Positions 1 to 64,000 of a DNA stretch of 64,000 bases are shown piece by piece. The notes beneath the pieces were generated by a model. The model worked only from the letters and a program-made list of their open reading frames with translations, did not search any database and was not told the DNA's origin. Position 1 is the stretch's first letter; every line of letters starts with the position of its first letter. The position numbers and the translations under genes were made by a program. This DNA is from an uncultured virus (IMG/VR IMGVR_UViG_3300032291_001634). Its lineage: Duplodnaviria > Heunggongvirae > Uroviricota > Caudoviricetes. Where the stretch lies: the IMG/VR virus record IMGVR_UViG_3300032291_001634; one strand, given 5' to 3'.

Positions 1-951
1 ACACAAGCCACACCACAGCCAGTGGTGCAACAGCAGGTAGCAACCCCGTTGCCTGTTCAACCCGAGATGTCTAAGGAGACACCTATGGAATACTCACAAC
101 CCTTACCAGCATCAAGCAATAGCCACAGCGTATTGCTTGTGCCAGAAGTCAAGCCACACTTTACAAGGACATTTGATGAACTTGACGAGTTAGTTATCCT
201 TGACTCAGCACGAGCAAGAAAAAAGACTGTGCTTATTACAGGTCCTGCTGGTACAGGTAAGACTAGTTGTGCTTACAACTATGCCGCAGTCAACAAACTA
301 CCATTCGTAGTTATTGAAGGCACACGACAGATTGACGAGACCAAAGTTCACGGTCGCTTCATTCCTACTGGTGTTGGTAACAGCACTGCGTGGAAGTATA
401 GTCAATTCGTTACTGCTATCCAGCAACCGTCAGTAATCCTTATCAACGAGTTGAGTCGTATGCCTGCCAAGGCAGCCGATTTGTTCCTCCGTGTTCTCAA
501 TGAGCGAGAGCTAATCATTGACCAACTCAATGAAGTTATCAAGGTTCACCCTGAGTGTCTATTCATTGTAGACCAGAACACAGGTACTGGCTATGCTGTT
601 ACAGCACAGGACAAGGCATTGCTTGACAGAATGCAACCTAAGATGGAGTTTGATTATGACATCAAGCTTGAGTCTAAGTTCATCAAGTCCGAGTCATTGC
701 TGTTGTTTGCACAGTCTATTCGTGAAGCAGCGACTATGACTGACCAGTTCACAACACCTATGTCGCCTCGTATCCTACTTGACTTCGTAGAGAATGCTAA
801 GCACCTCAATCTAGCATTCGCTGTGCGTTCATTGCTCAACAACTTCCCTAAGGATGATGGTGAGCGTGAAGCAGTCAAGATGACTCTAGACTCCAACATT
901 GATGCTATTGCGTCAGAGTTGGGTGTAGACCTAGGCACTTACTCAGCCTAG
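1..951 (+). CDS. MoxR/CbbQ/CobS-type AAA+ ATPase (probably 5'-truncated by the window edge)
   Basis: Walker A GPAGTGKT, Walker B-like VILINE, ALLDR arginine-finger region; frame is open back to base 1. Confidence 0.9.
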   Translation, partial: TQATPQPVVQQQVATPLPVQPEMSKETPMEYSQPLPASSNSHSVLLVPEVKPHFTRTFDELDELVILDSARARKKTVLITGPAGTGKTSCAYNYAAVNKLPFVVIEGTRQIDETKVHGRFIPTGVGNSTAWKYSQFVTAIQQPSVILINELSRMPAKAADLFLRVLNERELIIDQLNEVIKVHPECLFIVDQNTGTGYAVTAQDKALLDRMQPKMEFDYDIKLESKFIKSESLLLFAQSIREAATMTDQFTTPMSPRILLDFVENAKHLNLAFAVRSLLNNFPKDDGEREAVKMTLDSNIDAIASELGVDLGTYSA

Positions 952-961
952 TCCCTCAAGT

Positions 962-1032
962 CTTATGTAGCACAGTCGCGTTGGCTAGTCGGGGAGCCGA
1001 CACAAACATCTAGCGTGGCTGTGCTACATAAG
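962..1032 (+). promoter_or_regulatory. Long intergenic RNA stem-loop (about 23 bp stem with G-U pairs plus an inner hairpin)
   Basis: CTTATGTAGCACAG pairs perfectly with CTGTGCTACATAAG, extended by wobble pairs; inner GTCGG-GGAG-CCGAC; no U-tract follows. Confidence 0.7.
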
Positions 1033-1058
1033 CACCAATACAATACAAGGAGAAACAA

Positions 1059-2987
1059 ATGGAAATGATTCCTAATGGTTACAATCCCCTTGAACTTGAT
1101 AGCGATAGATATATTGCTATCAATACCGATATTGAAGACCTGAATGCTGAGCGTGCTGAGCGTATGACACGAGTTGTGTCTAAGTTCGCCAGTGCTATTA
1201 CATCTCGGGTTGTCAATGTGTCTGTAGTAGATGGTAGGCAAGTCAACTTGCCTAGTTCAGAAACTACAGCGTGGTCAGATGCTGAAAACATCTGGTTCAA
1301 TAAGGACAAGTTAGGTGACCTAAATGACCCCGACATTGCTTTAGCAATCAAGGGTGTCAGTCTTCACGAACTAGGTCACATACAACTAACACCTCGTGCT
1401 GGTAGCAACCTAGTCAAGTGGGTTCGCGGCAATGACTTCGAGCGAGCATTCAATGTGCTTGAAGACCAACGCACCGAGTTGTTCCTATCTACTAAGTACA
1501 GTAACGTAAAGCACTGGTTCACAGCAGCAGTTACTAAGTTCCTTATAGATAATCCACAAGCAATACCTAATGCGTTCCCACTCATACACGGTAGGTCATT
1601 CTTACCAGCAGAGTTGCGTAACGCAGTCCGTAGTGTGTATGCCAATCAATCTGTAGTCAGTCAGTTAGCTAGTATCATTGACAGATACACAGTACTCAAT
1701 CTATCCGACAGTGTTAGTATCCCTATAGCACAGCAGTTGATTAGAGAGTTCCACGAGTTGATTGCTTCACAAGGTCAAGGTTGGTCAGACGTACCTAACC
1801 CAGACAAGCACGGCAGTGGCGCAATTATGAAGTCATCAGAGAAGTCCAAGCCTATGAATAAAGCAGGTCAAGACCGTATCATTGACAAGATAAACAAAGA
1901 GCGTGGCAGTCAGCAGTCTGAGTCTGGTGGTGACGAAGAAGGTGAAGAGTATGACATTGGCAACGAGCCTAGTGATGAGCCTGGTCAAGATGGTGAGTCT
2001 GGTGATGGTCCTAGTGACCCTAGCAAGCAACCACCTAAACCTGGTGATGACCCTGGCTCTAACGCAGGTGAAGGTGACGTTAGTAATACTAACAACGTTA
2101 CACATATAGCACAGAAGCACCTCAACAATACTAAGCAAGTGTTGCGTGAAGACTTACAAGATATGGTAGCCCAGTTCAATGGTGAGTCATCTCTTACTAG
2201 TAAGCACCAGAAGACACCAGAGCGTAGTTATCGTGAGCGTGAAGTGCCTGTAGCCCCTGAAGTTATACAACAAGTCAAGTCATTTACTAATCAACTAGAA
2301 CTCATACGTGCTGAGCACGACCCAGGTTGGAAGCGTAGGGTCAGTGCTGGTAAGTTGAATGTCTATCGTTATATGACTGGTGCTGAGCCTGATGAAGTGT
2401 TTGACTTGTGGGACGAAGGTCGTGAAGATGTTGTAGACATTGAGACCGTTGTCTTGCTAGATAACTCAGGCTCTATGGGTTGGACCATTGACTCAGCACA
2501 CGATTCTATGTGGGCTATCAAGCGTTCAATGGATAAGATAGGTGCGTCTACTACAGTAGTTACATTTGCTGATGATGCTCGTATCCTTTACAGTTCCAAT
2601 CAGAAGGCTAAGGTTACTAAAGCGTATGTCGGCACTGCTGGTGGTACTAACCCTAAGCAAGCTATTGACTATGCTAAGTATATCTTTGCTAACAGTGAGC
2701 GTGCCATCAAGATACTTATTGTCATCACTGACGGTGATTGGTGGAACTCAGCCGAGCAAGATAGAATCATCAGTCAGATGCGTAGGGCTGGTGTTATTAC
2801 AGCCTTAGGTTATATTGACCCTCGTGGTTCACTAGACCCTGAGACACGTGCTAAGTATCACTCAGAGAAGCAGACAGTCAACGGTCACGGTGCCGAGATT
2901 GTTGTAGCCCTTGAGAATGGTAACTCACTACTACAACTAGCCAAGGCTCTAGTCAAGTCTGGTATCAAACGTAACCTCAACAAGTAA
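1059..2987 (+). CDS. vWA-domain protein with N-terminal HExxH metallopeptidase-like domain (CobT-like MoxR partner)
   Basis: HELGH and NVLED motifs, acidic/Gly linker, MIDAS DNSGSM, GGT, ITDG; directly follows the AAA ATPase. Confidence 0.9.
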   Translation: MEMIPNGYNPLELDSDRYIAINTDIEDLNAERAERMTRVVSKFASAITSRVVNVSVVDGRQVNLPSSETTAWSDAENIWFNKDKLGDLNDPDIALAIKGVSLHELGHIQLTPRAGSNLVKWVRGNDFERAFNVLEDQRTELFLSTKYSNVKHWFTAAVTKFLIDNPQAIPNAFPLIHGRSFLPAELRNAVRSVYANQSVVSQLASIIDRYTVLNLSDSVSIPIAQQLIREFHELIASQGQGWSDVPNPDKHGSGAIMKSSEKSKPMNKAGQDRIIDKINKERGSQQSESGGDEEGEEYDIGNEPSDEPGQDGESGDGPSDPSKQPPKPGDDPGSNAGEGDVSNTNNVTHIAQKHLNNTKQVLREDLQDMVAQFNGESSLTSKHQKTPERSYREREVPVAPEVIQQVKSFTNQLELIRAEHDPGWKRRVSAGKLNVYRYMTGAEPDEVFDLWDEGREDVVDIETVVLLDNSGSMGWTIDSAHDSMWAIKRSMDKIGASTTVVTFADDARILYSSNQKAKVTKAYVGTAGGTNPKQAIDYAKYIFANSERAIKILIVITDGDWWNSAEQDRIISQMRRAGVITALGYIDPRGSLDPETRAKYHSEKQTVNGHGAEIVVALENGNSLLQLAKALVKSGIKRNLNK

Positions 2988-2999
2988 GGAGAATAACTA

Positions 3000-3749
3000 A
3001 TGGGTTATTGGATTAGTCATTACATAAGAGCAACAGGTAATAAAGAAGACATAGATGCTTATGTTTCTAAACTTACCCAACGTCGCCCTAAGAAATTAAA
3101 TGATGAAGGAGATATAGTATGGTCTGAAGAAGAGTTCTCATTCTATAATATAACTCCTCCTCCAGAAGAAATGATTCAGTCTGGAGAGTGGTGGGATAAA
3201 GAAGGTGAGTTCTGGAGAGCACAGAACTGGGAATGCTATGATGCACCTGCTGAAGAAGTAGATAACTTCAATGTGGGTAGTGGTAGCGTTTGTAGTATAC
3301 GAATGAGTACTAAGTATGAATGGCCTATAAAAGTATTCCACGAATTAATCAAGGAATACCCCGAGTTAGAGTTCAACATATGGTCTGAAGGTGAAGAGTC
3401 TGAAGCAGTTGAACTGGTAGGTGTAAGTGGTGTCGTAACACAGACAAACTATGAAGCCCCTAACTCTCACGCTGATTGGGACGCAAGAGATAACTTAGAT
3501 AGTTGTTGGTGTAATAACTATGAGAATGAAGATGACTGGTATGAAGATTGCCCTAGAGAAACTCTTCAAGTTTACAAAGTAGTAGTAACACATACTCACT
3601 ATGTCAAGGCAACTTCTAGTGAGTTGGCTTCACTTGCAGTAATATCATACGACAACAACTTTGATATGCCAAGTAATACAGAGATGGTTAAGTACAGTAT
3701 AGTACCCAACATGCTTGCTGAACCAGTAGGAGAAGAGGAGGTGAAATAA
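3000..3749 (+). CDS. DUF1281/YubB ferredoxin-like domain protein
   Basis: FSFYNITPPP, WRAQNW, TKYEWP..VFHELIKEYPELEF pattern; SD AAGGAG. Confidence 0.6.
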   Translation: MGYWISHYIRATGNKEDIDAYVSKLTQRRPKKLNDEGDIVWSEEEFSFYNITPPPEEMIQSGEWWDKEGEFWRAQNWECYDAPAEEVDNFNVGSGSVCSIRMSTKYEWPIKVFHELIKEYPELEFNIWSEGEESEAVELVGVSGVVTQTNYEAPNSHADWDARDNLDSCWCNNYENEDDWYEDCPRETLQVYKVVVTHTHYVKATSSELASLAVISYDNNFDMPSNTEMVKYSIVPNMLAEPVGEEEVK

Positions 3750-3941
3750 ATGATAGATGATGAGAAAGAAGCACTGGCTGTTGTACGTGCGTTACTTACA
3801 GCACGAACAATATACACCAAGATGATTTCTGAAGCTTCAGATGTTCTTGATAAAGAAGACATTGACAGGGCAAAGGAAGACATTGAAACAATCACCAAAG
3901 TAGTTGTCAAACTATTGGGTCAAGACCCAGACGTACAGTAA
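3750..3941 (+). CDS. hypothetical protein
   Basis: SD GGAGGTG; abuts upstream stop. Confidence 0.75.
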   Translation: MIDDEKEALAVVRALLTARTIYTKMISEASDVLDKEDIDRAKEDIETITKVVVKLLGQDPDVQ

Positions 3942-3950
3942 TATAAACAC

Positions 3951-3985
3951 GGGCTGGCCTAGTCAGTAGTGGGCTAGGCCAGCCC
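3951..3985 (+). promoter_or_regulatory. GC-rich hairpin (terminator without U-tract or processing/stability site)
   Basis: GGGCTGGCCTAG...CTAGGCCAGCCC perfect 12 bp inverted repeat, intergenic. Confidence 0.6.
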
Positions 3986-4011
3986 AACACAAACAAACTA
4001 AGGAGCATCAA

Positions 4012-4377
4012 ATGGAAAAAGTATTAACTATTACTACAGACAACGCAGTTGAAGTTAGAGAAGTACCTAGCGTTGAATATGAAACACTATACGAAGCAGT
4101 CAATGGCTTAGTTGAATTAGTAACTATCAACGAAGATATTGATATGTGGCTCAATGAAGACGGTAAAGTAAACGGACTTGAGCCTAACGTACTAGCCACC
4201 CTGTTGTTTAATAAAGTATTCCCTAATAAAGATATTATTATGGGCGACATTATTATTACAGGTGGAGCAGATGACGAAGGTAATACAGTAGGGCTATCAG
4301 ATGCATCAATCATAGATATCTTTGCTATGCTACAAGACGCCATCGACCAAGCAGTAAACTACGCAGACAATGACTGA
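4012..4377 (+). CDS. DUF3846-like protein
   Basis: LYEAVNGLVELV, MWLNEDGK..GLEPN.LAT, IMGDIIITG pattern. Confidence 0.75.
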   Translation: MEKVLTITTDNAVEVREVPSVEYETLYEAVNGLVELVTINEDIDMWLNEDGKVNGLEPNVLATLLFNKVFPNKDIIMGDIIITGGADDEGNTVGLSDASIIDIFAMLQDAIDQAVNYADND

Positions 4378-4534
4378 TGTAGATACAACAAGGATATGTG
4401 GTTACTGCCATACAGATAACCACGAAAAGTGTCGTCCAGTAATCCGCTGGTACGATAAAGAATGGTATTGCTATTGTGAATGCCAAAGTAAAGAAGGAGA
4501 AACAAATGACAGTATTATATTGCCCGAGCTGTGA
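4370..4534 (+). CDS. small Cys/His-rich protein (54 aa, not in ORF track)
   Basis: MTDVDTTRICGYCHTDNHEKC...WYCYCEC; overlaps upstream stop. Confidence 0.6.
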   Translation: MTDVDTTRICGYCHTDNHEKCRPVIRWYDKEWYCYCECQSKEGETNDSIILPEL

Positions 4535-4640
4535 TGAGCCTACAACTCAAATAGCATTGGATAAGTATGAAATGTGCTACAACTGCGAAAAGCAAATGTG
4601 TCCAGAATGTGGCCAAGTCTTTTGTGACCACGACCAGTAA
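4506..4640 (+). CDS. small multi-CxxC protein (44 aa, not in ORF track)
   Basis: SD AAGGAG; MTVLYCPSC...CYNC...CPECGQVFCDH. Confidence 0.7.
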   Translation: MTVLYCPSCDEPTTQIALDKYEMCYNCEKQMCPECGQVFCDHDQ

Positions 4641-4650
4641 GGAGAACCAA

Positions 4651-4791
4651 ATGGAAGATGAGTATATGGAGCCAACCACTTGTGATTGGTGTGCAGTAAA
4701 GTATGAGTTATCCGAAGGAACAATAGTTATGGGCGATAACCTATGCCCTAACTGTACATCTATATATGAAGAAGAAAGAGATGTGTACTAA
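4651..4791 (+). CDS. small zinc-ribbon protein (46 aa)
   Basis: SD TAAGGAG; CDWC...CPNC. Confidence 0.7.
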   Translation: MEDEYMEPTTCDWCAVKYELSEGTIVMGDNLCPNCTSIYEEERDVY

Positions 4792-4925
4792 TGAAGTGCG
4801 AACATGACTTAGTACACATCTATGAAAAGCATGAGTGCGATGGATGTTGTGCTCAATATATATTAGTTAATAAAATAACTAAAGCCGAAAAAGAATGGTT
4901 AGACCTACATAAGGAGGAACAATGA
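4791..4925 (+). CDS. small Cys/His protein (44 aa, not in ORF track)
   Basis: TAATG coupling; MKCEH...HECDGCC. Confidence 0.6.
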   Translation: MKCEHDLVHIYEKHECDGCCAQYILVNKITKAEKEWLDLHKEEQ

Positions 4926-5140
4926 AGAAATATTACGTAACTATTCAAGTCAACTACTCAGGAGAACTTGAAGCAAACAGCGAAAAAGAAGCCGAGCAAC
5001 TTGCTTGGGTGTCTTACTACGACCACGATGCTCCATTACAATACGAAAGTGTTGAGGAGATTAAAGTTGAAGAACTGCCACACTGTGAAGAGTGTGACAA
5101 CCCTGATGATGAATGTGAATGTGAAGAGGATGAAGAATGA
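4922..5140 (+). CDS. hypothetical protein, EAxSxxEA motif family with Cys-rich acidic tail
   Basis: SD AAGGAGG, ATGA overlap. Confidence 0.75.
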   Translation: MKKYYVTIQVNYSGELEANSEKEAEQLAWVSYYDHDAPLQYESVEEIKVEELPHCEECDNPDDECECEEDEE

Positions 5141-5226
5141 GACTTTATTTAATTAAGTTACTTAGTCATATCATAATGGGGCTATCAACATTGCAAGGAT
5201 TACTTATTACGAAAGGAAACAAATGA
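5137..5226 (+). CDS. 29 aa hydrophobic peptide
   Basis: ATGA overlaps at both ends and fills the gap exactly. Confidence 0.45.
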   Translation: MRLYLIKLLSHIIMGLSTLQGLLITKGNK

Positions 5227-5408
5227 ATGTAGTAAAAGCAAAACTACTAGTGGTAAGACGTCACTGGTACCACAAAGGCCAACAGGCCGAGCAAGCAAGA
5301 ATTGTTGAACTACTTAACAATATTGCTTGGACATCAATAACAAAGACAGATGATGACTCTCGTATGGTAAGTACTAGGGACCTCGTCAAACTAATAGAAG
5401 GAGCATAA
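5223..5408 (+). CDS. hypothetical protein (GxxxExxRIxxxL motif)
   Basis: SD AAGGA; operon context. Confidence 0.7.
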   Translation: MNVVKAKLLVVRRHWYHKGQQAEQARIVELLNNIAWTSITKTDDDSRMVSTRDLVKLIEGA

Positions 5409-5409
5409 A

Positions 5410-5598
5410 ATGGCAACATATAAAGTACAACAAGCAGGAGTAACATACTATGAAACTACTGTTGAAGCAAGTAATGAAGATGAAGCATTAGAACTAGGCA
5501 TGGCTGAGCTTATGAATGGCGGAGGCTATGAAGTTAATGGTTCATTTGAATGGCAAGATGACACTTGGGTAGAAGAACAAGAAGAAGAGGAAGAATAA
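5410..5598 (+). CDS. hypothetical acidic protein, EAxxxxEA motif family
   Basis: SD AAGGAG; VEASNEDEALEL. Confidence 0.75.
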   Translation: MATYKVQQAGVTYYETTVEASNEDEALELGMAELMNGGGYEVNGSFEWQDDTWVEEQEEEEE

Positions 5599-5599
5599 T

Positions 5600-5818
5600 A
5601 TGGCTAAATATCGTATCGGTATTGTATTTGAGTACGAAACAGATAGCAATGGATATTTTGATTGGGAAGATGAGTATGAGATTGAAGAAGAGGACAAAGA
5701 TGAAGACTTTGAACCTCGTAGTCAATCAAAATTACTTGAGTTACTCAAAGGAGAGTTCCTAGAAGTTATAGAACAACAAGATGTAAGTGACATGGTAACC
5801 ATTGAGGAGGTGAAATAA
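5600..5818 (+). CDS. hypothetical acidic protein
   Basis: operon spacing, SD GAGG. Confidence 0.7.
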   Translation: MAKYRIGIVFEYETDSNGYFDWEDEYEIEEEDKDEDFEPRSQSKLLELLKGEFLEVIEQQDVSDMVTIEEVK

Positions 5819-6006
5819 TGGCACAAAAATATGTAAAGCACTTAACACTAGAAGAATTAGCTGACCGTTTAGCTGAAGAACTAGTAGCAACTCACAATGA
5901 CACAGGTATTGACCTAGGTTATTGGGAGACAGCACTAGAAATCGTAGAGCGTTTCTACGAGGTTGAAGTAAAGGTAATCATTAAAAACAAAAGGAGCAAT
6001 AAATGA
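5818..6006 (+). CDS. hypothetical protein
   Basis: SD GGAGGTG, TAATG coupling. Confidence 0.75.
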   Translation: MAQKYVKHLTLEELADRLAEELVATHNDTGIDLGYWETALEIVERFYEVEVKVIIKNKRSNK

Positions 6007-6461
6007 TACAAACAATAATCAGTATGCTACCAGTAGCGTACGTAGCAGCAACAGCAATACCACTAGTAGCAATTGATATTAAACAGCACCGACTTCCTAA
6101 CAAGATTGTCTTGCCAATGATTGCGCTAACACTACTAACACAACTAACACTAGCCATATGGACAGGAGCCTGGGCGTCCCTAGGTATATCTGTAGGGTTA
6201 GGGTTTGCAGTAATGGTACTAGGTGTAGTAGCAAACTACTATGACTGGGTTGGTATGGGAGACGTAAAACTAATGACTGGATTAACTATGATGCTTAGTT
6301 GGTTTACAGTACTGGGAGCAGTATTACTTACTCCTATATCAATGGGATTAGGAATTCTAGTAATAGTATCAACCCTGTTGTTTACAAGGCCTAAGAAAAT
6401 TCCATTAGGGCCAGCAATTCTAGCAACATTCATAGCAACACTAACAATCACACTAATATAA
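6003..6461 (+). CDS. prepilin peptidase, family A24 (TadV/CpaA-like, no methylase domain)
   Basis: about 5 TM segments; AIDIKQHRLPN (Asp1), GMGDVKL (GxGD Asp2), C-terminal IPLGP. Confidence 0.88.
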   Translation: MIQTIISMLPVAYVAATAIPLVAIDIKQHRLPNKIVLPMIALTLLTQLTLAIWTGAWASLGISVGLGFAVMVLGVVANYYDWVGMGDVKLMTGLTMMLSWFTVLGAVLLTPISMGLGILVIVSTLLFTRPKKIPLGPAILATFIATLTITLI

Positions 6462-6471
6462 GGAAAAACAA

Positions 6472-6654
6472 ATGAGTAAAACAATATGGAGAATATACGT
6501 AGACTATGGCTCAGGCTATGGGTGGGTACCAGTTAACTGGGCACCTACATTTGCTACACAAGAAGAAGCAAACGAATGGATAAATGGTGACCACGATTGG
6601 GAATCACCAGTAACAGCACACGAAGAGGAAGTTGAAGAAGATGAAGACGACTAG
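6472..6654 (+). CDS. hypothetical protein, WAPTF paralog 1
   Basis: SD AAGGA; GWVPVNWAPTFATQEEANEWIN. Confidence 0.75.
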   Translation: MSKTIWRIYVDYGSGYGWVPVNWAPTFATQEEANEWINGDHDWESPVTAHEEEVEEDEDD

Positions 6655-6823
6655 ATATATGATACAAGAAAGGCATCCAGGTGAAGGATGGCAACCTGCT
6701 TACTGGGCACCAACGTTTGATACTGAACAAGAAGCACTAGACTGGATTAATGACCCAGAGAAGACGTGGGAAACACACGCTTCAGTACTTGAAATGCAAA
6801 TAGAATATAAGGAAGATAACTAA
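6641..6823 (+). CDS. hypothetical protein, WAPTF paralog 2
   Basis: GWQPAYWAPTFDTEQEALDWIN, similar to the upstream gene. Confidence 0.75.
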   Translation: MKTTRYMIQERHPGEGWQPAYWAPTFDTEQEALDWINDPEKTWETHASVLEMQIEYKEDN

Positions 6824-6945
6824 TGGATTGGAAAAACTTATTCCTTGACCTGTTAAATGAAGTAGAGCAAATACCTCACCCTATGGCAGAAGAAATCTGG
6901 GCTGACTTTACTGAACAAGCACACGAAGAAAAGGAAGATAACTAA
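6823..6945 (+). CDS. hypothetical 40 aa protein (not in ORF track)
   Basis: TAATG coupling at both ends, SD AAGGA. Confidence 0.65.
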   Translation: MDWKNLFLDLLNEVEQIPHPMAEEIWADFTEQAHEEKEDN

Positions 6946-7187
6946 TGGAACACGAACACGAGCATGGAGATGAATCAGTATGGGAGCACGCTTGGGAAAT
7001 ATTTACAGACCCAGCACACGTTCTAGCTGAACTAGGATGGACAATTATTCAAGATGTATTAATTATTGGATTACTTTACGGAATTGTATTCAAGAAAGTA
7101 ATCCTACCTAAGCTTCGTAAGGATATACACGAAGAAATCGATGCTGAACATGGCATTACACACACAAAGAAAAGGAAAAAGAAATGA
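6945..7187 (+). CDS. single-pass membrane protein with His-rich termini
   Basis: MEHEHEHG, hydrophobic VLIIGLLYGIVF, IDAEHG. Confidence 0.75.
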   Translation: MEHEHEHGDESVWEHAWEIFTDPAHVLAELGWTIIQDVLIIGLLYGIVFKKVILPKLRKDIHEEIDAEHGITHTKKRKKK

Positions 7188-7387
7188 GTACAAGAAAAGC
7201 AATGGAAACATTACTCATCGATAAAGAAAACTTTGAGTCTTATATCGATGACACACTAGCCCACAAGTTAACTGATGCAGAGTGGGAAGATATCTGTGAT
7301 GCTCTAGACGACAGCGTTGCTGAGTATCTTGATATGGAACTATGGCACATAGTAAATGATTACAAGTCACAGAAAGGAATAGAGTAA
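7184..7387 (+). CDS. hypothetical protein
   Basis: ATGA overlap. Confidence 0.7.
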   Translation: MSTRKAMETLLIDKENFESYIDDTLAHKLTDAEWEDICDALDDSVAEYLDMELWHIVNDYKSQKGIE

Positions 7388-7578
7388 TGGAAACAAACGA
7401 CGGTACAACCCGTAGTGGTGATTACCACTTAGGAGCACAACACGAGCAAGACAGAATCATTGAGTACTTAATCAGTAAGAATGTCTTGCGTCCAGCTATG
7501 TTCTATGAAGGATGGGTAGCAATGGATGTCGATGGCGATAAAGGCATTGACTTAGATATTAAGTTAGGAGGAATGTAA
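7387..7578 (+). CDS. hypothetical protein (GxxxExxRIxxxL motif)
   Basis: TAATG coupling; HLGAQHEQDRIIEYL. Confidence 0.7.
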   Translation: METNDGTTRSGDYHLGAQHEQDRIIEYLISKNVLRPAMFYEGWVAMDVDGDKGIDLDIKLGGM

Positions 7579-7754
7579 TGAGTAAAATTAAACTATCAAT
7601 TGATACTGTAGACAGTATTGTTGACTACATAATGATGTTGGAGTCTAGAGTACCAGCTGAAAATATGTTCGACAAAACTAAAGACCAGTCAGAAGCACTT
7701 GCTGACATGTTAATCAAACTTGCAGATGCAAGATACGATGAAGAGGAGAACTAA
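7578..7754 (+). CDS. hypothetical 58 aa protein (not in ORF track)
   Basis: SD AGGAGG, TAATG at both ends. Confidence 0.7.
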   Translation: MSKIKLSIDTVDSIVDYIMMLESRVPAENMFDKTKDQSEALADMLIKLADARYDEEEN

Positions 7755-7951
7755 TGAGTTACGATATACCAGGATATGATAGTTGGAAACTAGCAACCCC
7801 TTGGGATGATGAAATCTCAATCACTGTCTCATTTGAATGTTGGAATTGTGAAGCAGACAATGATAGTGTAGAAGCAATTGTAGGAAAGCGTGACAGTGAA
7901 GCAATTGTTTTTTGTGAAGACTGTGACGCCGAAAACTCAGTAGATAGGTAA
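7754..7951 (+). CDS. zinc-ribbon protein
   Basis: GYDSWKLATP N-terminus; CWNC...CEDC. Confidence 0.75.
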   Translation: MSYDIPGYDSWKLATPWDDEISITVSFECWNCEADNDSVEAIVGKRDSEAIVFCEDCDAENSVDR

Positions 7952-8244
7952 TGACAATGGAGACAGAAACAACCGAGGCCATCGAGCCAACACAAACACC
8001 ACCAAGGATATGGGATTACGTATTCCATACCGAAACAAGCAATGGCTATTTATTAGTCAAGATTGATGCTAACTCTAAAGAGGAAGCTATCAAGATGGCT
8101 AAAGAAGAGTTTGATGAATGGGGTACAGACATCTGGACTCCAGACATGCCTGTTTATATAGGTAAGTTCTCTTATGAACTAAACAAAGATAGCACTGTTA
8201 CAACTGAACGTGGAGAAGTAGTAGACTTCTCTTCAATACAATAA
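7951..8244 (+). CDS. hypothetical protein, DANSKEEA motif family
   Basis: TAATG coupling. Confidence 0.7.
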   Translation: MTMETETTEAIEPTQTPPRIWDYVFHTETSNGYLLVKIDANSKEEAIKMAKEEFDEWGTDIWTPDMPVYIGKFSYELNKDSTVTTERGEVVDFSSIQ

Positions 8245-8255
8245 GGAGCAATACA

Positions 8256-8498
8256 ATGGAAAAAGAAACGCTAATTAATGACACAACAGACAGGCTACTA
8301 AACAAGGTGCGTGTACAACTAGAAGAGTCTTTTACTCTTGGTATGAAGTACAAGCGCCTGTCAGTAGTAGACAAGTTAGTTCCTATTCTTCGTGAGAACG
8401 AGTTTAGTGAAACAACCATTGCACTAATATTAAATGACATTGGCCTATTAGATGAGGAGACATATGCAGACGTTTTTGCCGATATCGACAACAGTTAA
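8256..8498 (+). CDS. hypothetical protein
   Basis: SD TAAGGAG. Confidence 0.7.
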   Translation: MEKETLINDTTDRLLNKVRVQLEESFTLGMKYKRLSVVDKLVPILRENEFSETTIALILNDIGLLDEETYADVFADIDNS

Positions 8499-9048
8499 AG
8501 GAGAAATACACACTCCAGGTAGCAATGATATGGACGCTATCCTTAAATGGGCAAGTGATATAGCTCGTCAGCTAGACAACAAGCGCCTGTTCAAACAGGC
8601 TCTTGAAGGCTGGCAGATTCTTATGAATCTAACAGAACTTGACCCACAAAACAACTATCGTAAGCCTGCAGGGTGGTCCAGCCACCCTGCAGTCAAGATG
8701 TGGCGTGGCTCAGAGTTAATATTATACTTCTATATTCAAGCAATGATTAATGAATGGAGGGCTCGTGGATTTAAAACAACACTTGCTGGTAAAGTATTAC
8801 AAACAATCATAAAAGCAAAAGAAGATGGTAAAGCAGGTAACCTTATTCCCGCATGGATGCGTGACCAAGAGTTATTTGATGCGATGGCATCCAGTCATCG
8901 TAAAGCGTTATTATCTAAGCACTACGAACACTACAATCAATTCAACTGGGAAGAAGACAGGGGCTATGCGCCTGAGTCTTATGACTATGTATGGCCAATA
9001 AAAGGAGGAAAAGATGTCAATGACCAAAGAACTGAGGTCTTTGCTTGA
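8464..9048 (+). CDS. pyrimidine-dimer DNA glycosylase/endonuclease V-like protein (MSMEG_6728 family)
   Basis: MQTFLP start with SD GAGGAG; LDNKRLFKQALE..Q, HPAVKMWRG, SHRKALL.K. Confidence 0.82.
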   Translation: MQTFLPISTTVKGEIHTPGSNDMDAILKWASDIARQLDNKRLFKQALEGWQILMNLTELDPQNNYRKPAGWSSHPAVKMWRGSELILYFYIQAMINEWRARGFKTTLAGKVLQTIIKAKEDGKAGNLIPAWMRDQELFDAMASSHRKALLSKHYEHYNQFNWEEDRGYAPESYDYVWPIKGGKDVNDQRTEVFA

Positions 9049-9235
9049 GCTAGCAACTCAGCAAGGATGGAAAGTAGAACAACGAAACACCAATCACTAC
9101 AAACTAGTAGCACCAAATGGTAAAGTAGTGTTCACTTCATCCACACCATCAGACAGGCGTGCAATAGAAAATATTAAACGTGACTTACGTTCTGGTGGAT
9201 TGGTAATAATAAGGAAAAATGAAAGGCGCAAATAA
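9014..9235 (+). CDS. HicA-like mRNA interferase (dsRBD-like fold)
   Basis: QQGWKVEQRNTNHYKL..PNG...TPSD.R. Confidence 0.75.
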   Translation: MSMTKELRSLLELATQQGWKVEQRNTNHYKLVAPNGKVVFTSSTPSDRRAIENIKRDLRSGGLVIIRKNERRK

Positions 9236-9453
9236 TGGATATGGAACAAGCTGCATGTAAAGAGGCAGATGCTGACCTATTCTTCCCTGAAGGTAAGGAT
9301 AAACGTGAGCAAGAGTACAAGGCTAAAAAAATCTGTGCTTCATGCCCTATAGTCACAGACTGTCTACAGTTTGCTATAGACAATGACCAACTAGGTATAT
9401 GGGGTGGCACTACAGAAGATGAACGTAGACACATCAATGTAACCCTTAGGTAA
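9235..9453 (+). CDS. whiB: WhiB-family Fe-S transcription regulator
   Basis: four Cys (AAC, CASC, DCL), LFFP, GIWGGTTEDER. Confidence 0.93.
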   Translation: MDMEQAACKEADADLFFPEGKDKREQEYKAKKICASCPIVTDCLQFAIDNDQLGIWGGTTEDERRHINVTLR

Positions 9454-9457
9454 TAAG

Positions 9458-9500
9458 AAACCCCTGCCTGGCAATTAGCTGGGCAGGGGTTTTATTATTT
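9458..9500. terminator. intrinsic terminator between the convergent transcription blocks
   Basis: AAACCCCTGCCTGGC-aatta-GCTGGGCAGGGGTTT followed by a T-rich tract. Confidence 0.85.
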
Positions 9501-9503
9501 AAG

Positions 9504-9680
9504 TTACTTCTTCTTAGCTGGAGCCTTAGCTGGTGTTACTACAACCTTAGTGGTTGCCTTCTTCTTAGGCTTGATAGCAGCGATGTCAGCTTTTAGTTGC
9601 TGAAGGTCATCTGCATGAGCCTGCAATAGAAGAAACAGGGTGTCCAGGTCCTTAAGTACTTGCCTCATTTTTTTAAACAT
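9504..9680 (-). CDS. 58 aa protein with Lys/Ala/Pro tail (not in ORF track)
   Basis: SD AAGGAG; MFKKMRQVLKDLD...PAKAPAKKK. Confidence 0.7.
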   Translation of the reverse strand: MFKKMRQVLKDLDTLFLLLQAHADDLQQLKADIAAIKPKKKATTKVVVTPAKAPAKKK

Positions 9681-9684
9681 TGTA

Positions 9685-11727
9685 TTACTCCTTGTTGTTT
9701 TCTGTTATTAGTTTTACTTCACATGAGTCGGTGGTGCAGTAAGCCTCACCAACAGCATCTGCTGCCATACCAGCATACACCCCAGTAAAGTCAATTGCAA
9801 ATAGTTGCATTGCATACTCGGCGTACTCCTCCTCAGTTATCTGAGTATATGGCATCTGTGGGTACACATGGTTACCCATAGGGAGGAAGCTTACAGTCTT
9901 TAGCTGGCCATCGTACATATGTAGTACGGTGCCAACATCATCCTTTTCTTTTTCAGCGTCAAACGTTATAGTCACAGAGACAGAGTTGTCTGACCACCAA
10001 CGTTGTGCAGTAGCTGCTAGATTTATCTTTTCATATATAGACACTTCCTTTTCACCACGCTTAGCGTCAGTCTTGATAGGGAAGAATACTACCGATGTAG
10101 TGTCTGGTGATTCAGAGGCTGGTTCAATACGATAGTTAGCCATCTTAAACAAAGGCAACATAGGGTCATTGTTTGCAAAGCGAATAGCACGTAAGAAGAA
10201 CTTACCACCACTAGGCCAGTGAACTCCTGGAGACTCTCCAGCTAAGATAGACACAGTACCTGACGGCTTTACAGTAGTCATCTTAATAGACTCACGAATA
10301 CCTAGCCACTCACTATATGAAGTGTCGTAGTCACGTACAGTCTTATAGCCTTCATCCATCCACTCACGTAGAGCCTGCATACCTTTATTGTCTGCAAAGT
10401 TAGCAACACCAGAGACAGAAGTACCAATACGACGGTTCCTCTGCATGATGGCATTAGTCTCTTCCCAGTGTGTAGGTAGTAGTGTAACAGTCTTGGCATA
10501 CAAGTAAGCAAACTTCAACGTACGCTTGAAATCCTCAAGGGATTCGTGGCGATTCAAGTAAGTCTCAACCAGTGTACACATCTCAAAACTTTCAAGGCTC
10601 TGCTCTGCACAAGGGTTGTAGCCAACTACACGCCTGTCTTTATTATTAGGAGCGTCTACTAGACGGCCATATTTACGAGAGACATCCATCCATACAACAC
10701 CAGGCTCACCATTGCGAACAATACCATCGACAATAGGGCTGAAGTCTGTCCCAACACAAACATCCACAGAGTTGTTAGACATCCATGCCCAGCCAGGAGT
10801 CTCAGGGTCATATGAATTACGCTGAGGGAAACGGTCTGCATTCTTTAGGTTTAGGAAATCTTCGTCATCAATACGACCAATTAACAACTCAGCTGAACGA
10901 CGTACGTTACCCGAAACTACACAAACACCAATCATATTACCAATATCGGCAATATCAACGCGTGTCAACTTCTCGCCCTTACGGCCATCAAACATCTTCT
11001 TAATGTTCTCATGTAATTTAATCAACGGTTCCGGACCTGACGCTGTTCCTCCAAATGTCTTAATAACTGTTCCATATGGCCTAATATCATCATAATTGAA
11101 TTCGTATAATGGCTGTTCTGGCTTCAAATATGAATTAATCAATGCTGTTGTTGATTCTGCCCAACCTTCGCGGGTATCCGGAATCCTGTACTCTTGAACA
11201 ATTACTGGCTCGTATATATCAAACCCTTTATCAGCGCCTTTATCATCAAATCCTACACCCACGCCCAACATACTTGCTTCCATGAGGAATGCAAACGGTT
11301 TGCCTGGATTGTTTTTGGTCATTTCATTGGTGCTGACAAACGCGCAATTCTGCAATGCTGCCGAATTCTTCTGCTCATTTACAATATCAGTACCCATTAC
11401 CCACAACCCACGCCCTGGCGGTGTCCACTTCAAATTAAACAAACGGTCATATGCTTCTTTTGCTGATGCGGCGGCTTTTGCGTCGCTCCATGGCAAACGG
11501 TTCTGCTTTGCGTGGTCTTTCTGTAATGAATACATGCCGTTAATAACACGCTCACATACTTCTGCCCATGTTTCTTTGGTGCCATCTTCCTTTTTACGGG
11601 AATATGTGCGTAGGAATGTAATCTCTCCTACTGAGTTTCCGGCGACATCTGCGTAACCGAATGGTGCTTTCTTGTTCTTGTACCCCGCAATAAACTCTTC
11701 TGCTAATTTAAATGAAAAACTTGTCAT
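9685..11727 (-). CDS. nrdJ: class II adenosylcobalamin-dependent ribonucleotide reductase (RTPR type)
   Basis: RTYSR, PPGRGLW, LQNC, GNVRRSAE, NPCAEQ, VKPSGT, C-terminal CTTDSC. Confidence 0.95.
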   Translation of the reverse strand: MTSFSFKLAEEFIAGYKNKKAPFGYADVAGNSVGEITFLRTYSRKKEDGTKETWAEVCERVINGMYSLQKDHAKQNRLPWSDAKAAASAKEAYDRLFNLKWTPPGRGLWVMGTDIVNEQKNSAALQNCAFVSTNEMTKNNPGKPFAFLMEASMLGVGVGFDDKGADKGFDIYEPVIVQEYRIPDTREGWAESTTALINSYLKPEQPLYEFNYDDIRPYGTVIKTFGGTASGPEPLIKLHENIKKMFDGRKGEKLTRVDIADIGNMIGVCVVSGNVRRSAELLIGRIDDEDFLNLKNADRFPQRNSYDPETPGWAWMSNNSVDVCVGTDFSPIVDGIVRNGEPGVVWMDVSRKYGRLVDAPNNKDRRVVGYNPCAEQSLESFEMCTLVETYLNRHESLEDFKRTLKFAYLYAKTVTLLPTHWEETNAIMQRNRRIGTSVSGVANFADNKGMQALREWMDEGYKTVRDYDTSYSEWLGIRESIKMTTVKPSGTVSILAGESPGVHWPSGGKFFLRAIRFANNDPMLPLFKMANYRIEPASESPDTTSVVFFPIKTDAKRGEKEVSIYEKINLAATAQRWWSDNSVSVTITFDAEKEKDDVGTVLHMYDGQLKTVSFLPMGNHVYPQMPYTQITEEEYAEYAMQLFAIDFTGVYAGMAADAVGEAYCTTDSCEVKLITENNKE

Positions 11728-11773
11728 ATTATTTCCTATATCTTCGTGTTGGATTTCTAGTATCTCAGGTATT

Positions 11774-11802
11774 ACACTAATACCCTTCTACTAACTTGTC
11801 AA
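11774..11802 (-). promoter_or_regulatory. SigA/sigma70-type promoter of nrdJ
   Basis: TTGACA-N17-TAGTGT; the -10 lies inside the inverted repeat GGTATTA-N3-TAATACC. Confidence 0.7.
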
Positions 11803-11857
11803 ATAAAATGTCGACTATATCGATTCATATGTCTGATATTACTGTTATCAGATAACT

Positions 11858-13327
11858 CTATTCGAGGGCATCCCGTATAATGTGGGTGGTTTGGTCTTCA
11901 GATAATGGCTTATCTAGGTTGCGTAATACGGATGCGCGGTCACCAAAAATACGCGATAACGCGCCTCCCTCTGTCTGACGACTTGCAGTAATCTGAATGA
12001 ACTCTTTATTAGTTTCCAGCTCTTTCATACTACCTACTAATTTAAACAAACGGTCTATCTCTTGTGACACGTTTGGGTCTGCGTATCCGCCGTTCATTTC
12101 TTCTGCGAACCGCATGAATGCTACTCTCTGGCCCTGCATTTCAACGATTGCGGTTAATAATGACTTCAACTGTTCTTTGGTCTTAACCTCTACTGGCAGA
12201 TTAAATGCACACGTATTTGCTGGCTTAAATGCTGGGCAATTGGCTGCAACAAAACAGGTGTCACACTGACGTAAACTGCTGTTGTTTGACTGAACAACTG
12301 GTACTTCTCTTAATACTTCATGGCCGTCTATATTGTCTACAATTGACTTCATTTGATATCCAAAAACAGGCATTGGAACTACCTCATTTGGGTCTCTTTG
12401 CACTACTTCTGTGCGTTCAAGTTTCCGCTCTTCACCATCACTGTTATTAGATGACCCCACCCCTAATTCCATCAAACCACTGTATAGGGTATCATCACTA
12501 TTATCAGATACTATACGCTTTTTATTATTATCCATTGTCTTCTCTAACTGTAAATACGACCAGATTGCAACTTTTGTTGCTTCCAGGGTCTCATCTTCTA
12601 CGAACTTTTTGAAATCTAACCCAGCTTTTTCAACAACTGATTTGTACCTTAAACGGGCCTGTGCCTTCATATTTTTAGGATAACGTATTAGTTTAGTATT
12701 ATCCCATATAATGGTCTCACCGCGCCTCATAGGGCTTATCCAGGCCAATGTAGAGGCATAGTCAAACGGTATCTGACGTAGATTATCTGGTTTGGCTGTG
12801 GCTAATGCCATAAACTGTGCTGAACTGTTTACTTTTATGGAACGAACGATTGCTGCCAGGGATGTTAATGACTCAACTGCATCTCCTGGAATTGCAATAT
12901 TAGCATACTCTGACCCCCAACGTGTTAACAAATTCTGACCATAAATCTCATGCCAAACAACCCACATCTTAGGGTCATTTTCAAATGCATCACGCTGTTC
13001 TAGAATCCAGTTGAACCCCATAACCTGTGAGTCAAACTCAATCCAACCTTCAATACGGTCGTAATTCATCGCAATAAACTCTTCGTAATCTGCTGCATAC
13101 TCCTCTAACTCCATCTTGGATAGGTTAGCTTTGTCTGCTTGTGTGGCCCCTGCGTCTACCCATACTTTCATATTAGGTAGGAAATGCTCCCCAATTAAAT
13201 ACGGTTTAGTCTTTGGTAGGCCACGCTTCCTCAACCCCCAGTAATTTAGGATTACGTGTTCTACTCCGCTGCGTTCTAGTAATGTACGATTGCTTGGAAT
13301 CTCTACCCCGCCAAATATTATCTTCAT
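11858..13327 (-). CDS. divergent TGT/DpdA-like TIM-barrel protein with C-terminal Cx2Cx5Cx8C domain
   Basis: motif order VWVDAGA, YEEFI, EFD, VVWH, NIAIPG, KPDNLRQIPF..STLAW..MRRG parallels DpdA/TGT-like proteins; CDTCFVAANCPAFKPANTC. Confidence 0.55.
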   Translation of the reverse strand: MKIIFGGVEIPSNRTLLERSGVEHVILNYWGLRKRGLPKTKPYLIGEHFLPNMKVWVDAGATQADKANLSKMELEEYAADYEEFIAMNYDRIEGWIEFDSQVMGFNWILEQRDAFENDPKMWVVWHEIYGQNLLTRWGSEYANIAIPGDAVESLTSLAAIVRSIKVNSSAQFMALATAKPDNLRQIPFDYASTLAWISPMRRGETIIWDNTKLIRYPKNMKAQARLRYKSVVEKAGLDFKKFVEDETLEATKVAIWSYLQLEKTMDNNKKRIVSDNSDDTLYSGLMELGVGSSNNSDGEERKLERTEVVQRDPNEVVPMPVFGYQMKSIVDNIDGHEVLREVPVVQSNNSSLRQCDTCFVAANCPAFKPANTCAFNLPVEVKTKEQLKSLLTAIVEMQGQRVAFMRFAEEMNGGYADPNVSQEIDRLFKLVGSMKELETNKEFIQITASRQTEGGALSRIFGDRASVLRNLDKPLSEDQTTHIIRDALE

Positions 13328-13809
13328 TCGAAATTCAAACCCTCTGTGCGATTTAACCTGGCATCTTTTGTGCGTAACTCGTTTTGCTTATTTATTGACT
13401 CTTCAATATCATTCCATGCCCTAACTGCTTTAGGTGCATCTGGACGAAACTCTACGCGGGTATAGCTTGGCACTGCAAACATAACGCTTGGAATGCCCAT
13501 ATTAAATGCATATGCCCACGCTTTTGGATTGTTTGTTATAAACAAATCTATTGCACCCTTTGCCCTGGCAACGTTAATTTGACGTTCTGCTAAATCTTCG
13601 CCCTCTAGGTGAACTGATGAGTCAATCAGGTTATCAAAATCAACAATCTTATTGGTATCTAGCCAATGTTGTATTTCAGGTTTAGGTGCGGCACCCATTA
13701 ATGTTACTTGGTTCCAACTGCTCAGTGTTCCCACCATAATAACTCCCGTGGCTATCGGGACGTCATTGGTACCCCTTAGTACTCCGTCTAGTTCTACTAA
13801 TATATGCAT
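13324..13809 (-). CDS. HAD-superfamily-like protein (atypical ExD motif I)
   Basis: MHILVELDGVL, LFITNNP; TAATG-coupled start, SD GAGG. Confidence 0.65.
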   Translation of the reverse strand: MHILVELDGVLRGTNDVPIATGVIMVGTLSSWNQVTLMGAAPKPEIQHWLDTNKIVDFDNLIDSSVHLEGEDLAERQINVARAKGAIDLFITNNPKAWAYAFNMGIPSVMFAVPSYTRVEFRPDAPKAVRAWNDIEESINKQNELRTKDARLNRTEGLNFE

Positions 13810-13919
13810 TAATCGTCCTCGTAAGTTTCTCCATAACAATCACACTTGCAGTTGTCTTCGGTACAAATTCCTTGGTATAACTCATGTGCGCATAAACGGC
13901 ACGTGTCTGCTAGTGACAT
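13809..13919 (-). CDS. 36 aa Cys-rich protein (not in ORF track)
   Basis: MSLADTCRLCAHELYQGICTEDNCKCDCYGETYEDD; TAATG at both ends. Confidence 0.7.
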   Translation of the reverse strand: MSLADTCRLCAHELYQGICTEDNCKCDCYGETYEDD

Positions 13920-14800
13920 TACTTATTCCTGTATACTGCTGCTCTGCGAATCAATGTTCGTGCGTCTGGTAGTTCTACCCCATATGGGTTATTGCTTTGT
14001 AGCGTGGTCATCATATGCTCCCTAACTTTTCTTAGGGATTCAATTGCACCACTACGCTTACCTGCTTGCCAACGGTAATTGTGGAAATCACCATAGCCTT
14101 CTCCGTCTCCGGAAAATGCCATGGACCTGTTGCTATGAATCTCATTATATAGGGCATTACCCTGTGCTGCTGCCATTGTTACGTTGTTTTCTGCATTACG
14201 TCTTATTGCATCATTTCGGGAATACTTAACATCTTGCATAGATGTTGTAAATTTAGTTTCAATACTTGAGGCTGTGCTCAAATCATTATCAGCAATGCTA
14301 TCCCACTCTGGATTGGATGGTGGTGCCTGGTTTGGGTCTGGTGTAACTACCCATTCACCGTACTTTAAATCGTATGCTGCATATGGTTTAATATCTCTAA
14401 TATCATCTGTGGCTAATGCGTAAAAGGTTAGCTCATACCCATTCCAGTTTTCAGTTGTACGCTGCAATTCATCGTGAAACTGCTCGTTTAACTGGTCGGA
14501 AATTTCTCTATTTGATAATCCCGCATAATCAATATTAGCTTTACGGAACTGTACAAAATTAATTCCAATTAGACAATCTAAGTCTTTAGGTTCTCTGGCG
14601 GCGTTCCATTGATAAGAAACTCCGGAACCAGCTAAGTATGGGTGTGTCCACAACTGTGCTTGCTGGTACTTACGGCCAATAAAATCATTTAATATGCTTA
14701 TGATACCAGAACGCACCCACGACTTTATTGACCGTCCACTAAATAATGTTGGGTCTAACTCGGTCGCAGGTGCGCTGAAATATGAGGTAGGATTGTTCAT
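13919..14800 (-). CDS. Pol-beta superfamily nucleotidyltransferase
   Basis: YLAGSGVSYQW...KDLDCLI (GS + DxD), ELTFY, AYDL..GEW. Confidence 0.78.
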   Translation of the reverse strand: MNNPTSYFSAPATELDPTLFSGRSIKSWVRSGIISILNDFIGRKYQQAQLWTHPYLAGSGVSYQWNAAREPKDLDCLIGINFVQFRKANIDYAGLSNREISDQLNEQFHDELQRTTENWNGYELTFYALATDDIRDIKPYAAYDLKYGEWVVTPDPNQAPPSNPEWDSIADNDLSTASSIETKFTTSMQDVKYSRNDAIRRNAENNVTMAAAQGNALYNEIHSNRSMAFSGDGEGYGDFHNYRWQAGKRSGAIESLRKVREHMMTTLQSNNPYGVELPDARTLIRRAAVYRNK

Positions 14801-14809
14801 ATACCTAGT

Positions 14810-15118
14810 TTATGCTGTTACTTCAGGGCTTTCTGGCTTAATCTTACGTTCTGCAAGTTTTTCGCTAATTACCTCAGATACTGTTGGCTCTGATGGTGGT
14901 GTTAGCAACTGTACAATAGTTGTTGCTAGACGTTCTACCAAACGCTGGTCATCTACTTCTTTAATTAGTATATGTGCCCACTGGTACACATCTGATACTG
15001 ACGCATCAACCTGAGTTTCTGGTGCATCTTCTGGCTTCTTTAGGTCGACAGAAAATGTGTCATCCTGATAGATGTTAACTACGAATTGTGATTTTACTTC
15101 TTTAGTTGTTTGTTCCAT
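14810..15118 (-). CDS. hypothetical protein
   Basis: ORF in operon. Confidence 0.7.
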   Translation of the reverse strand: MEQTTKEVKSQFVVNIYQDDTFSVDLKKPEDAPETQVDASVSDVYQWAHILIKEVDDQRLVERLATTIVQLLTPPSEPTVSEVISEKLAERKIKPESPEVTA

Positions 15119-15128
15119 TTTATTCTTT

Positions 15129-15680
15129 CTAATATAGTCCAAGGATTTGGCGTTTACGTTCTAACACTTTACCATGATACGGGCAGAAATGGCAAGTGTA
15201 TACTTGGGGGCCTTCCAGATGTTCTGGCTTAGGCATACCCAATTCTTTGCGCTCCATTGCTGTGTCTGGCAACAACCGCTTTTTAGGTGTTTCATAATCT
15301 TCACAGTTAGTTGTGACTTTATTATGTGCTATCCAGCATTTCATGGCTTCATCAGCAAATGTCATTTTAGTTTCATAAAATGTTTTATTAGGGTCTAGTT
15401 CATCTAGGCCTTTTGAACCACCATCTGCTAGTTGTGCTAGGATAGCTTTCTTTTCTTCTGCATTTGCCCATGATTTGACTGGAACTTTAAACAGCTTACC
15501 TACGTGTGGGTCACCGGATGGAAACTTGTGTTTTTCTATTGAAATCTCTAATAGGTAATCAAAATTAGATGGTCCCTCGTAGTCTGGGAGCTCTTCCCAG
15601 GTTTCACACACCATACAACGTAATAGGCGAATGATTGGTCCATCAATCGGCTTTGACCCAATTACAGGTTTATTTGACAT
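15129..15680 (-). CDS. Cys/His-containing hypothetical protein
   Basis: CMVC, CW..H, C, CHFCP; SD AAGGAG. Confidence 0.8.
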   Translation of the reverse strand: MSNKPVIGSKPIDGPIIRLLRCMVCETWEELPDYEGPSNFDYLLEISIEKHKFPSGDPHVGKLFKVPVKSWANAEEKKAILAQLADGGSKGLDELDPNKTFYETKMTFADEAMKCWIAHNKVTTNCEDYETPKKRLLPDTAMERKELGMPKPEHLEGPQVYTCHFCPYHGKVLERKRQILGLY

Positions 15681-15846
15681 TATTCTCCTTAGGTTCCATA
15701 TAGTAACCCGGCCCCATTGAAGGCATGGCTATATGGCCGTTACTACGCACATACACGTATGCACCTACATGTGGGTTTTCGTACTCAGGGTTAACTTCCC
15801 AATCATATGGGAGTTGTTTTAACTCATCTGGAATATTTGGTTCCAT
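15670..15846 (-). CDS. hypothetical 58 aa protein (not in ORF track)
   Basis: SD TAAGGAG; MEPNIPDELKQLPYDW... Confidence 0.6.
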   Translation of the reverse strand: MEPNIPDELKQLPYDWEVNPEYENPHVGAYVYVRSNGHIAMPSMGPGYYMEPKENNVK

Positions 15847-15873
15847 TTTATGCTCCTTATATTTATTACTTTT

Positions 15874-15901
15874 ATACTACTACATATTTTTATTTATGCA
15901 A
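15874..15901 (-). promoter_or_regulatory. possible SigA-type promoter
   Basis: TTGCAT-N16-TAGTAT in an AT-rich intergenic gap. Confidence 0.4.
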
Positions 15902-15907
15902 CTAAAA

Positions 15908-17335
15908 CTACAATAAATATGGCTTGTTAGCTTCGCTTACTAGCTTTGCCTTTTTTCTTAATAACTCAGACGGCTTAGGGATGTAGGCTACAATTCCATC
16001 TTTAACTGCTTTTTGGTATGCCCGTTCTTTTTGAGGACCAATAACAAAATGGTCTTCAAATAATTTATGAATTGAATTTGGGTCACTTTTGAGTTTTGCC
16101 ATAGTACCTTCAACATCTCCACCTCTACTAGAGTTAATTGCTTCTGGTAGAGTTTTTCTAGCCCAATTATAACTGTCAGTTGTTCCTGAAATAGAGTACC
16201 TAGATGGTGCGGCACTAGAACCAGTTATTCTTTTAGCATCTTTTTGGCCATACTTGGCGTACAGTGCACTATGGTGCAACTCTAGTGCACTGTATTGTTT
16301 CTCGACTGGCTTGGCATTTGTATTAATTACTTCTTGAGTTTCTGGGTGAGTGTAGAATGTTCCTGGGTGCTGTGTCTCACCGGTTTTAAGTAGTCCAGCT
16401 ACTCCATTATTATTGCTTCTAACATATTGTGAAGTGTGCTTAGTATACGCTGATATGTGTTCGCCATCAACCATGTGGCCCAAACCTCCAGGTACTGGAC
16501 GGTATTCATCAGCTGTAATATTAGATTCATTAGGTGCAAAAGATTTAGTTTTATCTGTGTAAGCTAGTTCAGGTGCTCCTGGAGCAACCTTTACTGGCGT
16601 TACTGTAACGGTTCCATCTGACTTAATGTCTAAAGCATTTCTGTGCGGTAATGCACGGTCTCTTCCTAGTCTAGGCCTTACAACTTGTCTCCAGTTTTCT
16701 TGCTGAGCAGCCAAATTAAAAGGCCTGCTAGCTGGACTGCTAGTTGAACTTTCCTTAGATACAGGAGTTTGGTTATTTCTTACTTGTTCTTCTTTACGAT
16801 ATTCTTCTCGCTGTGATTCTTCTCTTGCTTTCATGCTTTCATAATTAGCTCTAGCTGATGCCCATTCACTTTGCGGAGTAGACGCTCTGAGAAGTGTGGT
16901 ACCTCCTATAGTAACTCTTTGTTCAGGAGGATATTTTGTATCCATTTGTTTTTGGTAGGCTGCAACACGGGCTCGTCTTTCAGCCATTTCTGGATTAATA
17001 GAACCGGTGTTTGAAATTTTACTTGCAAACGAATATTTTCTAGCTAAATCAGTAGGTGTAAAGTTTATATTTGCAGGTTTTGATTCAATTTCTTCGGTTG
17101 CTGACTTTTGTGTAGTACCTAATGGCTTCCAGCCTTCTGGTAAGGATGATTGGCGTGATTGAGATTCGCTTAATGCTTTACGTAAATTATCTGCATTATC
17201 TTCATTGTCCATGATAGGGGCGACAAGGGGCTGGTTTTTAGTTCCAGTTCTTGGTCCACGAGTCTTTTTCTCCGCAGGAGCATTGGAAAATTTTACTGCC
17301 GGAGCTTTACCTTTTGCAGGTTTCTTTGCAGCCAT
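15908..17335 (-). CDS. large basic low-complexity protein
   Basis: 475 aa, MAAKKPAK start, Ala/Lys/Pro/Ser-rich. Confidence 0.8.
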   Translation of the reverse strand: MAAKKPAKGKAPAVKFSNAPAEKKTRGPRTGTKNQPLVAPIMDNEDNADNLRKALSESQSRQSSLPEGWKPLGTTQKSATEEIESKPANINFTPTDLARKYSFASKISNTGSINPEMAERRARVAAYQKQMDTKYPPEQRVTIGGTTLLRASTPQSEWASARANYESMKAREESQREEYRKEEQVRNNQTPVSKESSTSSPASRPFNLAAQQENWRQVVRPRLGRDRALPHRNALDIKSDGTVTVTPVKVAPGAPELAYTDKTKSFAPNESNITADEYRPVPGGLGHMVDGEHISAYTKHTSQYVRSNNNGVAGLLKTGETQHPGTFYTHPETQEVINTNAKPVEKQYSALELHHSALYAKYGQKDAKRITGSSAAPSRYSISGTTDSYNWARKTLPEAINSSRGGDVEGTMAKLKSDPNSIHKLFEDHFVIGPQKERAYQKAVKDGIVAYIPKPSELLRKKAKLVSEANKPYLL

Positions 17336-17355
17336 TATAATACTTTCTTTATTAA

Positions 17356-17568
17356 CTACTTACCAGGGTTTACTTTAGATGACGCTGGGGCCTCTGAAGT
17401 AGCAAACCCGTATCCGAAGAATGGGTGTAGTGTTTGACGGTTGTCTAGAGTCTTCTCGTGACCATCGTGGTCCATAACCTCAGTGTCAGGGCGAACCTTA
17501 CGGTACTTACCATCAGTTGCACCTTCGTCTAGGCTTGCGTTCATTGAACGGCTAGTATTTACGGCCAT
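17356..17568 (-). CDS. hypothetical protein
   Basis: SD AAGGA; MAVNTSRSMN. Confidence 0.75.
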   Translation of the reverse strand: MAVNTSRSMNASLDEGATDGKYRKVRPDTEVMDHDGHEKTLDNRQTLHPFFGYGFATSEAPASSKVNPGK

Positions 17569-17938
17569 TATTTCTTCCTTCATTCATGTCATTCGCAAAG
17601 TCATTAACGAATTCCTGTTGATGCTCACCCATCTGGGCTTGCAAAATGTGTGTAGTTAAAGGGTAGTCTACCCTTTGACCCATTTCATCTCTTATATCAA
17701 ACGATTTTGCTGCCTGGTTTAAGTGATGTCCTGCGTCTGTTAGTTCTAGCATAGCAGATGCGCTGTAAGGTTGCTTATTATGCTCCGCTTTACCTGATTC
17801 AATAGCTGACATAGCGTTCTTTAAGTGTCCCGTAATACTCTTCACATTATTATAGCCCAGGTTACGACCGTGCTCACTTGCATAATCCAACATGTGGAAA
17901 TACAAATCTGCAGCCTTGTCAAACGAAGGGTGAGACAT
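17552..17938 (-). CDS. helical hypothetical protein
   Basis: TAATG coupling. Confidence 0.75.
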   Translation of the reverse strand: MSHPSFDKAADLYFHMLDYASEHGRNLGYNNVKSITGHLKNAMSAIESGKAEHNKQPYSASAMLELTDAGHHLNQAAKSFDIRDEMGQRVDYPLTTHILQAQMGEHQQEFVNDFANDMNEGRNNGRKY

Positions 17939-18141
17939 TATACCATTTTCCTATTAATACGGTCTTGACGGCGTTTTTCACCGCAATCAGAGCAAATACC
18001 TAACTTAGTGTACATATACTCTACTGGGTTTATCATGATTCCACATGTTGGACATGGATGAGAACCACGATAGTTTATTGAGTTCTTTGCTATTTGATAC
18101 GCTTGAAGCTCTAGTGTTAAGGCACCATCTCCGTTATCCAT
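17938..18141 (-). CDS. zinc-ribbon protein
   Basis: CPTCG...CSDC; TAATG coupling. Confidence 0.75.
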   Translation of the reverse strand: MDNGDGALTLELQAYQIAKNSINYRGSHPCPTCGIMINPVEYMYTKLGICSDCGEKRRQDRINRKMV

Positions 18142-19964
18142 TATTCACCTGCTCCAGTCATAAAGTGAATTGTTCTGCCTTCAGGAGTTCTAGGCTTTAA
18201 AGCCATTGCGGCCTCTGTTTTAGCTACACTTCCTGTAGTAGCTCCCTCTTCATTTATACCAGTAGTTTTATCTGGAGTAAATTCAACTGAAGTGTCTTTT
18301 CTACTTAATGCTGCACCAGAAGCTTTTGCTCTTGCTAGTTGGCGTTTATTAACGGCCTCAGGAACATCAATTTGGTTGTATTTCTCAGCTGCTGCACTTT
18401 CACCAGCGGAAGGATAGAATGCTGCTAAAGAACCCTTCTTAGGGATATCTATAGGTTCACCTTCAGGTGTTCCCGCTGGTCTTGCAAAAACTCTTTTTTC
18501 AAATGAGGATTTAGGATTTGGAGTAAAGATTGTTAGTCTAGCAGATTTTTGTCCGTCATATTCAAGTGGTTTGGTCTGAAGTTTATTTGCTGACTTATAA
18601 CCAGATATGTCAGCAGCAGCATCGCTACTTTCAAAATCTTCTGGTCTGGCTCCCTTAGTATTCTTAACCCAGTGAGACCTTACTTGGTTTTTTTCATGCC
18701 AAGATGCAGGGTCTGTGTGGGCCTCTGAACCAACAAAAGTCTTTTTAATGTATTCTTTTCCGACTTCTGCTGCTGATGCTTCATTTTGTTTTTCATTATA
18801 ATCAAACACAGGCTGAACTTGGGCTCTTCCCCACCTTAAACTAAAAGGCACAGGAGATGCTGTGTTGTTTTTGTTTAACTCTGCTAATTTAGCAGTATCT
18901 TTAGGTGATAAAGGTTCTGCAGGATAGTTTTCAGACGGTTTTACAATATTTATAAACCCTTTTTCTGCTTTTCTTCTTTGCTCAGCTTCCCCTTGTCGGG
19001 CACGTCTGGAAGATACAGCAGCAGCTGTTGCTGCTTTTTCTTCGTCTGTTTTAGGCGCTAGGTTACCTAGAGCAGCGGTTACTTGAGGAACTTCTCTCCA
19101 AGTTGCATAATTTCTTTTAAGTTGTGGCTTTATTTCCTTAGCAATATTATCTGGAATAATTCCAGCCGCTGTTGAACGACTAAGGGCATGGTTAGTATAT
19201 GCTTCAACTAGATTTGTTATTTTTTCATGTGAGTCTAAATCAACGTTTACTGGACTTTCTGAGTTACCATACTCAGGACCATCAAACACTTTTTTATATT
19301 TTTGAGAAGTTTTAAAAGCATCACGAGCGTATGTCAAGGCACCTGCTAAGCTATCGCCAGCTTTAGTAAATGACTCCAATGCTGAAAGGGCTCCTTCAGC
19401 TCCACCAGCATGGTGAGCGTTAAATGAGTTAGTGTGATGCTTTTCTGCTTGGTCTAGGAGAGTCTCGACTGAGCTCAGTTTTTTTATTGTTTGAGGAGAT
19501 ACAAAGCTTCTTCGTTTACCTCCAGCATCAACCATACGGTCTACAGGTACCCCTTGTTTTTCTGCTGTATAAGCGGCACGTTCTTTAGCATCACCTTTAA
19601 CTTGGTTCTTAACTTGGCTTACACGACTTTTAACATCATTTATCATAGACAATAAAGAGTCATGATAGTTTGTATTTTCGCTAATTTTATTAGGTGCGTT
19701 TAATCTAAACCCGCGGTCAACAGAAGGTAAAGGTTCTCCTGAATCAAGCATGGCTGTAAAAGCGGATGTTCTAGCTGCTTTTTTAGCGTTTGCTTCAGCT
19801 GCTGCTGCTTTAACTTCTTCTAGTGTTGGGGCTTTTTTAGGTTCAGCTTTAGGTTTGGCGGCTTTTTGAGTTGCTTTTACAGAGGTTTTTTTAGCGTTTC
19901 TTTCAGCTGCTCTAGCTTTAATCCTTGCAAGTTCACTTGCACTAAGTTTTGATGTTCCAGCCAT
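18141..19964 (-). CDS. large Ala/Lys-rich low-complexity protein
   Basis: 607 aa ORF, TAATG coupling. Confidence 0.8.
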   Translation of the reverse strand: MAGTSKLSASELARIKARAAERNAKKTSVKATQKAAKPKAEPKKAPTLEEVKAAAAEANAKKAARTSAFTAMLDSGEPLPSVDRGFRLNAPNKISENTNYHDSLLSMINDVKSRVSQVKNQVKGDAKERAAYTAEKQGVPVDRMVDAGGKRRSFVSPQTIKKLSSVETLLDQAEKHHTNSFNAHHAGGAEGALSALESFTKAGDSLAGALTYARDAFKTSQKYKKVFDGPEYGNSESPVNVDLDSHEKITNLVEAYTNHALSRSTAAGIIPDNIAKEIKPQLKRNYATWREVPQVTAALGNLAPKTDEEKAATAAAVSSRRARQGEAEQRRKAEKGFINIVKPSENYPAEPLSPKDTAKLAELNKNNTASPVPFSLRWGRAQVQPVFDYNEKQNEASAAEVGKEYIKKTFVGSEAHTDPASWHEKNQVRSHWVKNTKGARPEDFESSDAAADISGYKSANKLQTKPLEYDGQKSARLTIFTPNPKSSFEKRVFARPAGTPEGEPIDIPKKGSLAAFYPSAGESAAAEKYNQIDVPEAVNKRQLARAKASGAALSRKDTSVEFTPDKTTGINEEGATTGSVAKTEAAMALKPRTPEGRTIHFMTGAGE

Positions 19965-21751
19965 TAGTCATTTCCTCTTCTTGTAATTCCTAGCATTGCA
20001 GCTTCTGCGATTATTTGTGCATCACTCTTCTTTTTTCTAGAAGGCGTAGAGGCTTTTTTCTCTGCAGCGGCGGTGGCTTTGTTTTTCTTTTCTGCTAAAT
20101 AAAGTTCGTATGCATGGTCAACAAGTTTTTGTCTATCTGCTAAGTCTTGGTCAATTTCAGCAGCAGCAGAGGCAGATGTTCGTGCTGCAGATTGCGCTCT
20201 ATTGGTTATAGCGGCACGTTTCCTTGCAGGAAGAGTGTCCCAGTTTCTTTCAACTGGTTTAGCTTCCGGCTTTGGAGCTGGGGCAGACGGTGAACTAGGT
20301 GCAGGGTTAATATCCTGAACGGTAGTATGCATAGCTCCGGCTTTAACTAGTTCTTTAAATGAAAGTGGTTTACCTTTATCATTAAGGTGTGGAACTTCTT
20401 GTCCATTTGCACCAATTACTTTTTGCCCAACATGTTTGCCAAAAGGCACAAGTTTAGTATCCTTTGATGCTGGAAGTCTGTCTACCGGCTTACCGTTAAC
20501 AAATGCCCAACGTTGACCGGTGATTTTATGCTGACCAATTTCAGCATTTGCTGGATAGGCATTTGGATTAACGTACACAAAACTAACTTTTTTACTTTTA
20601 ACTAAATTATCTGGATTGCCTGGGGTGATTCCGGCTCCCAAGCTTGTAGGTCTAGCACCGGCAAACCCGACAGTATCAAATGCTGAACCCATGTCATTGT
20701 TTCCAATAGTTAGTGGTCCCGGATTGGTTGGCCCGTATTCTGCTCCGCCTTTAGGGGTACCTTTTTTAGAGAATTTAAGTGTTTTTCTAGCTAACTGTTT
20801 GCTAACTCCTGGGTGCTTTCCTTCATCAATTTCTCTGTTTACCTGAACAAGGCGTTCAAATGTTTCCTGGGTGTTTTGTAGTTTAGAAGCCCCACCTCTT
20901 CCTAGTTTTATATATTTAGGGAGGTTTGTTCTGTCTGATGGCACTGCGTGTTCAACAAGGGCATGAGCTCTAGGAACATCTGTTGAACTAGTACCTACTG
21001 GTGGTAAACTTCCCGCTGTCGTGTAGTACTCCGGCAGGTGCATTTGTTCGTTTGCTTGATGAATAGCGTCTGTAGCTGCTCTCATATGAACATTTGTTAC
21101 GTGTACACTGTTCGCAGCTTTAGAAGAAACTGCTTGGTTCAAAGAATGCTGAGCAAGGAAAACCATGTTGCCTATGTTGTTGTGCATACTATATAAAGGA
21201 TGAGAACTGTCATCACCAATTTTTTCATCAACTTTATTCCAGTGGTCATTTAGCACTTTAATATTTGCTTGAGTTTCTGAAAGAATTTGTCTCTGACCTT
21301 TAGTTGCGTTTACCGCTCCCGGGAAAGGCATCCTTTTTCTTAAAGTGTCTTCGTATTCGCTTTCGGCAGAAGAGCCTTTAGGTGCAGGAGCAGCAGCAGA
21401 TTTAGGAGTTCTTGGTTCTGCAGCTCTTTTTAATAGTGGGTCACTTAATGGATTGCCTTCAATGTCGTGAGTTTCACCAACAACTTTTCCACCTCTAAGC
21501 TTGAAAATCTTTTTTTCATTTTCGCTTTTAAACTCTTCTGGGAATCTTGCTCCGGACGGCAAAGAAGATTGTCTTGAGCCAGGAACAGTTACTGCACCTG
21601 GAATATAAACAGGTCTTGATACTGAAACTTCTTCTGACTTTGCTTTTTTTGCAGCAGCATCTTGTTCAGGGGTTAATGCTGAACCTAAACCCAACTCAAC
21701 TGGAGTAGCTCCTGCACCTTTATGGCCTTTACCAAATTCTTCTAGACTCAT
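19964..21751 (-). CDS. large Ala/Lys/Pro-rich low-complexity protein
   Basis: 595 aa ORF, TAATG coupling. Confidence 0.8.
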   Translation of the reverse strand: MSLEEFGKGHKGAGATPVELGLGSALTPEQDAAAKKAKSEEVSVSRPVYIPGAVTVPGSRQSSLPSGARFPEEFKSENEKKIFKLRGGKVVGETHDIEGNPLSDPLLKRAAEPRTPKSAAAPAPKGSSAESEYEDTLRKRMPFPGAVNATKGQRQILSETQANIKVLNDHWNKVDEKIGDDSSHPLYSMHNNIGNMVFLAQHSLNQAVSSKAANSVHVTNVHMRAATDAIHQANEQMHLPEYYTTAGSLPPVGTSSTDVPRAHALVEHAVPSDRTNLPKYIKLGRGGASKLQNTQETFERLVQVNREIDEGKHPGVSKQLARKTLKFSKKGTPKGGAEYGPTNPGPLTIGNNDMGSAFDTVGFAGARPTSLGAGITPGNPDNLVKSKKVSFVYVNPNAYPANAEIGQHKITGQRWAFVNGKPVDRLPASKDTKLVPFGKHVGQKVIGANGQEVPHLNDKGKPLSFKELVKAGAMHTTVQDINPAPSSPSAPAPKPEAKPVERNWDTLPARKRAAITNRAQSAARTSASAAAEIDQDLADRQKLVDHAYELYLAEKKNKATAAAEKKASTPSRKKKSDAQIIAEAAMLGITRRGND

Positions 21752-22110
21752 TAATTATTTCCTAAATCGTTTCTGCTTGAACCAGAGTAGCTACCTACTC
21801 CTCCTGAATACCATGAAACTCTTGGCTCTGTATAGATTCTATTGATACTTACAATATCATCGATACCTGGTTGCTGACGGTCTCCGTACCCATATTTAGG
21901 TGGGAAAAGCTGAATCTGCGGCAATGGTGCTTTAACCATTTGCTGCAGTAGAGCTCCAGGAACTGTCATAACCATTAAAGCTTGTTGGGTAAGTCTTTCT
22001 TCATTACTTGCCCAAGGTCCATTATACGACCATTTAGGCTGTTGTGGGGCCTGAGTCCAAGGTTTTGTATAATCATAACGTCCATCAAAAGAGTAACTCA
22101 CTATGCCCAC
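21751..22110 (-). CDS. hypothetical protein
   Basis: ORF in operon; start uncertain. Confidence 0.7.
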   Translation of the reverse strand: MGIVSYSFDGRYDYTKPWTQAPQQPKWSYNGPWASNEERLTQQALMVMTVPGALLQQMVKAPLPQIQLFPPKYGYGDRQQPGIDDIVSINRIYTEPRVSWYSGGVGSYSGSSRNDLGNN

Positions 22111-22634
22111 CTTGGCTTTAGGTATGACATTCTGTTAGCTCGTTTAGCATCAAATGCCATTGGAGAGTCTGAACGCATGTTAGACTTGCCATCGTTCACT
22201 AGGTGAGGGGCAGGGACCAGAGACTGGTCTGGTGTTGCTCTAGGAATCATATAAACAATTGCACCATTAACGTTTACTTGCTTAGCTTTCATTTGGCGCT
22301 TTATACCTGACTGGTCGTTAAAGTCTAGGCTCCAATAATAAGCATTAGGCTCAATACGTTCACCCTTGTGAACACCACGCTGATAGGCTTTCTGATTAAC
22401 TCGGTTCTTAATTGAGTCAAGAAGACGGTCATCACGTCTTGAGCGGATTGTACCTAAGTAGCCATCAGGGTATTCAGCAGAAGGGACTCGTCCTGTACCA
22501 ATACGTACAGAGTCCAGCTGCCCACGTGCAACAGCGCCACCGTAACCACCTTGGTTGTTATAGCCGTTTAGACCATTACCACCAATTGATTGCCAGTTTT
22601 GTTGTGGACTAAAGTTATTAGTTGAGCCAGCCAT
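22101..22634 (-). CDS. hypothetical protein
   Basis: 177 aa; YPDGYLGTIRSRR.DRLL, YQRGVHKGERI. Confidence 0.8.
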   Translation of the reverse strand: MAGSTNNFSPQQNWQSIGGNGLNGYNNQGGYGGAVARGQLDSVRIGTGRVPSAEYPDGYLGTIRSRRDDRLLDSIKNRVNQKAYQRGVHKGERIEPNAYYWSLDFNDQSGIKRQMKAKQVNVNGAIVYMIPRATPDQSLVPAPHLVNDGKSNMRSDSPMAFDAKRANRMSYLKPRWA

Positions 22635-22888
22635 TACTGTTCACCAATAGCTCCGCCATAAACGGTACCTGTGGTTTCCTTGCTAAGTGCGTTAGGTCTT
22701 CCACGTTGTTCAGCAATATCTTGGTTGTTAAACACAAAAGCGTTAGAACCACGGTTTAGCTTGCTTTGTGAGCGTGCTGCCATGGCCGGATTATGCTCAT
22801 AGCTTTGTGCGCTGCCAACGTTATACCCAGCGTTACCCTGTGATTGGGCAAACTGCTTAGCACTTTGAGGCATGTGTCGTTGAGACAT
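22634..22888 (-). CDS. hypothetical Gln/Asn/Gly-rich protein
   Basis: SD AAGG before MSQRHMP. Confidence 0.65.
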   Translation of the reverse strand: MSQRHMPQSAKQFAQSQGNAGYNVGSAQSYEHNPAMAARSQSKLNRGSNAFVFNNQDIAEQRGRPNALSKETTGTVYGGAIGEQ

Positions 22889-22901
22889 ACTTTTTAACCT
22901 T

Positions 22902-23360
22902 TTATAGGTAAGACTGGCCTTCAGCGTCCTGGAAAGAACGATTAACGCTAGCAACAGATGGGATAACTCTAGCACTGGCCATTGTTGGGCCAGCTGAAGG
23001 GTCTAGCTGAACAAATGTAGACTTAGGAGAGATACGGTATGTTGCACCTATCTTCTCAATGTTCTGACGGTTCTGCTTAGTTCCTGCTGCAGTTGGGTCC
23101 ATTGCCTGAGTACCCTTTTTAGGCACTAGGGTGCCACGCATCTGGCTTGGGTTAATCTCGTCTACTTGTCCGTAAACAGACATGTCTAGAGACCCATCTC
23201 CCATTGGAACTCTGTGACTACCAGCTGCTGCTGCATCACTGTAGTGTTCTGAATGTGTTTTGTGTGAACGTGACATGCTGTTTCCTAACGATTCTAAATA
23301 GTTTGATGGTTCGCCGGTACGACGGCGCATACCATGGCCCATTGATGACTTACTTGCCAT
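22902..23360 (-). CDS. hypothetical protein
   Basis: SD AAGGAG. Confidence 0.75.
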   Translation of the reverse strand: MASKSSMGHGMRRRTGEPSNYLESLGNSMSRSHKTHSEHYSDAAAAGSHRVPMGDGSLDMSVYGQVDEINPSQMRGTLVPKKGTQAMDPTAAGTKQNRQNIEKIGATYRISPKSTFVQLDPSAGPTMASARVIPSVASVNRSFQDAEGQSYL

Positions 23361-23375
23361 TGGAGCTCCTTAAAA

Positions 23376-23669
23376 TTAACTTGCTGATATTGCAAACACT
23401 ATTGCAGAGATTTCGCCATCTCTTGATTCAATAGTAGTAAATCCAGGCTTGCATGTCAGGTCTAAACCACGTGGTGCTACATATCCACGTGCAATAGCGA
23501 TTGATTTTACAGCCTGGTTAACTGCTCCAGCACCTACGGCTCTAAGCTTTACAGCCTTGCTCTCATAGATAGCGTGGGCAATTGCCGATGCTACGGATTG
23601 TGGGTTTGACCCAGCTGAAACTCGAAGAAAAGGCTCTTCGGTTGATGGGACGACTACTTCTTCACTCAT
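23376..23669 (-). CDS. spoVS: SpoVS-family (Alba-like) protein
   Basis: LRVSAGSNPQSVASAIA, AVGAGAVNQAVKSIAIARGYVAP.G.DL.C.PGF signature. Confidence 0.9.
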   Translation of the reverse strand: MSEEVVVPSTEEPFLRVSAGSNPQSVASAIAHAIYESKAVKLRAVGAGAVNQAVKSIAIARGYVAPRGLDLTCKPGFTTIESRDGEISAIVFAISAS

Positions 23670-23724
23670 TTGTATTCCTTGGGTGTACGGGTTGTATGCC
23701 ATCCTTATATTAAGATTACAGGTT

Positions 23725-24294
23725 TTATTCTATAAAATCCCTGTATTTGTCGTCTTTTATTTTTTCTTGGGTTTCTCGCTCAATAGCATCAATTGCTGAC
23801 CCTGAAGCCAGTCTAGCTAGAGCATACGCATCTGCTGCGTTATCATCGTTAAATTCTACTCCCCAGCGCTTATAAATCTGTAGAAGCATCTCTTGCTTCT
23901 TGGCGGTGCCTTTGCCTGTAGCATACTTTTTAAGGGTCATTGGGGGTACTTGAAGTGGTGGTTCGGCAAGGTTATACCAAAGCACTAGTTTTACTACAGC
24001 AGCTAGTTCACCTAAAACTAATGCGGAGTGGGAGGCTAAAACAGCACCTTCCATAGCTGCGTCTTTTATTTTCCAGCCGTTTACTTTAAACTCAAGTAGT
24101 TTTCCATCAAGCCAGTTGTATATATCAACAAGGCGTTGAACACCTCGGTACTCGGATTTTGCTACCCAAGTCATATGGAGGTTAGGGAACTCAACGGAGA
24201 CTGCTGAAAGAGCAAACCCTGTTAATGATTGGTCTATACCTATTGTTATTTCTTGGCTGCCTTGTAGGCCGCCGTCGAATTCCTTAATCTTCAT
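23725..24294 (-). CDS. RuvC-like Holliday junction resolvase
   Basis: IGIDQSLTG, AAMEG, PPMTLKKYATGKG, DDNAADAYAL. Confidence 0.88.
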   Translation of the reverse strand: MKIKEFDGGLQGSQEITIGIDQSLTGFALSAVSVEFPNLHMTWVAKSEYRGVQRLVDIYNWLDGKLLEFKVNGWKIKDAAMEGAVLASHSALVLGELAAVVKLVLWYNLAEPPLQVPPMTLKKYATGKGTAKKQEMLLQIYKRWGVEFNDDNAADAYALARLASGSAIDAIERETQEKIKDDKYRDFIE

Positions 24295-24301
24295 TGTATA
24301 C

Positions 24302-24733
24302 CTAGTCGGTAGACTTCCACATCTTTAAAAATTTCATTAAGCCTTTCATTGAAACTAGCACCCCTAGGCTAGCAGCAGAATGGGCATTAGAAATAGGCTG
24401 TGCGCTCTTTGGAGGCTCTACAATATCAATATAGTTACGTAGTGCTTCCGTCTTAATTAACAGCACCGCGGTGCCGTCAGGGGACGCCTGAGCCCACCAT
24501 TTGGACTCTGTACCATTAATACCCGATGGAACTGCTTCATCTTCCCTACCATTACGGTATTTATGTGTCTCAACGTAAATGTTACCAGTTTCGTTGGTAC
24601 GGTAATCAGTCTTTACTTCAATAGTTACATTAGGGTCTTGGCTATCTTCAAATAAAATGTCTAGAAGTTTTTCGCCTACTTCTCCGCGCTCCATATCACG
24701 GTCAAAACGTGGTTCAAATCCTGTTGCCTTCAT
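24302..24733 (-). CDS. PD-(D/E)xK-like nuclease
   Basis: FDRDMERGEVGE, IEVKTD, TGNIYVE, PSGI..T. Confidence 0.7.
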   Translation of the reverse strand: MKATGFEPRFDRDMERGEVGEKLLDILFEDSQDPNVTIEVKTDYRTNETGNIYVETHKYRNGREDEAVPSGINGTESKWWAQASPDGTAVLLIKTEALRNYIDIVEPPKSAQPISNAHSAASLGVLVSMKGLMKFLKMWKSTD

Positions 24734-24909
24734 TATTCTTTTCCTTCACAGTTTAAAATTGCTTCAACTTCATTGTTAGAGTATTTGTCCCAGCAGTTTT
24801 CTACTTTTCCAACTCCTGTAAATAAAAACCCGTAAACTAGAGTCCCAATCATAGCTAGGAATATAGAGGCAAAAACTATAATATCTGTTTTAGTTACACC
24901 ATCATTCAT
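24733..24909 (-). CDS. 58 aa single-pass membrane protein (not in ORF track)
   Basis: SD AAGGAG; MNDGVTKTDIIVFASIFLAMIGTLVYGFLF...CW...NCE. Confidence 0.7.
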   Translation of the reverse strand: MNDGVTKTDIIVFASIFLAMIGTLVYGFLFTGVGKVENCWDKYSNNEVEAILNCEGKE

Positions 24910-25288
24910 TTGGCCACTCCTTGTCTAGGACTAGCATAGCAATAATTGCGTAGTTAGCCATATCTAGGAATGAGTCTTTAAGACTTTCGTTCTCGGGAGT
25001 AGCTCCTGAGTCAATTAGATGGTTAATACGAGCAAACTTATCCCACATACGAACACGAAGTCCGTTAAGAGGTCCACCAGGACTCTGTGAAATATTCTTT
25101 GGTCCGTAGTCCTTGTGTTTGCTTAAAAGGGTATGCTTTGCATGTTGAAACTTCTGTTGTACAGCTTCTTCAAATGCGCCATTAGGATTTCCATTGCGAA
25201 TCATTTCTGCAATAGTGTCTGGAAGGTCTTTGATTTCTCCAAGGTCTTCAGTGTGCATGTCTGTGTATAGGTCTTTCATCTGTCCCAT
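24902..25288 (-). CDS. DUF1599 / nucleotide-modification-associated domain 1 protein
   Basis: KHKDYG..NI, VRMWDK.AR, ESL.DSFLDMANYAII. Confidence 0.8.
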   Translation of the reverse strand: MGQMKDLYTDMHTEDLGEIKDLPDTIAEMIRNGNPNGAFEEAVQQKFQHAKHTLLSKHKDYGPKNISQSPGGPLNGLRVRMWDKFARINHLIDSGATPENESLKDSFLDMANYAIIAMLVLDKEWPNE

Positions 25289-25734
25289 TATAGGTTCCTC
25301 CTGTAGTCATTAGAACGGCGTGTGATTTCACGGCTGACCAAGGATAGGTCACGCTCGTGGTTTGTAAGCAGCATTTCGACTAACTTACGATAAGCGTACT
25401 TCTCTTCATAATCATTGTCAAGTTGTACAATCTCTGAATTAATGGACACCTCTGCTTTAATAGCGGTGATACGTTCTCCCTTTGCTTGGGAACCCATACG
25501 CTTAATTAGCATAGTGTTTTCTGTAAAGTCCTTTTTCTTAAGGGCTGCACGTTCCTCTAGCTGTGCCATGGTTAACTGAGAGTTAATGTAATCAGTCCAT
25601 GCAGTTAAGCGAGTAAACAACTCCCCAAGGTCTTCCGAACCTAAAGAGGTTATGTCTGATGGAAGGCGTACTTGTTCACCTTCTGGCTTGTAGAAGGTAA
25701 GACCCCAGTCTTTAAACTTCTCTAGTGCACTCAT
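25288..25734 (-). CDS. helical protein, possibly UvsY-like recombination mediator
   Basis: coiled-coil character, C-terminal VSREITRR; lies in the RecA cluster. Confidence 0.45.
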   Translation of the reverse strand: MSALEKFKDWGLTFYKPEGEQVRLPSDITSLGSEDLGELFTRLTAWTDYINSQLTMAQLEERAALKKKDFTENTMLIKRMGSQAKGERITAIKAEVSINSEIVQLDNDYEEKYAYRKLVEMLLTNHERDLSLVSREITRRSNDYRRNL

Positions 25735-25940
25735 GTGTTTTCTCCTTTTATAATGGCCACTACGTAGTCGTAAGTTTCTTGAGAGATATAATTACGCTCA
25801 CCGTCATCTTCTAGCGCTCTGATGATGCGTTCACGCTCTTCTGACCTAATAAGGTTTTCAAAAGAAGCCTGTTGCTCGCGAACGATTGCTCTCCTAATAT
25901 CAATAGCTTCTTGCTCTGGGTCGTGTGGGTAATCGCTCAT
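25731..25940 (-). CDS. hypothetical protein
   Basis: SD AAGGAGG, TAATG coupling. Confidence 0.7.
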   Translation of the reverse strand: MSDYPHDPEQEAIDIRRAIVREQQASFENLIRSEERERIIRALEDDGERNYISQETYDYVVAIIKGENT

Positions 25941-26800
25941 TAGTCCTCCTTATAAGGGGCACACTGCTTGCAGGTACCTCCTGGGTTGTTGTTACATTCT
26001 GGAGCAATGCCATCTTCCACAGCATCCACAACTAGTTTAGCATTATCAAATACGTGGCGTACAAGTTCGTAATCACGTTTAATAGTAAACTCTTTATAGT
26101 CTTGGTCAGCTTTAAGTTCGTAAATAAATACAATCTCATTTACGTCGTGACCCATACGCTGCATTAGTTCTAGGTATACTTGGCCCTGCATAATGTGAGT
26201 AGGGAATGGACGACGAACGTTCTTCCAAGCTTTCATGAAATCACCATCAGCATCCATAAACAAGTTAGGTGCTTCTGAGCGAATAGTTCCTGGGCCAATT
26301 GATTTAATCTCAATAAGGGTGTCTTCACCGACTCCCTTAATCCAGCCATCAGTGTGGCCAGCAATACGTAAAGACTTGTCTACAAGAGTTACTTCGGCAT
26401 AGGTTAACTTGCTTGATGGTGCACCACAATGTTCACAAGATTCTGGTGAAGTTCCCCAAGTGTACTTATCACATGCGGAACATACAAAGTTACCGTGAAT
26501 AACACCCATTTCCTGGAACCAAGCTTGCCACTTAGCATGGATAGCGTGTCCCTCATCGAAGATGGACTGTAGACGTAGGTTAGGCTTTTCTGCAATTTTT
26601 GTATGCCCACTTAGCAAGAAGTATCCTGCACGACGACAGTAGTCCCTCTTAATAATCTCTGATGGGTGTAGCACGGTTGTGCTACGGTCACCTACTGGAC
26701 GCTTTTGTAGATGACGCTCAATGTCACCCATTAAACGTGATGGTTTTGTTTTTGCATCTAGGAACTTTTTTAAGTCCGACTTGCTTGATGATACCGCCAT
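25940..26800 (-). CDS. Cas4-like PD-(D/E)xK exonuclease with inserted zinc ribbon
   Basis: HPSE..C, GH..H, GHTDG, IEIKS, Q...Y, C-terminal C..CKQC. Confidence 0.85.
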   Translation of the reverse strand: MAVSSSKSDLKKFLDAKTKPSRLMGDIERHLQKRPVGDRSTTVLHPSEIIKRDYCRRAGYFLLSGHTKIAEKPNLRLQSIFDEGHAIHAKWQAWFQEMGVIHGNFVCSACDKYTWGTSPESCEHCGAPSSKLTYAEVTLVDKSLRIAGHTDGWIKGVGEDTLIEIKSIGPGTIRSEAPNLFMDADGDFMKAWKNVRRPFPTHIMQGQVYLELMQRMGHDVNEIVFIYELKADQDYKEFTIKRDYELVRHVFDNAKLVVDAVEDGIAPECNNNPGGTCKQCAPYKED

Positions 26801-27142
26801 TTACTTTTCCTTCTTGTTTACTTGAAAGATATATTCTTTCAAAGTCATACTACTTTTATACTGCCTTTGCCATTTACGCACAAGTGCATTTCTTTCACGA
26901 TGGCTGAGGCCGCCCCAAATACCGTGTTGTTCATCTGATTCTATGGCAGACCACAGACATTCTTTACGAACTGGGCAAGGTGGTACTTCCCCATCTACTC
27001 CAAAGCAATACCTTTTTGCTGCATCTGCTGTTGGTTTATAAAGAGCTTTATCTCTTGGTGGAAAAAATATATCAGGGTTCGAGATATCTTTGCAAGCAGA
27101 ATCATTAATCCACTCTAAATCATTTAGATTAAACATTTCCAT
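26801..27142 (-). CDS. whiB: WhiB-family regulator (expanded CxxC loop)
   Basis: SAC, IFFP, CFGVDGEVPPCPVRKEC, GIWGGLSHRER. Confidence 0.9.
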   Translation of the reverse strand: MEMFNLNDLEWINDSACKDISNPDIFFPPRDKALYKPTADAAKRYCFGVDGEVPPCPVRKECLWSAIESDEQHGIWGGLSHRERNALVRKWQRQYKSSMTLKEYIFQVNKKEK

Positions 27143-27449
27143 TCACTTTATCCCATAGTTCTAAGAAGTCTGTCTCCATTAGAATGACATAGTCTTTTCC
27201 GTCCAAATGAATTCCAAATACTGGAAGCCTACCATCCATAATAGCTTCATCGCTGATTTTCTTCAACTCTGCAGAGCTAATAGTTTTAGACTTTTTACCT
27301 GTCCATTTATGTTCAATCAAAAGAGTAGCGCTTCGTACGTCACCTTTACGGGACCAGAAGGCCCCAGATGCGGCCGTGGTTTGCCCTCCTACGGCTTTAG
27401 CGAGACGTTTCTCGTGCTTCTGGGACTGCTTCTGTCCTTCGCTTTTCAC
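27129..27449 (-). CDS. Hjc-like PD-(D/E)xK Holliday junction resolvase
   Basis: HEKRLA, ASGA, KGDV, IEHK. Confidence 0.75.
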   Translation of the reverse strand: MKSEGQKQSQKHEKRLAKAVGGQTTAASGAFWSRKGDVRSATLLIEHKWTGKKSKTISSAELKKISDEAIMDGRLPVFGIHLDGKDYVILMETDFLELWDKVNGNV

Positions 27450-28492
27450 TACTCAGTCACCGCCATAGGGCCTACTGGAGTGGAAAGTACTTTATCACGT
27501 AGCTCTTCAAACAAGTCGACTTCTTCGCGGATGGACGTAACAAGAGCTTCTTGTCCCTGCCACTTACGTTCTCCGTAGTAAATCCATCCTCCACGACGGT
27601 CAACAATTTCTTTAATAATAACCATGGCAGCAACTTCTTTTGCCTTGTCGTATTCACCTGCCTGGTAAATGCTGTGGTCACTAAAGTAGTAATCAATATA
27701 GGCAATCTGCTGTGGTGGGGCAGTCTTATTCTTAATAACACGAATCTTAATGCGCTGTCCTACACGAACTTTATTATTACCTGAACCAGTCTCAATCCAT
27801 TCATCACGCTTAACTTCTGAGCGAGTAAAGTAGGCGTAATCCTTACCTACACCTCCTGGAGTAGTGCGCGGGTCTCCATGCATTACTCCAATCTTCATAC
27901 GCCACTGGTTGATAATAATTCCTAGGATAGGACGCTCATCCTCAGTTAAACTGCGTTTCATAGCCATACCAGCTTTACGGAAGAACTTATTAGTAATAAG
28001 CGCTCCACGACCAACAGTCATTTCGTCCATGTTCTTCTCGTCTTCAGGCCCTGGAACTAGAGCAGGAAGTGAGTCAATAACAATAGCATCAACTGATTTT
28101 GATTCAGCAAATGCTAGTACAGCATCAAATGCTTGCTCCATAATGTTAGTTTCAATAACAATTACCCGAGAGGTGTCTACTCCACACATTTCTGCGTATT
28201 CAGGAACCCACTGCTCAGCGGCTACCCAAACAGTAATATAGTCAAGATTAGCTGCTTGGTTTGCAGCAATAGTCTTAAGAGCAATCGCTGTCTTACCGTG
28301 AGATGGTTCTCCAATTAATTCATTCCATTGGTTAGTAGGAAACCCACCGCCAAGAACGTAGTCGAAAGTTGTTGAGCCAGTAGTAGCACGGCCAATAAGA
28401 CCTTCGCGAATGTTTCCGCCTATTACTACTGAACCTTCTCCTAATTTTTTATTGAGAGATGCCATAATTTTTAATGCTTCGGGATTAATCAT
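27449..28492 (-). CDS. recA: RecA recombinase
   Basis: LGGGFP, GEPSHGKT, IVIDSL.ALVP, INQWR.KIGVMHGDPRTTPGG, KNK.APP. Confidence 0.93.
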   Translation of the reverse strand: MINPEALKIMASLNKKLGEGSVVIGGNIREGLIGRATTGSTTFDYVLGGGFPTNQWNELIGEPSHGKTAIALKTIAANQAANLDYITVWVAAEQWVPEYAEMCGVDTSRVIVIETNIMEQAFDAVLAFAESKSVDAIVIDSLPALVPGPEDEKNMDEMTVGRGALITNKFFRKAGMAMKRSLTEDERPILGIIINQWRMKIGVMHGDPRTTPGGVGKDYAYFTRSEVKRDEWIETGSGNNKVRVGQRIKIRVIKNKTAPPQQIAYIDYYFSDHSIYQAGEYDKAKEVAAMVIIKEIVDRRGGWIYYGERKWQGQEALVTSIREEVDLFEELRDKVLSTPVGPMAVTE

Positions 28493-28622
28493 TTTCTTTT
28501 TCCTTATTTAATTCACGACGTAAACGTTCATTAGTAGATATTGACCAAAATAAACCAATAGTTAAAGTAACAATAATTACTGTTAACACAACTGCTCCAA
28601 ATACATCATAGCTGCTATACAC
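28485..28622 (-). CDS. small membrane protein
   Basis: GTG start with SD GGAGG; one TM segment. Confidence 0.6.
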   Translation of the reverse strand: MYSSYDVFGAVVLTVIIVTLTIGLFWSISTNERLRRELNKEKEND

Positions 28623-28800
28623 GTGCTTCCTCCAGTACGTCGTATAGTGAGATAAATGTAGAGGTACCATTATGTACCCACCATCCTACAGAACCGTTAT
28701 GTGTATCTAATATATTTTGTTCTACTAATATTGTAGCAACCTTTTGTCTTATATCCAAAAAAGTTTTATCTTTAATTAATTCAATTTGTGAGTTATCCAT
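28615..28800 (-). CDS. hypothetical protein
   Basis: operon spacing. Confidence 0.65.
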   Translation of the reverse strand: MDNSQIELIKDKTFLDIRQKVATILVEQNILDTHNGSVGWWVHNGTSTFISLYDVLEEARV

Positions 28801-28804
28801 TTTA

Positions 28805-29194
28805 TTATCCTAACTTTTGTCCGTTGGCACCATAGCCGGCGGGTATTGCACTGAATCCACTGCTTCCACTGTTTCCTGTTGCTGCCTTAGTATCTCCCGT
28901 AACGTTCGCACCAGCGAGACCACCGTAACGTGAGCCAGATTGTTGTACGGGATACCCGCAGTCGTAACAACGGAATGCCGTTTGAGGAGTTGCAGAAAAG
29001 TAATTGCCCGACCCGCAGTCAGGGCAAGAAGCAGTTTGTTTAGCCGATTGCGCTTTAGTTTCCTGTTGTTGTGGAAAGGAAGGCATCGACTGCATAGGTT
29101 GTTGTGAAGGGGGCATTGTTGGAGTTGGGTCAGGACGTCCTTGAGGAGCTTGTGGTTGCCCTAGCTTTTTAGCCCACCAATCTGCGTTGTTCAT
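28805..29194 (-). CDS. zinc-ribbon protein with Pro/Gln-rich N-terminus
   Basis: CPDCGSGNY...RCYDCGYP. Confidence 0.8.
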   Translation of the reverse strand: MNNADWWAKKLGQPQAPQGRPDPTPTMPPSQQPMQSMPSFPQQQETKAQSAKQTASCPDCGSGNYFSATPQTAFRCYDCGYPVQQSGSRYGGLAGANVTGDTKAATGNSGSSGFSAIPAGYGANGQKLG

Positions 29195-29619
29195 TTCTTT
29201 TTTCCTTTCGGGAGCTTTAGGAGCCCCATATCAACTAGCTGAGATACTGAACCAAGTAAAGCTGACATAGCAACCTGTTCAAGAATCTTGCGTGATTCCC
29301 ACCAAGTTTCGCTAGTTAGTCCTTCTATCTCTTTATTAATATTTGATTTTTGATACTCAATAGAGCTTTCAGCCAATGCATGAGCCTGAGCAAATAGGAG
29401 TGGAACTAGATGTGAAATACGGTCAACACGTTTGTCGCTTTCATCTTCTTCCATTTCCTTTAGTTCTTCACTCAAAGGTGAGCACCCTAATATTACCGCT
29501 AACTCATGAGCATTTTGAATCTGTGAGTCTATTAAAAACCCACGTAAACGAGATGTCACTTCGGATAAAGACACTGGGTCATTTACTTTTTTATTCTTTT
29601 TCTTTTTCTTCTTTGACAT
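29191..29619 (-). CDS. hypothetical protein
   Basis: TAATG-coupled to the polA stop. Confidence 0.75.
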   Translation of the reverse strand: MSKKKKKKNKKVNDPVSLSEVTSRLRGFLIDSQIQNAHELAVILGCSPLSEELKEMEEDESDKRVDRISHLVPLLFAQAHALAESSIEYQKSNINKEIEGLTSETWWESRKILEQVAMSALLGSVSQLVDMGLLKLPKGKKK

Positions 29620-31610
29620 TACTTTGCCTCTCCCCACTTGTCAACTATTTGCACGTCAGCAAGAAGTGGGACCTTGATTTGCTTGAGGTGGATACCCTCC
29701 ATAGATTGGCGGATTGCATTTGCTACTTCTTCTGCTTTGTACTCTGGGGTAATAGTTACCAATTCGTCGTGTACAGTCAGAATAACATTTACTTCTGGGT
29801 CATCTTTGAAGCATGAGTGAGCCCTGATAAGAGCTAGCTTCATAATATCTGCAGCAGAACCCTGAATCATGGTGTTAAAAGCTTGACGCTCTGCACGACC
29901 CAACATACTAAAGTCTTTTGACAATAGCTCAGGAATGTAACGACGACGACCGAACATAGTCTCTACAAATGGTATCTTACCCGCATCTTTTGCCATACGA
30001 ATAACCTTGGCCTTGTATTTTGATATAGACGAAAACTCTGCTTCAAAACGATTCAATAAGTCTTTTGCTTCTTTTACAGAACAACCGACAGAGGCAGCAA
30101 TCTTGTCAGGTCCTACACCATACGAAATAGCAAGTACTAGAACTTTACCAGCTTTACGGTCAACCCCCATAGTTTCACCAATTGCGGTATAGACGTCACC
30201 ACCATCCATATAGTTCTTTACAAGAACCTCGTCATCTGAGAAAGATGCGATAATACGTGGCTCAATTTGAGAGTAGTCAGCTACTACTAACTTGTGTCCT
30301 GGAGGAGCAACAAAAAGATTACGAACTAATTTACCGTAGTCTCCTGATGACGGAATATTCTGTAGGTTAGGCTCGCTAGATGAAAACCTACCAGTTTCTG
30401 CACCATGCGCTTTGAAGTTAGTGTGTACACGGCCATTGATTAGGAGACTCTTACGTTCTTCAATCTTTACTTTACCATTAGTTGTACGCTTGACTTCTCC
30501 GCCTGTGTAAGGCGTTACATATGTAGTCATAAGTTTATTTAAGTCTTGATACTGCAACAAAGCGTCTACTAAGTCATCTTTACCACGATAAAATTCTAGT
30601 GCCTCGGCTGAGACCGAGTAATGGGCCTGGTTTAGTTCTTCCTTATTCTTCTGAGCTTCAAACCCCTTAGGAGTTAGAACGTGTTTAAATTTAGTATTAG
30701 GACGAATACGAGGTGAAGCTCCACCAAACAACAGTTCTTGCTTTGCTGGAACTGAGTTGATAGAGAACGCTTTGCCAGCAATTTTGTAGCAACGAGCCTC
30801 AGCATCCTGCTTGCCCTTTTCAATCTCTTGAGCAAGAATTTTAAGAGCATCTTGGTCAATATAAGCCCCAGTTAACTCCATATCACATAGAGCAACTAGC
30901 ACATCCATCTCCAAGGTCCAGACCCTCTGTAGGTTTCCAGTAATCTTTGGAGCCAATGCTTGGTATAGTTTCCAAGTTAGCTCTGCATCAATACCGGAAT
31001 AATTAGCAACCTCAGAAAAACTGTGTAGAGCAACGTTTTCTCCAACGCCCTTTTCCATGTCTATGTGCAGCTCTCTCAGAACGCAAGACTTCAAACCTAA
31101 ATCAAATTTATTAAGATTATTAATAATAAAAGATGCCATCAGAGTGTCAAAATGTGGGCCTGTAGGTACACGGCCAGAGTAGTACTTTGCAACTGATTTT
31201 AAATCAAACTTTGCGTTGTGTGCAATTTTAAGAGCAGGACCAAACATAACGGGTTCAATAGCGTCAAACACTTGACGAGGAGTCAGTTGAACTGGTGGTT
31301 CACCAAACTTGGCAGTCCACTTACGTTCATCTTTAGAGTAGTGTGAATCAAGTATAGGCTTACCTTCGGCAAGACGACGCTGGCCCTGTAAAAGAAGAGG
31401 CTTGTCATGTCCTTGAAGTTCACCATTAGGGTGACCCATAGGAATAACGTCTACACGACCTTCGGTCGCAAAAGAAATCCAACAGACATCGTTAATGACT
31501 GGATATAGGCGATTATCGCCGATTGTTTCTACGTCAAATGCAAACGCATCGACTTTGGAGTAGTACTCCACAAATTCTTGTAACTGTTCAACAGTTGTAA
31601 TGATGTTCAT
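29619..31610 (-). CDS. polA: family A DNA polymerase with 3'-5' exonuclease
   Basis: DVET, HNAKFD, ETGRFSSSEPNLQNIP, DYSQIEPR, motif B RKAGKVLVLAISYG, TVHDEL. Confidence 0.95.
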   Translation of the reverse strand: MNIITTVEQLQEFVEYYSKVDAFAFDVETIGDNRLYPVINDVCWISFATEGRVDVIPMGHPNGELQGHDKPLLLQGQRRLAEGKPILDSHYSKDERKWTAKFGEPPVQLTPRQVFDAIEPVMFGPALKIAHNAKFDLKSVAKYYSGRVPTGPHFDTLMASFIINNLNKFDLGLKSCVLRELHIDMEKGVGENVALHSFSEVANYSGIDAELTWKLYQALAPKITGNLQRVWTLEMDVLVALCDMELTGAYIDQDALKILAQEIEKGKQDAEARCYKIAGKAFSINSVPAKQELLFGGASPRIRPNTKFKHVLTPKGFEAQKNKEELNQAHYSVSAEALEFYRGKDDLVDALLQYQDLNKLMTTYVTPYTGGEVKRTTNGKVKIEERKSLLINGRVHTNFKAHGAETGRFSSSEPNLQNIPSSGDYGKLVRNLFVAPPGHKLVVADYSQIEPRIIASFSDDEVLVKNYMDGGDVYTAIGETMGVDRKAGKVLVLAISYGVGPDKIAASVGCSVKEAKDLLNRFEAEFSSISKYKAKVIRMAKDAGKIPFVETMFGRRRYIPELLSKDFSMLGRAERQAFNTMIQGSAADIMKLALIRAHSCFKDDPEVNVILTVHDELVTITPEYKAEEVANAIRQSMEGIHLKQIKVPLLADVQIVDKWGEAK

Positions 31611-31630
31611 AAGAGCCCCTTATAGAAAGA

Positions 31631-31676
31631 GTGGAGGGTCAGGTAGAAAGGCGTTTCAAAAACCCTGACCCCCCAC
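31631..31676 (-). terminator. stem-loop (terminator/attenuator) between ssb and polA
   Basis: GTGGGGGGTCAGG / CCTGACCCTCCAC 13 bp stem (one G-U) with inner GAAA-CGCC-TTTC, followed by TCTTTCT. Confidence 0.65.
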
Positions 31677-31688
31677 ATTAGTGAGTGG

Positions 31689-32345
31689 TTAGGAAATGAG
31701 CTGGCGAGCAACCTTTAGCAAGTCTTCGCGGGGGCTCACGTAGACTGCGCTCTTGTCATATGCTACCGCAGTAGCTGAGAAAGCGATAATGCTTTCATCG
31801 TCCAGCTCCCACTCGTCTGCAAGGTCAGTACCACGTACACGGTCAAGTGTGTATTGGGTTGTGTTACCTGAACCTGTGCGAGAGACAGCCCAGTAGTACT
31901 TAGTTAGTGGACCACGACGTGGGTCATCGTTTGCAGCCTGTAGCTGACGAGCGAATGACGGTGGCGCAGTCATAATCTGTACGTTTGGTTCACCGTCAGA
32001 TAGAACGATGATGTTGAATGCGAACTTAGGGCGAGGCTTGTCACCAGCAATAGTACATAGTGGACACTCGTCACCTAGACAAACAAATGAACGACGGCCT
32101 TCCTTGATGGCATCAATCCAGTGCATTTCGTAAACTGCAAATGGCTCATCCTGCATAAAGCGGACAAGTTGTGCCTGGTCGCTGAAACGGAAGTCTGTCG
32201 GGTAATCCCCTGCTTCACGCTTTGGCTTTAGTGCTGTTGCAGCAGCTCCCCATCCAGACTGGACAGTGGTGCCGTGCTTTGGAGCAATGTCAACGGTGTC
32301 TTCGGCTAGGTAGCTGTCTGCGTTAACGCTTGGTGAGTATGTCAT
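31689..32345 (-). CDS. single-stranded DNA-binding protein (T4 gp32-like)
   Basis: LVRF, HW, FVCLGDECPLC, SRTGSG..TQY; next to polA. Confidence 0.7.
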   Translation of the reverse strand: MTYSPSVNADSYLAEDTVDIAPKHGTTVQSGWGAAATALKPKREAGDYPTDFRFSDQAQLVRFMQDEPFAVYEMHWIDAIKEGRRSFVCLGDECPLCTIAGDKPRPKFAFNIIVLSDGEPNVQIMTAPPSFARQLQAANDDPRRGPLTKYYWAVSRTGSGNTTQYTLDRVRGTDLADEWELDDESIIAFSATAVAYDKSAVYVSPREDLLKVARQLIS

Positions 32346-32412
32346 AATTTACTTTCTTTGTCTTGAGTCTTGCGACTACTTTATTTACTTGAGGCAATCT
32401 GCCTACTATTAC

Positions 32413-32442
32413 ATTATAGTGCGTCTTTCCATCTTTGCACAA
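32413..32442 (-). promoter_or_regulatory. possible promoter for ssb-polA
   Basis: TTGTGC-N18-TATAAT, with the -10 overlapping the upstream stop codon. Confidence 0.45.
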
Positions 32443-32884
32443 GTGTTTCTGTTAAATCGTGCAAGTCTTTCCATTCAACACGGGCGGAACCAAGTAGTCC
32501 ACGTTTTGCGAACTCCTCAATAGAAATCTCGATTAGACGACGTGTATAAACGCGATTCCCATTTACCTTTTTACCATTAAGTGATTTAGAACGCAAGCGA
32601 TATGGAGCAATTGGTATGTACCCTTTTTTCTCCCACAAACGGATAGTAACTACTTGTTTGTCTAAAGCTTGAGCTAAAGCCTTAATAGTAAAAACCTCTG
32701 TTTCAACTCCCTTTAGAGTCTTAATGATGGGATTTGCATCCCAACCATTAGACTCACCAGAAGCTATTTTACGACGTTTATCTGCTACTGGAGTAGATTC
32801 ACGACGCTTTTGCTTTGAACCGGGTGCGCGGTCTAGACCCTCAAACGCTTTGAGGATGTCTGCATCACTACGCATACCTGGCAT
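32414..32884 (-). CDS. MerR-like winged HTH DNA-binding protein
   Basis: FTIKALAQALDKQVVTIRLWEKKGYIP...RVYT. Confidence 0.8.
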   Translation of the reverse strand: MPGMRSDADILKAFEGLDRAPGSKQKRRESTPVADKRRKIASGESNGWDANPIIKTLKGVETEVFTIKALAQALDKQVVTIRLWEKKGYIPIAPYRLRSKSLNGKKVNGNRVYTRRLIEISIEEFAKRGLLGSARVEWKDLHDLTETLVQRWKDAL

Positions 32885-32887
32885 GTG

Positions 32888-33328
32888 TTACTTCTTTACT
32901 GTACGTAGAGCCCAAGTCACTGTGACTGGGAACATTTCGTCTAGTTGTTCTTCTGTAAGCTTGTCTTGATAATAAGCGGCCATTAGTGCGTCTTCATTAA
33001 TAACACGTTTCATTTCGTAAACGTCATCACCAAGACCTACTTCATCAATAATCTCTTCTGCACGGAACTCATTTAGTTTACGGCTAGAACGACGCTGTTT
33101 TTCTAAACGAACAACGCTATCAACAGGAGTCTCAAGGTCAAACTGAAGGTTGCCCTTTTCGTCCTCAAGTCCTTCATCATCTAGAACTGCAAACAACTTT
33201 TCACGAAGCTCTTTAGCACGAGCCTCAAAGATTTCCATTGAGCTTTTGATTTTTACATACTCGCGTACCTGTGAGTTAAAGTCATCAGGGTTATAAATGC
33301 GTCCTTCTTCGGGAATTAGATTTGCCAT
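32888..33328 (-). CDS. hypothetical protein
   Basis: 146 aa, SD AGGAGG. Confidence 0.8.
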   Translation of the reverse strand: MANLIPEEGRIYNPDDFNSQVREYVKIKSSMEIFEARAKELREKLFAVLDDEGLEDEKGNLQFDLETPVDSVVRLEKQRRSSRKLNEFRAEEIIDEVGLGDDVYEMKRVINEDALMAAYYQDKLTEEQLDEMFPVTVTWALRTVKK

Positions 33329-33337
33329 TATTGCCTC

Positions 33338-34888
33338 CTATAGTAATTTGTTTGTTAAGAAGTCTATCAGACTTCCAACAGTTAAGTCAACTCCACCTTT
33401 AGAATTGATGTTAGCTCCATCTAGGATTGCTCCTGCAACAGCGCCCTTTTGCTTAAGCATAGCGTATTGACGCTGCTCAATTGAACCAGTAACTAGTATA
33501 TCTTGAATTGTTATTGTTGTCCAATCACTGGACGTACGATTAATCCTACCATTACGTTGGACAGAAAGTCCAGAGCTCCATGGCTGGTCATAGTTTACCA
33601 AAAGATTAGCTTGAGGTAAATCAACACCATAACCACCTGCGTCGGAACTAACCAATACGCGAACATCAGCTCCCGTTTGAAATCTGACCTTGGCGTCTTC
33701 TTTTTGCTTTGCATTCATCTCTCCTGTGTATGCTACTGCTTTAATATTGTTTTTCTCAAGTTCTTTAACTATAGAATCTACAGAGTCTAAGTAAGATGAA
33801 AATACTACTGCTTTGTATGAATCTGCGATGTTTAAATGTTCCTTAAGATAAGTAACAGTATAGTCCAGTTTATTATTCCTAGTCAAACCGTTTAATAGCT
33901 CTCCTAGGGAATGGATGTACATACTTCCACCGGTTTGTTTCTCAAAGTTAGCTGCGCTTTTTACTAAAGATGCTGGACTAGAACACAGCATTCGTAGTGC
34001 ACCAATTCTAGACATAATTTGCCCCCGCAGTTCATTAGCTGGGTCACCTGCATCATATGTCTGCCCGTAATGGGCTGCAAGATTGAAATTAGCCCCAAAC
34101 ATTTCTCGTGCGTCCATAAGTAAGGTGTATAAATCTTCCGATATATATTTGTATACTTTTGCTGAATTACTGTCTAGGTTTACTAACAAAGGCTCTCGGT
34201 ATACTGCATCTGGAAGGTAAGGCTTTACATCCTCATCCTTTTGAGACTTTCGTACAGAATGTTTAACTAATATATCGTGCAATGTTTGCAGGTTTCGGTA
34301 TCTTTGTACTCCACCAAAATGATTTCGTACAATAAATGTCTTGTCAAACAAATCAAATCTGCCAAGTACCTTAGGGTCAATAAACTGCATAATAGAGTAA
34401 ACCTCTTCAGGTTTACCATTCTCAATTGGTGTTCCAGTTAAAGCAAATCTAATAGGGATGTTTTTAGATAGGTCTTTAACCTTCTTAGCTCGCTTAGCTC
34501 GGAACCCTTTAATTGCAGTTGCCTCATCGCAAACCACAGCTTCAAAATCAAACGTTTTAAGCATATCCCAGTCGTTAACTACCTGCTCGTAGTTCATAAT
34601 AATATAGTTGTGCTCTCCAGCAGTTGCATATTGTTTAAATCGTTGAGTTGGTGTGCCATCAATAACAATAGCTGTAGAGTCGCTAAACTTTTCAATCTCT
34701 TTTTGCCACTGATATTTTAGGCTAGCAAGGCACAGTACAAGAGTAAGTTTAGGTTTAAGGGCTTCAATAGCCGCAATAGTCATAGGAGTTTTTCCTAGAC
34801 CCATTTCGTAAGCAACAAGGATACGTTGCTGGGAAACCATTTTCTTAACGGCTTCAGTTTGGTATGGTTTCAGTGTCCCTTTGAACAT
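33338..34888 (-). CDS. SNF2-family helicase
   Basis: LKPYQ, EMGLGKT, DEAT, LTGTPIEN, GYGVDL, QRNGRINR. Confidence 0.92.
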   Translation of the reverse strand: MFKGTLKPYQTEAVKKMVSQQRILVAYEMGLGKTPMTIAAIEALKPKLTLVLCLASLKYQWQKEIEKFSDSTAIVIDGTPTQRFKQYATAGEHNYIIMNYEQVVNDWDMLKTFDFEAVVCDEATAIKGFRAKRAKKVKDLSKNIPIRFALTGTPIENGKPEEVYSIMQFIDPKVLGRFDLFDKTFIVRNHFGGVQRYRNLQTLHDILVKHSVRKSQKDEDVKPYLPDAVYREPLLVNLDSNSAKVYKYISEDLYTLLMDAREMFGANFNLAAHYGQTYDAGDPANELRGQIMSRIGALRMLCSSPASLVKSAANFEKQTGGSMYIHSLGELLNGLTRNNKLDYTVTYLKEHLNIADSYKAVVFSSYLDSVDSIVKELEKNNIKAVAYTGEMNAKQKEDAKVRFQTGADVRVLVSSDAGGYGVDLPQANLLVNYDQPWSSGLSVQRNGRINRTSSDWTTITIQDILVTGSIEQRQYAMLKQKGAVAGAILDGANINSKGGVDLTVGSLIDFLTNKLL

Positions 34889-35849
34889 ATGCAGATTCTC
34901 CAAGTATTGACGATTTAGCGGCTGCTATTCCCCAAATAATCTCTTCATCTGTCAAGTCACCTGGGTCTTTTGCTCCACTATAAGGATAGCTGAAAAAGAA
35001 CAGATTTAAACCGTATTTACGAGCAAGCTTACGTAGCTCCTCGGATGCTTTGTATCCAGCTGCATCATTATCAAACGCAGCAATAATTTTGTCTGAACGC
35101 CTAAGGAGTTTTACTTGGTCTTCTGATATTGACGACCCACAGATAGCAACCGCTCCTGCAAATCCAGCACTAGCAATACGAGCAGTATCAAGGGGAGACT
35201 CGACAACAATAACAACTTCTTCATTTTGATTCTCAATTCCAAATAATGTCCTAGACTTTTGTAGTCCACCCGGACGGTTGAAGAACGTACGGTGTACAGT
35301 TCCTTTTTCTTGCCACCCCATCAACTTGTTGTTTTCTGGTTCACGTAGAGGCAAAATCCAAGTTGCTTTTTTCTCATCCCACAGAATGCCATACTGCTCT
35401 GCAACCTCAGCAGTAATATTACGTTTAGCTAGCTCTTCAGCTGGTGGAGAAACAAACACAGCGAGGCGTGCCTCTGACATCTCCAGCGGTTTAGGAATAG
35501 CTTCCATGCGATTTGGTAACGACTGCACCATCTCAAGCAACTTCTCAATAGGAATCTCAGAAACCTGAGACAACCACAGACGAGCAGCTACGTAGTCATA
35601 AGTGTAGTCCTTGCCCCAGACATCCTTGTAGAACTCATTCACATCGCAAACAAGTTGCATCAAGTTACCCTTGTATCCACAAGAGAAACAAATGTGCATA
35701 CCAGTCTCGGTGTTAATCCACCAAGACGGAGAGTTGTCTACACGTCCAGTACGAGCATGATGCATTGGGCACAGAGCGTGAGACTCTACACCACGTTCAT
35801 CATGCTCAATACCGAGAGCATCAAGAACTAAAAGGATGTCAACTAGCAT
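34854..35849 (-). CDS. DNA primase (zinc finger + TOPRIM)
   Basis: CPMH...CFSCG, VESPLD, FDNDAAG, KDPGD. Confidence 0.92.
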   Translation of the reverse strand: MLVDILLVLDALGIEHDERGVESHALCPMHHARTGRVDNSPSWWINTETGMHICFSCGYKGNLMQLVCDVNEFYKDVWGKDYTYDYVAARLWLSQVSEIPIEKLLEMVQSLPNRMEAIPKPLEMSEARLAVFVSPPAEELAKRNITAEVAEQYGILWDEKKATWILPLREPENNKLMGWQEKGTVHRTFFNRPGGLQKSRTLFGIENQNEEVVIVVESPLDTARIASAGFAGAVAICGSSISEDQVKLLRRSDKIIAAFDNDAAGYKASEELRKLARKYGLNLFFFSYPYSGAKDPGDLTDEEIIWGIAAAKSSILGESAYVQRDTETIPN

Positions 35850-37102
35850 TAGTATTTACCTGACCAAGGAGTACAGAACTTACAAGAACCAGCCGCACTC
35901 TCGTCGTGGAAACAACCTGTGTCCCACTTCCAAGTAATCGATGTCTCCGATGGAGGACAGTTACGAGCCTGTACAACTTTCAAAACACGAATCTCGTCAT
36001 CAGCCTCAACTGGCTCAAGACCAAGAATAACATCTGAGTCCTGGAAGAATGATGATGAATAACCAATTGAGTCAGCTGACACCTTGCCACCTTTCATCTT
36101 CCACAACAATGTTTGTGTTGTAACGATAACCGGAATGTTAAGCTTCTGAGCCACACGCTTCAATGCACGAGTAATATTAGTCAACGCCTGTGGTGTGTTA
36201 GCATCGCCCGTCACCTGGTCCATCATCAAATAGACACCATCCACAAAAAGTACGTCCGGCTTGAGCTGCTCTGCCTTAGCGACAAGTGAATCTACTGTCA
36301 GACCGTTTACAGCGTCTACCAGATGGAAAGGATGCTCAGTCTTCATGTCATCATAAAGCTTCAAAAGACGAGTCTCTTCAGTTGAGTTCAACTTACCGCG
36401 ACGCAAACGACCATTAGAAACGTGTGCACGCATCGAGTCATGGCGTTGAGACTGCTCATGGTTATTCATCTCAAAAGACTGGAACATAGGCACCAGACCC
36501 GCTGCATGGACGTTTATGGCCATCTGTAGGGCAATCTGTGACTTACCAGTCTTAGGAGGTGCAATCACAGTAATAAGCTGTCCACCCTGCAGTCCTGCAG
36601 TAGCCTCATCAATCTTTAGGAAGCCAGTAGGAACACCCAACATCTTGGCATTTACTAGCTCTTCATACTCTAGCCAACGACGGTCAGGGTCCTTGCTGAG
36701 GTCAACGTGAGTAGTACCAATAACACCCTGCTCATTCACAAGAGCAATAGCTTTAGACATCTCTGTCAAAGCTGACTCGTGGTCATTGCTGTTTAGTGCA
36801 AGAACGACGTCTTCAACGCTGTTACGAGTTAAAGTACGACGACGGAACTCAACCATCTTGTCAATCAAATAGTCAAGAGTATCTTCTACAACTAGAGTCT
36901 TGAAGTTAGGAAAGTTGTCGTTTACAGCTACGGCTGTAGGAACCTCACGGTAATTGGTGTAGTGTTCACGAACAAACTTCCACACACGGCGCAAGTCATC
37001 ATCAACAATCCAATCATCTTTGATTCCACGCTCTAGTACAGGGATAATGTCCCTATCAATAATAACCTTGCTAACTAAACGGTACTCGTTATCTGCTGCC
37101 AT
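35849..37102 (-). CDS. dnaB: DnaB-like replicative helicase
   Basis: GVPTGF..ID..T.GL, APPKTGKS, SFEM, FVDGVYLM, QDSD. Confidence 0.92.
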   Translation of the reverse strand: MAADNEYRLVSKVIIDRDIIPVLERGIKDDWIVDDDLRRVWKFVREHYTNYREVPTAVAVNDNFPNFKTLVVEDTLDYLIDKMVEFRRRTLTRNSVEDVVLALNSNDHESALTEMSKAIALVNEQGVIGTTHVDLSKDPDRRWLEYEELVNAKMLGVPTGFLKIDEATAGLQGGQLITVIAPPKTGKSQIALQMAINVHAAGLVPMFQSFEMNNHEQSQRHDSMRAHVSNGRLRRGKLNSTEETRLLKLYDDMKTEHPFHLVDAVNGLTVDSLVAKAEQLKPDVLFVDGVYLMMDQVTGDANTPQALTNITRALKRVAQKLNIPVIVTTQTLLWKMKGGKVSADSIGYSSSFFQDSDVILGLEPVEADDEIRVLKVVQARNCPPSETSITWKWDTGCFHDESAAGSCKFCTPWSGKY

Positions 37103-37111
37103 TTCATCCTC

Positions 37112-37528
37112 CTATAAGTTTTGTAATTCTATACCCCATGACCCGTATCTTGCAACTCGGCCTGGTAAATCTATAACGCCTTTTAAATTACCTCTATATG
37201 GTAACTCAGAAATAAAGTCATCAATATTGGCATATAACTCAGCATAATTAAACGGGTTTCCTCCCCGCCTGTCAAGTCTATCCATAATTGAATCAAGATG
37301 TTCTTGGGTCCAGTCATCTGTTTCAAAACCTGCTAGTTCTACTGAAAGCCCAAATTTATTAGCCAGTATCCATAAATGGGATAGTGACTGGTTGTTTAGT
37401 TTGCTGACCTTGCGGCTAGTCGAAGACCTTAGAAACTTGCGTGTTTCCTCTATCTCCGACTCAGCCACAACATCAATTAGTACTATGATACGTGGCGGAG
37501 TTTCATTAGAAATATCTCCGCCCCTCAT
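37112..37528 (-). CDS. hypothetical protein (possible degenerate HAD fold)
   Basis: MRGGDISN, IIVLIDVV; operon context. Confidence 0.6.
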   Translation of the reverse strand: MRGGDISNETPPRIIVLIDVVAESEIEETRKFLRSSTSRKVSKLNNQSLSHLWILANKFGLSVELAGFETDDWTQEHLDSIMDRLDRRGGNPFNYAELYANIDDFISELPYRGNLKGVIDLPGRVARYGSWGIELQNL

Positions 37529-37827
37529 TAGTAGATTACTTCAATCTTTGCGTTGTTAATAATAAACTTACGGAAAGACTCAGCATCATCCATTGCCTCT
37601 AGAACTTCGTTATCAGCAATTTCTTTTGAAATCTGTACTGCGTAGTGTCCGTTATTCTTCTTCATGTGGTTCTTAACAAACCTAGAGTGCTTGCACCCAT
37701 TGTTTGATGAAAAAGTGTTGCAATTACAACGGACATTTTCTGGTGAATCTTGACTAATTTCAACTTCATAAATCTTGAAAGTTGTTGGTTCTAGAAATAT
37801 CTGAACTGTACGCCAATTGTTATTCAT
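37528..37827 (-). CDS. SWIM zinc-finger protein
   Basis: RCNC..F....CKH. Confidence 0.8.
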   Translation of the reverse strand: MNNNWRTVQIFLEPTTFKIYEVEISQDSPENVRCNCNTFSSNNGCKHSRFVKNHMKKNNGHYAVQISKEIADNEVLEAMDDAESFRKFIINNAKIEVIY

Positions 37828-37838
37828 TGTATCTTCCT

Positions 37839-38567
37839 TTACTTTTTGTTTTTACGTAGGTCTTGACCATCAATACGAACACGAGTGAATGCTTCGTGAG
37901 CAAAACTACCCATTGCTGCCCCGTACTGTGCTGTCCAATCTTCACGCTTTACGTTTGTCGTGATGATTGTTGGTAGAGCTTTATCATAACGGGAACGAAG
38001 AATCTCGTCAAATGAACTGTCGTTGTAAGTAGAGCCGTACTCTTTTCCAAGGTCATCTAGTACAAGAACACGGACATTTAGCCAGTCTTCTTTGGCACGG
38101 CCATGGAAACCCTCCATCTCACGGTATAGCTCTTTACGAAGCTCACCCTCAGCATCCATGATTGCTTTCTTACGAGATAGAAACTCTGGGAAAGTCATGT
38201 AATAAATCGGACGAGACTGCATACCGAAAGTCTCTGGATTCATAGCCAGTACTTCCCTAGCCTCGTCCTCGTTGTTTGACAGATTACGGATTAGCTCCAT
38301 AAGAGTAACAACAGCATGTGTTGTCTTTCCTAGTCCTGGGCCACCGTCAAACAGTAGTCCAACACCCGTCATTCCTAAGCCACCAATCTGCTTGATAACT
38401 TTGCCCTCAAGGACCTGTTCTAACCAGATATCCACTTCTTCAGGGAATTCTCCTGTAGTTGCAATGATATCTGCTGGTTCCATCCCAATAAAGCGACGAG
38501 GGATGTTAGCACTGCGAATTAACCAGTGACGTTTAATTGGTTCGATTTGTGATATGTCGTATGACAT
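37839..38567 (-). CDS. DnaC/IstB-like AAA ATPase (helicase loader)
   Basis: NIPRRF, GGPGLGKT, LVLDDLGKE, R.RY...LPTIITTN. Confidence 0.88.
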   Translation of the reverse strand: MSYDISQIEPIKRHWLIRSANIPRRFIGMEPADIIATTGEFPEEVDIWLEQVLEGKVIKQIGGLGMTGVGLLFDGGPGLGKTTHAVVTLMELIRNLSNNEDEAREVLAMNPETFGMQSRPIYYMTFPEFLSRKKAIMDAEGELRKELYREMEGFHGRAKEDWLNVRVLVLDDLGKEYGSTYNDSSFDEILRSRYDKALPTIITTNVKREDWTAQYGAAMGSFAHEAFTRVRIDGQDLRKNKK

Positions 38568-39103
38568 TATTGCCTTCCTAATTTAGATTCGTAACGTTCT
38601 AATGCTGCCTTACCAATGATGGTGTTGTCAAATAGCTTACCATCACTAGCTGTTAAATTACTATTACTACTATTATCTTCTTTAATGACTACTTGACTAG
38701 TTTGACTTATCTTATTGACATTATTAGTTATAAAGACTAAAAAGATATTAACAGTTTTACTTGGTTGTCTTTTAACTGCTATTAAGTTTCTTTCATCACC
38801 TATAAACTTGTCAAGTAAGTCAAGTTCCATAGCTGCAGTTATACCGAATTCCTTACGATACTTAGCTAGTAAGATAGTAAGAGTTTTAGTATTTATCATA
38901 TTTGGAATACCACGAACCTTGTCGTAGATACGCCAACTAAACTCCGATGCAACATCTGCAGGAGTCCATTCTTCCCTTGCCCTTTGATGACGGGTCTTGG
39001 AACTTTTCTTACTTACTGAAGACTTCTTTTGGCCAGAAGGGGTATCTCCATCAAGTAATCCAAATCCTTTTAAATCATCATCATCATCATTCCACCTATT
39101 CAC
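38567..39103 (-). CDS. hypothetical protein (possible replication initiator partner)
   Basis: TAATG-coupled directly upstream of the DnaC-like gene. Confidence 0.6.
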   Translation of the reverse strand: MNRWNDDDDDLKGFGLLDGDTPSGQKKSSVSKKSSKTRHQRAREEWTPADVASEFSWRIYDKVRGIPNMINTKTLTILLAKYRKEFGITAAMELDLLDKFIGDERNLIAVKRQPSKTVNIFLVFITNNVNKISQTSQVVIKEDNSSNSNLTASDGKLFDNTIIGKAALERYESKLGRQ

Positions 39104-39114
39104 CTATTCTCCTA

Positions 39115-39369
39115 TTAACGACGGTTGATAGTGTTTATAGTAACAGGTCTATTTAATAAATGCAAAACGGAAAGTGAGAAAAAAGCAGAAGCTAGTCCAA
39201 CTACAACTAACGGTAGCCCCGTAATTCCCATAAGCCAAGCTGCACCATAAGATAGGGGGAGTGTTAAAATCCGTTTAAGCCAACGGTCGCTACTCATAAA
39301 TGAGCCAATAAACTCCAAGATATAGCCAGTAGCCATTCCTGAAATAATTACTAGAATTAAAGTGTCCAT
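39115..39369 (-). CDS. small 3-TM membrane protein (holin-like)
   Basis: three hydrophobic segments and a basic C-terminus. Confidence 0.55.
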   Translation of the reverse strand: MDTLILVIISGMATGYILEFIGSFMSSDRWLKRILTLPLSYGAAWLMGITGLPLVVVGLASAFFSLSVLHLLNRPVTINTINRR

Positions 39370-39381
39370 AGGTACATAGTA

Positions 39382-41496
39382 CTATGAAATTCCGGTTAAC
39401 GCAACTTCTGTAAAAGTAGAGCTATCATAAAAAGTTACATAATAAGGAGTGCTTATTGGGAGGTACTCTGTAATAGAGTCCATTAAATGATATAAACGCA
39501 ATTCTTTGCTCGGGTAGTAAACAGAAGGAGATTGTTGGTGAGTTCCAGACCAAGCAGCACCGTCATATGTCCTATTACCATCAAAGTAGTCTGTTGCAAC
39601 CGCTCCTTCTTCCAATTGAGCAGAATCTAAATAAAAGTCTTTAGAGCGAGTAGTGCTAGTTACTTTTACTGTTAGGGTTGTAGGGACAGATGAGCTGATT
39701 AATGAAACAGATAGACGTTGCCAGTCCTCTGTTATAGTTACTGTATTTGTTGAAGTTTTTGTACCGTCAGTAAGTACGATAGATATATCTTGGGTATCAG
39801 CTACGCTTTTAGCATAAATTGAAAAAGTGTAAACTTCAGAAGACAGTAAGCTACCTGAGTAACTTGTTTGCACAGTTCCTAAGTAGGTTCCTGTTCCAGA
39901 TGAAGTAGTGACTAATGCCATAGAGTCTGAGCCTGGGCCCAGGTTTAAGCTACTTGGAACTTGAATTGCAGTAATATTAGTAAGCGTCCAACTACTTGGA
40001 ACATCACTTACTTCTGCTTCAAAAGAAGGGTTTGAAAGATAGTTGTATTTAGCTGGTAATAGGTTAACTATTACTCCACGGGGCTCTACATAGTTAGTTA
40101 CTGAAGACGCTCTTTCAAATTGAACCATGTCAAGGTAGTAAGAAGATGAAGACGCAAAACTAAACCCTATAGAAGCGTACACAGAATTTTCAGGAGCTAC
40201 AGCAGTAAAATACTTCCTAAACCACGGTGTGCTTGAAGATAAAGTTGTTCCTGTCCCAGAAGTAGTAGACAGGATTCTTCCCAGATAATCATGCCAAGTA
40301 ATACTTACTGAAACATCGGCTGGAACTTTAGAGTAAAAAGATAACGTATAAGTACCTGGTTTAACAGGAATTGCATTATTTACCGGGCTATTAGCCCCAT
40401 ATGTGACCGACTGGTTACTCCCAGTTGTTAACACCTTTAAACAGTACACAGAGTCTAGGGAGTTTGTTACTTCTACATCATCACTTTTTATAAGCACGTC
40501 TACGTCAGAGGTTACTGATAGAGTAACCCCATCGCCAGGAAGCCAGCTACCAATTGTAGTTCCTGCTGTCCAGTCTTCAATATCAAATGTGCTTTCCTCA
40601 TGGGATAGAATTAAGTTTGATGTTTCTGTAATTACAGTAGAATATCCTGTCAAATCTTTTACAAATAGTTTTAAGCTGTTTAGTGTGCCCTTGCCACCAT
40701 AAATAGCTAAAGCATCTCTAACTAATCTTTTTTGAGATTTAATAGATAAGTCATTATAAGGTTTAATTGCAAGCTCAAAAGACTTTAATTTAAGTATTTC
40801 CTTAGAAGAATTTTCACCGTTATTATTAGGAATAATTAATCTTGCAAAAGTTAAAAACTCGTCAATAGTAAAGGAGAATCCTTCAAAAAATGTTGATATT
40901 AATGAATTATCAACAGCTCCAGTTTCTTCTAAATAGCTGTCATAATTAGGGTTAGCTTCATCTACTGGAGATAAAGATGTGCTAGTTATAACAGAAGGTA
41001 AATAAGACATAAATCTTTGATGAGTTGTAGACATACCTAAACTAGTTGGGATTGTTTTGTCATAAAACTCTAAAGTAGTGCTATTAAACTCGCTCTGTAC
41101 AGTAGAGATGTCACTTGTAAGTGTATTTTTAAATGGCACCAGCACAGTTGCATCTCCAGCAGGTTCCCAATATGAGTTAGCGCTTCGTTTAAGCCATGCT
41201 CTATAATAAGCAAATCTTCCCTCAACTAAGGTGTTGTCTAAAACAGTGCTAGCGGTAGGATATTCGTTGAGATTAGTTGCATAGATTATTTTCCCATCTT
41301 CAGCTGTTTCTGGATAACCGTCTTGGTTTCTTACGATTCTAAATAGAACGTAGCTACCAGTAGGAACAGCATACGAAACTGAAACTTGGTTGTAGGTAAC
41401 GGCTGTAGCTACTACCGGCTCAGCGGTGTAGTCTAAGCGGCTTCCATCACCATAAAGAGTTCCGTCATTGTATTTAAACTCAGAATAAAGAGCCAT
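39382..41496 (-). CDS. baseplate/tail protein (P2 gpI-like) with carbohydrate-binding-like domains
   Basis: YGGKGT...L; two NPSFE/YTFS.Y.K/W.R.S/D..Q.E domains; TDYFDG. Confidence 0.7.
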   Translation of the reverse strand: MALYSEFKYNDGTLYGDGSRLDYTAEPVVATAVTYNQVSVSYAVPTGSYVLFRIVRNQDGYPETAEDGKIIYATNLNEYPTASTVLDNTLVEGRFAYYRAWLKRSANSYWEPAGDATVLVPFKNTLTSDISTVQSEFNSTTLEFYDKTIPTSLGMSTTHQRFMSYLPSVITSTSLSPVDEANPNYDSYLEETGAVDNSLISTFFEGFSFTIDEFLTFARLIIPNNNGENSSKEILKLKSFELAIKPYNDLSIKSQKRLVRDALAIYGGKGTLNSLKLFVKDLTGYSTVITETSNLILSHEESTFDIEDWTAGTTIGSWLPGDGVTLSVTSDVDVLIKSDDVEVTNSLDSVYCLKVLTTGSNQSVTYGANSPVNNAIPVKPGTYTLSFYSKVPADVSVSITWHDYLGRILSTTSGTGTTLSSSTPWFRKYFTAVAPENSVYASIGFSFASSSSYYLDMVQFERASSVTNYVEPRGVIVNLLPAKYNYLSNPSFEAEVSDVPSSWTLTNITAIQVPSSLNLGPGSDSMALVTTSSGTGTYLGTVQTSYSGSLLSSEVYTFSIYAKSVADTQDISIVLTDGTKTSTNTVTITEDWQRLSVSLISSSVPTTLTVKVTSTTRSKDFYLDSAQLEEGAVATDYFDGNRTYDGAAWSGTHQQSPSVYYPSKELRLYHLMDSITEYLPISTPYYVTFYDSSTFTEVALTGIS

Positions 41497-42233
41497 TAAA
41501 TTACCTCATCTGCTATATAGTTGCCTGAAATATGGAAATTATCAGCTACTGCCAGTGTTACTGGGTTTGTTGGAGTAAACGCAACATTGTAAGCACTATT
41601 AGCGTGAGCATCAATGCTCTTTAATACCATTTGAGATTGTCCCGCTAAAACGTGACCGAAGATAGGGTAGTCGGTGCCAGTAGATATGTCGTGCAAACAA
41701 CCAGCTGCAAACTGATAGTTGTGTTTGGATGGAAAAGGTAAGTTCATGTAGTACTGACCACTGCCAAAACTAGTAATGTTATCCATGTCTACGTCAATAG
41801 TAAAGTGTACCATTCCACCTACCTTTGAATAAAAACCTGTAAAAAGTGGTTGTCCATCAAAAGTAGGTTGGGTGCTTAGTGTGCCGCCAACTACAGTAAA
41901 AGGAACATCGAATTCATCTGGTTGAGATACAACTAAATTTGGAACAGGGTCAGTCGTTTCAACGGCTGTAGTAGAGCCTCCAAAAGTACCAATCCACATA
42001 GGATAAGATGGGTCGCCCCCCTCAAACATAGTCCATACTCCCTGCCCAACGTTAGGAATAACAGTGCTAGTACCGTATTTTTCAACAGGCCAAGCCCACT
42101 CTGTTTCTTGGTTAGCAAGAATTTGTGGTACTTTTAGCTTTAAACGCCCAAGTCCTTGTGGGTCTTGAGTACTAGCTACGACACCTCTATAGACACCATA
42201 AAATCTAGCATTACCATAAACGTCTTTTATCAT
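41496..42233 (-). CDS. baseplate spike protein (gp5/gpV OB fold)
   Basis: YGVYRGVV...DP...GRLKLKVP, EWAWP, P.VG.GVW.MFEGGDPSYP.W.G. Confidence 0.88.
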   Translation of the reverse strand: MIKDVYGNARFYGVYRGVVASTQDPQGLGRLKLKVPQILANQETEWAWPVEKYGTSTVIPNVGQGVWTMFEGGDPSYPMWIGTFGGSTTAVETTDPVPNLVVSQPDEFDVPFTVVGGTLSTQPTFDGQPLFTGFYSKVGGMVHFTIDVDMDNITSFGSGQYYMNLPFPSKHNYQFAAGCLHDISTGTDYPIFGHVLAGQSQMVLKSIDAHANSAYNVAFTPTNPVTLAVADNFHISGNYIADEVI

Positions 42234-45200
42234 TAAGCAATTCCGGTGATAGTTAGTGCGTAACTAGTAACAGTTACTCCGTCACTAGCAGTTACTGTTA
42301 GAATAATTGGAGAATCAAATGAGGTTATTACCACTGATTCACCACTAGACTTAGCAATATTATTAATAGTTATTGAAGCCTCTGCATCAGCTAAAGCAGG
42401 AGTAACTGTTAATGAAGCTGTAGTTGCTGGGACAGTAACAATGTAGTTATATACAGAAGAGTTAAATGTCTTAGAGAATGTAACTGGAGTAACAGTTGAA
42501 CCACCAGTGTTCTTAGCTACTAGAGTTATGCCAGTTAAAGTAGAGACACTAGACGCTCTAGACAAAGTTATTCCACTTTCTTGGAAAACAAACAACTCGT
42601 CTGCAGTACCAATAAGGCTGTTACGTCCAGAACCACCTGGTCTGTAAAGGGATGTAACTCTTACGTTTCTAACACCAGCTACTTGGCGCAATTTAAACTC
42701 AATTTCTTCAGGAGTAATAACATCTGCAAATTGAACTTCGCTAAACGCAAAGTCACCAGTAATAGCTGCTTTAATGTTAGCCTCTACCACTGCAGGTGAG
42801 TACTGTGCTAGAACAGAGTAAGTAATTGCTACAGAAATATCAGTATAGGTAGGTTGACTATAAGTTACAGTAGTTCCAATAGATTTTTTATCGTCTAAAA
42901 ATTCTGGAACACTAGTATCTAGAAGGTAGGCTAACTGAGTAGTTAATTCAAATGACTGAGATATATCCCCGATAATTCCCGGGAAAAGGTCTGAAGCATC
43001 TGACTGGGTAGGGGCTATGTATACAGTAACATTGCTTCTATTAGTTGCTGTTGCATTTGCTTTAGCAACTCCAGGAACAGTCAATGCAAGATTAGCAAAG
43101 TCCTCTAAAGTTACAGCTCTATTAAGGCTACGAAGTGCTCTAGGCGTATTGTAGCGAATACTGTCATTAGTTTCTGGGTCAGCACCACCAGCCGCTGCTA
43201 GGGGGTTAGTAACGGTTACTCTTGAGCGTAGGATTGCTTGGTCCGCACTAGTTAGGCCAGGAATACTGCCAATGGTTGTAATTGTTCCAGCTCCTACGTT
43301 ACCAATAGCTCCACCACCAGCGATATACTTAGTTTTAACTGCTGCTTCTGCTGTAGGTATAGTTCCGGAAATACCATCTCCAAAGTTAATTGCAACTTGG
43401 TTAGAAGAGCTTACATTTACGCTAAATACTTTATCTCCAGAAGAGTAGTCTCTTAGGTTTTGAACTTGACTCCATTGTTCAAACTCTAAACCGTTATCAA
43501 TATATACCTCTACAGTTGTAGGGTCTACTTGTTTTTCTTTTAGGATAAATGACTGTGCAGGTGTTCCATCAGAAAAACCTAGCAGTTCTCCATTAATGTC
43601 GTATGCAGTTGCTGAAACATTAGCTAAGTTTTCAGTTCTTAATGAGATATCCTCACCCTGAATTGCAAGAACACTGTCTGAAGTTGTTCCCCTAAAAGGT
43701 ACAGAGATGTCGCTTTGTGTAATAAAAGTAAGGACTTTTGTTGCACCAGCATCAGTGACCTGTGCGCTTACCTGAGTTCCTTGTGGGATTTCATCAAATC
43801 CGTATTCTCTTACCTGTCCAATACTGGCTCCACCACCAAAAATTGCTGGCAAATTTGAGTAATAAACTACACCACCAGTTGTGTAAGTACCACCAGCAAG
43901 AGCAGTAGCTGTTGCTCCAGCAGTTGAATTAACAACTGTATTTTTTGAGTTGGTTACTTTAAACTGCCTACAAACAACAGACCCTGATGATGGTTGGCTA
44001 TCAGCATTTCCTCTAGTAGATACAGGGGCACTAACTGTAAACTTGTAAAGATTAGCAGTACCTCCAGAAACATACGTATCTGTAAAATACGACTCAACAG
44101 TAAAGGAGTCTGAAGTAACTGAAAGAATTTTTGCTGATTCAATGTTATAGACAGAAGTCGCATCTCCATCCAAAGAACTTTGTACACCAGTTATTGTCAC
44201 ATATTCATTTTTCTTAAATCCATGAGGAGCAGAGGTAGTGTACACGGCTGTAGTAGCGCCTCCAACAACATTTATTATTGAAGCAGTTACAGTGCTTGGA
44301 GTTACAACATCAACATCTCTAAAGTTAAACCCTACATTGTCTGTTCCAGTAGAGTTAAATAGGCTCCTAATTCCAGTGATATTTACAATATCATTAGCAA
44401 CAAATTGTTTGTTAGTTGTAAACGTTACAATCTGGCTTGCATCATTACCGCTAAAAACAGCGCTTGTAACCACTGCTTGTGTGTCTTTAACCGCAGCAAC
44501 TACTGCTTCAGTAAAGTTATACCCAGAACCAGCTGTTCCACCAGTATTATCTGCACTTTTAACATCTCTAACATTAATTATTTGACCAACAATAAAGTCA
44601 TTCCAAGCAGAAAACGTTACAGTTGTTCCATCACCTTTTACTCTTGTAATATCGGCAGTGTTAAAAGCAGAGTCAACTGTAAAAGTAGCTGGAACTAACT
44701 CAGTAGCGTCTGTAACTGTGTCTACGGTCCATACACCATTATAGTTTTTAGAAGAACCAGACACAGTAACATTTTTTATTTCAATCTTTTGTCCAGGAGC
44801 AGGATTTAAAGAACCGGAAGAAGTGACTGTAAATGTAGTGCCATCAATAGTTATATCATCAATAGTTGCTTTTGGTTGATACCAAAGCACGTTTCTACCA
44901 ATATTGTTATATCCAATATACTCAACTACAAACTGACCGTTATATACCCCTGTATTGTAATCGACTAGTTGTCCGGAAATACTTCCAGTAGAAGTAGTTG
45001 GAATACCTACAACTCGAATAGTATCTCCAACTTCAAAAGTGTTGTCATTTGGAACAACTATTTTTGCTAGATTAGTATATGCCGTACTGTTTATTGTACC
45101 AGACTCAATAATGGCAGCACCAATACCTCCAAAGTAACCATTAGTGCTTGAAAAACGTAGGTCAACAATAGAACTAATATAACCGGATGGATTGTAGCCG

Positions 45201-45469
45201 TACATATTAGCTAAATTAATTAGGGTATCTCTTTGAGTAGCTGTCATAATGTATGACTCATTAGCAGCACGGTCAATGTAATAGTTAATCAAGTCACCCA
45301 TGTATGCAAATGACTCAATAAGAGCTACACCAAAGTCAGCTGGGTCGTTTCCTTGCCAACTGTTATTAGTTCTCTCTTTTACTCGCTCTATTAGCTGAGT
45401 TCTAAGTGAGTAGTAGTCTCTTCCAGTGTAATTTACTGAAAGAGGGATTTTATTTGCTGGTGCGGTCAT
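42233..45469 (-). CDS. baseplate wedge protein (gp6/gpJ-like) with inserted beta-domain repeats
   Basis: YTGRDY, D.G.AL.E..AY.GD..NYY.D, FGDG..G.IP, GGADPE, RAVTLEDF. Confidence 0.9.
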   Translation of the reverse strand: MTAPANKIPLSVNYTGRDYYSLRTQLIERVKERTNNSWQGNDPADFGVALIESFAYMGDLINYYIDRAANESYIMTATQRDTLINLANMYGYNPSGYISSIVDLRFSSTNGYFGGIGAAIIESGTINSTAYTNLAKIVVPNDNTFEVGDTIRVVGIPTTSTGSISGQLVDYNTGVYNGQFVVEYIGYNNIGRNVLWYQPKATIDDITIDGTTFTVTSSGSLNPAPGQKIEIKNVTVSGSSKNYNGVWTVDTVTDATELVPATFTVDSAFNTADITRVKGDGTTVTFSAWNDFIVGQIINVRDVKSADNTGGTAGSGYNFTEAVVAAVKDTQAVVTSAVFSGNDASQIVTFTTNKQFVANDIVNITGIRSLFNSTGTDNVGFNFRDVDVVTPSTVTASIINVVGGATTAVYTTSAPHGFKKNEYVTITGVQSSLDGDATSVYNIESAKILSVTSDSFTVESYFTDTYVSGGTANLYKFTVSAPVSTRGNADSQPSSGSVVCRQFKVTNSKNTVVNSTAGATATALAGGTYTTGGVVYYSNLPAIFGGGASIGQVREYGFDEIPQGTQVSAQVTDAGATKVLTFITQSDISVPFRGTTSDSVLAIQGEDISLRTENLANVSATAYDINGELLGFSDGTPAQSFILKEKQVDPTTVEVYIDNGLEFEQWSQVQNLRDYSSGDKVFSVNVSSSNQVAINFGDGISGTIPTAEAAVKTKYIAGGGAIGNVGAGTITTIGSIPGLTSADQAILRSRVTVTNPLAAAGGADPETNDSIRYNTPRALRSLNRAVTLEDFANLALTVPGVAKANATATNRSNVTVYIAPTQSDASDLFPGIIGDISQSFELTTQLAYLLDTSVPEFLDDKKSIGTTVTYSQPTYTDISVAITYSVLAQYSPAVVEANIKAAITGDFAFSEVQFADVITPEEIEFKLRQVAGVRNVRVTSLYRPGGSGRNSLIGTADELFVFQESGITLSRASSVSTLTGITLVAKNTGGSTVTPVTFSKTFNSSVYNYIVTVPATTASLTVTPALADAEASITINNIAKSSGESVVITSFDSPIILTVTASDGVTVTSYALTITGIA

Positions 45470-45882
45470 AGTGTCTCCTCAAAAGGGGCGGATGTATCGG
45501 ATACGGTAACAATTCCTACTTGAGCAACTACTTCGCTTTTATTTGGGAGTAGGTATACAATTGTTATGGTCAAGGTACTTGATAGCTCATTAAAAACCGG
45601 AGCTACGGATGTAAGCGTTAATAGGGGGAACTGCTCATGAAACACTCTGTTAACTTCTTTTGAAACAACTTCACTGGTAGTAGTTACTGTGTCGAAAAGA
45701 GCCTCACCAATTGTAGTTCCATAGGTTGGTCTCATCACTCTTTCACCAAGTCGAGTTCCAAGAGCAATACGGACTCTATCTTCCCAAATTTCTTCTTGAG
45801 AAGTAGCAAGTACTAAGTTCCCGGAATTATCTAGGGATAAAGGTAGCTTTAAAGCAACTTCTGAGCTATTTATTTCAGCCAT
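45466..45882 (-). CDS. gp25/gpW-like baseplate protein
   Basis: LGTRLGERVMRPTYG. Confidence 0.9.
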   Translation of the reverse strand: MAEINSSEVALKLPLSLDNSGNLVLATSQEEIWEDRVRIALGTRLGERVMRPTYGTTIGEALFDTVTTTSEVVSKEVNRVFHEQFPLLTLTSVAPVFNELSSTLTITIVYLLPNKSEVVAQVGIVTVSDTSAPFEETL

Positions 45883-45891
45883 TTTATACTC

Positions 45892-47163
45892 CTATCTTGC
45901 TTTCCATTTTTGGATAACTTTTTTATATCCTTGATTTGCTTCTTTTACTATCATACCAGTAGAGTTGAGCTCTACGGAGGCCATGTCAAAATATAGGGGA
46001 GAAATTCCGTTATTTTTTACAGCTTCTTCAACATTAACTAGGCCAACCTCAGATGCGTCCCTGGTTCTAAAGGAGGTCTCTAGGCTATCTCCCAACCCAT
46101 CGGTAGCAATTTTTAAGTCAATCATATAGTCCCCTATTTTATGGAACATATGTTTTGCCTCTTTAACAATCCAGAACCCATCTGTAAGATTGCCAGTACC
46201 TGAAATAAACACTGTGGAAAAAGGCCTAATCCTAGGGTCTCCCTGACCGCGTACAGTTGCAGGAAGGTTAAACCTAGCAAGCTCGGCAGCACCTTCAGCC
46301 TCTATTTTAGCTGCTTCTGCAGACTGCACTACCCTGTCAGTACGGTACTCTGAGAATAACACGTCGCTAGCATTACTACGCAGTTGGTTACCAGTATTTA
46401 GCGGGCTAGCCTCAGTTATGTACTCTTCATTGCTAACTGGGTTTACACCTCCAACATTTTTAATAGTCCTGTAGTTGACACTGTCTTCGATGTTATCTCC
46501 GCTGATAACACTGAACATATCTAATGTTCTATCTAATGCCTGGGTGTTAAATGGTACGGTAGCATCGCCAATACTTAAAATAGCTGCACTACTAAACCCA
46601 AAGTCTACTAACTTATCAATAGGTTTAAATATAAAGTTCATTCCGTCTACAATTATGCCGTAACCGATTCGTTTAGATTGCTCTACAATCCATTCCCAGT
46701 AAGTAAGGCCAGCAATAGTTAGTTGTGAAAACTTTTGCCCATTGTCTTCCCCAATAAAATTAAAGCCGTACTCTGTAACAATTTGCTCAACAGCTCTTGG
46801 AATTGAGCTATCTATAAAGATTCTTGCTGCTCTATCTTTTAGCGGAAACGAGCCGCCAACACAAACAATGTTCATAGAGTTGACACGCTGCGGAGAGTTG
46901 CTTTTAGAGGTAGATGACACATAGCCAATCCAGTTTTTAGATAGGGTATTTTGGTTCCATCTAAACTCTATAGGAACACCCGTTTGCAAAGACTCAAACC
47001 ATAGGGTGCTTTCTGCCGGGTATTCAAGAACTAGAACATCGTGAGAGTATTGTTTTTGGTACAAGTCAATGCGTCTTGGCTGAACAGTCAAAGACGGCAA
47101 AGTAGGAAAGGTAACTACAGTATTAGTACCTTTTCTATACTTTCCAATAAAAATATCAGACAC
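45892..47163 (-). CDS. baseplate hub protein (gpD/gp27-like)
   Basis: IVTEYGF, WEWIVE..KRIGY, GQGDPRIRP...V.ISG....DGFW.V....H. Confidence 0.8.
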   Translation of the reverse strand: MSDIFIGKYRKGTNTVVTFPTLPSLTVQPRRIDLYQKQYSHDVLVLEYPAESTLWFESLQTGVPIEFRWNQNTLSKNWIGYVSSTSKSNSPQRVNSMNIVCVGGSFPLKDRAARIFIDSSIPRAVEQIVTEYGFNFIGEDNGQKFSQLTIAGLTYWEWIVEQSKRIGYGIIVDGMNFIFKPIDKLVDFGFSSAAILSIGDATVPFNTQALDRTLDMFSVISGDNIEDSVNYRTIKNVGGVNPVSNEEYITEASPLNTGNQLRSNASDVLFSEYRTDRVVQSAEAAKIEAEGAAELARFNLPATVRGQGDPRIRPFSTVFISGTGNLTDGFWIVKEAKHMFHKIGDYMIDLKIATDGLGDSLETSFRTRDASEVGLVNVEEAVKNNGISPLYFDMASVELNSTGMIVKEANQGYKKVIQKWKAR

Positions 47164-47431
47164 TTGGAATCCTTATAGTAGTTCCAATAGGAATGCTAAA
47201 CGGGTCAACAATCTCAGGATTAGCATCCATAATCTTCCACCAATAAACCGGACTACCTAGAAGGTGGTGAGCTACGATATCAATTCTGTCTCCAGCAACC
47301 CATGTGTAATAATAAAAAGAAAACTTTACATTAGGAAAATTTCTATAGACACCTAACCGGTATGTTCCAGTACGGGCATCTTGTGCCTTTATGATTGTGC
47401 CTGTAGCGTATCTACTATCTGTATATATCAT
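47156..47431 (-). CDS. LysM/gpX-like baseplate protein
   Basis: GDRIDIVAH..LGSP.YWWKIMDANP....P..IP.GT.IRIP. Confidence 0.88.
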   Translation of the reverse strand: MIYTDSRYATGTIIKAQDARTGTYRLGVYRNFPNVKFSFYYYTWVAGDRIDIVAHHLLGSPVYWWKIMDANPEIVDPFSIPIGTTIRIPSV

Positions 47432-47439
47432 TTATTTCC

Positions 47440-48672
47440 TTAATTCATAACAGCGTTAGTTTGATTGGTACTTCCGCCGCCACCGCCAGTGCCTCCTGGG
47501 TAATCAGGTAGGCGAACAAATGCAATATCTACTGTAGTAAATAGCGGAACCATTCTCTCATTAAAAATCATATGGTTAACATTTAAACTGTTTACAACTC
47601 CTAGATATCTAAGAGACTTTCCTAGATGAAGCTCAACTGGAATAGCAGGAAGCCAACCCATATCTGCAGTGTTTTCACCACGAAGATAGCTGCTCATAGT
47701 AGTTCCCATAAGAACTCTTAGCAAGAACTCAAGGTCATACATAGTACCTTTATTGTAGATGTCTTGCTCTTCCGTAACAGATGCGGGTCTCTTTGAATAT
47801 CTTTCTGGGTTTTGTAGATTTCCATTTTCATCATAATATTGCATATCAAATATTCTATTTATAATAATTTGGAATGACACTTGACCCTGTGAACCAGAAA
47901 CACCAGCCAGGTTAAACATTTCTGTTCCGGATGTAATCATAGTTACATCGACGTTAGGAGAAGTGTAGTACGACATAGCCACAGTTCCTGGATTGTATTG
48001 GAATTGGAATCCGTAATTGTGCTTATCAAAATAGTCTGATGACTGAGCTTTATTAGAACCTGAATTCCAAGCTTTTAAAACTTGCTCAGAAGTAACAATC
48101 ATACCCTTGCTACCAAGCACCGAAGTCCACAAATCTCCCGCAGAGCGTACCACAGTAGGTTGATTATGGGACATCATTACTTTGCTAACAAAGTCTGTTC
48201 TAGTGCTAAAGTATGTTTCTTTAACAGAGCTAGCGTTGTACTGTAGAGGGGTAAATGTGCTCTTATTAATTCCTTTGTAAGCCCCGACACCATTTCCAGT
48301 AATTTTTGAAGCGTCTTTCTTTGCTTTAATTTGGGATTCCTGCTTAGTTAAAGCTTGGCTTAAAGTTACTGCTAAGTTAAAAGAGCTTAATCTTGCCGAA
48401 AGCTGGTCGCGTTCAGTTTGTAGTAGCTTTAACTGGGCATCTACAACATCTTTTTGCTGTTGGACACCATAATTCTGTGCATTAGGGTCAGCCTCGTCAA
48501 GTGCAGCTATTTGAGCTTTAGTTGCTGAAATTTCTTTATCAATATCAACAAGCTGTTTTTTAACATTTTTAATTTTATCTGCATAAGAGGTTAACGAAGC
48601 CAGTTCTTTAACAGTAGCCTGCCTATCAGCAGAAGCTATTCTTGCTTTATCGCGTTCGGATATAAAAGACAT
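47440..48672 (-). CDS. tail tube initiator-like protein with N-terminal coiled coil
   Basis: FQFQYNP, YLGVV.SL.V.H..FNERMVP; lies between the tape measure and LysM genes. Confidence 0.65.
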   Translation of the reverse strand: MSFISERDKARIASADRQATVKELASLTSYADKIKNVKKQLVDIDKEISATKAQIAALDEADPNAQNYGVQQQKDVVDAQLKLLQTERDQLSARLSSFNLAVTLSQALTKQESQIKAKKDASKITGNGVGAYKGINKSTFTPLQYNASSVKETYFSTRTDFVSKVMMSHNQPTVVRSAGDLWTSVLGSKGMIVTSEQVLKAWNSGSNKAQSSDYFDKHNYGFQFQYNPGTVAMSYYTSPNVDVTMITSGTEMFNLAGVSGSQGQVSFQIIINRIFDMQYYDENGNLQNPERYSKRPASVTEEQDIYNKGTMYDLEFLLRVLMGTTMSSYLRGENTADMGWLPAIPVELHLGKSLRYLGVVNSLNVNHMIFNERMVPLFTTVDIAFVRLPDYPGGTGGGGGSTNQTNAVMN

Positions 48673-51233
48673 TAAATATCTCCAATGTTAGATAGTAAAG
48701 AGTCGCTGTCTAAGTACTGCTTAACTAACTGACCAAACTTTACAGCATCTGCAGCAGTTACGTCAGGTACTTGAACAACAATGCTTACGTTATTACTTAC
48801 GTTATTTTGCTTTGGTGGAGCAGTTGCTCCAGGAGTTCCACCAGGAGCTGGTGCGTAAGTTGATGGATTAGCTGCCATTGATGCATTCCATGAGGCGGGA
48901 GTTAGCCCTACGTTTGCACCCAATAACTGAATAGAACTCAATATTTTGCTTGTATCGTTAGAGTAAAGTCCAGAAAGTGCGTTCATGGCACTTTGAACAT
49001 TTGCTGGAGTTTGAGTAAGTCCAGCTACACCCCCAGTTTTACCTGCTTTAATATCTGCAGCAGATAGCCCTCCCGCTGTTATTCCTGCAACTTGTAATTC
49101 TGTTTGAGATGGAGTGTTGGTTGCTGGTGTTCCACCACCACCCATAATTCTAGAAGCATCTTCTGGGCGAATAGAGTTACCTACACCGCCAATTGTTTGT
49201 CTTCCTTCTCTAATTTCAAAGTGCAGGTGAGCACCTCCAGCACCAGCTGGAGAAGTTCTTCCTGTGTTACCTGCTTTACCAATTACCTGCCCTTTTGTAA
49301 CTGCTTCATCAACATCAACTAGAACTTTAGATAAGTGACCATATACTGAAGTATATTGCTTGCCACCTTCACCAGTATGAAGGATAGTAATAAAGTTACC
49401 TAAACTTCCTCCGGTAGTGTCTTGTTTGTTATGTCCTTTTTCAGTGTTAGTTACGATTCCATCAGCAACAGCTTTAACAGCATCTCCAATGTCATAGTTA
49501 TAGTCAGTTCCACCATGCTTAGTTTTAGTTCCGTTTAAGCCACGTTCTTCGCCTAATGCAGAGTTGACTCTGTGACCGCTAGACACTTGAGACATATCAA
49601 ATAGGCTTCCACTGCCACCACCACCAGTACCACCACCAGTGCCTCTAGGAAGTCCTCCAGTAGAAGTTGACCCTCCAAAACCGCCAATAAGCTGCGCTGC
49701 TCCGGTAGTAGCAATTGCTGCTCCTAAACTTACACCCATGCTTCCAGCAATAATGCCCATTTCAGCTAGGGCTGGAGCAGGGTTCAATGCATCCATAGCC
49801 ATTAATCCTTGGCCTATTGCAGCTAGTCCTTTGCTTGAAAAGTCTACTAAAGTATTTGCTCCACCAATTAACCCTTTAACCTGGTCAGATGCAAACAAAG
49901 TTTGAATCATTGCGGAACCTGCACCTAAAGATTGTGCTAATCCTCCGGCAGCAGCGTTCAGTCCCTTTAAAGCATTGCTAGCCATATTAATACCTTTAAT
50001 ATAGCTTTCTTGTGACATATTCAAAGCTTCTGTAGCAGAAGTATCTACTGCCATTTGAGAAGCTAAAGGATTTTTAGAAGATAATGCGCTAGTAACATCA
50101 GTAGCAGAAGACAAGTCAGTTTTATTTCCGCCCTTTGCTCTATCTACCATGTACTGCTTAAACATTCGTCCGCCCTGCTCATCTCCACTAAAGAATGAGT
50201 CGATGGTTACACCTAATGAACCTCGGCGAATAGAAGCCATAGTTTGTTCTTGGGTTGCTTCTCCACGTCCAGCAGTAAGGCGTTGAGCTAGTTCTTCAAA
50301 AATTTGTCCTTGAGTTTTTTCTTTTCCACTTGATAGGTCTGCAGTATAAATACCAAAGTTACGAAGCATTTCTGCAGAGCCTTTAGCACTAGTTAGGCCC
50401 TCAATAGAACCGGCTGCTTCTTCATTAGAGATGTTCATGTATCTAGCAGCATTACCAATGGTGTTCATAGTCTGGCCATAAACATCTTGGTTTGATGACA
50501 TTCCTCTAGAAGCTAGGAACTGAGCAACTTTAGCATCAGAACCAACAGAGGTGATAGCAGACATAGCCTTTAATCTACCAAATGTTTTTTCAGACAGCGT
50601 GCCAGGGGCAGTGTTGCTGTAAATGCCTGCGTTGTAGTAACTAGAAGCCCTTTTCATAGTGTTCTCTACACCAGGCAAGAACGAGTTAAAAGCGTTTTGC
50701 ATTCCCTGCATTAATTTTACAGTGTCAGAAATTCCGTACATGCTGCTAGTGATTCTAGCTTGGGATTCCGGAGACATAGAGTTAAATCGTGATTGCTTTT
50801 TTTCTGAGCCATCTTCGTTATACATGATGTTACCATCTGCATCACGTACACTTACTTTTTTACGGTTACTAATACCGTGCATTCCAAGAGACACTGTTTG
50901 TGCAGTATCCCTCATCTTGTCTAGTTTTCTTTGGTTCTCTTGCTTAATGGCCTGCATTCTTTCGAATTGACCAGCACCACCCGTTGAACTAAACGCATCA
51001 GACTGTGATAGCCCCAGTCTTGCACCCATCCTTGCACCAAAGCTGTTAGCGTTATCTGCTCCCATGCGCTGGTTAGCTCTAACAGCTTTAGAGCCGTTCA
51101 TGTGTCTACCACCAGGAGACTTAGTATCTCCGTTTAAATTGTCGTTAACCTGCCCAGACTTTTTTACGAGATTGTCAATAACCTTTTCAGCTTGTTTAAG
51201 CCTAGCGACTAGGCCCTCTAAACTATCAGCCAT
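48672..51233 (-). CDS. tape measure protein with M23 peptidase domain
   Basis: Ala/Gly-rich helical body; HGGTD, YGHLS, HLHFEIR. Confidence 0.85.
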   Translation of the reverse strand: MADSLEGLVARLKQAEKVIDNLVKKSGQVNDNLNGDTKSPGGRHMNGSKAVRANQRMGADNANSFGARMGARLGLSQSDAFSSTGGAGQFERMQAIKQENQRKLDKMRDTAQTVSLGMHGISNRKKVSVRDADGNIMYNEDGSEKKQSRFNSMSPESQARITSSMYGISDTVKLMQGMQNAFNSFLPGVENTMKRASSYYNAGIYSNTAPGTLSEKTFGRLKAMSAITSVGSDAKVAQFLASRGMSSNQDVYGQTMNTIGNAARYMNISNEEAAGSIEGLTSAKGSAEMLRNFGIYTADLSSGKEKTQGQIFEELAQRLTAGRGEATQEQTMASIRRGSLGVTIDSFFSGDEQGGRMFKQYMVDRAKGGNKTDLSSATDVTSALSSKNPLASQMAVDTSATEALNMSQESYIKGINMASNALKGLNAAAGGLAQSLGAGSAMIQTLFASDQVKGLIGGANTLVDFSSKGLAAIGQGLMAMDALNPAPALAEMGIIAGSMGVSLGAAIATTGAAQLIGGFGGSTSTGGLPRGTGGGTGGGGSGSLFDMSQVSSGHRVNSALGEERGLNGTKTKHGGTDYNYDIGDAVKAVADGIVTNTEKGHNKQDTTGGSLGNFITILHTGEGGKQYTSVYGHLSKVLVDVDEAVTKGQVIGKAGNTGRTSPAGAGGAHLHFEIREGRQTIGGVGNSIRPEDASRIMGGGGTPATNTPSQTELQVAGITAGGLSAADIKAGKTGGVAGLTQTPANVQSAMNALSGLYSNDTSKILSSIQLLGANVGLTPASWNASMAANPSTYAPAPGGTPGATAPPKQNNVSNNVSIVVQVPDVTAADAVKFGQLVKQYLDSDSLLSNIGDI

Positions 51234-51234
51234 A

Positions 51235-51366
51235 TTAAGTCCTTACTAACTTTCCAATAGTTCTAGCCATTTCTAGCCAGTTATTGCGTTCTCTAGGGGA
51301 TAGCTCTTTAATTTCGTTTAAGTTCCAGCCAGTGAAACTTATAGATAAAGCCATCCAGTCGTGCAT
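51235..51366 (-). CDS. small tail assembly chaperone segment (possible frameshift extension of the upstream gene)
   Basis: MHDWMALSISFTGWNLNEIKELSPRERNNWL; no SD; frame is open back into the upstream gene. Confidence 0.7.
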   Translation of the reverse strand: MHDWMALSISFTGWNLNEIKELSPRERNNWLEMARTIGKLVRT

Positions 51367-51388
51367 TAATTTGTAGTAGTTTGAAACT

Positions 51389-52204
51389 TTAGAAACGAAA
51401 CAAAGTTCCAATATTAATTGGAACCACTACCTTTCCTCCACAGTCAGGGCAGTCAATAATAATGTCATCAAATACTGGTCCTGGGAGTCTCTTTGCAATT
51501 TCTTCACCAATTTTTTTACGGTCAACAAGTCCAATAGCTTGTACTTGTGGTTTACCCATAACAGGCTTACCATCAATTTCAAGAATAGTGTGCTGTAATA
51601 GTACGGTTGTTTGTTCAGCACCATTGCGGTCAGTATTAATAGATAGTTCTTTTTGTACAACTCCAGTAGGAAGAGTAACTTCATAAACACTAGACTTACC
51701 ATTAACAGTAAATGTACGGTCTGCAATAGGGTCTACTAAAATCTTAACTTTAATATCACGGTCAATGTCAACTTCTACATCTTTGAAGTTGTCACATCCG
51801 CCACAGTAACAAGCTACCTCAGTAGTTTTACCAAATGTAGCCTTGAAAATACCAAGCATAAGAGCGTCTCTGTCACCAGAAAGCATTGAGTCTAAAAGAC
51901 CCTCAGAAGCTGGCAGGTCACCAATTTTTACTACAGCTCTAGTTAGAATTGTATTAAAGGCTTTTCCAACATTTTGGCTTTTACCGATGTACTCTTCATC
52001 TTTACCATTTAGTTCACGAACTTCTGCGGTCTTGATGACCTCCCCGTCTGGAGTAATAAATCCAGCAGGGAGGTTCACCAAGGTGTCCGAAGGAGTGTTG
52101 ATAACCAGGGTTGCTGCAGGTTGTGTTTCAGTGCTTTCAAGTACTTTACTAATAAGGTCGTTATTTAGTTCAGCACCACTAGCAGATTTCATATTGTTTT
52201 CCAT
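51389..52204 (-). CDS. tail assembly chaperone (T4 gp26-like)
   Basis: VRELNGKDEE, GDRDAL.LGI...TFG, CGGC, LPTG, CPDCG. Confidence 0.82.
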   Translation of the reverse strand: MENNMKSASGAELNNDLISKVLESTETQPAATLVINTPSDTLVNLPAGFITPDGEVIKTAEVRELNGKDEEYIGKSQNVGKAFNTILTRAVVKIGDLPASEGLLDSMLSGDRDALMLGIFKATFGKTTEVACYCGGCDNFKDVEVDIDRDIKVKILVDPIADRTFTVNGKSSVYEVTLPTGVVQKELSINTDRNGAEQTTVLLQHTILEIDGKPVMGKPQVQAIGLVDRKKIGEEIAKRLPGPVFDDIIIDCPDCGGKVVVPINIGTLFRF

Positions 52205-52222
52205 TTTGATTATCCTTTAACT

Positions 52223-52858
52223 TTACTTAAATTTTGGAGCAGAACCAGCCTGTGTTAGGTTAGTTGCCCAGTTTAGGTCGAAACCTTCGTGAACTAGAGT
52301 AATCTGTTCAACGAACAAAGCGTTGTCACCTGCGTTTAGGTCAGAGTACGCTACGGCTGTTGGCCATGCGTTGTATACCTGGAAACGAGCTGACACGTGG
52401 TCTTTGTAGTTAGCACTAGTCAAAGCAACGTTATTTCCACCTGAACCTGCGATTGGGTGGGTTAGAACCTCAATCTCTAGGTCGCAACGGAAGTTTTCGC
52501 CCTGCTTTGCAGTAGTGCCATTTTGTACTGTTGCAAACAACTTGCGCATCCATTCCCAGTGCTGTGGGGTGCCCATTACGACACCACGCTGCAAAGTGAT
52601 AGGTGAGAAGGTTGTCTGACCAGGAATCTGGTGCACAGTGGTGTTGTAGCCACCTTCACGGTAAGGGATGCTGTCAGTAGTAACTGACAGACCCGATACG
52701 GAAGTGAAGCCAACAGTCACCTTTGGGGTTTTCAACCATGAGCCGCCACCTGCGTTACCACCAGTAAGTGGCTTGAAGGTAACCAGGAACCTAAAGTTTC
52801 TGATTGGGTCGGTCTCAAGAGTTGAACGGTTGTTAATGATTGTAGGTCCAGTAACCAT
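52223..52858 (-). CDS. tail tube protein (gp19-like)
   Basis: DP.RNFRFLV, GFTSVSGL, YREGG, PG.T.FSPITL.RG, NAWP, EQITLVHEG. Confidence 0.93.
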   Translation of the reverse strand: MVTGPTIINNRSTLETDPIRNFRFLVTFKPLTGGNAGGGSWLKTPKVTVGFTSVSGLSVTTDSIPYREGGYNTTVHQIPGQTTFSPITLQRGVVMGTPQHWEWMRKLFATVQNGTTAKQGENFRCDLEIEVLTHPIAGSGGNNVALTSANYKDHVSARFQVYNAWPTAVAYSDLNAGDNALFVEQITLVHEGFDLNWATNLTQAGSAPKFK

Positions 52859-52876
52859 TGTTTATATCTCCTTCGG

Positions 52877-54832
52877 TTATTCTGCAGTCTTTTGACTGAG
52901 GTTAATTACAACAAACTCTGCAGGGTATTCAAGAGCCACACCAATTTCGACGTGAACCTCTCCATTAGCGATTGATGTAGGGGTGTTGTTTTCATCATCA
53001 CACTTGATGTAGAAAGATTGCTCTGGAGTAGTTCCACGTAGACCACCTTGGTTGCGGTAGTCATTTAGGAATACACCTAGAACGGTGATAAGGCGAGACC
53101 ATAGGGTTTCGGTGTTGTTCTCAAATACTGCAAATGAAGCTAGGTCGTTTAGACGCTTCTCTACGTATGATAGTGAACGACGCATGTTGATGTAGCGGTT
53201 TGCAGTACCATCTTGTAGAAGAGTACGGCCACCCATTACAACAATTCCTGCACCTGGAAGGTTGCGAATTGCGTTTACAACATTCAAGCCAGTGATTACA
53301 CCAGATGAGTTTGTTCCAGAGTTTAGCTGGTCAAGCTCTGCTGGGCTAAATGCACGCTCAAGAGCAAGTGCATCTGTAACCTGTGCGTCAATACCTGCTG
53401 CAACCTTGAATGGTCCAACACGGCGGTCTGTTGCTAGGTATAGTCCTGCTACAGCTGCTGAAGGGCCAATCTTACGAATAGCATTTCCAGACCTACCAAT
53501 TGGGTCCTTGATGTATAGGTGTGGGTAGTAGACTGCTGCACGGCTAGTTTCTTCTAGGTCACCAGAAGCATTTAGTGCACCAGATACAGTAAGGTCAGGA
53601 GCTGTTTCAACAACAACAAAGTGACGCTTACTTGAGTCATCTGTTTCAACCCAGTTTAGTAGGGCCTTGTAAACATACTGTGCAACATCCCAGCCACCAG
53701 TAGGACTAACTACTGCAGTACCTGTGTCGGCAGCTGAAGTAATAGTTCCTGATGCTGTGCTGTTGTACTTGAATGTCTTAGAACCTGCGTTTACTTCGGT
53801 AATCACCCAAGTACCTTCAATAGAAGGGTTACCGTTAGTTCCCGCAACAACTACAGTGTCTCCTACAAGGAAGCCATGAGTTTCAACTGTAGTGATTGTA
53901 ACTAGGGTTCCTGTACGTGCGCTGTTAGTGATAGTTGCTGACTTAGCTACAGAGTTGTTCTTTACTGTGCTTACTACGTCCGGAAGGAAGAAGACCAAAG
54001 GCTGGTCAAGAACTTCAAATTCCTTAAGTACTGAACAGTCAGAAACCGCAAATGTACCTGTTCCTGCAACTGGGTTGTAAACTGTATTACCTGTGTAGTC
54101 TGCATAAGTCAAGCTACGTGCAGTAGTAGGTGCTCCAGTAAACGCTAGTACTGCATCGCTAGGAATGTATGCTACGTTCTTAGCAGTTGTATAGGTTACT
54201 CTAGGAGTAATTTCAACACCAGCATCGTTGTACTCAACTACGGCTCCTTCAAGAACCTTAATATAAGCAGAACCGAATTCTAGTACAGTAGTAATGTAGT
54301 CACCAGACAAAGCATCGTGGAATACAACACCGTTGAACTCTTCTACAAGAGTGTCATCAGTAGTATCTGAGGTTGTAGCTGGTGATGCGCCTTCAAGGTA
54401 AACTCTAATGTCATAGTAACCTGCTTCACGAATAGTTCTTGAAGCAGTAACTACAACACGAAGGTCGTTACCATCTACTCCACGGTTCTTAGCCGCAAAA
54501 GTACATAGGGTACCGCTACCACCGCTTGCAATAGTAAGAGTTGCCTTAGCAACCTTCTTTGAAGCTGAAGGAAGCGCACGCTTTACATAAAGCTCAGTTC
54601 CGCCATTCTTAAAGAATGAACCGATAGCAAATGTTGACGGGTACGCTTTGTTATAGCCACCAAACTTCTGAGTAAAGTCATACCATGACGTTACCTTTGT
54701 AATCTGGTCTGAACCTTTGGCAAAAGCTGCAATAACTGCACCTGCTGCCTCGGCTGTTGCAGCTGTGTTTACTGGTGCTGCAGCCAGTGGAAGTTCATTG
54801 ATGAACACTCCAGGACGATTATAGGTCGCCAT
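52877..54832 (-). CDS. contractile tail sheath protein
   Basis: YNRPGVFINE, FFKNGG, AVYYP, VNAIR, GGRTL, RYIN.RR, VFENN, PAEFVVI. Confidence 0.95.
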   Translation of the reverse strand: MATYNRPGVFINELPLAAAPVNTAATAEAAGAVIAAFAKGSDQITKVTSWYDFTQKFGGYNKAYPSTFAIGSFFKNGGTELYVKRALPSASKKVAKATLTIASGGSGTLCTFAAKNRGVDGNDLRVVVTASRTIREAGYYDIRVYLEGASPATTSDTTDDTLVEEFNGVVFHDALSGDYITTVLEFGSAYIKVLEGAVVEYNDAGVEITPRVTYTTAKNVAYIPSDAVLAFTGAPTTARSLTYADYTGNTVYNPVAGTGTFAVSDCSVLKEFEVLDQPLVFFLPDVVSTVKNNSVAKSATITNSARTGTLVTITTVETHGFLVGDTVVVAGTNGNPSIEGTWVITEVNAGSKTFKYNSTASGTITSAADTGTAVVSPTGGWDVAQYVYKALLNWVETDDSSKRHFVVVETAPDLTVSGALNASGDLEETSRAAVYYPHLYIKDPIGRSGNAIRKIGPSAAVAGLYLATDRRVGPFKVAAGIDAQVTDALALERAFSPAELDQLNSGTNSSGVITGLNVVNAIRNLPGAGIVVMGGRTLLQDGTANRYINMRRSLSYVEKRLNDLASFAVFENNTETLWSRLITVLGVFLNDYRNQGGLRGTTPEQSFYIKCDDENNTPTSIANGEVHVEIGVALEYPAEFVVINLSQKTAE

Positions 54833-54873
54833 TATTTCTCCTTAACTAGATGATTATTTCAGGGGGTTCCGAA

Positions 54874-55536
54874 TTATGTCGTTATAGTAAATTCATCAAT
54901 ACTATCCCACTGAACAGAGCTGACTGTAGGAGGACTGACGGTAACTGTTTGCACCTTATAAAGTTGACGGAATACACCCTGCACTACCTCGGATGAGACA
55001 CGTACAGAGATTGCGTTAACGAACAGACGCTTTGCCTGTTCGGTTACGTCACGCTTGGCGACGTTCATGACATCTAGTCGTCTCATAGTAATAGTGTTAG
55101 TGGTGACATCGCCAACAGTAACACTCTTTTCTGGGATTTCTAGATAGCCAAATCTAAGTGGGAACTTCTGTGTTAGAAGCTGCGCCAATATTGTTCTGTC
55201 ATGACGAGGATGACGAGAGTAGGTTGTAATCTGATAGTCAATATAAACTGGAATAGGAATATCAACAAGGAAGTCTTGGGTCTCCGGGTCAATGCCGTCA
55301 GGAGTTAGGTAGTCTGGGTTTACTAGTCCGCGCATTTCACGCTCTGTATCACGCTGAATGTCTACCATATCGATAGTTATATATGGGAATGACTGGTTAC
55401 GAATTTCTTGGTCAGGCTGACCAAACCAAACGCCTACTTGACGAGGAATATCCTGCCCATCTGACTTTTGGTCAGAAACAGTCATTCCTTGAAGTTTATT
55501 ACGAAGTGCTTCATCTTCAGATAGTATAAAGGTCAT
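54874..55536 (-). CDS. tail terminator / sheath stabiliser-like protein
   Basis: FPYITI, P.P..IDYQI..YSR; upstream of the sheath gene. Confidence 0.6.
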   Translation of the reverse strand: MTFILSEDEALRNKLQGMTVSDQKSDGQDIPRQVGVWFGQPDQEIRNQSFPYITIDMVDIQRDTEREMRGLVNPDYLTPDGIDPETQDFLVDIPIPVYIDYQITTYSRHPRHDRTILAQLLTQKFPLRFGYLEIPEKSVTVGDVTTNTITMRRLDVMNVAKRDVTEQAKRLFVNAISVRVSSEVVQGVFRQLYKVQTVTVSPPTVSSVQWDSIDEFTITT

Positions 55537-55847
55537 TTCTTAACCTTGTCTATTTTGTCGTTCAATAAGATAGAAAAGACTTTACCAAACTCGGCATTCA
55601 TGTTACCGAATCTTCTTAGGGTGCCCTTACTTACTCCATTAGCACCCTGGTACTCTAAGTCAAACACTTGCACACGGTATTGGGCACTATCAATTTTATA
55701 GGCTCTGCTACCCTCTTTTACAGTTAGGGAACTAGCAACTTCTGCTGGCCACCCCTGATTTTGGGTATAGATGCGCGCCTGCTTAGTTATCTCTTTAACT
55801 AAGTCTTTTTTAGCTGCTTCAAATGCTGGCTTTAAATAGTCTAACAC
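55533..55847 (-). CDS. hypothetical protein (possible neck/tail completion)
   Basis: GWP, DLEY; structural operon context. Confidence 0.55.
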   Translation of the reverse strand: MLDYLKPAFEAAKKDLVKEITKQARIYTQNQGWPAEVASSLTVKEGSRAYKIDSAQYRVQVFDLEYQGANGVSKGTLRRFGNMNAEFGKVFSILLNDKIDKVKK

Positions 55848-56044
55848 TACTGCTTCTTACCTGTATGGGATTGCGGTCTTTCGAATTTATCGTTCATGTA
55901 GCCTGAGCTAAGCATACCCATGAGTACATCGTGGCGAAGGTTAGGGTTCAATCCGTTAGCTCCTTGAGTAAACTCTTTTATCTCTTGGAATGCTAAATAT
56001 TGATTTACCTTCGTCCACCAGGGTTTAAATTCTGGAGAAGACAT
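55847..56044 (-). CDS. hypothetical protein
   Basis: SD AAGGA; first gene after the terminator. Confidence 0.65.
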   Translation of the reverse strand: MSSPEFKPWWTKVNQYLAFQEIKEFTQGANGLNPNLRHDVLMGMLSSGYMNDKFERPQSHTGKKQ

Positions 56045-56113
56045 CGCAAAATCCTTTACAGGCGCAGACTACATTACGTAGATAGGTTCCGCACGGTTCC
56101 TATACTATAAGGA

Positions 56114-56142
56114 TAAAGAAAAACCCTGACGTTGTCAGGGTT
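56114..56142 (-). terminator. intrinsic terminator ending the basic-protein array
   Basis: AACCCTGAC-AAC-GTCAGGGTT followed by TTTCTTT on the minus strand. Confidence 0.8.
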
Positions 56143-56163
56143 AATCTAAATGTTTGTGTTGGA

Positions 56164-56475
56164 TTAGTTCTTCTTCTTAGCCATTACAGCTTTTGCTTTC
56201 TTAGCCCTAGCTGCTTTAAGTTTCATAGACGGATTCAAAGCTTCTTTTGTAATTCCCTTGTTTTGAGCTGAATCTGCTGCAGCTTCTTTTGGAGTTCTTC
56301 CTGCTGGAATGTTTCCGTTTACAATCCTAGATGCTCTCTTTGGGGAAAATGCCTTTTTTACAGAGTTTTTTTGAGCAGTAGTTCTTGGAAGACCTGCGTC
56401 AGTATTACGTATTGCACGCATTTGTGTTGCGCCTTTTTTCATCCCTTTACGGGTAACTTTAGGTGTATTTGCCAT
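56164..56475 (-). CDS. small Lys/Arg-rich protein
   Basis: TAATG coupling; strongly basic. Confidence 0.75.
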   Translation of the reverse strand: MANTPKVTRKGMKKGATQMRAIRNTDAGLPRTTAQKNSVKKAFSPKRASRIVNGNIPAGRTPKEAAADSAQNKGITKEALNPSMKLKAARAKKAKAVMAKKKN

Positions 56476-56762
56476 TATTTCTTTCCTGTCTTCTTAGCGT
56501 TTTCGCGCTTCTCGCCAGCTTTGCCTTCACGCTTTTCGTGGGCAGAGTGCTTCTTGATACCCTTAATAATCTTGGCATCAATCTTCTTGTCTTGCTGCAT
56601 GGTCTTAGGCTTCTTTTTGTCGCCGTGAGCCTTGTCTTTCTTTTCAAATTCACGCTTTTCAGCAGGGGTTAGCCCCTTAGTCATCTTGGCGTCCTTTTTC
56701 TTGTCTTTTTCCTCAGTGTACTTGCCTTTAAGGAATGCCGGCATAGGCTTCTTAGTAGCCAT
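56475..56762 (-). CDS. small Lys/Glu-rich protein
   Basis: MATKKPMPAFLKGK; TAATG coupling. Confidence 0.75.
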   Translation of the reverse strand: MATKKPMPAFLKGKYTEEKDKKKDAKMTKGLTPAEKREFEKKDKAHGDKKKPKTMQQDKKIDAKIIKGIKKHSAHEKREGKAGEKRENAKKTGKK

Positions 56763-57100
56763 TACTTACTACCTGTTCCCTTACCATAGTTAGCTTTTCT
56801 ACTAATCTGCTGGTTATTATTCATGTTGCCAGGGTTTTTCTTGGTAAGTACTGGCTTTTTTACAGCTGGCTTAGCAACTGGGGTCTTTGGAGCGTTAACC
56901 TTAGGCTCCTTGTACTGCTGGTTCATCTCAGCATGTGTTTTTTCTCTTGGGCCTTGGACGCCCATTTGATTAGACAGACTTTGTTTAGGGGCTCCTTTTA
57001 CGGCTGGCTTAGTTACTTGCTTAGTGGTCTTTCCACCCTTTTTAGTTTCTCCAGCTACACGCTTACGTGCGCCACCAGTCTTTGTATTTCTAACTGCCAT
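56762..57100 (-). CDS. small Lys-rich protein
   Basis: AKPAVKKP repeats; TAATG coupling. Confidence 0.75.
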   Translation of the reverse strand: MAVRNTKTGGARKRVAGETKKGGKTTKQVTKPAVKGAPKQSLSNQMGVQGPREKTHAEMNQQYKEPKVNAPKTPVAKPAVKKPVLTKKNPGNMNNNQQISRKANYGKGTGSK

Positions 57101-57234
57101 TATTTCTTTCCTTTTGCTTTAGTCATTGAGTGCTTATTACGTACCGCAAGAGACTGGGTACGCTTCATAGCAGGATTCTTCTTGGTCTTACAAGCTGGGC
57201 AAGTGCCACAGCCACAGGGCTTCTTAACTGCCAT
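57100..57234 (-). CDS. 44 aa basic protein with CxCxxCxxC (not in ORF track)
   Basis: MAVKKPCGCGTCPACKTKK; TAATG at both ends. Confidence 0.7.
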   Translation of the reverse strand: MAVKKPCGCGTCPACKTKKNPAMKRTQSLAVRNKHSMTKAKGKK

Positions 57235-57386
57235 TATTTAACTCCATAGTTTGAAGAGGTATTTTTAGCTTTTACAGCTTTAGGCTTAGAGACTTTGCCT
57301 TTATTATGTGATTTTATTGTAGCAGGTGCCTCAGCATTTTTTCTAGGTCTAGTATTCTTAGCCTTTTTTATTTTAATTTCAGCCAT
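57234..57386 (-). CDS. 50 aa Lys-rich protein (not in ORF track)
   Basis: MAEIKIKKAKNTRPRK; TAATG at both ends. Confidence 0.7.
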   Translation of the reverse strand: MAEIKIKKAKNTRPRKNAEAPATIKSHNKGKVSKPKAVKAKNTSSNYGVK

Positions 57387-57667
57387 TATTTCTTTCCTAC
57401 TCTCCGCTTGTTTTCTTTAGCGGTGTTCTTTCCATGCTTCAAAGGACGAAGGTTAGACTTACGGTCATCTGAATGCTTGTTGTTTTTGTGGTCTACGTCA
57501 GTTCCTCTAGGGAGTTTACCGTTCTTTTCCTCATACTCCGCACGGGCCTTATTCTTGCTCGTGGTGTGCCATTTGCCGTCTTTGCCCTTTGTCTTGTAAA
57601 CATAGATTGGACGGCCTCCATTGGCCGCTGAGCCCTTATATGGACCGAATCTCTTGGTCTCTGCCAT
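57386..57667 (-). CDS. small HNH-fold protein
   Basis: DVDHKNNKHSDDRKSNLRPL.HGKN. Confidence 0.8.
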   Translation of the reverse strand: MAETKRFGPYKGSAANGGRPIYVYKTKGKDGKWHTTSKNKARAEYEEKNGKLPRGTDVDHKNNKHSDDRKSNLRPLKHGKNTAKENKRRVGKK

Positions 57668-57894
57668 TAGTCATCCTTTTTAGGGGGTAACCACTTAGTG
57701 CCACCTGGGTCAGCTATAAGGGGGCTGTTACTACCAGGGTCTGTAATTGAAGCCGGTTTCATAATAAACGTTCCTACTGGCCCTCCCATAGCACCAATAA
57801 CCGCATTGTCATCTCTTCCTTGCTGAAGGTCTTTACCGCTCAACGCTTTAGAATAAAGGTCAGTTCTTTTTTCGTGGTTTTCTCTTTTAGCCAT
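57667..57894 (-). CDS. hypothetical protein
   Basis: TAATG coupling. Confidence 0.7.
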   Translation of the reverse strand: MAKRENHEKRTDLYSKALSGKDLQQGRDDNAVIGAMGGPVGTFIMKPASITDPGSNSPLIADPGGTKWLPPKKDD

Positions 57895-58130
57895 TATCTG
57901 TGTCTCGCTGTCTTCTTAGCTATCTTTTTAGGTTGAGCAACAAATTGCTTACCTTTTTTATTGCCTTTAGCCTTAGCTCTGTTAGTAGCCTTTTTCTCAG
58001 CAGGAGTAAGGTCTTCCCAAGCCTTCTTAGGAAGGTAGCGCTTTTTACCCTTAGACGGCTTACCATCTGAGGTTGTCCACTCTTCCTTAGTCCACTTTTC
58101 GAGTGACTGCTGAGACTTTGCTTTAGCCAT
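57894..58130 (-). CDS. basic protein resembling the C-terminal half of DUF5872 proteins
   Basis: QQSLEKWTKEEW.T.DG...KRYLPKKAW..L...EK..TN..K..G.KKGKQFV. Confidence 0.7.
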   Translation of the reverse strand: MAKAKSQQSLEKWTKEEWTTSDGKPSKGKKRYLPKKAWEDLTPAEKKATNRAKAKGNKKGKQFVAQPKKIAKKTARHR

Positions 58131-58434
58131 TACGTTTATCCAAAATGTTATCTTTAACTCCCTTAATAACACCAGGTATTAGGCCTTTATAATAAGACAT
58201 AAACATCTGTCCTGTAGTAGCCCCAGCTGTCTTTGCAAACTGAGTGGCGTTAAGAAGGGCCGCATGTCTTGGCTTAAGGCCTTCGATTTCTTTATCAACA
58301 ATCATTTGACGAAGAACAGAAGGTTTACTTGTGTCTTTTGCTACTGTATTAATTCTTTTATTAGCACGGACAGTTTCATACCCAAGTGCCTTGGCAGCAC
58401 CTTTTACAGCATTTTGTGGTTTTGATTTAGCCAT
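58123..58434 (-). CDS. basic hypothetical protein
   Basis: TAATG coupling. Confidence 0.7.
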   Translation of the reverse strand: MAKSKPQNAVKGAAKALGYETVRANKRINTVAKDTSKPSVLRQMIVDKEIEGLKPRHAALLNATQFAKTAGATTGQMFMSYYKGLIPGVIKGVKDNILDKRNG

Positions 58435-58634
58435 TAGTTCTTGTAGCCTCCGCCAGCCTTCTTATATTCTGCTGCTAGAAGCTGAGCCTTACGTGCTGAC
58501 CATTCACCTGGGTCTCCACCTTTAGAGCCAGCCTTAATTCTATTAAAGATTGTCTTACGCAATCCAGGCTTGGTGTAGTTACCCGCCTCGTTTACCTTGG
58601 ACTTAGTCTTTTTTACTGGTTTTTTTGCTGCCAT
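58434..58634 (-). CDS. basic protein resembling the N-terminal half of DUF5872 proteins
   Basis: YTKPGLRK...IKAGSKGG.PGEWSARKAQLLA.EYKKAGGGYK. Confidence 0.75.
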   Translation of the reverse strand: MAAKKPVKKTKSKVNEAGNYTKPGLRKTIFNRIKAGSKGGDPGEWSARKAQLLAAEYKKAGGGYKN

Positions 58635-58860
58635 TGGTAGCCTTCTTCTTTGGATTGTTTTTGTGCCATTCACGGGTGTGCTTTACACCATCTTTAACAG
58701 TTTTAGCACCAGACTTTTCAGTCAAGTTCATTTTATCGTATTTACCCTTTTTCTTTGAGGTATGGTCAACGATAACATCGCCCTTTTTACCAATGCCTTT
58801 ATCAGACTTTTTCTTAGTAATAACGTGGCCTACGCCATCTTTAGTACGTACTCTAGTCAT
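58603..58860 (-). CDS. small basic protein
   Basis: TAATG coupling; GDVIVDH, KYDKMNLT. Confidence 0.7.
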   Translation of the reverse strand: MTRVRTKDGVGHVITKKKSDKGIGKKGDVIVDHTSKKKGKYDKMNLTEKSGAKTVKDGVKHTREWHKNNPKKKATNGSKKTSKKD

Positions 58861-59162
58861 TACCATTTAACCTTATTAGCCCAGTACGCTGCAGACATAG
58901 GGCCCTTAGCGATGTTCTTAGCATGACGGTCTTGGAAAGCTTTACGACGAGCAGCATATGCTTTAGACTCGCCTTCTTTCTTTGGAGAACCTTTAACACC
59001 TTGCTGACCAAAACGAATAGTCTTAACTTGGTCCCCAACCTTAGCAACCACAACGTGAGACTTCTTAGCTCCAGGGGTTGCTTTAGGCTTGTTGTACCCA
59101 GATACACCTGCACGAGCTAGGCGTGGGTCTCTTTTACTTGCTGGTTTCTTGTGACTTGTCAT
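58860..59162 (-). CDS. small basic protein
   Basis: GYNKPK.TP..KKSH.V.AK, KTIRFGQQG, RKAF..RH, SAAYWANKVKW. Confidence 0.8.
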   Translation of the reverse strand: MTSHKKPASKRDPRLARAGVSGYNKPKATPGAKKSHVVVAKVGDQVKTIRFGQQGVKGSPKKEGESKAYAARRKAFQDRHAKNIAKGPMSAAYWANKVKW

Positions 59163-59171
59163 TTTTATCCT

Positions 59172-59387
59172 TTACCAGCTACTTAAAGCTGTTCTTTTCC
59201 AAGTGTTCGTTGCAACACATACGTACAGGAATCCTGAAGCATAAGCTACCTGCCCAGCGACTCCTGTAGAAGTAGCTGTGGCAGGAACTGCTACCCATGG
59301 GCCTACCTTTGTATCTAGGTAATCTAGGGCAGTGTTAAGGGTGGCACCCCAAGCGGTTTGCCCTACTGTAGGTTTAACTAATGGCAT
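59172..59387 (-). CDS. small structural/fibre-associated protein
   Basis: WG..LN.ALD.LD, P.TATSTG.AGQ.AY...FLYVCVATNTW.R. Confidence 0.65.
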   Translation of the reverse strand: MPLVKPTVGQTAWGATLNTALDYLDTKVGPWVAVPATATSTGVAGQVAYASGFLYVCVATNTWKRTALSSW

Positions 59388-59389
59388 TA

Positions 59390-59992
59390 TTACTCTCCGT
59401 AACTATCTGAACCGTATTCTCCATTACCGTAACCAATTGTTCTAGGTTCTGGTTTTGATAAAGAAGCATAGGTTTGAAATTGTGGGTCGTTTACAAGTTC
59501 GTCTGGGTTTACCTGGTTACAGTCAACTGTTAACACTGCATAATTGTACCCAAATGAACCACGAGGCAGTACCCGAGTAGGGACAAACACTTCACCTCTA
59601 AATATAATTCTATCTTTAATATGGCCATTTGAATCGGTAATTAAAGAAGGAAGAAGGCGTTGAGCATCTCCAATATTAATAACTAGGCGAAGGGTATCTG
59701 TGACATAAAAACCACGCTGGTTCATGATGTTAGTACCACGAACAAACTGAGCCATAACTGCAGGCATCTTAAATGGGAGCATCCATCGTCTACCCTTATT
59801 AGGCTCTGAAGAAGAAACGTCGTAAATAGGGTCTACAATACTGGTGTAGTTTCCTTCAAGGTAATAGTCTTGCCAGCGAAACCAGTCAACTTCAACTCCA
59901 ACTGTACCGCCGAGGTCTTCGGCAATACCTTCATACAGAGACTTACTTTCGTAGTCTAAGTTAAATCTTCCTTGGAGTTTAGCGCCCCTCAT
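59390..59992 (-). CDS. neck / head-closure-like protein
   Basis: DPIYD, RGFY.TD.L, DRIIFRGEVF; TAATG-coupled start MRGAKL. Confidence 0.5.
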   Translation of the reverse strand: MRGAKLQGRFNLDYESKSLYEGIAEDLGGTVGVEVDWFRWQDYYLEGNYTSIVDPIYDVSSSEPNKGRRWMLPFKMPAVMAQFVRGTNIMNQRGFYVTDTLRLVINIGDAQRLLPSLITDSNGHIKDRIIFRGEVFVPTRVLPRGSFGYNYAVLTVDCNQVNPDELVNDPQFQTYASLSKPEPRTIGYGNGEYGSDSYGE

Positions 59993-61182
59993 TAAGTCCA
60001 CGCACCATTAACAGCAACGTTATCTACACCAATAGGTGTAAGTTTAATATAAGAACTATCTTTAATTTCAGTAACTGTAGATAAAGCATTACCTAAAATA
60101 CTAGCGTATACAGTACCTGTTGATGCTTGTTCGTTTCTTAGTATGCCCTTCCATTTTACAACACCCACTCGTGTTGATGAGGAGTTTGTGGTATTTTCTA
60201 GATTAATTGCGGTATTTCCGACCGCGTATGTTTCGTACATAGTTCTAGCTGTTGCTTGTGCGGCATAGTTTCCGCCAGTTGCACACCAGTAAGTAACCAC
60301 AAAGGCACTGTTAGCAATAGTAGCCGTTCCTTGAATTTGAAATTTTGGATATGTAGATACCGCACTTCCTACCTCATTAAAACTGAATACATACATACCT
60401 TCATATTCATATGCAGTATTTGCAGCAACTGTTAACCGCTTAAATCCATACGGAGCAGTAGCCCCTCCCAATGCACCAGAATTACCATAGTAAGTGTAGT
60501 AGTTAGTAGATTGAACAACTGCACGACCAGTGCTAGTGGATGGCGTAAAGTAAAGTGCTTTACCATCGTACTCTATGGCTCCAGCTTGTGTTGTACCAAG
60601 GTTAGTTCCAGAGGTCAGTTTAAGGGGAGCAGTGCTTCCTGCAGAAGCACCAATTAGTAAGTTAGTTAAAGTTCCAACACTAGTTAGTACCGAAGTAGTG
60701 CCTGTTGTGGTGGTTAATAAAGTTCCATTTAATGGAATAGTAGTACCATTAACGGTGGCAAGGCTTGAAAGTGAGGTGACATCAGTAGTAACCAGGGTTT
60801 TGCTAGATGGAATTGTAGTACCATTAACGGTGGCAAGGCTTGAAAGTGAGGTGACATCAGTAGTAACCAGGGTTTTGCTAGATGGAATTGTAGTCCCCCG
60901 GATAGAACCAGTAACAAGAGCCTGATATAGACCAGCCTCAATATTAGTTAAGCGTTCTGCCAAACCATCTTTGCCAGAAGCTAGCCAGTTAGCCACGTTA
61001 GAGACAAACGTACCTGTACCCCAGGTGCTGGTAGTTACTCCGATACCACCAGAAGCAACACCGCCTAATTGTCTTTCAATTTCGGTAATTTCCGTGTATG
61101 CGGAGTTAACGTCATCGGCAACAACTTTATCGATGTTATTTCGTTTAAATGTAAACGACTGAATTGATGTTGGATACGGCAT
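59992..61182 (-). CDS. fibre/minor structural protein with internal repeat
   Basis: V.ADDVN....EI..IE..LG N-terminus, AP.KL.SG.NL....GAIEYDG; Thr/Ser-rich. Confidence 0.7.
   Translation of the reverse strand: MPYPTSIQSFTFKRNNIDKVVADDVNSAYTEITEIERQLGGVASGGIGVTTSTWGTGTFVSNVANWLASGKDGLAERLTNIEAGLYQALVTGSIRGTTIPSSKTLVTTDVTSLSSLATVNGTTIPSSKTLVTTDVTSLSSLATVNGTTIPLNGTLLTTTTGTTSVLTSVGTLTNLLIGASAGSTAPLKLTSGTNLGTTQAGAIEYDGKALYFTPSTSTGRAVVQSTNYYTYYGNSGALGGATAPYGFKRLTVAANTAYEYEGMYVFSFNEVGSAVSTYPKFQIQGTATIANSAFVVTYWCATGGNYAAQATARTMYETYAVGNTAINLENTTNSSSTRVGVVKWKGILRNEQASTGTVYASILGNALSTVTEIKDSSYIKLTPIGVDNVAVNGAWT
60740..60894. repeat. perfect 75 bp tandem duplication (2 copies plus a partial third)
   Basis: GTAGTACCATTAACGG... 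recurs at 60740 and 60815; encodes TTIPSSKTLVTTDVTSLSSLATVNG twice. Confidence 0.92.
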
Positions 61183-61222
61183 GGTTTCTCCTAAAGTCTT
61201 CTATTTAATTGTAAGGCTTTAC

Positions 61223-61414
61223 TTACCCTAATAGAGCCTTAACTTCTTCTTCTGTAAGTCCTAAAGCCTGTAGTTTAGCCAAAGCAGACTGTCTAGTGGC
61301 TTCCGCTTCCGCTTCTAGTTGTGCACCGAGTTCTCTTGACGCAATTTCTTCAAAAGTTTCATCTCTTTCAATGACTTCCCCAGTCTCACAATTTACTTCT
61401 GTTATTTTTTCCAT
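61223..61414 (-). CDS. small fibre-associated (chaperone-like) protein
   Basis: VNCETGEVIER..T.EE, ALAKL.ALGLTEEE..AL; follows a fibre gene. Confidence 0.65.
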   Translation of the reverse strand: MEKITEVNCETGEVIERDETFEEIASRELGAQLEAEAEATRQSALAKLQALGLTEEEVKALLG

Positions 61415-62466
61415 TAGTTAACTCCATATAGATAGGCTGTTCCTGTTGCAGTACCAAATGTTGTTGACCCTCCAAAAGCAAATGAAGTTACCGCAGCAGG
61501 AATCAGGTTTCCAAAAGTATAGACAGAGCCGCTTCCAATCGACCTAGAGTTTGGCTGAGTATAGTTATTTATTTCAACCCAATACGAATCCCCCACAACG
61601 GGTGCTGTTCCTGCCAAAGTTAAAACTGCAGCAGCACCTGCTGATGATGTAAACGTTGTTGAAACACCTGGTTGGAATCTGCTATACCCAGTACCTGCTC
61701 CATTTACGCTGTATATAAGAGCACCAGAAAATGTGCCTAAAGTTGCAAACACAATTACTGCATATAATCTTTTATATGTTTGTGGAATAGAGGTAAAAGA
61801 AGGTGCAGAAGTAAACGCAACAGACGAAATAAGGGTATGGGATGCTGGGGTAGTCCAAGTAGGCGTATTACCTGCACCAGCAGAGGTTAGTACTTGTCCT
61901 GTATTTCCAGAAACGCTGTTTAACTGTATAGGGCTTGTGGTACCTGCATGGTTTACTGTGCCTCGGATGTTGGTAGTGCCTGTCCCAGAAGTAGACCCAA
62001 TGTTAATTGTACGAGTTGCTGAAGTGATTGTTCCAGTACCAATGTTGATTGTTTGTGAAGCAGTACCAAAGTTTCCAGTACCAAGATTAATTGTTTGGTT
62101 TGTTCCAGTACTAGACGTACCAGTAAACAAGTTAACAGTTTGGGTGTACCCCCCCAGTGTTCCTGTGTTTCCTATGTTTACATCATAAGCACTGGTTGCC
62201 AGGTTTAATGTTCCAGCAGCACCAAAAGCGTTTACTGTAGTTGCTGTTGTATTTAGTAAATCAAAACTTGTAGAGGGGGTAGTAATGCTTGTAGTTATTG
62301 CTGGAGAAGTAGTTCTAGCAATAGTTGACGCAATTCTGGCATCGGCGACTGTTCCGCTAGAAATATTAGAGCCATTTAATGAAGTAAGGCTTGCCCCAGA
62401 ACCAGAGAACGTAGTTGCGGTAATTGTACCCTCGGAGGTTACATTAGTTTTAAATAATCTAGCCAT
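61414..62466 (-). CDS. tail fibre protein
   Basis: FSGSGASLTSLNGSNISSGTV, TINIGT repeats, GQVLTS.G.G..PTW, F.SIPQTYK.L. Confidence 0.75.
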   Translation of the reverse strand: MARLFKTNVTSEGTITATTFSGSGASLTSLNGSNISSGTVADARIASTIARTTSPAITTSITTPSTSFDLLNTTATTVNAFGAAGTLNLATSAYDVNIGNTGTLGGYTQTVNLFTGTSSTGTNQTINLGTGNFGTASQTINIGTGTITSATRTINIGSTSGTGTTNIRGTVNHAGTTSPIQLNSVSGNTGQVLTSAGAGNTPTWTTPASHTLISSVAFTSAPSFTSIPQTYKRLYAVIVFATLGTFSGALIYSVNGAGTGYSRFQPGVSTTFTSSAGAAAVLTLAGTAPVVGDSYWVEINNYTQPNSRSIGSGSVYTFGNLIPAAVTSFAFGGSTTFGTATGTAYLYGVN

Positions 62467-62475
62467 GGGCTAATA

Positions 62476-63999
62476 CTATCCTACGACGACGAGTGTGTAG
62501 TTGCTTAGTGTAGTTGTGGCTGCAAAAGTGGCGGTAGCAACTGTGCTAGTTACAGTGATGTCTGTCTCTACCAAAGTAGCAGTTGAGGTTGAAGTGTCAT
62601 AAACCTGAGCATGAACTAGGTTCGACCCAAGACCGTGAGTCAAAGCAATAGTAGTTCCTGAACCAGTTCCTACAAGAGATACCTTACGAGCAACAACACC
62701 AACGTTAGTAGGTAGGTCAGCATAAGCAAGAGCCGAAGCAGACAATGAGCCTGAAGCACCCGCTCTAACAAACCCAGATGTTCCTACTGTTGGAACTCTA
62801 ACATCACCTGTGATAGTAGTAGTAGTGCTTGAACTTCCACCGATGTTGATTAGGTTTGTAGCCGAGGTTTGAACGTTAGCACCAAGGTTGATTGTTTGAC
62901 CTGCACCAGTTGAAGATGAGGTAGTACCAATAGTAATTGTTCTAGTACCAGTAGAGTGTGTTCCAGCACCTATGCTAAGGGTCGAAATGACATCACCAAC
63001 AGTTAGCGTTTGCACAGAAGGTAGTAGGTTAAATGAACTGCTTGCAGTTGTAAGGCTTGTTGCTACAGCAGGACTAGTAAAAGTCTGTACACCAGTAAAG
63101 GTCTGTGCGGCGTCTGTTCTAGCAATAGTGGCTGAGGTTCCAGGGAACGTCATAGTAGTTGAGTCAGTACCTGCAAGAGTAAGAGTGTTGCTAACGCTTA
63201 GGGTCTTAGCGTTAGTTACTGTCAAAGTACCAGTTGAAGAAGTAACTGTAAGACCATTATAAGTTTTTCCTGTTAGAGCAGAGGCAATTCGACCATCCGC
63301 AACAGTTCCAGTAGTTATTAAACCACCAGATAGGTTGTCAATACTTACTGCACCAGAAGAGACCGAGAACTGTGCGGCTGGGAATGAGGCAATACCAACA
63401 GTAGTGGTAGTCGCATTAGGGACAGCCCCAGCACCAGAGAACTGGGTGTAAGAAACAGCGTCAGTGCCAATCTTTACAGAGTAAGTAAGGTCTGCTCCAG
63501 TACCTGAAGTTGCAGTTCCCTTTACAGTCTGAACGAACTGGTCACCAGCGTAAGTGTTTCCACCAATAACGTAAACAAGGTCACCAGCAGAAAGGTCACC
63601 AAAGTGGCTGTTGTCAGCATCAGTAGAACGAGTAAGGACTGCGGCTGTTCCAACAGCACCAGCAGTGGTAACTACATAAATACCGTTAGCAATAGAGGAC
63701 GCACCAGCAGCAGCAGTAACACCGTCTTTTACAAGAACACGGTCGCCCAGAGCAAGAGTTACAGAAGTGTCTAGTGTTACTACACCAGTAGCAGAGTAAG
63801 TAATGGTTGCACCAACACCTGTACCACCATCACCTGGAGGGTTAGCAGTAGTTGAACCAGCAGCATAAACACCAGCAATAGTTCCAGTGGTTGCAGCAAC
63901 AACAGCATCGTGGATGTTGACACCAGTAGAAACGTTATCTACATAAGCTTTAGTTGCTGCATCAGAAGCGGCTGTAGGAGTTCCAACGTTAGTGACACG
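62476..63999 (-). CDS. tail fibre protein (start lies beyond the window end)
   Basis: frame is open to the window end: VTNVGTPTAASDAATKAYVD, GDRVLVKD, NGIYVV, LTRSTDAD; C-terminal THGLG...VYD. Confidence 0.8.
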   Translation of the reverse strand, partial: RVTNVGTPTAASDAATKAYVDNVSTGVNIHDAVVAATTGTIAGVYAAGSTTANPPGDGGTGVGATITYSATGVVTLDTSVTLALGDRVLVKDGVTAAAGASSIANGIYVVTTAGAVGTAAVLTRSTDADNSHFGDLSAGDLVYVIGGNTYAGDQFVQTVKGTATSGTGADLTYSVKIGTDAVSYTQFSGAGAVPNATTTTVGIASFPAAQFSVSSGAVSIDNLSGGLITTGTVADGRIASALTGKTYNGLTVTSSTGTLTVTNAKTLSVSNTLTLAGTDSTTMTFPGTSATIARTDAAQTFTGVQTFTSPAVATSLTTASSSFNLLPSVQTLTVGDVISTLSIGAGTHSTGTRTITIGTTSSSTGAGQTINLGANVQTSATNLINIGGSSSTTTTITGDVRVPTVGTSGFVRAGASGSLSASALAYADLPTNVGVVARKVSLVGTGSGTTIALTHGLGSNLVHAQVYDTSTSTATLVETDITVTSTVATATFAATTTLSNYTLVVVG

Positions 64000-64000
64000 G

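Follow-up and report, generated by a model that had tools for sequence, protein, structure and literature searches.

The nearest characterised relatives of the 489-aa protein considered here are the DpdA1 enzymes of phages 9g and CAjan, which insert preQ0 into DNA and, in the case of 9g, are encoded next to FolE, QueD, QueE and a Gat-QueC-like protein. Nine residues of the CAjan enzyme, including the nucleophile Asp206, are named in PMC7544227, and at all nine of them the numbering of the 9g protein equals that of CAjan plus 9, the 9g nucleophile being D215. According to PMC10164549 this Asp never varies among TGT and DpdA enzymes, and its mutation abolishes the exchange. Bacterial DpdA (Salmonella Montevideo, PDB 7UI4) and the TGTs are built on a TIM barrel whose catalytic residues sit where strands 3, 4, 5 and 8 end, an arrangement shared by the 489-aa protein. 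A long-form DpdA, the 757-aa gp021 of Bacillus phage BCD7, keeps every catalytic residue, including a G-D-S-T-T-W motif, and sits in a full FolE-QueC-QueE-QueD cluster. Streptomyces phage BRock is among the phages recorded with DpdA and without preQ0 genes (Hutinet et al. 2019, Supplementary Data 1), and the BRock protein in that list is an orthologue of the protein described below.

The window, i.e., the whole stretch of 64,000 nucleotides that was analysed, belongs to a myovirus genome with a WhiB-like gene, according to a PHROGs scan of its 47 larger ORFs, and has no tRNA genes. The earlier note had drawn attention to four overlapping genes beside nrdJ, and these are readily found on the minus strand in the ORF list: the gene of the nucleotidyltransferase NT293 (13919..14800), that of a 36-aa peptide with six Cys, C36 (13809..13919), that of the HAD-like protein HAD161 (13324..13809), and that of a 489-aa DpdA-like protein (11858..13327). 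The overlaps, read directly from the sequence, are TAATG at the NTase/36-aa and 36-aa/HAD-like junctions and ATGA at the HAD-like/489-aa junction, and the motifs ascribed to the four proteins are present in their translations. The start of HAD161 is inferred; the ATG at 13809 is the most likely one, since the resulting 161 aa is the length of nearly all among the 120 HAD-like homologues listed, and a TTG upstream, at 13839, is less likely. The downstream neighbour, separated from the DpdA-like gene by a 130-nt spacer, is nrdJ (9685..11727, minus strand), encoding a class II ribonucleotide reductase and recognised by Pfam (RNR_Alpha, RNR-II_ins_dom and Ribonuc_red_lgC) as well as by phrog_367 (E 2.5e-142). 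Upstream, the coupled string continues, by overlapping or abutting genes, with g110 (14810..15142, minus strand; 110 aa, weakly conserved), g183 (15129..15680, minus strand; 183 aa, Cys-rich) and a 58-aa ORF, the overlap of g183 and g110 being 14 nt. The module is larger than first described and comprises g183, its first constant member, g110, the NTase, the HAD-like protein and the DpdA-like protein.

The neighbours of the DpdA-like gene, unlike those of 9g dpdA, are not preQ0 genes, and the scan of the 47 larger ORFs bears out the previous remark that the window holds no preQ0-pathway family. The same picture emerges from five related genomes, four of them 96-100% complete, none of which gave a match to the Pfam models of QueC, FolE, QueD, radical SAM or TGT (the models used for the preQ0 pathway were PF01227, PF01242, PF04055 and PF06508).

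Residues 1-273 of the 489-aa protein (12509..13327, minus strand) are predicted to fold as a (beta/alpha)8 barrel of TGT/DpdA type whose active site has been remodelled. The block-mean pLDDT of the AF2 model is 91-98 over the first 270 residues, the best 50 Foldseek rows are all TGT with a probability of 1.00 (best E 3.8e-6), and in the VIA comparison the barrel superposes on TGT with Z 17-18 and an rmsd of 3.4 A over 256-264 residues, in line with the TGT-like barrel that had been suspected from motif order. Neither a PDB chain nor the Pfam TGT model was matched at the sequence level. Profile comparisons connect the protein to validated phage DpdA: it falls into phrog_887 (E 3.2e-56), which also holds the 9g enzyme, aligns by hhalign with the DpdA1 alignment of the phage 9g family (Prob 98.2, E 6e-14, 210 columns) and with BCD7 gp021 (Prob 99.9, E 1e-32), and its family HMM recovers 9g DpdA (E 6e-10). 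Judging from these profiles and the predicted structure, the 489-aa protein is a true DpdA relative and belongs to the long forms within the family of phage DpdAs. Its first 50 residues differ from those of DpdA1 and carry a G-x-E motif, and the modelled barrel is followed by a disordered linker and a domain consisting of a Cys4 cluster and helices; the likeness to BCD7 gp021 extends over the whole barrel, G-x-E motif included, and to this C-terminal domain.

The corresponding motifs of the barrel read V-D-A-G, F-M-A-L-A and S-T-L-A-W. D58 of the first aligns with D72 of 9g and with the D-S-G of E. coli Tgt, so that the general acid/base Asp is kept in the window, as it is in 82/104 loci and 64/97 representatives. 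Also retained are the base-binding D99 (98/104 loci) and H126, equivalent to His132/H141 of DpdA1 (86/104); position 173 is His in 93 of the 104 loci. The situation is different at the nucleophile position. S192 aligns by hhalign with 9g D215 and falls where the predicted strand 8 ends, in the same place as D256 of bacterial DpdA, an assignment that fits a weak match of 9g residues 156-223 to positions 199-263 of the NCBIfam DpdA profile. Asp occurs here in none of the 104 loci (S50 A36 V9 and others) and in one of the 97 representatives; in contrast, both BCD7 gp021 and a protein of Bacteroides phage BS162P1 (svDSvtW) retain it. Where 9g has Ser, Phe, His, Phe and Asp, the window has A59, T62, M173, L175 and S192; the CAjan residues named in PMC7544227 include the nucleophile Asp, the Ser and the two Phe of this set. 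The pocket Phe positions are not kept in the family, nor is the Gly-Gly loop, which reads P147-G148 in the window. The alteration of the DpdA motifs claimed previously is real, and it matters most at the nucleophile. As far as alignments tell, a large part of the guanine pocket survives in this branch (D99, H126 and, in most members, D58), and the Asp on which TGT and DpdA form the covalent enzyme-nucleic acid intermediate is gone.

Since this key catalytic residue is lost, the DpdA-like protein probably does a job other than replacing guanine in DNA by 7-deazaguanine. We propose that it has given up inserting 7-deazaguanine by the canonical double displacement and that its most likely role is that of a base-flipping factor which binds nucleic acid and whose target, by analogy with the nearest characterised relatives, would most probably be DNA. 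Its C-terminal domain, to which a protein encoded in the small-terminase position of a different actinophage is related, could provide metal-dependent DNA binding or oligomerisation, and any remaining chemistry would be non-canonical, e.g., via the nearly invariant acidic residue 204. Its constant partners are the HAD-like protein, itself without a nucleophile, and the Cys-rich pair g183 and g110. The rest of the protein shows signs of selection: W196 is kept in 103/104 loci and is invariant in alignment A1, G203 and W208 are present in 101/104, the Cys4 cluster is intact wherever it is covered, and inteins are inserted at C358, at C373 and, in the relative P0340, in the G-[ED]-T motif. A conserved actinophage module built around such a DpdA-derived factor is, in our opinion, the best explanation of the whole, held with a confidence slightly short of even. 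A precedent for a catalytically altered protein of the TGT fold is QTRT2, the non-catalytic subunit of eukaryotic TGT, which has lost the catalytic residues and is kept as a functional partner; QTRT2, however, pairs with a catalytic paralogue, and no TGT/DpdA-type catalytic partner was found in the five related phage genomes. Nor was a DpdB-like partner, known from bacterial DpdA, seen with the window protein.

Several observations count against this reading. In the relative P0252 the motif is the canonical D-S-x-S-W. Position 204 is acidic in 103/104 loci and 93/97 representatives, E9 and E97 are likewise nearly invariant, and this conservation leaves room for a relocated nucleophile and for a transglycosylase or glycosylase activity. 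Finally, according to PMC8306585, phages with DpdA and without preQ0 genes can carry modified DNA made from host precursors.

An alternative that we regard as unlikely is a working 'singleton' DpdA which, with a non-canonical carboxylate as nucleophile, would equip the phage DNA with a 7-deazaguanine made by the host (or with some other base), its partners helping or tailoring the modification. Such a function would agree with the clear homology to validated DpdA1 and to the BCD7 enzyme with its complete preQ0 cluster, with the retention of residues 58, 99, 126 and 173 at the frequencies given above, with the conserved acidic residue 204 and the intein that P0340 carries in the same motif, with the listing of BRock among phages that have DpdA only, and with the dADG reported, also in PMC8306585, for a phage whose DpdA groups with those of phages lacking synthesis genes. 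It is opposed by the absence, in all 104 loci, of the Asp that is described as essential for exchange, by the loss of the second catalytic Asp, D58, from 22 of them, and by the changed Phe and Gly-Gly positions of the pocket, the window protein being altered further at A59, T62, M173 and L175. Moreover, residue 204 is not obviously a replacement nucleophile, because BCD7 gp021 has E at the equivalent position beside its canonical Asp. A bolder version, which we consider decidedly improbable, is that the barrel is still an enzyme with a relocated carboxylate (in the nearly invariant G-[E/D]-T after strand 8) and installs or removes a nucleobase other than 7-deazaguanine together with g183, the HAD-like protein and, where present, the NTase. 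If true, an abundant lineage of actinophage-type myoviruses would possess, as part of its core, a new pathway of base exchange in DNA (or RNA).

Returning to the proposed base-flipping module, the linkage of its genes holds in relatives. The NTase has 1392 homologues and the HAD-like protein 395, those of the 489-aa protein forming 795 representative clusters; among 50,697 phage records, homologues of the NTase, the HAD-like protein and the full-length DpdA-like protein are confined to six, the same six for all three. In 104 loci, which are non-independent samples since all appear to belong to one virus family, the genes are arranged as g183, g110, (NTase), (36-aa peptide), HAD-like, DpdA-like. 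The DpdA-like gene is preceded by the HAD-like gene in 102 of them, by g183 in 91, by g110 in 89 and by the NTase in 75, which makes g183 and g110 more constant partners than the NTase. The adjacency of nrdJ, in contrast, is true of the window and clade-specific in general: nrdJ is found in 23/104 loci, in 22 of them downstream of the DpdA-like gene. The carriers are actinophage-type myoviruses of ~90-117 kb, represented by BRock and its kin and by many uncultured phage contigs. No matches to the partner profiles were obtained in the fetched stretches of BCD7, 9g (first 50 kb) and BS162P1; thus BCD7 gp021 differs in having no g183, g110, NT293 or HAD-like protein in the fetched region, and the NTase nearby is unrelated. 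The module is a lineage-specific, conserved and widespread one and constitutes an active-site-remodelled branch of a known family. The expectation of an undescribed system should be narrowed accordingly: the family is not wholly undescribed, its BRock orthologue being already in print as DpdA.

It might be argued that these are simply collinear core genes of a single virus family, whose adjacency reflects shared descent and no joint function. The carriers indeed appear to form one family (TerL of phage GiJojo is 49-59% identical to those of four uncultured-phage contigs), and other genes are inserted between the members in many loci, the NTase-HAD gap reaching 3.6 kb; in BRock, where gp42 is the g183 homologue and gp41 is g110, an endolysin gene lies between g110 and the NTase, and an extra gene between the HAD-like and DpdA-like genes is also seen. 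Nevertheless, the gene order is constant at ~30% protein identity with changing flanks, as the variable presence of nrdJ illustrates, the stop/start overlaps in the window suggest translational coupling, and the nearly universal pairing of the HAD-like and DpdA-like genes, like the co-occurrence of three proteins in the same six records, speaks against shared descent alone. We find this explanation rather improbable.

As for the NTase, the window protein has G58-S59 followed by D73-L-D75, and G58, S59, D73, D75 and E123 are invariant in 54 sequences, corresponding to the hG[GS], DxD and third-carboxylate signature of minimal nucleotidyltransferases of the HI0073/MNT type. No Pfam NTase model was matched by NT293. 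Its AF2 model (pLDDT 90.7) gives a modest fold match of the N-domain, residues 17-147, to HI0073 (1no5_B; Z 6.5, rmsd 3.7 A, 95 residues, 19% identity) and to 1ylq_B (Z 6.4); Foldseek adds weak rows to ANT(6), CD-NTases and the CCA-adding enzyme, and BFVD contains a structural relative annotated as 'Polymerase, nucleotidyl transferase domain containing protein' (E 2e-8). Sequence motifs and the predicted fold indicate that NT293 is a nucleotidyltransferase of the Pol-beta superfamily, and by its residues it looks catalytically intact. Unlike the minimal enzymes, it has a distinctive C-terminal helical bundle with invariant H222, R225, W244, Q245 and K248. By its distribution NT293 is an optional add-on, whose relatives are found in multidomain proteins of RNA-repair or counter-defence type. 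The pathway using a nucleotidylated substrate, which the earlier note envisaged, is unlikely, because the NTase is missing from 29 of the 104 loci that keep the rest.

The HAD-like protein has the motif E-L-D-G-V-L, with Glu at the nucleophile position in the window. Across 103 sequences this position is V36 E21 T13 A12 F6 D5; at the next acidic position the counts are E58/D41, and 99 sequences retain G9. None of 52 members matched the Pfam HAD models, the best HAD chain in the PDB gave E 0.9, and features of the ESM Atlas point weakly to a NIF-type HAD (0.90), which we treat as a lead only. Depositors have called an orthologue 'phosphatase' or 'hydrolase'; a phosphatase role is doubtful, since the nucleophile Asp is absent in 98/103 sequences, a finding compatible with the previously mentioned alternative of a partly pseudo-enzymatic complex.

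These two proteins bear on the possibility that the module repairs or modifies tRNA, the barrel binding tRNA, the NTase extending damaged ends and the HAD-like protein serving as an end-healing phosphatase. NT293 relatives are fused to 2H phosphoesterase (the '2'-5' RNA ligase' superfamily), GNAT, NUDIX and Arr-type ADP-ribosyltransferase domains, the ancestral activity of the TGT superfamily is on tRNA, the GiJojo genome codes for an RNA ligase, a Ro-like protein and numerous tRNAs, and 29 tRNAs have been published for BRock. However, in the relative G001, which is complete, the only tRNA is Trp-CCA, and the window has none; partner profiles revealed no neighbour of RNA ligase type in the module; the nearest characterised relatives, those of 9g and CAjan, act on DNA; and both the frequent absence of the NTase and the missing HAD nucleophile weaken the scheme, which we judge very unlikely.

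The remaining members of the putative DNA-binding module are small. In g183, the pattern CxxC ... C ... C ... CxxC includes C22, C115, C163 and C166, invariant in alignment A7, and C25 and C126, nearly so; the protein has no match in Pfam, PHROG, NCBIfam or PDB and no Atlas lead. The relatives of g110 found by jackhmmer always adjoin g183, and its sole family match is an insignificant PHROG (E 0.05). The 36-aa peptide, with its TAATG overlaps on both sides, is real as an operon member in the window and specific to a clade: tblastn finds it in 13/25 loci, with an ATG-started Cys-rich peptide in 8, all of them close relatives. No C36-like ORF fits in distant relatives, since the NTase-HAD gap there is mostly 6-60 nt or filled by other genes.

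The C-terminal part of the DpdA-like protein, residues 350-489 (11861..12280, minus strand), is a separable domain by alignments and the model. In bacterial DpdA and TGTs the Zn subdomain is attached to the barrel, whereas here the cluster C355-x2-C358-x5-C364-x8-C373 is predicted to lie 80 residues past it, after the linker, and to be followed by helices 384-411, 418-439 and 456-488. Its four Cys are kept in all 100 loci that cover the cluster. Apart from BCD7 gp021, the domain has homologues in a stand-alone 251-aa protein of phage BS162P1 (Prob 99.3) and in Orf1 of Tsukamurella phage TIN2 (447 aa), terminase small subunit by the depositor's annotation, whose C-terminal 150 residues are similar (residues 272-421; Prob 95.5, E 1.5e-8, 134 columns; tblastn E 0.03), with weak phrog_6902 hits accompanying this likeness. 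TIN2 Orf1 differs in that its N-terminal 270 residues are no TGT barrel and its gene is directly upstream of the large terminase. A bold reading of this similarity would be that the Cys4/helical domain ties the DpdA-like protein to the DNA-packaging machinery. In position the DpdA-like gene is unlike that of a small terminase, not being next to TerL either in G001 (TerL at 42.1-43.7 kb, the DpdA-like gene at ~70.3-71.8 kb, ~27 kb apart) or in BCD7 (~31 kb between gp021 and TerL). In relatives, inteins are inserted at C358 and C373 of the cluster.

By sequence and profile searches against Pfam, NCBIfam and PDB, the 489-aa protein (minus strand, 11858-13327) gave no significant match, and none of 97 members of its family matched Pfam. 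Among PHROGs it falls along its whole length into phrog_887 (E 3.2e-56), to which the validated DpdA of phage 9g also belongs (E 2e-98). A set of 97 diverse relatives served as input for the AF2 model, which comprises a very confident barrel (residues 1-273, block-mean pLDDT 91-98) followed by a disordered linker and a C-terminal domain with four Cys and long helices. The earlier note had recognized in this protein the motif order of TGT/DpdA barrels, and it does model as a TGT-like barrel: tRNA-guanine transglycosylases fill all the top 50 rows of the Foldseek search against PDB (best E 3.8e-6, probability 1.00), VIA-align of the barrel gives Z 17-18 with an rmsd of 3.4 Å over ~260 residues, and hhalign pairs the family alignment with that of 9g-type DpdA1 (probability 98.2, E 6e-14, 210 columns) and, over the entire barrel, with gp021 of Bacillus phage BCD7, a long-form DpdA (probability 99.9, E 1e-32). 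Fold and homology thus make the protein a member of the DpdA family. Run by hhalign against E. coli Tgt as one sequence, the alignment of the 97 relatives and that of DpdA1 paired no more than the D-S-G motif, at low probability, and a search of PDB with the DpdA1 profile yielded neither DpdA nor TGT chains. Two relatives, P0243 and P0253, carry an HNH endonuclease domain fused N-terminally to the DpdA-like protein.

The canonical nucleophile is lost in this branch. According to the passages of PMC7544227 that describe the DpdA model of phage CAjan, D206 is the nucleophile, D63 is the second catalytic Asp, and the pocket is formed by S64, F67, D105, H132, G153, G154 and F189. With 9 added, these numbers give exactly the invariant columns of the 9g-type alignment (D72, S73, F76, D114, H141, G162, G163, F198 and D215), which hhalign maps to D58, A59, T62, D99, H126, P147, G148, L175 and S192 of the window's protein; in the latter, both the acid/base and the base-binding Asp are therefore retained, as is the His, and Ser occupies the nucleophile position. 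In the model, S192 is found where predicted strand 8 ends on its C-terminal side, and the sections of PMC10164549 that treat bacterial DpdA put its nucleophile, D256, at the same site, where the insertion between strand 8 and helix 8 begins. The DpdA profile of NCBIfam matches 9g weakly (residues 156-223 on profile positions 199-263), and the spacing of this match also fits the mapping. The bacterial DpdA paper (PMC10164549) further states that TGT and DpdA share three invariant Asp in the active site, whose replacement by Ala abolishes exchange. In the window's branch the nucleophile position is occupied by Asp in 1/97 representatives and in none of 104 related gene neighbourhoods (S in 50, A in 36, V in 9, T, L and H in 2 each, I and G in 1 each), whereas BCD7 gp021 and the barrel protein of Bacteroides phage BS162P1 retain the Asp of D-S-x-x-W. 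Of the 104 loci, 22 lack D58, and neither the Gly-Gly loop nor the Phe positions are conserved across them. As to the rest of the pocket, residue 59 is Ala in the window and Ser in most relatives, including the 98% identical locus L003, and residue 173 is Met in the window and in L003 and His in most relatives; A59 and M173 place the window copy at the derived extreme of these changes.

An acidic residue at position 204, in the G-[E/D]-T motif, is conserved in 103/104 loci and 93/97 representatives, and E9 and E97 are almost invariant in the DpdA-like family, which is a caveat against calling the protein dead. As for the precursors, their genes are absent from the five related genomes searched, namely four uncultured relatives that are 96-100% complete and Streptomyces phage BRock: the models of QueC, FolE, QueD, radical-SAM and Pfam TGT found 0/5 each. 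In contrast, the gp021 gene of BCD7 directly adjoins FolE, QueC, QueE and QueD. One of the genomes searched, G001, is complete and has a 98% identical copy of the 489-aa protein; it was used as a whole-genome stand-in for the window. A singleton DpdA that still works, its nucleophile relocated and its precursors drawn from the host, would be compatible with these absences and with the conserved acidic residues; residues 204, E9 and E97 are shared by BCD7, and hence they are ancestral to the long form and not obvious replacements, and we consider this explanation unlikely. That singleton DpdAs may have diverged in function is suggested in a passage of the main text of Hutinet et al. (2019).

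Some further features of these genomes were noted. In G001 (94 kb) the only tRNA is Trp-CCA (locus L130, 10528-10599), and Streptomyces relatives have ~29 or more. A single in-frame TAA interrupts the TerL match in 2/4 uncultured relatives (G001:C1:42147-43661 and G004:C1:21332-22873); a sequencing error, a frameshift or the boundary of an intron or intein could account for it.

The DpdA-like gene lies in a string of overlapping or abutting minus-strand ORFs that spans 15846 to 9685 and consists of a 58-aa ORF, the Cys-rich g183 (15129-15680), g110 (14810-15142), the 293-aa nucleotidyltransferase (NTase) NT293 (13919-14800), a 36-aa six-Cys peptide (13809-13919), the HAD-like protein (13324-13809 counted from ATG; its homologues have 161 aa), the 489-aa protein and, 130 nt beyond its gene, nrdJ (9685-11727). 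The earlier note had delimited here an operon of four genes, from the NTase to the 489-aa protein. The genes and their coordinates stand, the junctions TAATG, TAATG and ATGA are borne out in the sequence, and every motif quoted is present in the translations; the extent has to be corrected, as the coupled string reaches 2-3 genes farther upstream. The description "actinophage myovirus" is fair, since the window represents a myovirus with a WhiB-like gene.

Conservation of the string was assessed with jackhmmer profiles on the ORFs of the 104 loci (23 close and 79 distant IMG/VR loci, BRock and Streptomyces phage GiJojo), collected by searches with the single protein and then with a 16-sequence sub-alignment of its relatives. 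Among these loci, which are not independent samples, homologues of the DpdA-like protein occur in all 104, those of the HAD-like protein in 102, of g183 in 91, of g110 in 89, of the NTase in 75 and of nrdJ in 23; the 36-aa peptide is found in 10/104 (13/25 by tblastn), and all its matches are close relatives. The order g183, g110, (NTase), HAD-like, DpdA-like holds in all but two loci, where overlapping stop-to-stop frames of g183 and g110 sort reversed. Sixteen loci have g183, g110, HAD-like and DpdA-like genes without the NTase and eleven (one with nrdJ) the latter two alone; some of the absences may be due to truncated contigs or divergence. In BRock an endolysin and one extra gene are inserted in the module. 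When 50,697 phage records were searched with the NTase, the HAD-like protein or the full-length DpdA-like protein, the matches fell in every case into six Streptomyces phage records, the same for all three and no others; the partner profiles found no match in the BCD7, 9g and BS162P1 regions. The DpdA-like gene is thus accompanied by an ordered set of partners that are peculiar to the branch lacking the nucleophile. The constant order would also be seen if these were collinear core genes and nothing more, an explanation that we regard as less likely still than a working singleton DpdA.

The partners themselves gave the following leads. For g183, no significant match was obtained in PDB and Pfam, and ESM Atlas provided no usable lead; NCBIfam models matched none of the window's proteins searched. 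In the HAD-like family the motif-I nucleophile position is Asp in just 5/103 sequences, HAD Pfam models match 0/52 members, and the window's protein has no significant match in PDB or Pfam; motif resemblance, a weak ESM Atlas lead and the depositors' labels make the HAD fold a lead. In the NTase the G-S, D-x-D, E set is invariant and the predicted model is confident, its N-domain resembling minimal NTases (Z 6.5); one of its BFVD relatives is named as an NTase-domain protein. NT293 had no significant sequence or profile match in PDB, Pfam gave a weak DUF6932 match in 10 of 54 members only (best E 0.0039), and the wide VIA search with the model returned mostly unspecific three-helix-bundle matches to residues 160-271. 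An NTase encoded near gp021 in BCD7 was considered as a counterpart and proved unrelated. Longer relatives (P0392-P0401, 572-1955 aa, one of them from a Streptomyces genome) contain the NTase domain fused with GNAT, 2H phosphoesterase, NUDIX and Arr-type ADP-ribosyltransferase domains. This fusion context suggests RNA-end or nucleotide/ADP-ribose chemistry and not base supply for a transglycosylase. An RNA-directed module for repair or modification could be read from it, which we hold to be the least likely of the explanations weighed here.

The C-terminal domain of the 489-aa protein carries C355, C358, C364 and C373, invariant in the alignment of the 97 relatives and present in every locus covering them. 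The same Cys4/helical domain ends BCD7 gp021, and in BS162P1 it forms a separate 251-aa gene beside the barrel gene (probability 99.3); the two genes, at 4848-5675 (barrel with canonical Asp) and 5725-6480 of locus L127, are both annotated as hypothetical. It is also matched by residues 272-421 of Orf1 of Tsukamurella phage TIN2 (probability 95.5, E 1.5e-8), a 447-aa protein annotated as terminase small subunit whose gene overlaps the start of the large terminase gene, and BRock gp36 and the window's domain give weak matches to phrog_6902 ("terminase small subunit"). Its recurrence in BCD7, BS162P1 and TIN2 indicates a separable module, which plausibly serves DNA binding or oligomerisation. 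The 489-aa protein was also considered as the small terminase by position; it is not classed as such, because the DpdA-like gene is ~27 kb from TerL in G001 and ~31 kb in BCD7.

Inteins with LAGLIDADG domains interrupt four relatives (P0272, P0327, P0340 and P0343): two are inserted at C358, one at C373 and one within G-[ED]-T (window-equivalent 203-205), so that two different Cys of the Cys4 set and this motif are affected. Such positions point to functionally critical motifs and to a gene that is hard for the phage to lose. Despite the missing nucleophile, the branch is under strong selection, with strong conservation of the other motifs; it has inteins at conserved motifs and partner genes of its own.

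Our leading reading, which we put forward tentatively, is that the DpdA-like protein does not perform canonical 7-deazaguanine insertion and serves instead as a factor that binds nucleic acid and flips bases, its chemistry being non-canonical or absent. In the literature DpdA is regarded as a signature of 7-deazaguanine DNA modification, and GenBank names these actinophage proteins "queuine tRNA-ribosyltransferase" or "DpdA-like". This branch comprises 795 representative clusters, with at least 530 relatives in IMG/VR. We found in the literature no account of its nucleophile loss or partner module, nor of the inteins or of the relation between the C-terminal domain and a protein encoded at the terminase position; Hutinet et al. 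(2019) enter the BRock orthologue under DpdA only, in their Supplementary Data 1. Given the nucleophile loss, the lack of a precursor pathway in five genomes, the strong selection and the branch's own partners, the current annotation is probably misleading; the presence of a DpdA-like gene does not by itself justify predicting modified DNA for these phages, and in this respect the finding corrects a widespread annotation. If a new activity or a structural role (e.g. via the domain found at the small-terminase position) is true, this would be a case of a repurposed DNA-modifying enzyme, directly testable in the cultured Streptomyces-phage carriers BRock, GiJojo, LuckySocke and Alone3.

Several other features of the window deserve mention. 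Just upstream of the module, at 15908-21751, there are three large minus-strand ORFs (475, 607 and 595 aa), none with a PHROG match; the N-termini of the first two are rich in Ala/Lys. The stretch 55537-59389 (~3.9 kb) has no ORF of at least 120 aa and no tRNA, and AT skew within it is strongly negative (-0.36 at 56-58 kb). A promoter and terminator scan gave results at chance level. A GC-rich 16-bp hairpin followed by T-rich sequence (9457-9493), located between the WhiB-like gene (9235-9453, plus strand) and the point where the block of leftward genes ends, is probably a terminator.
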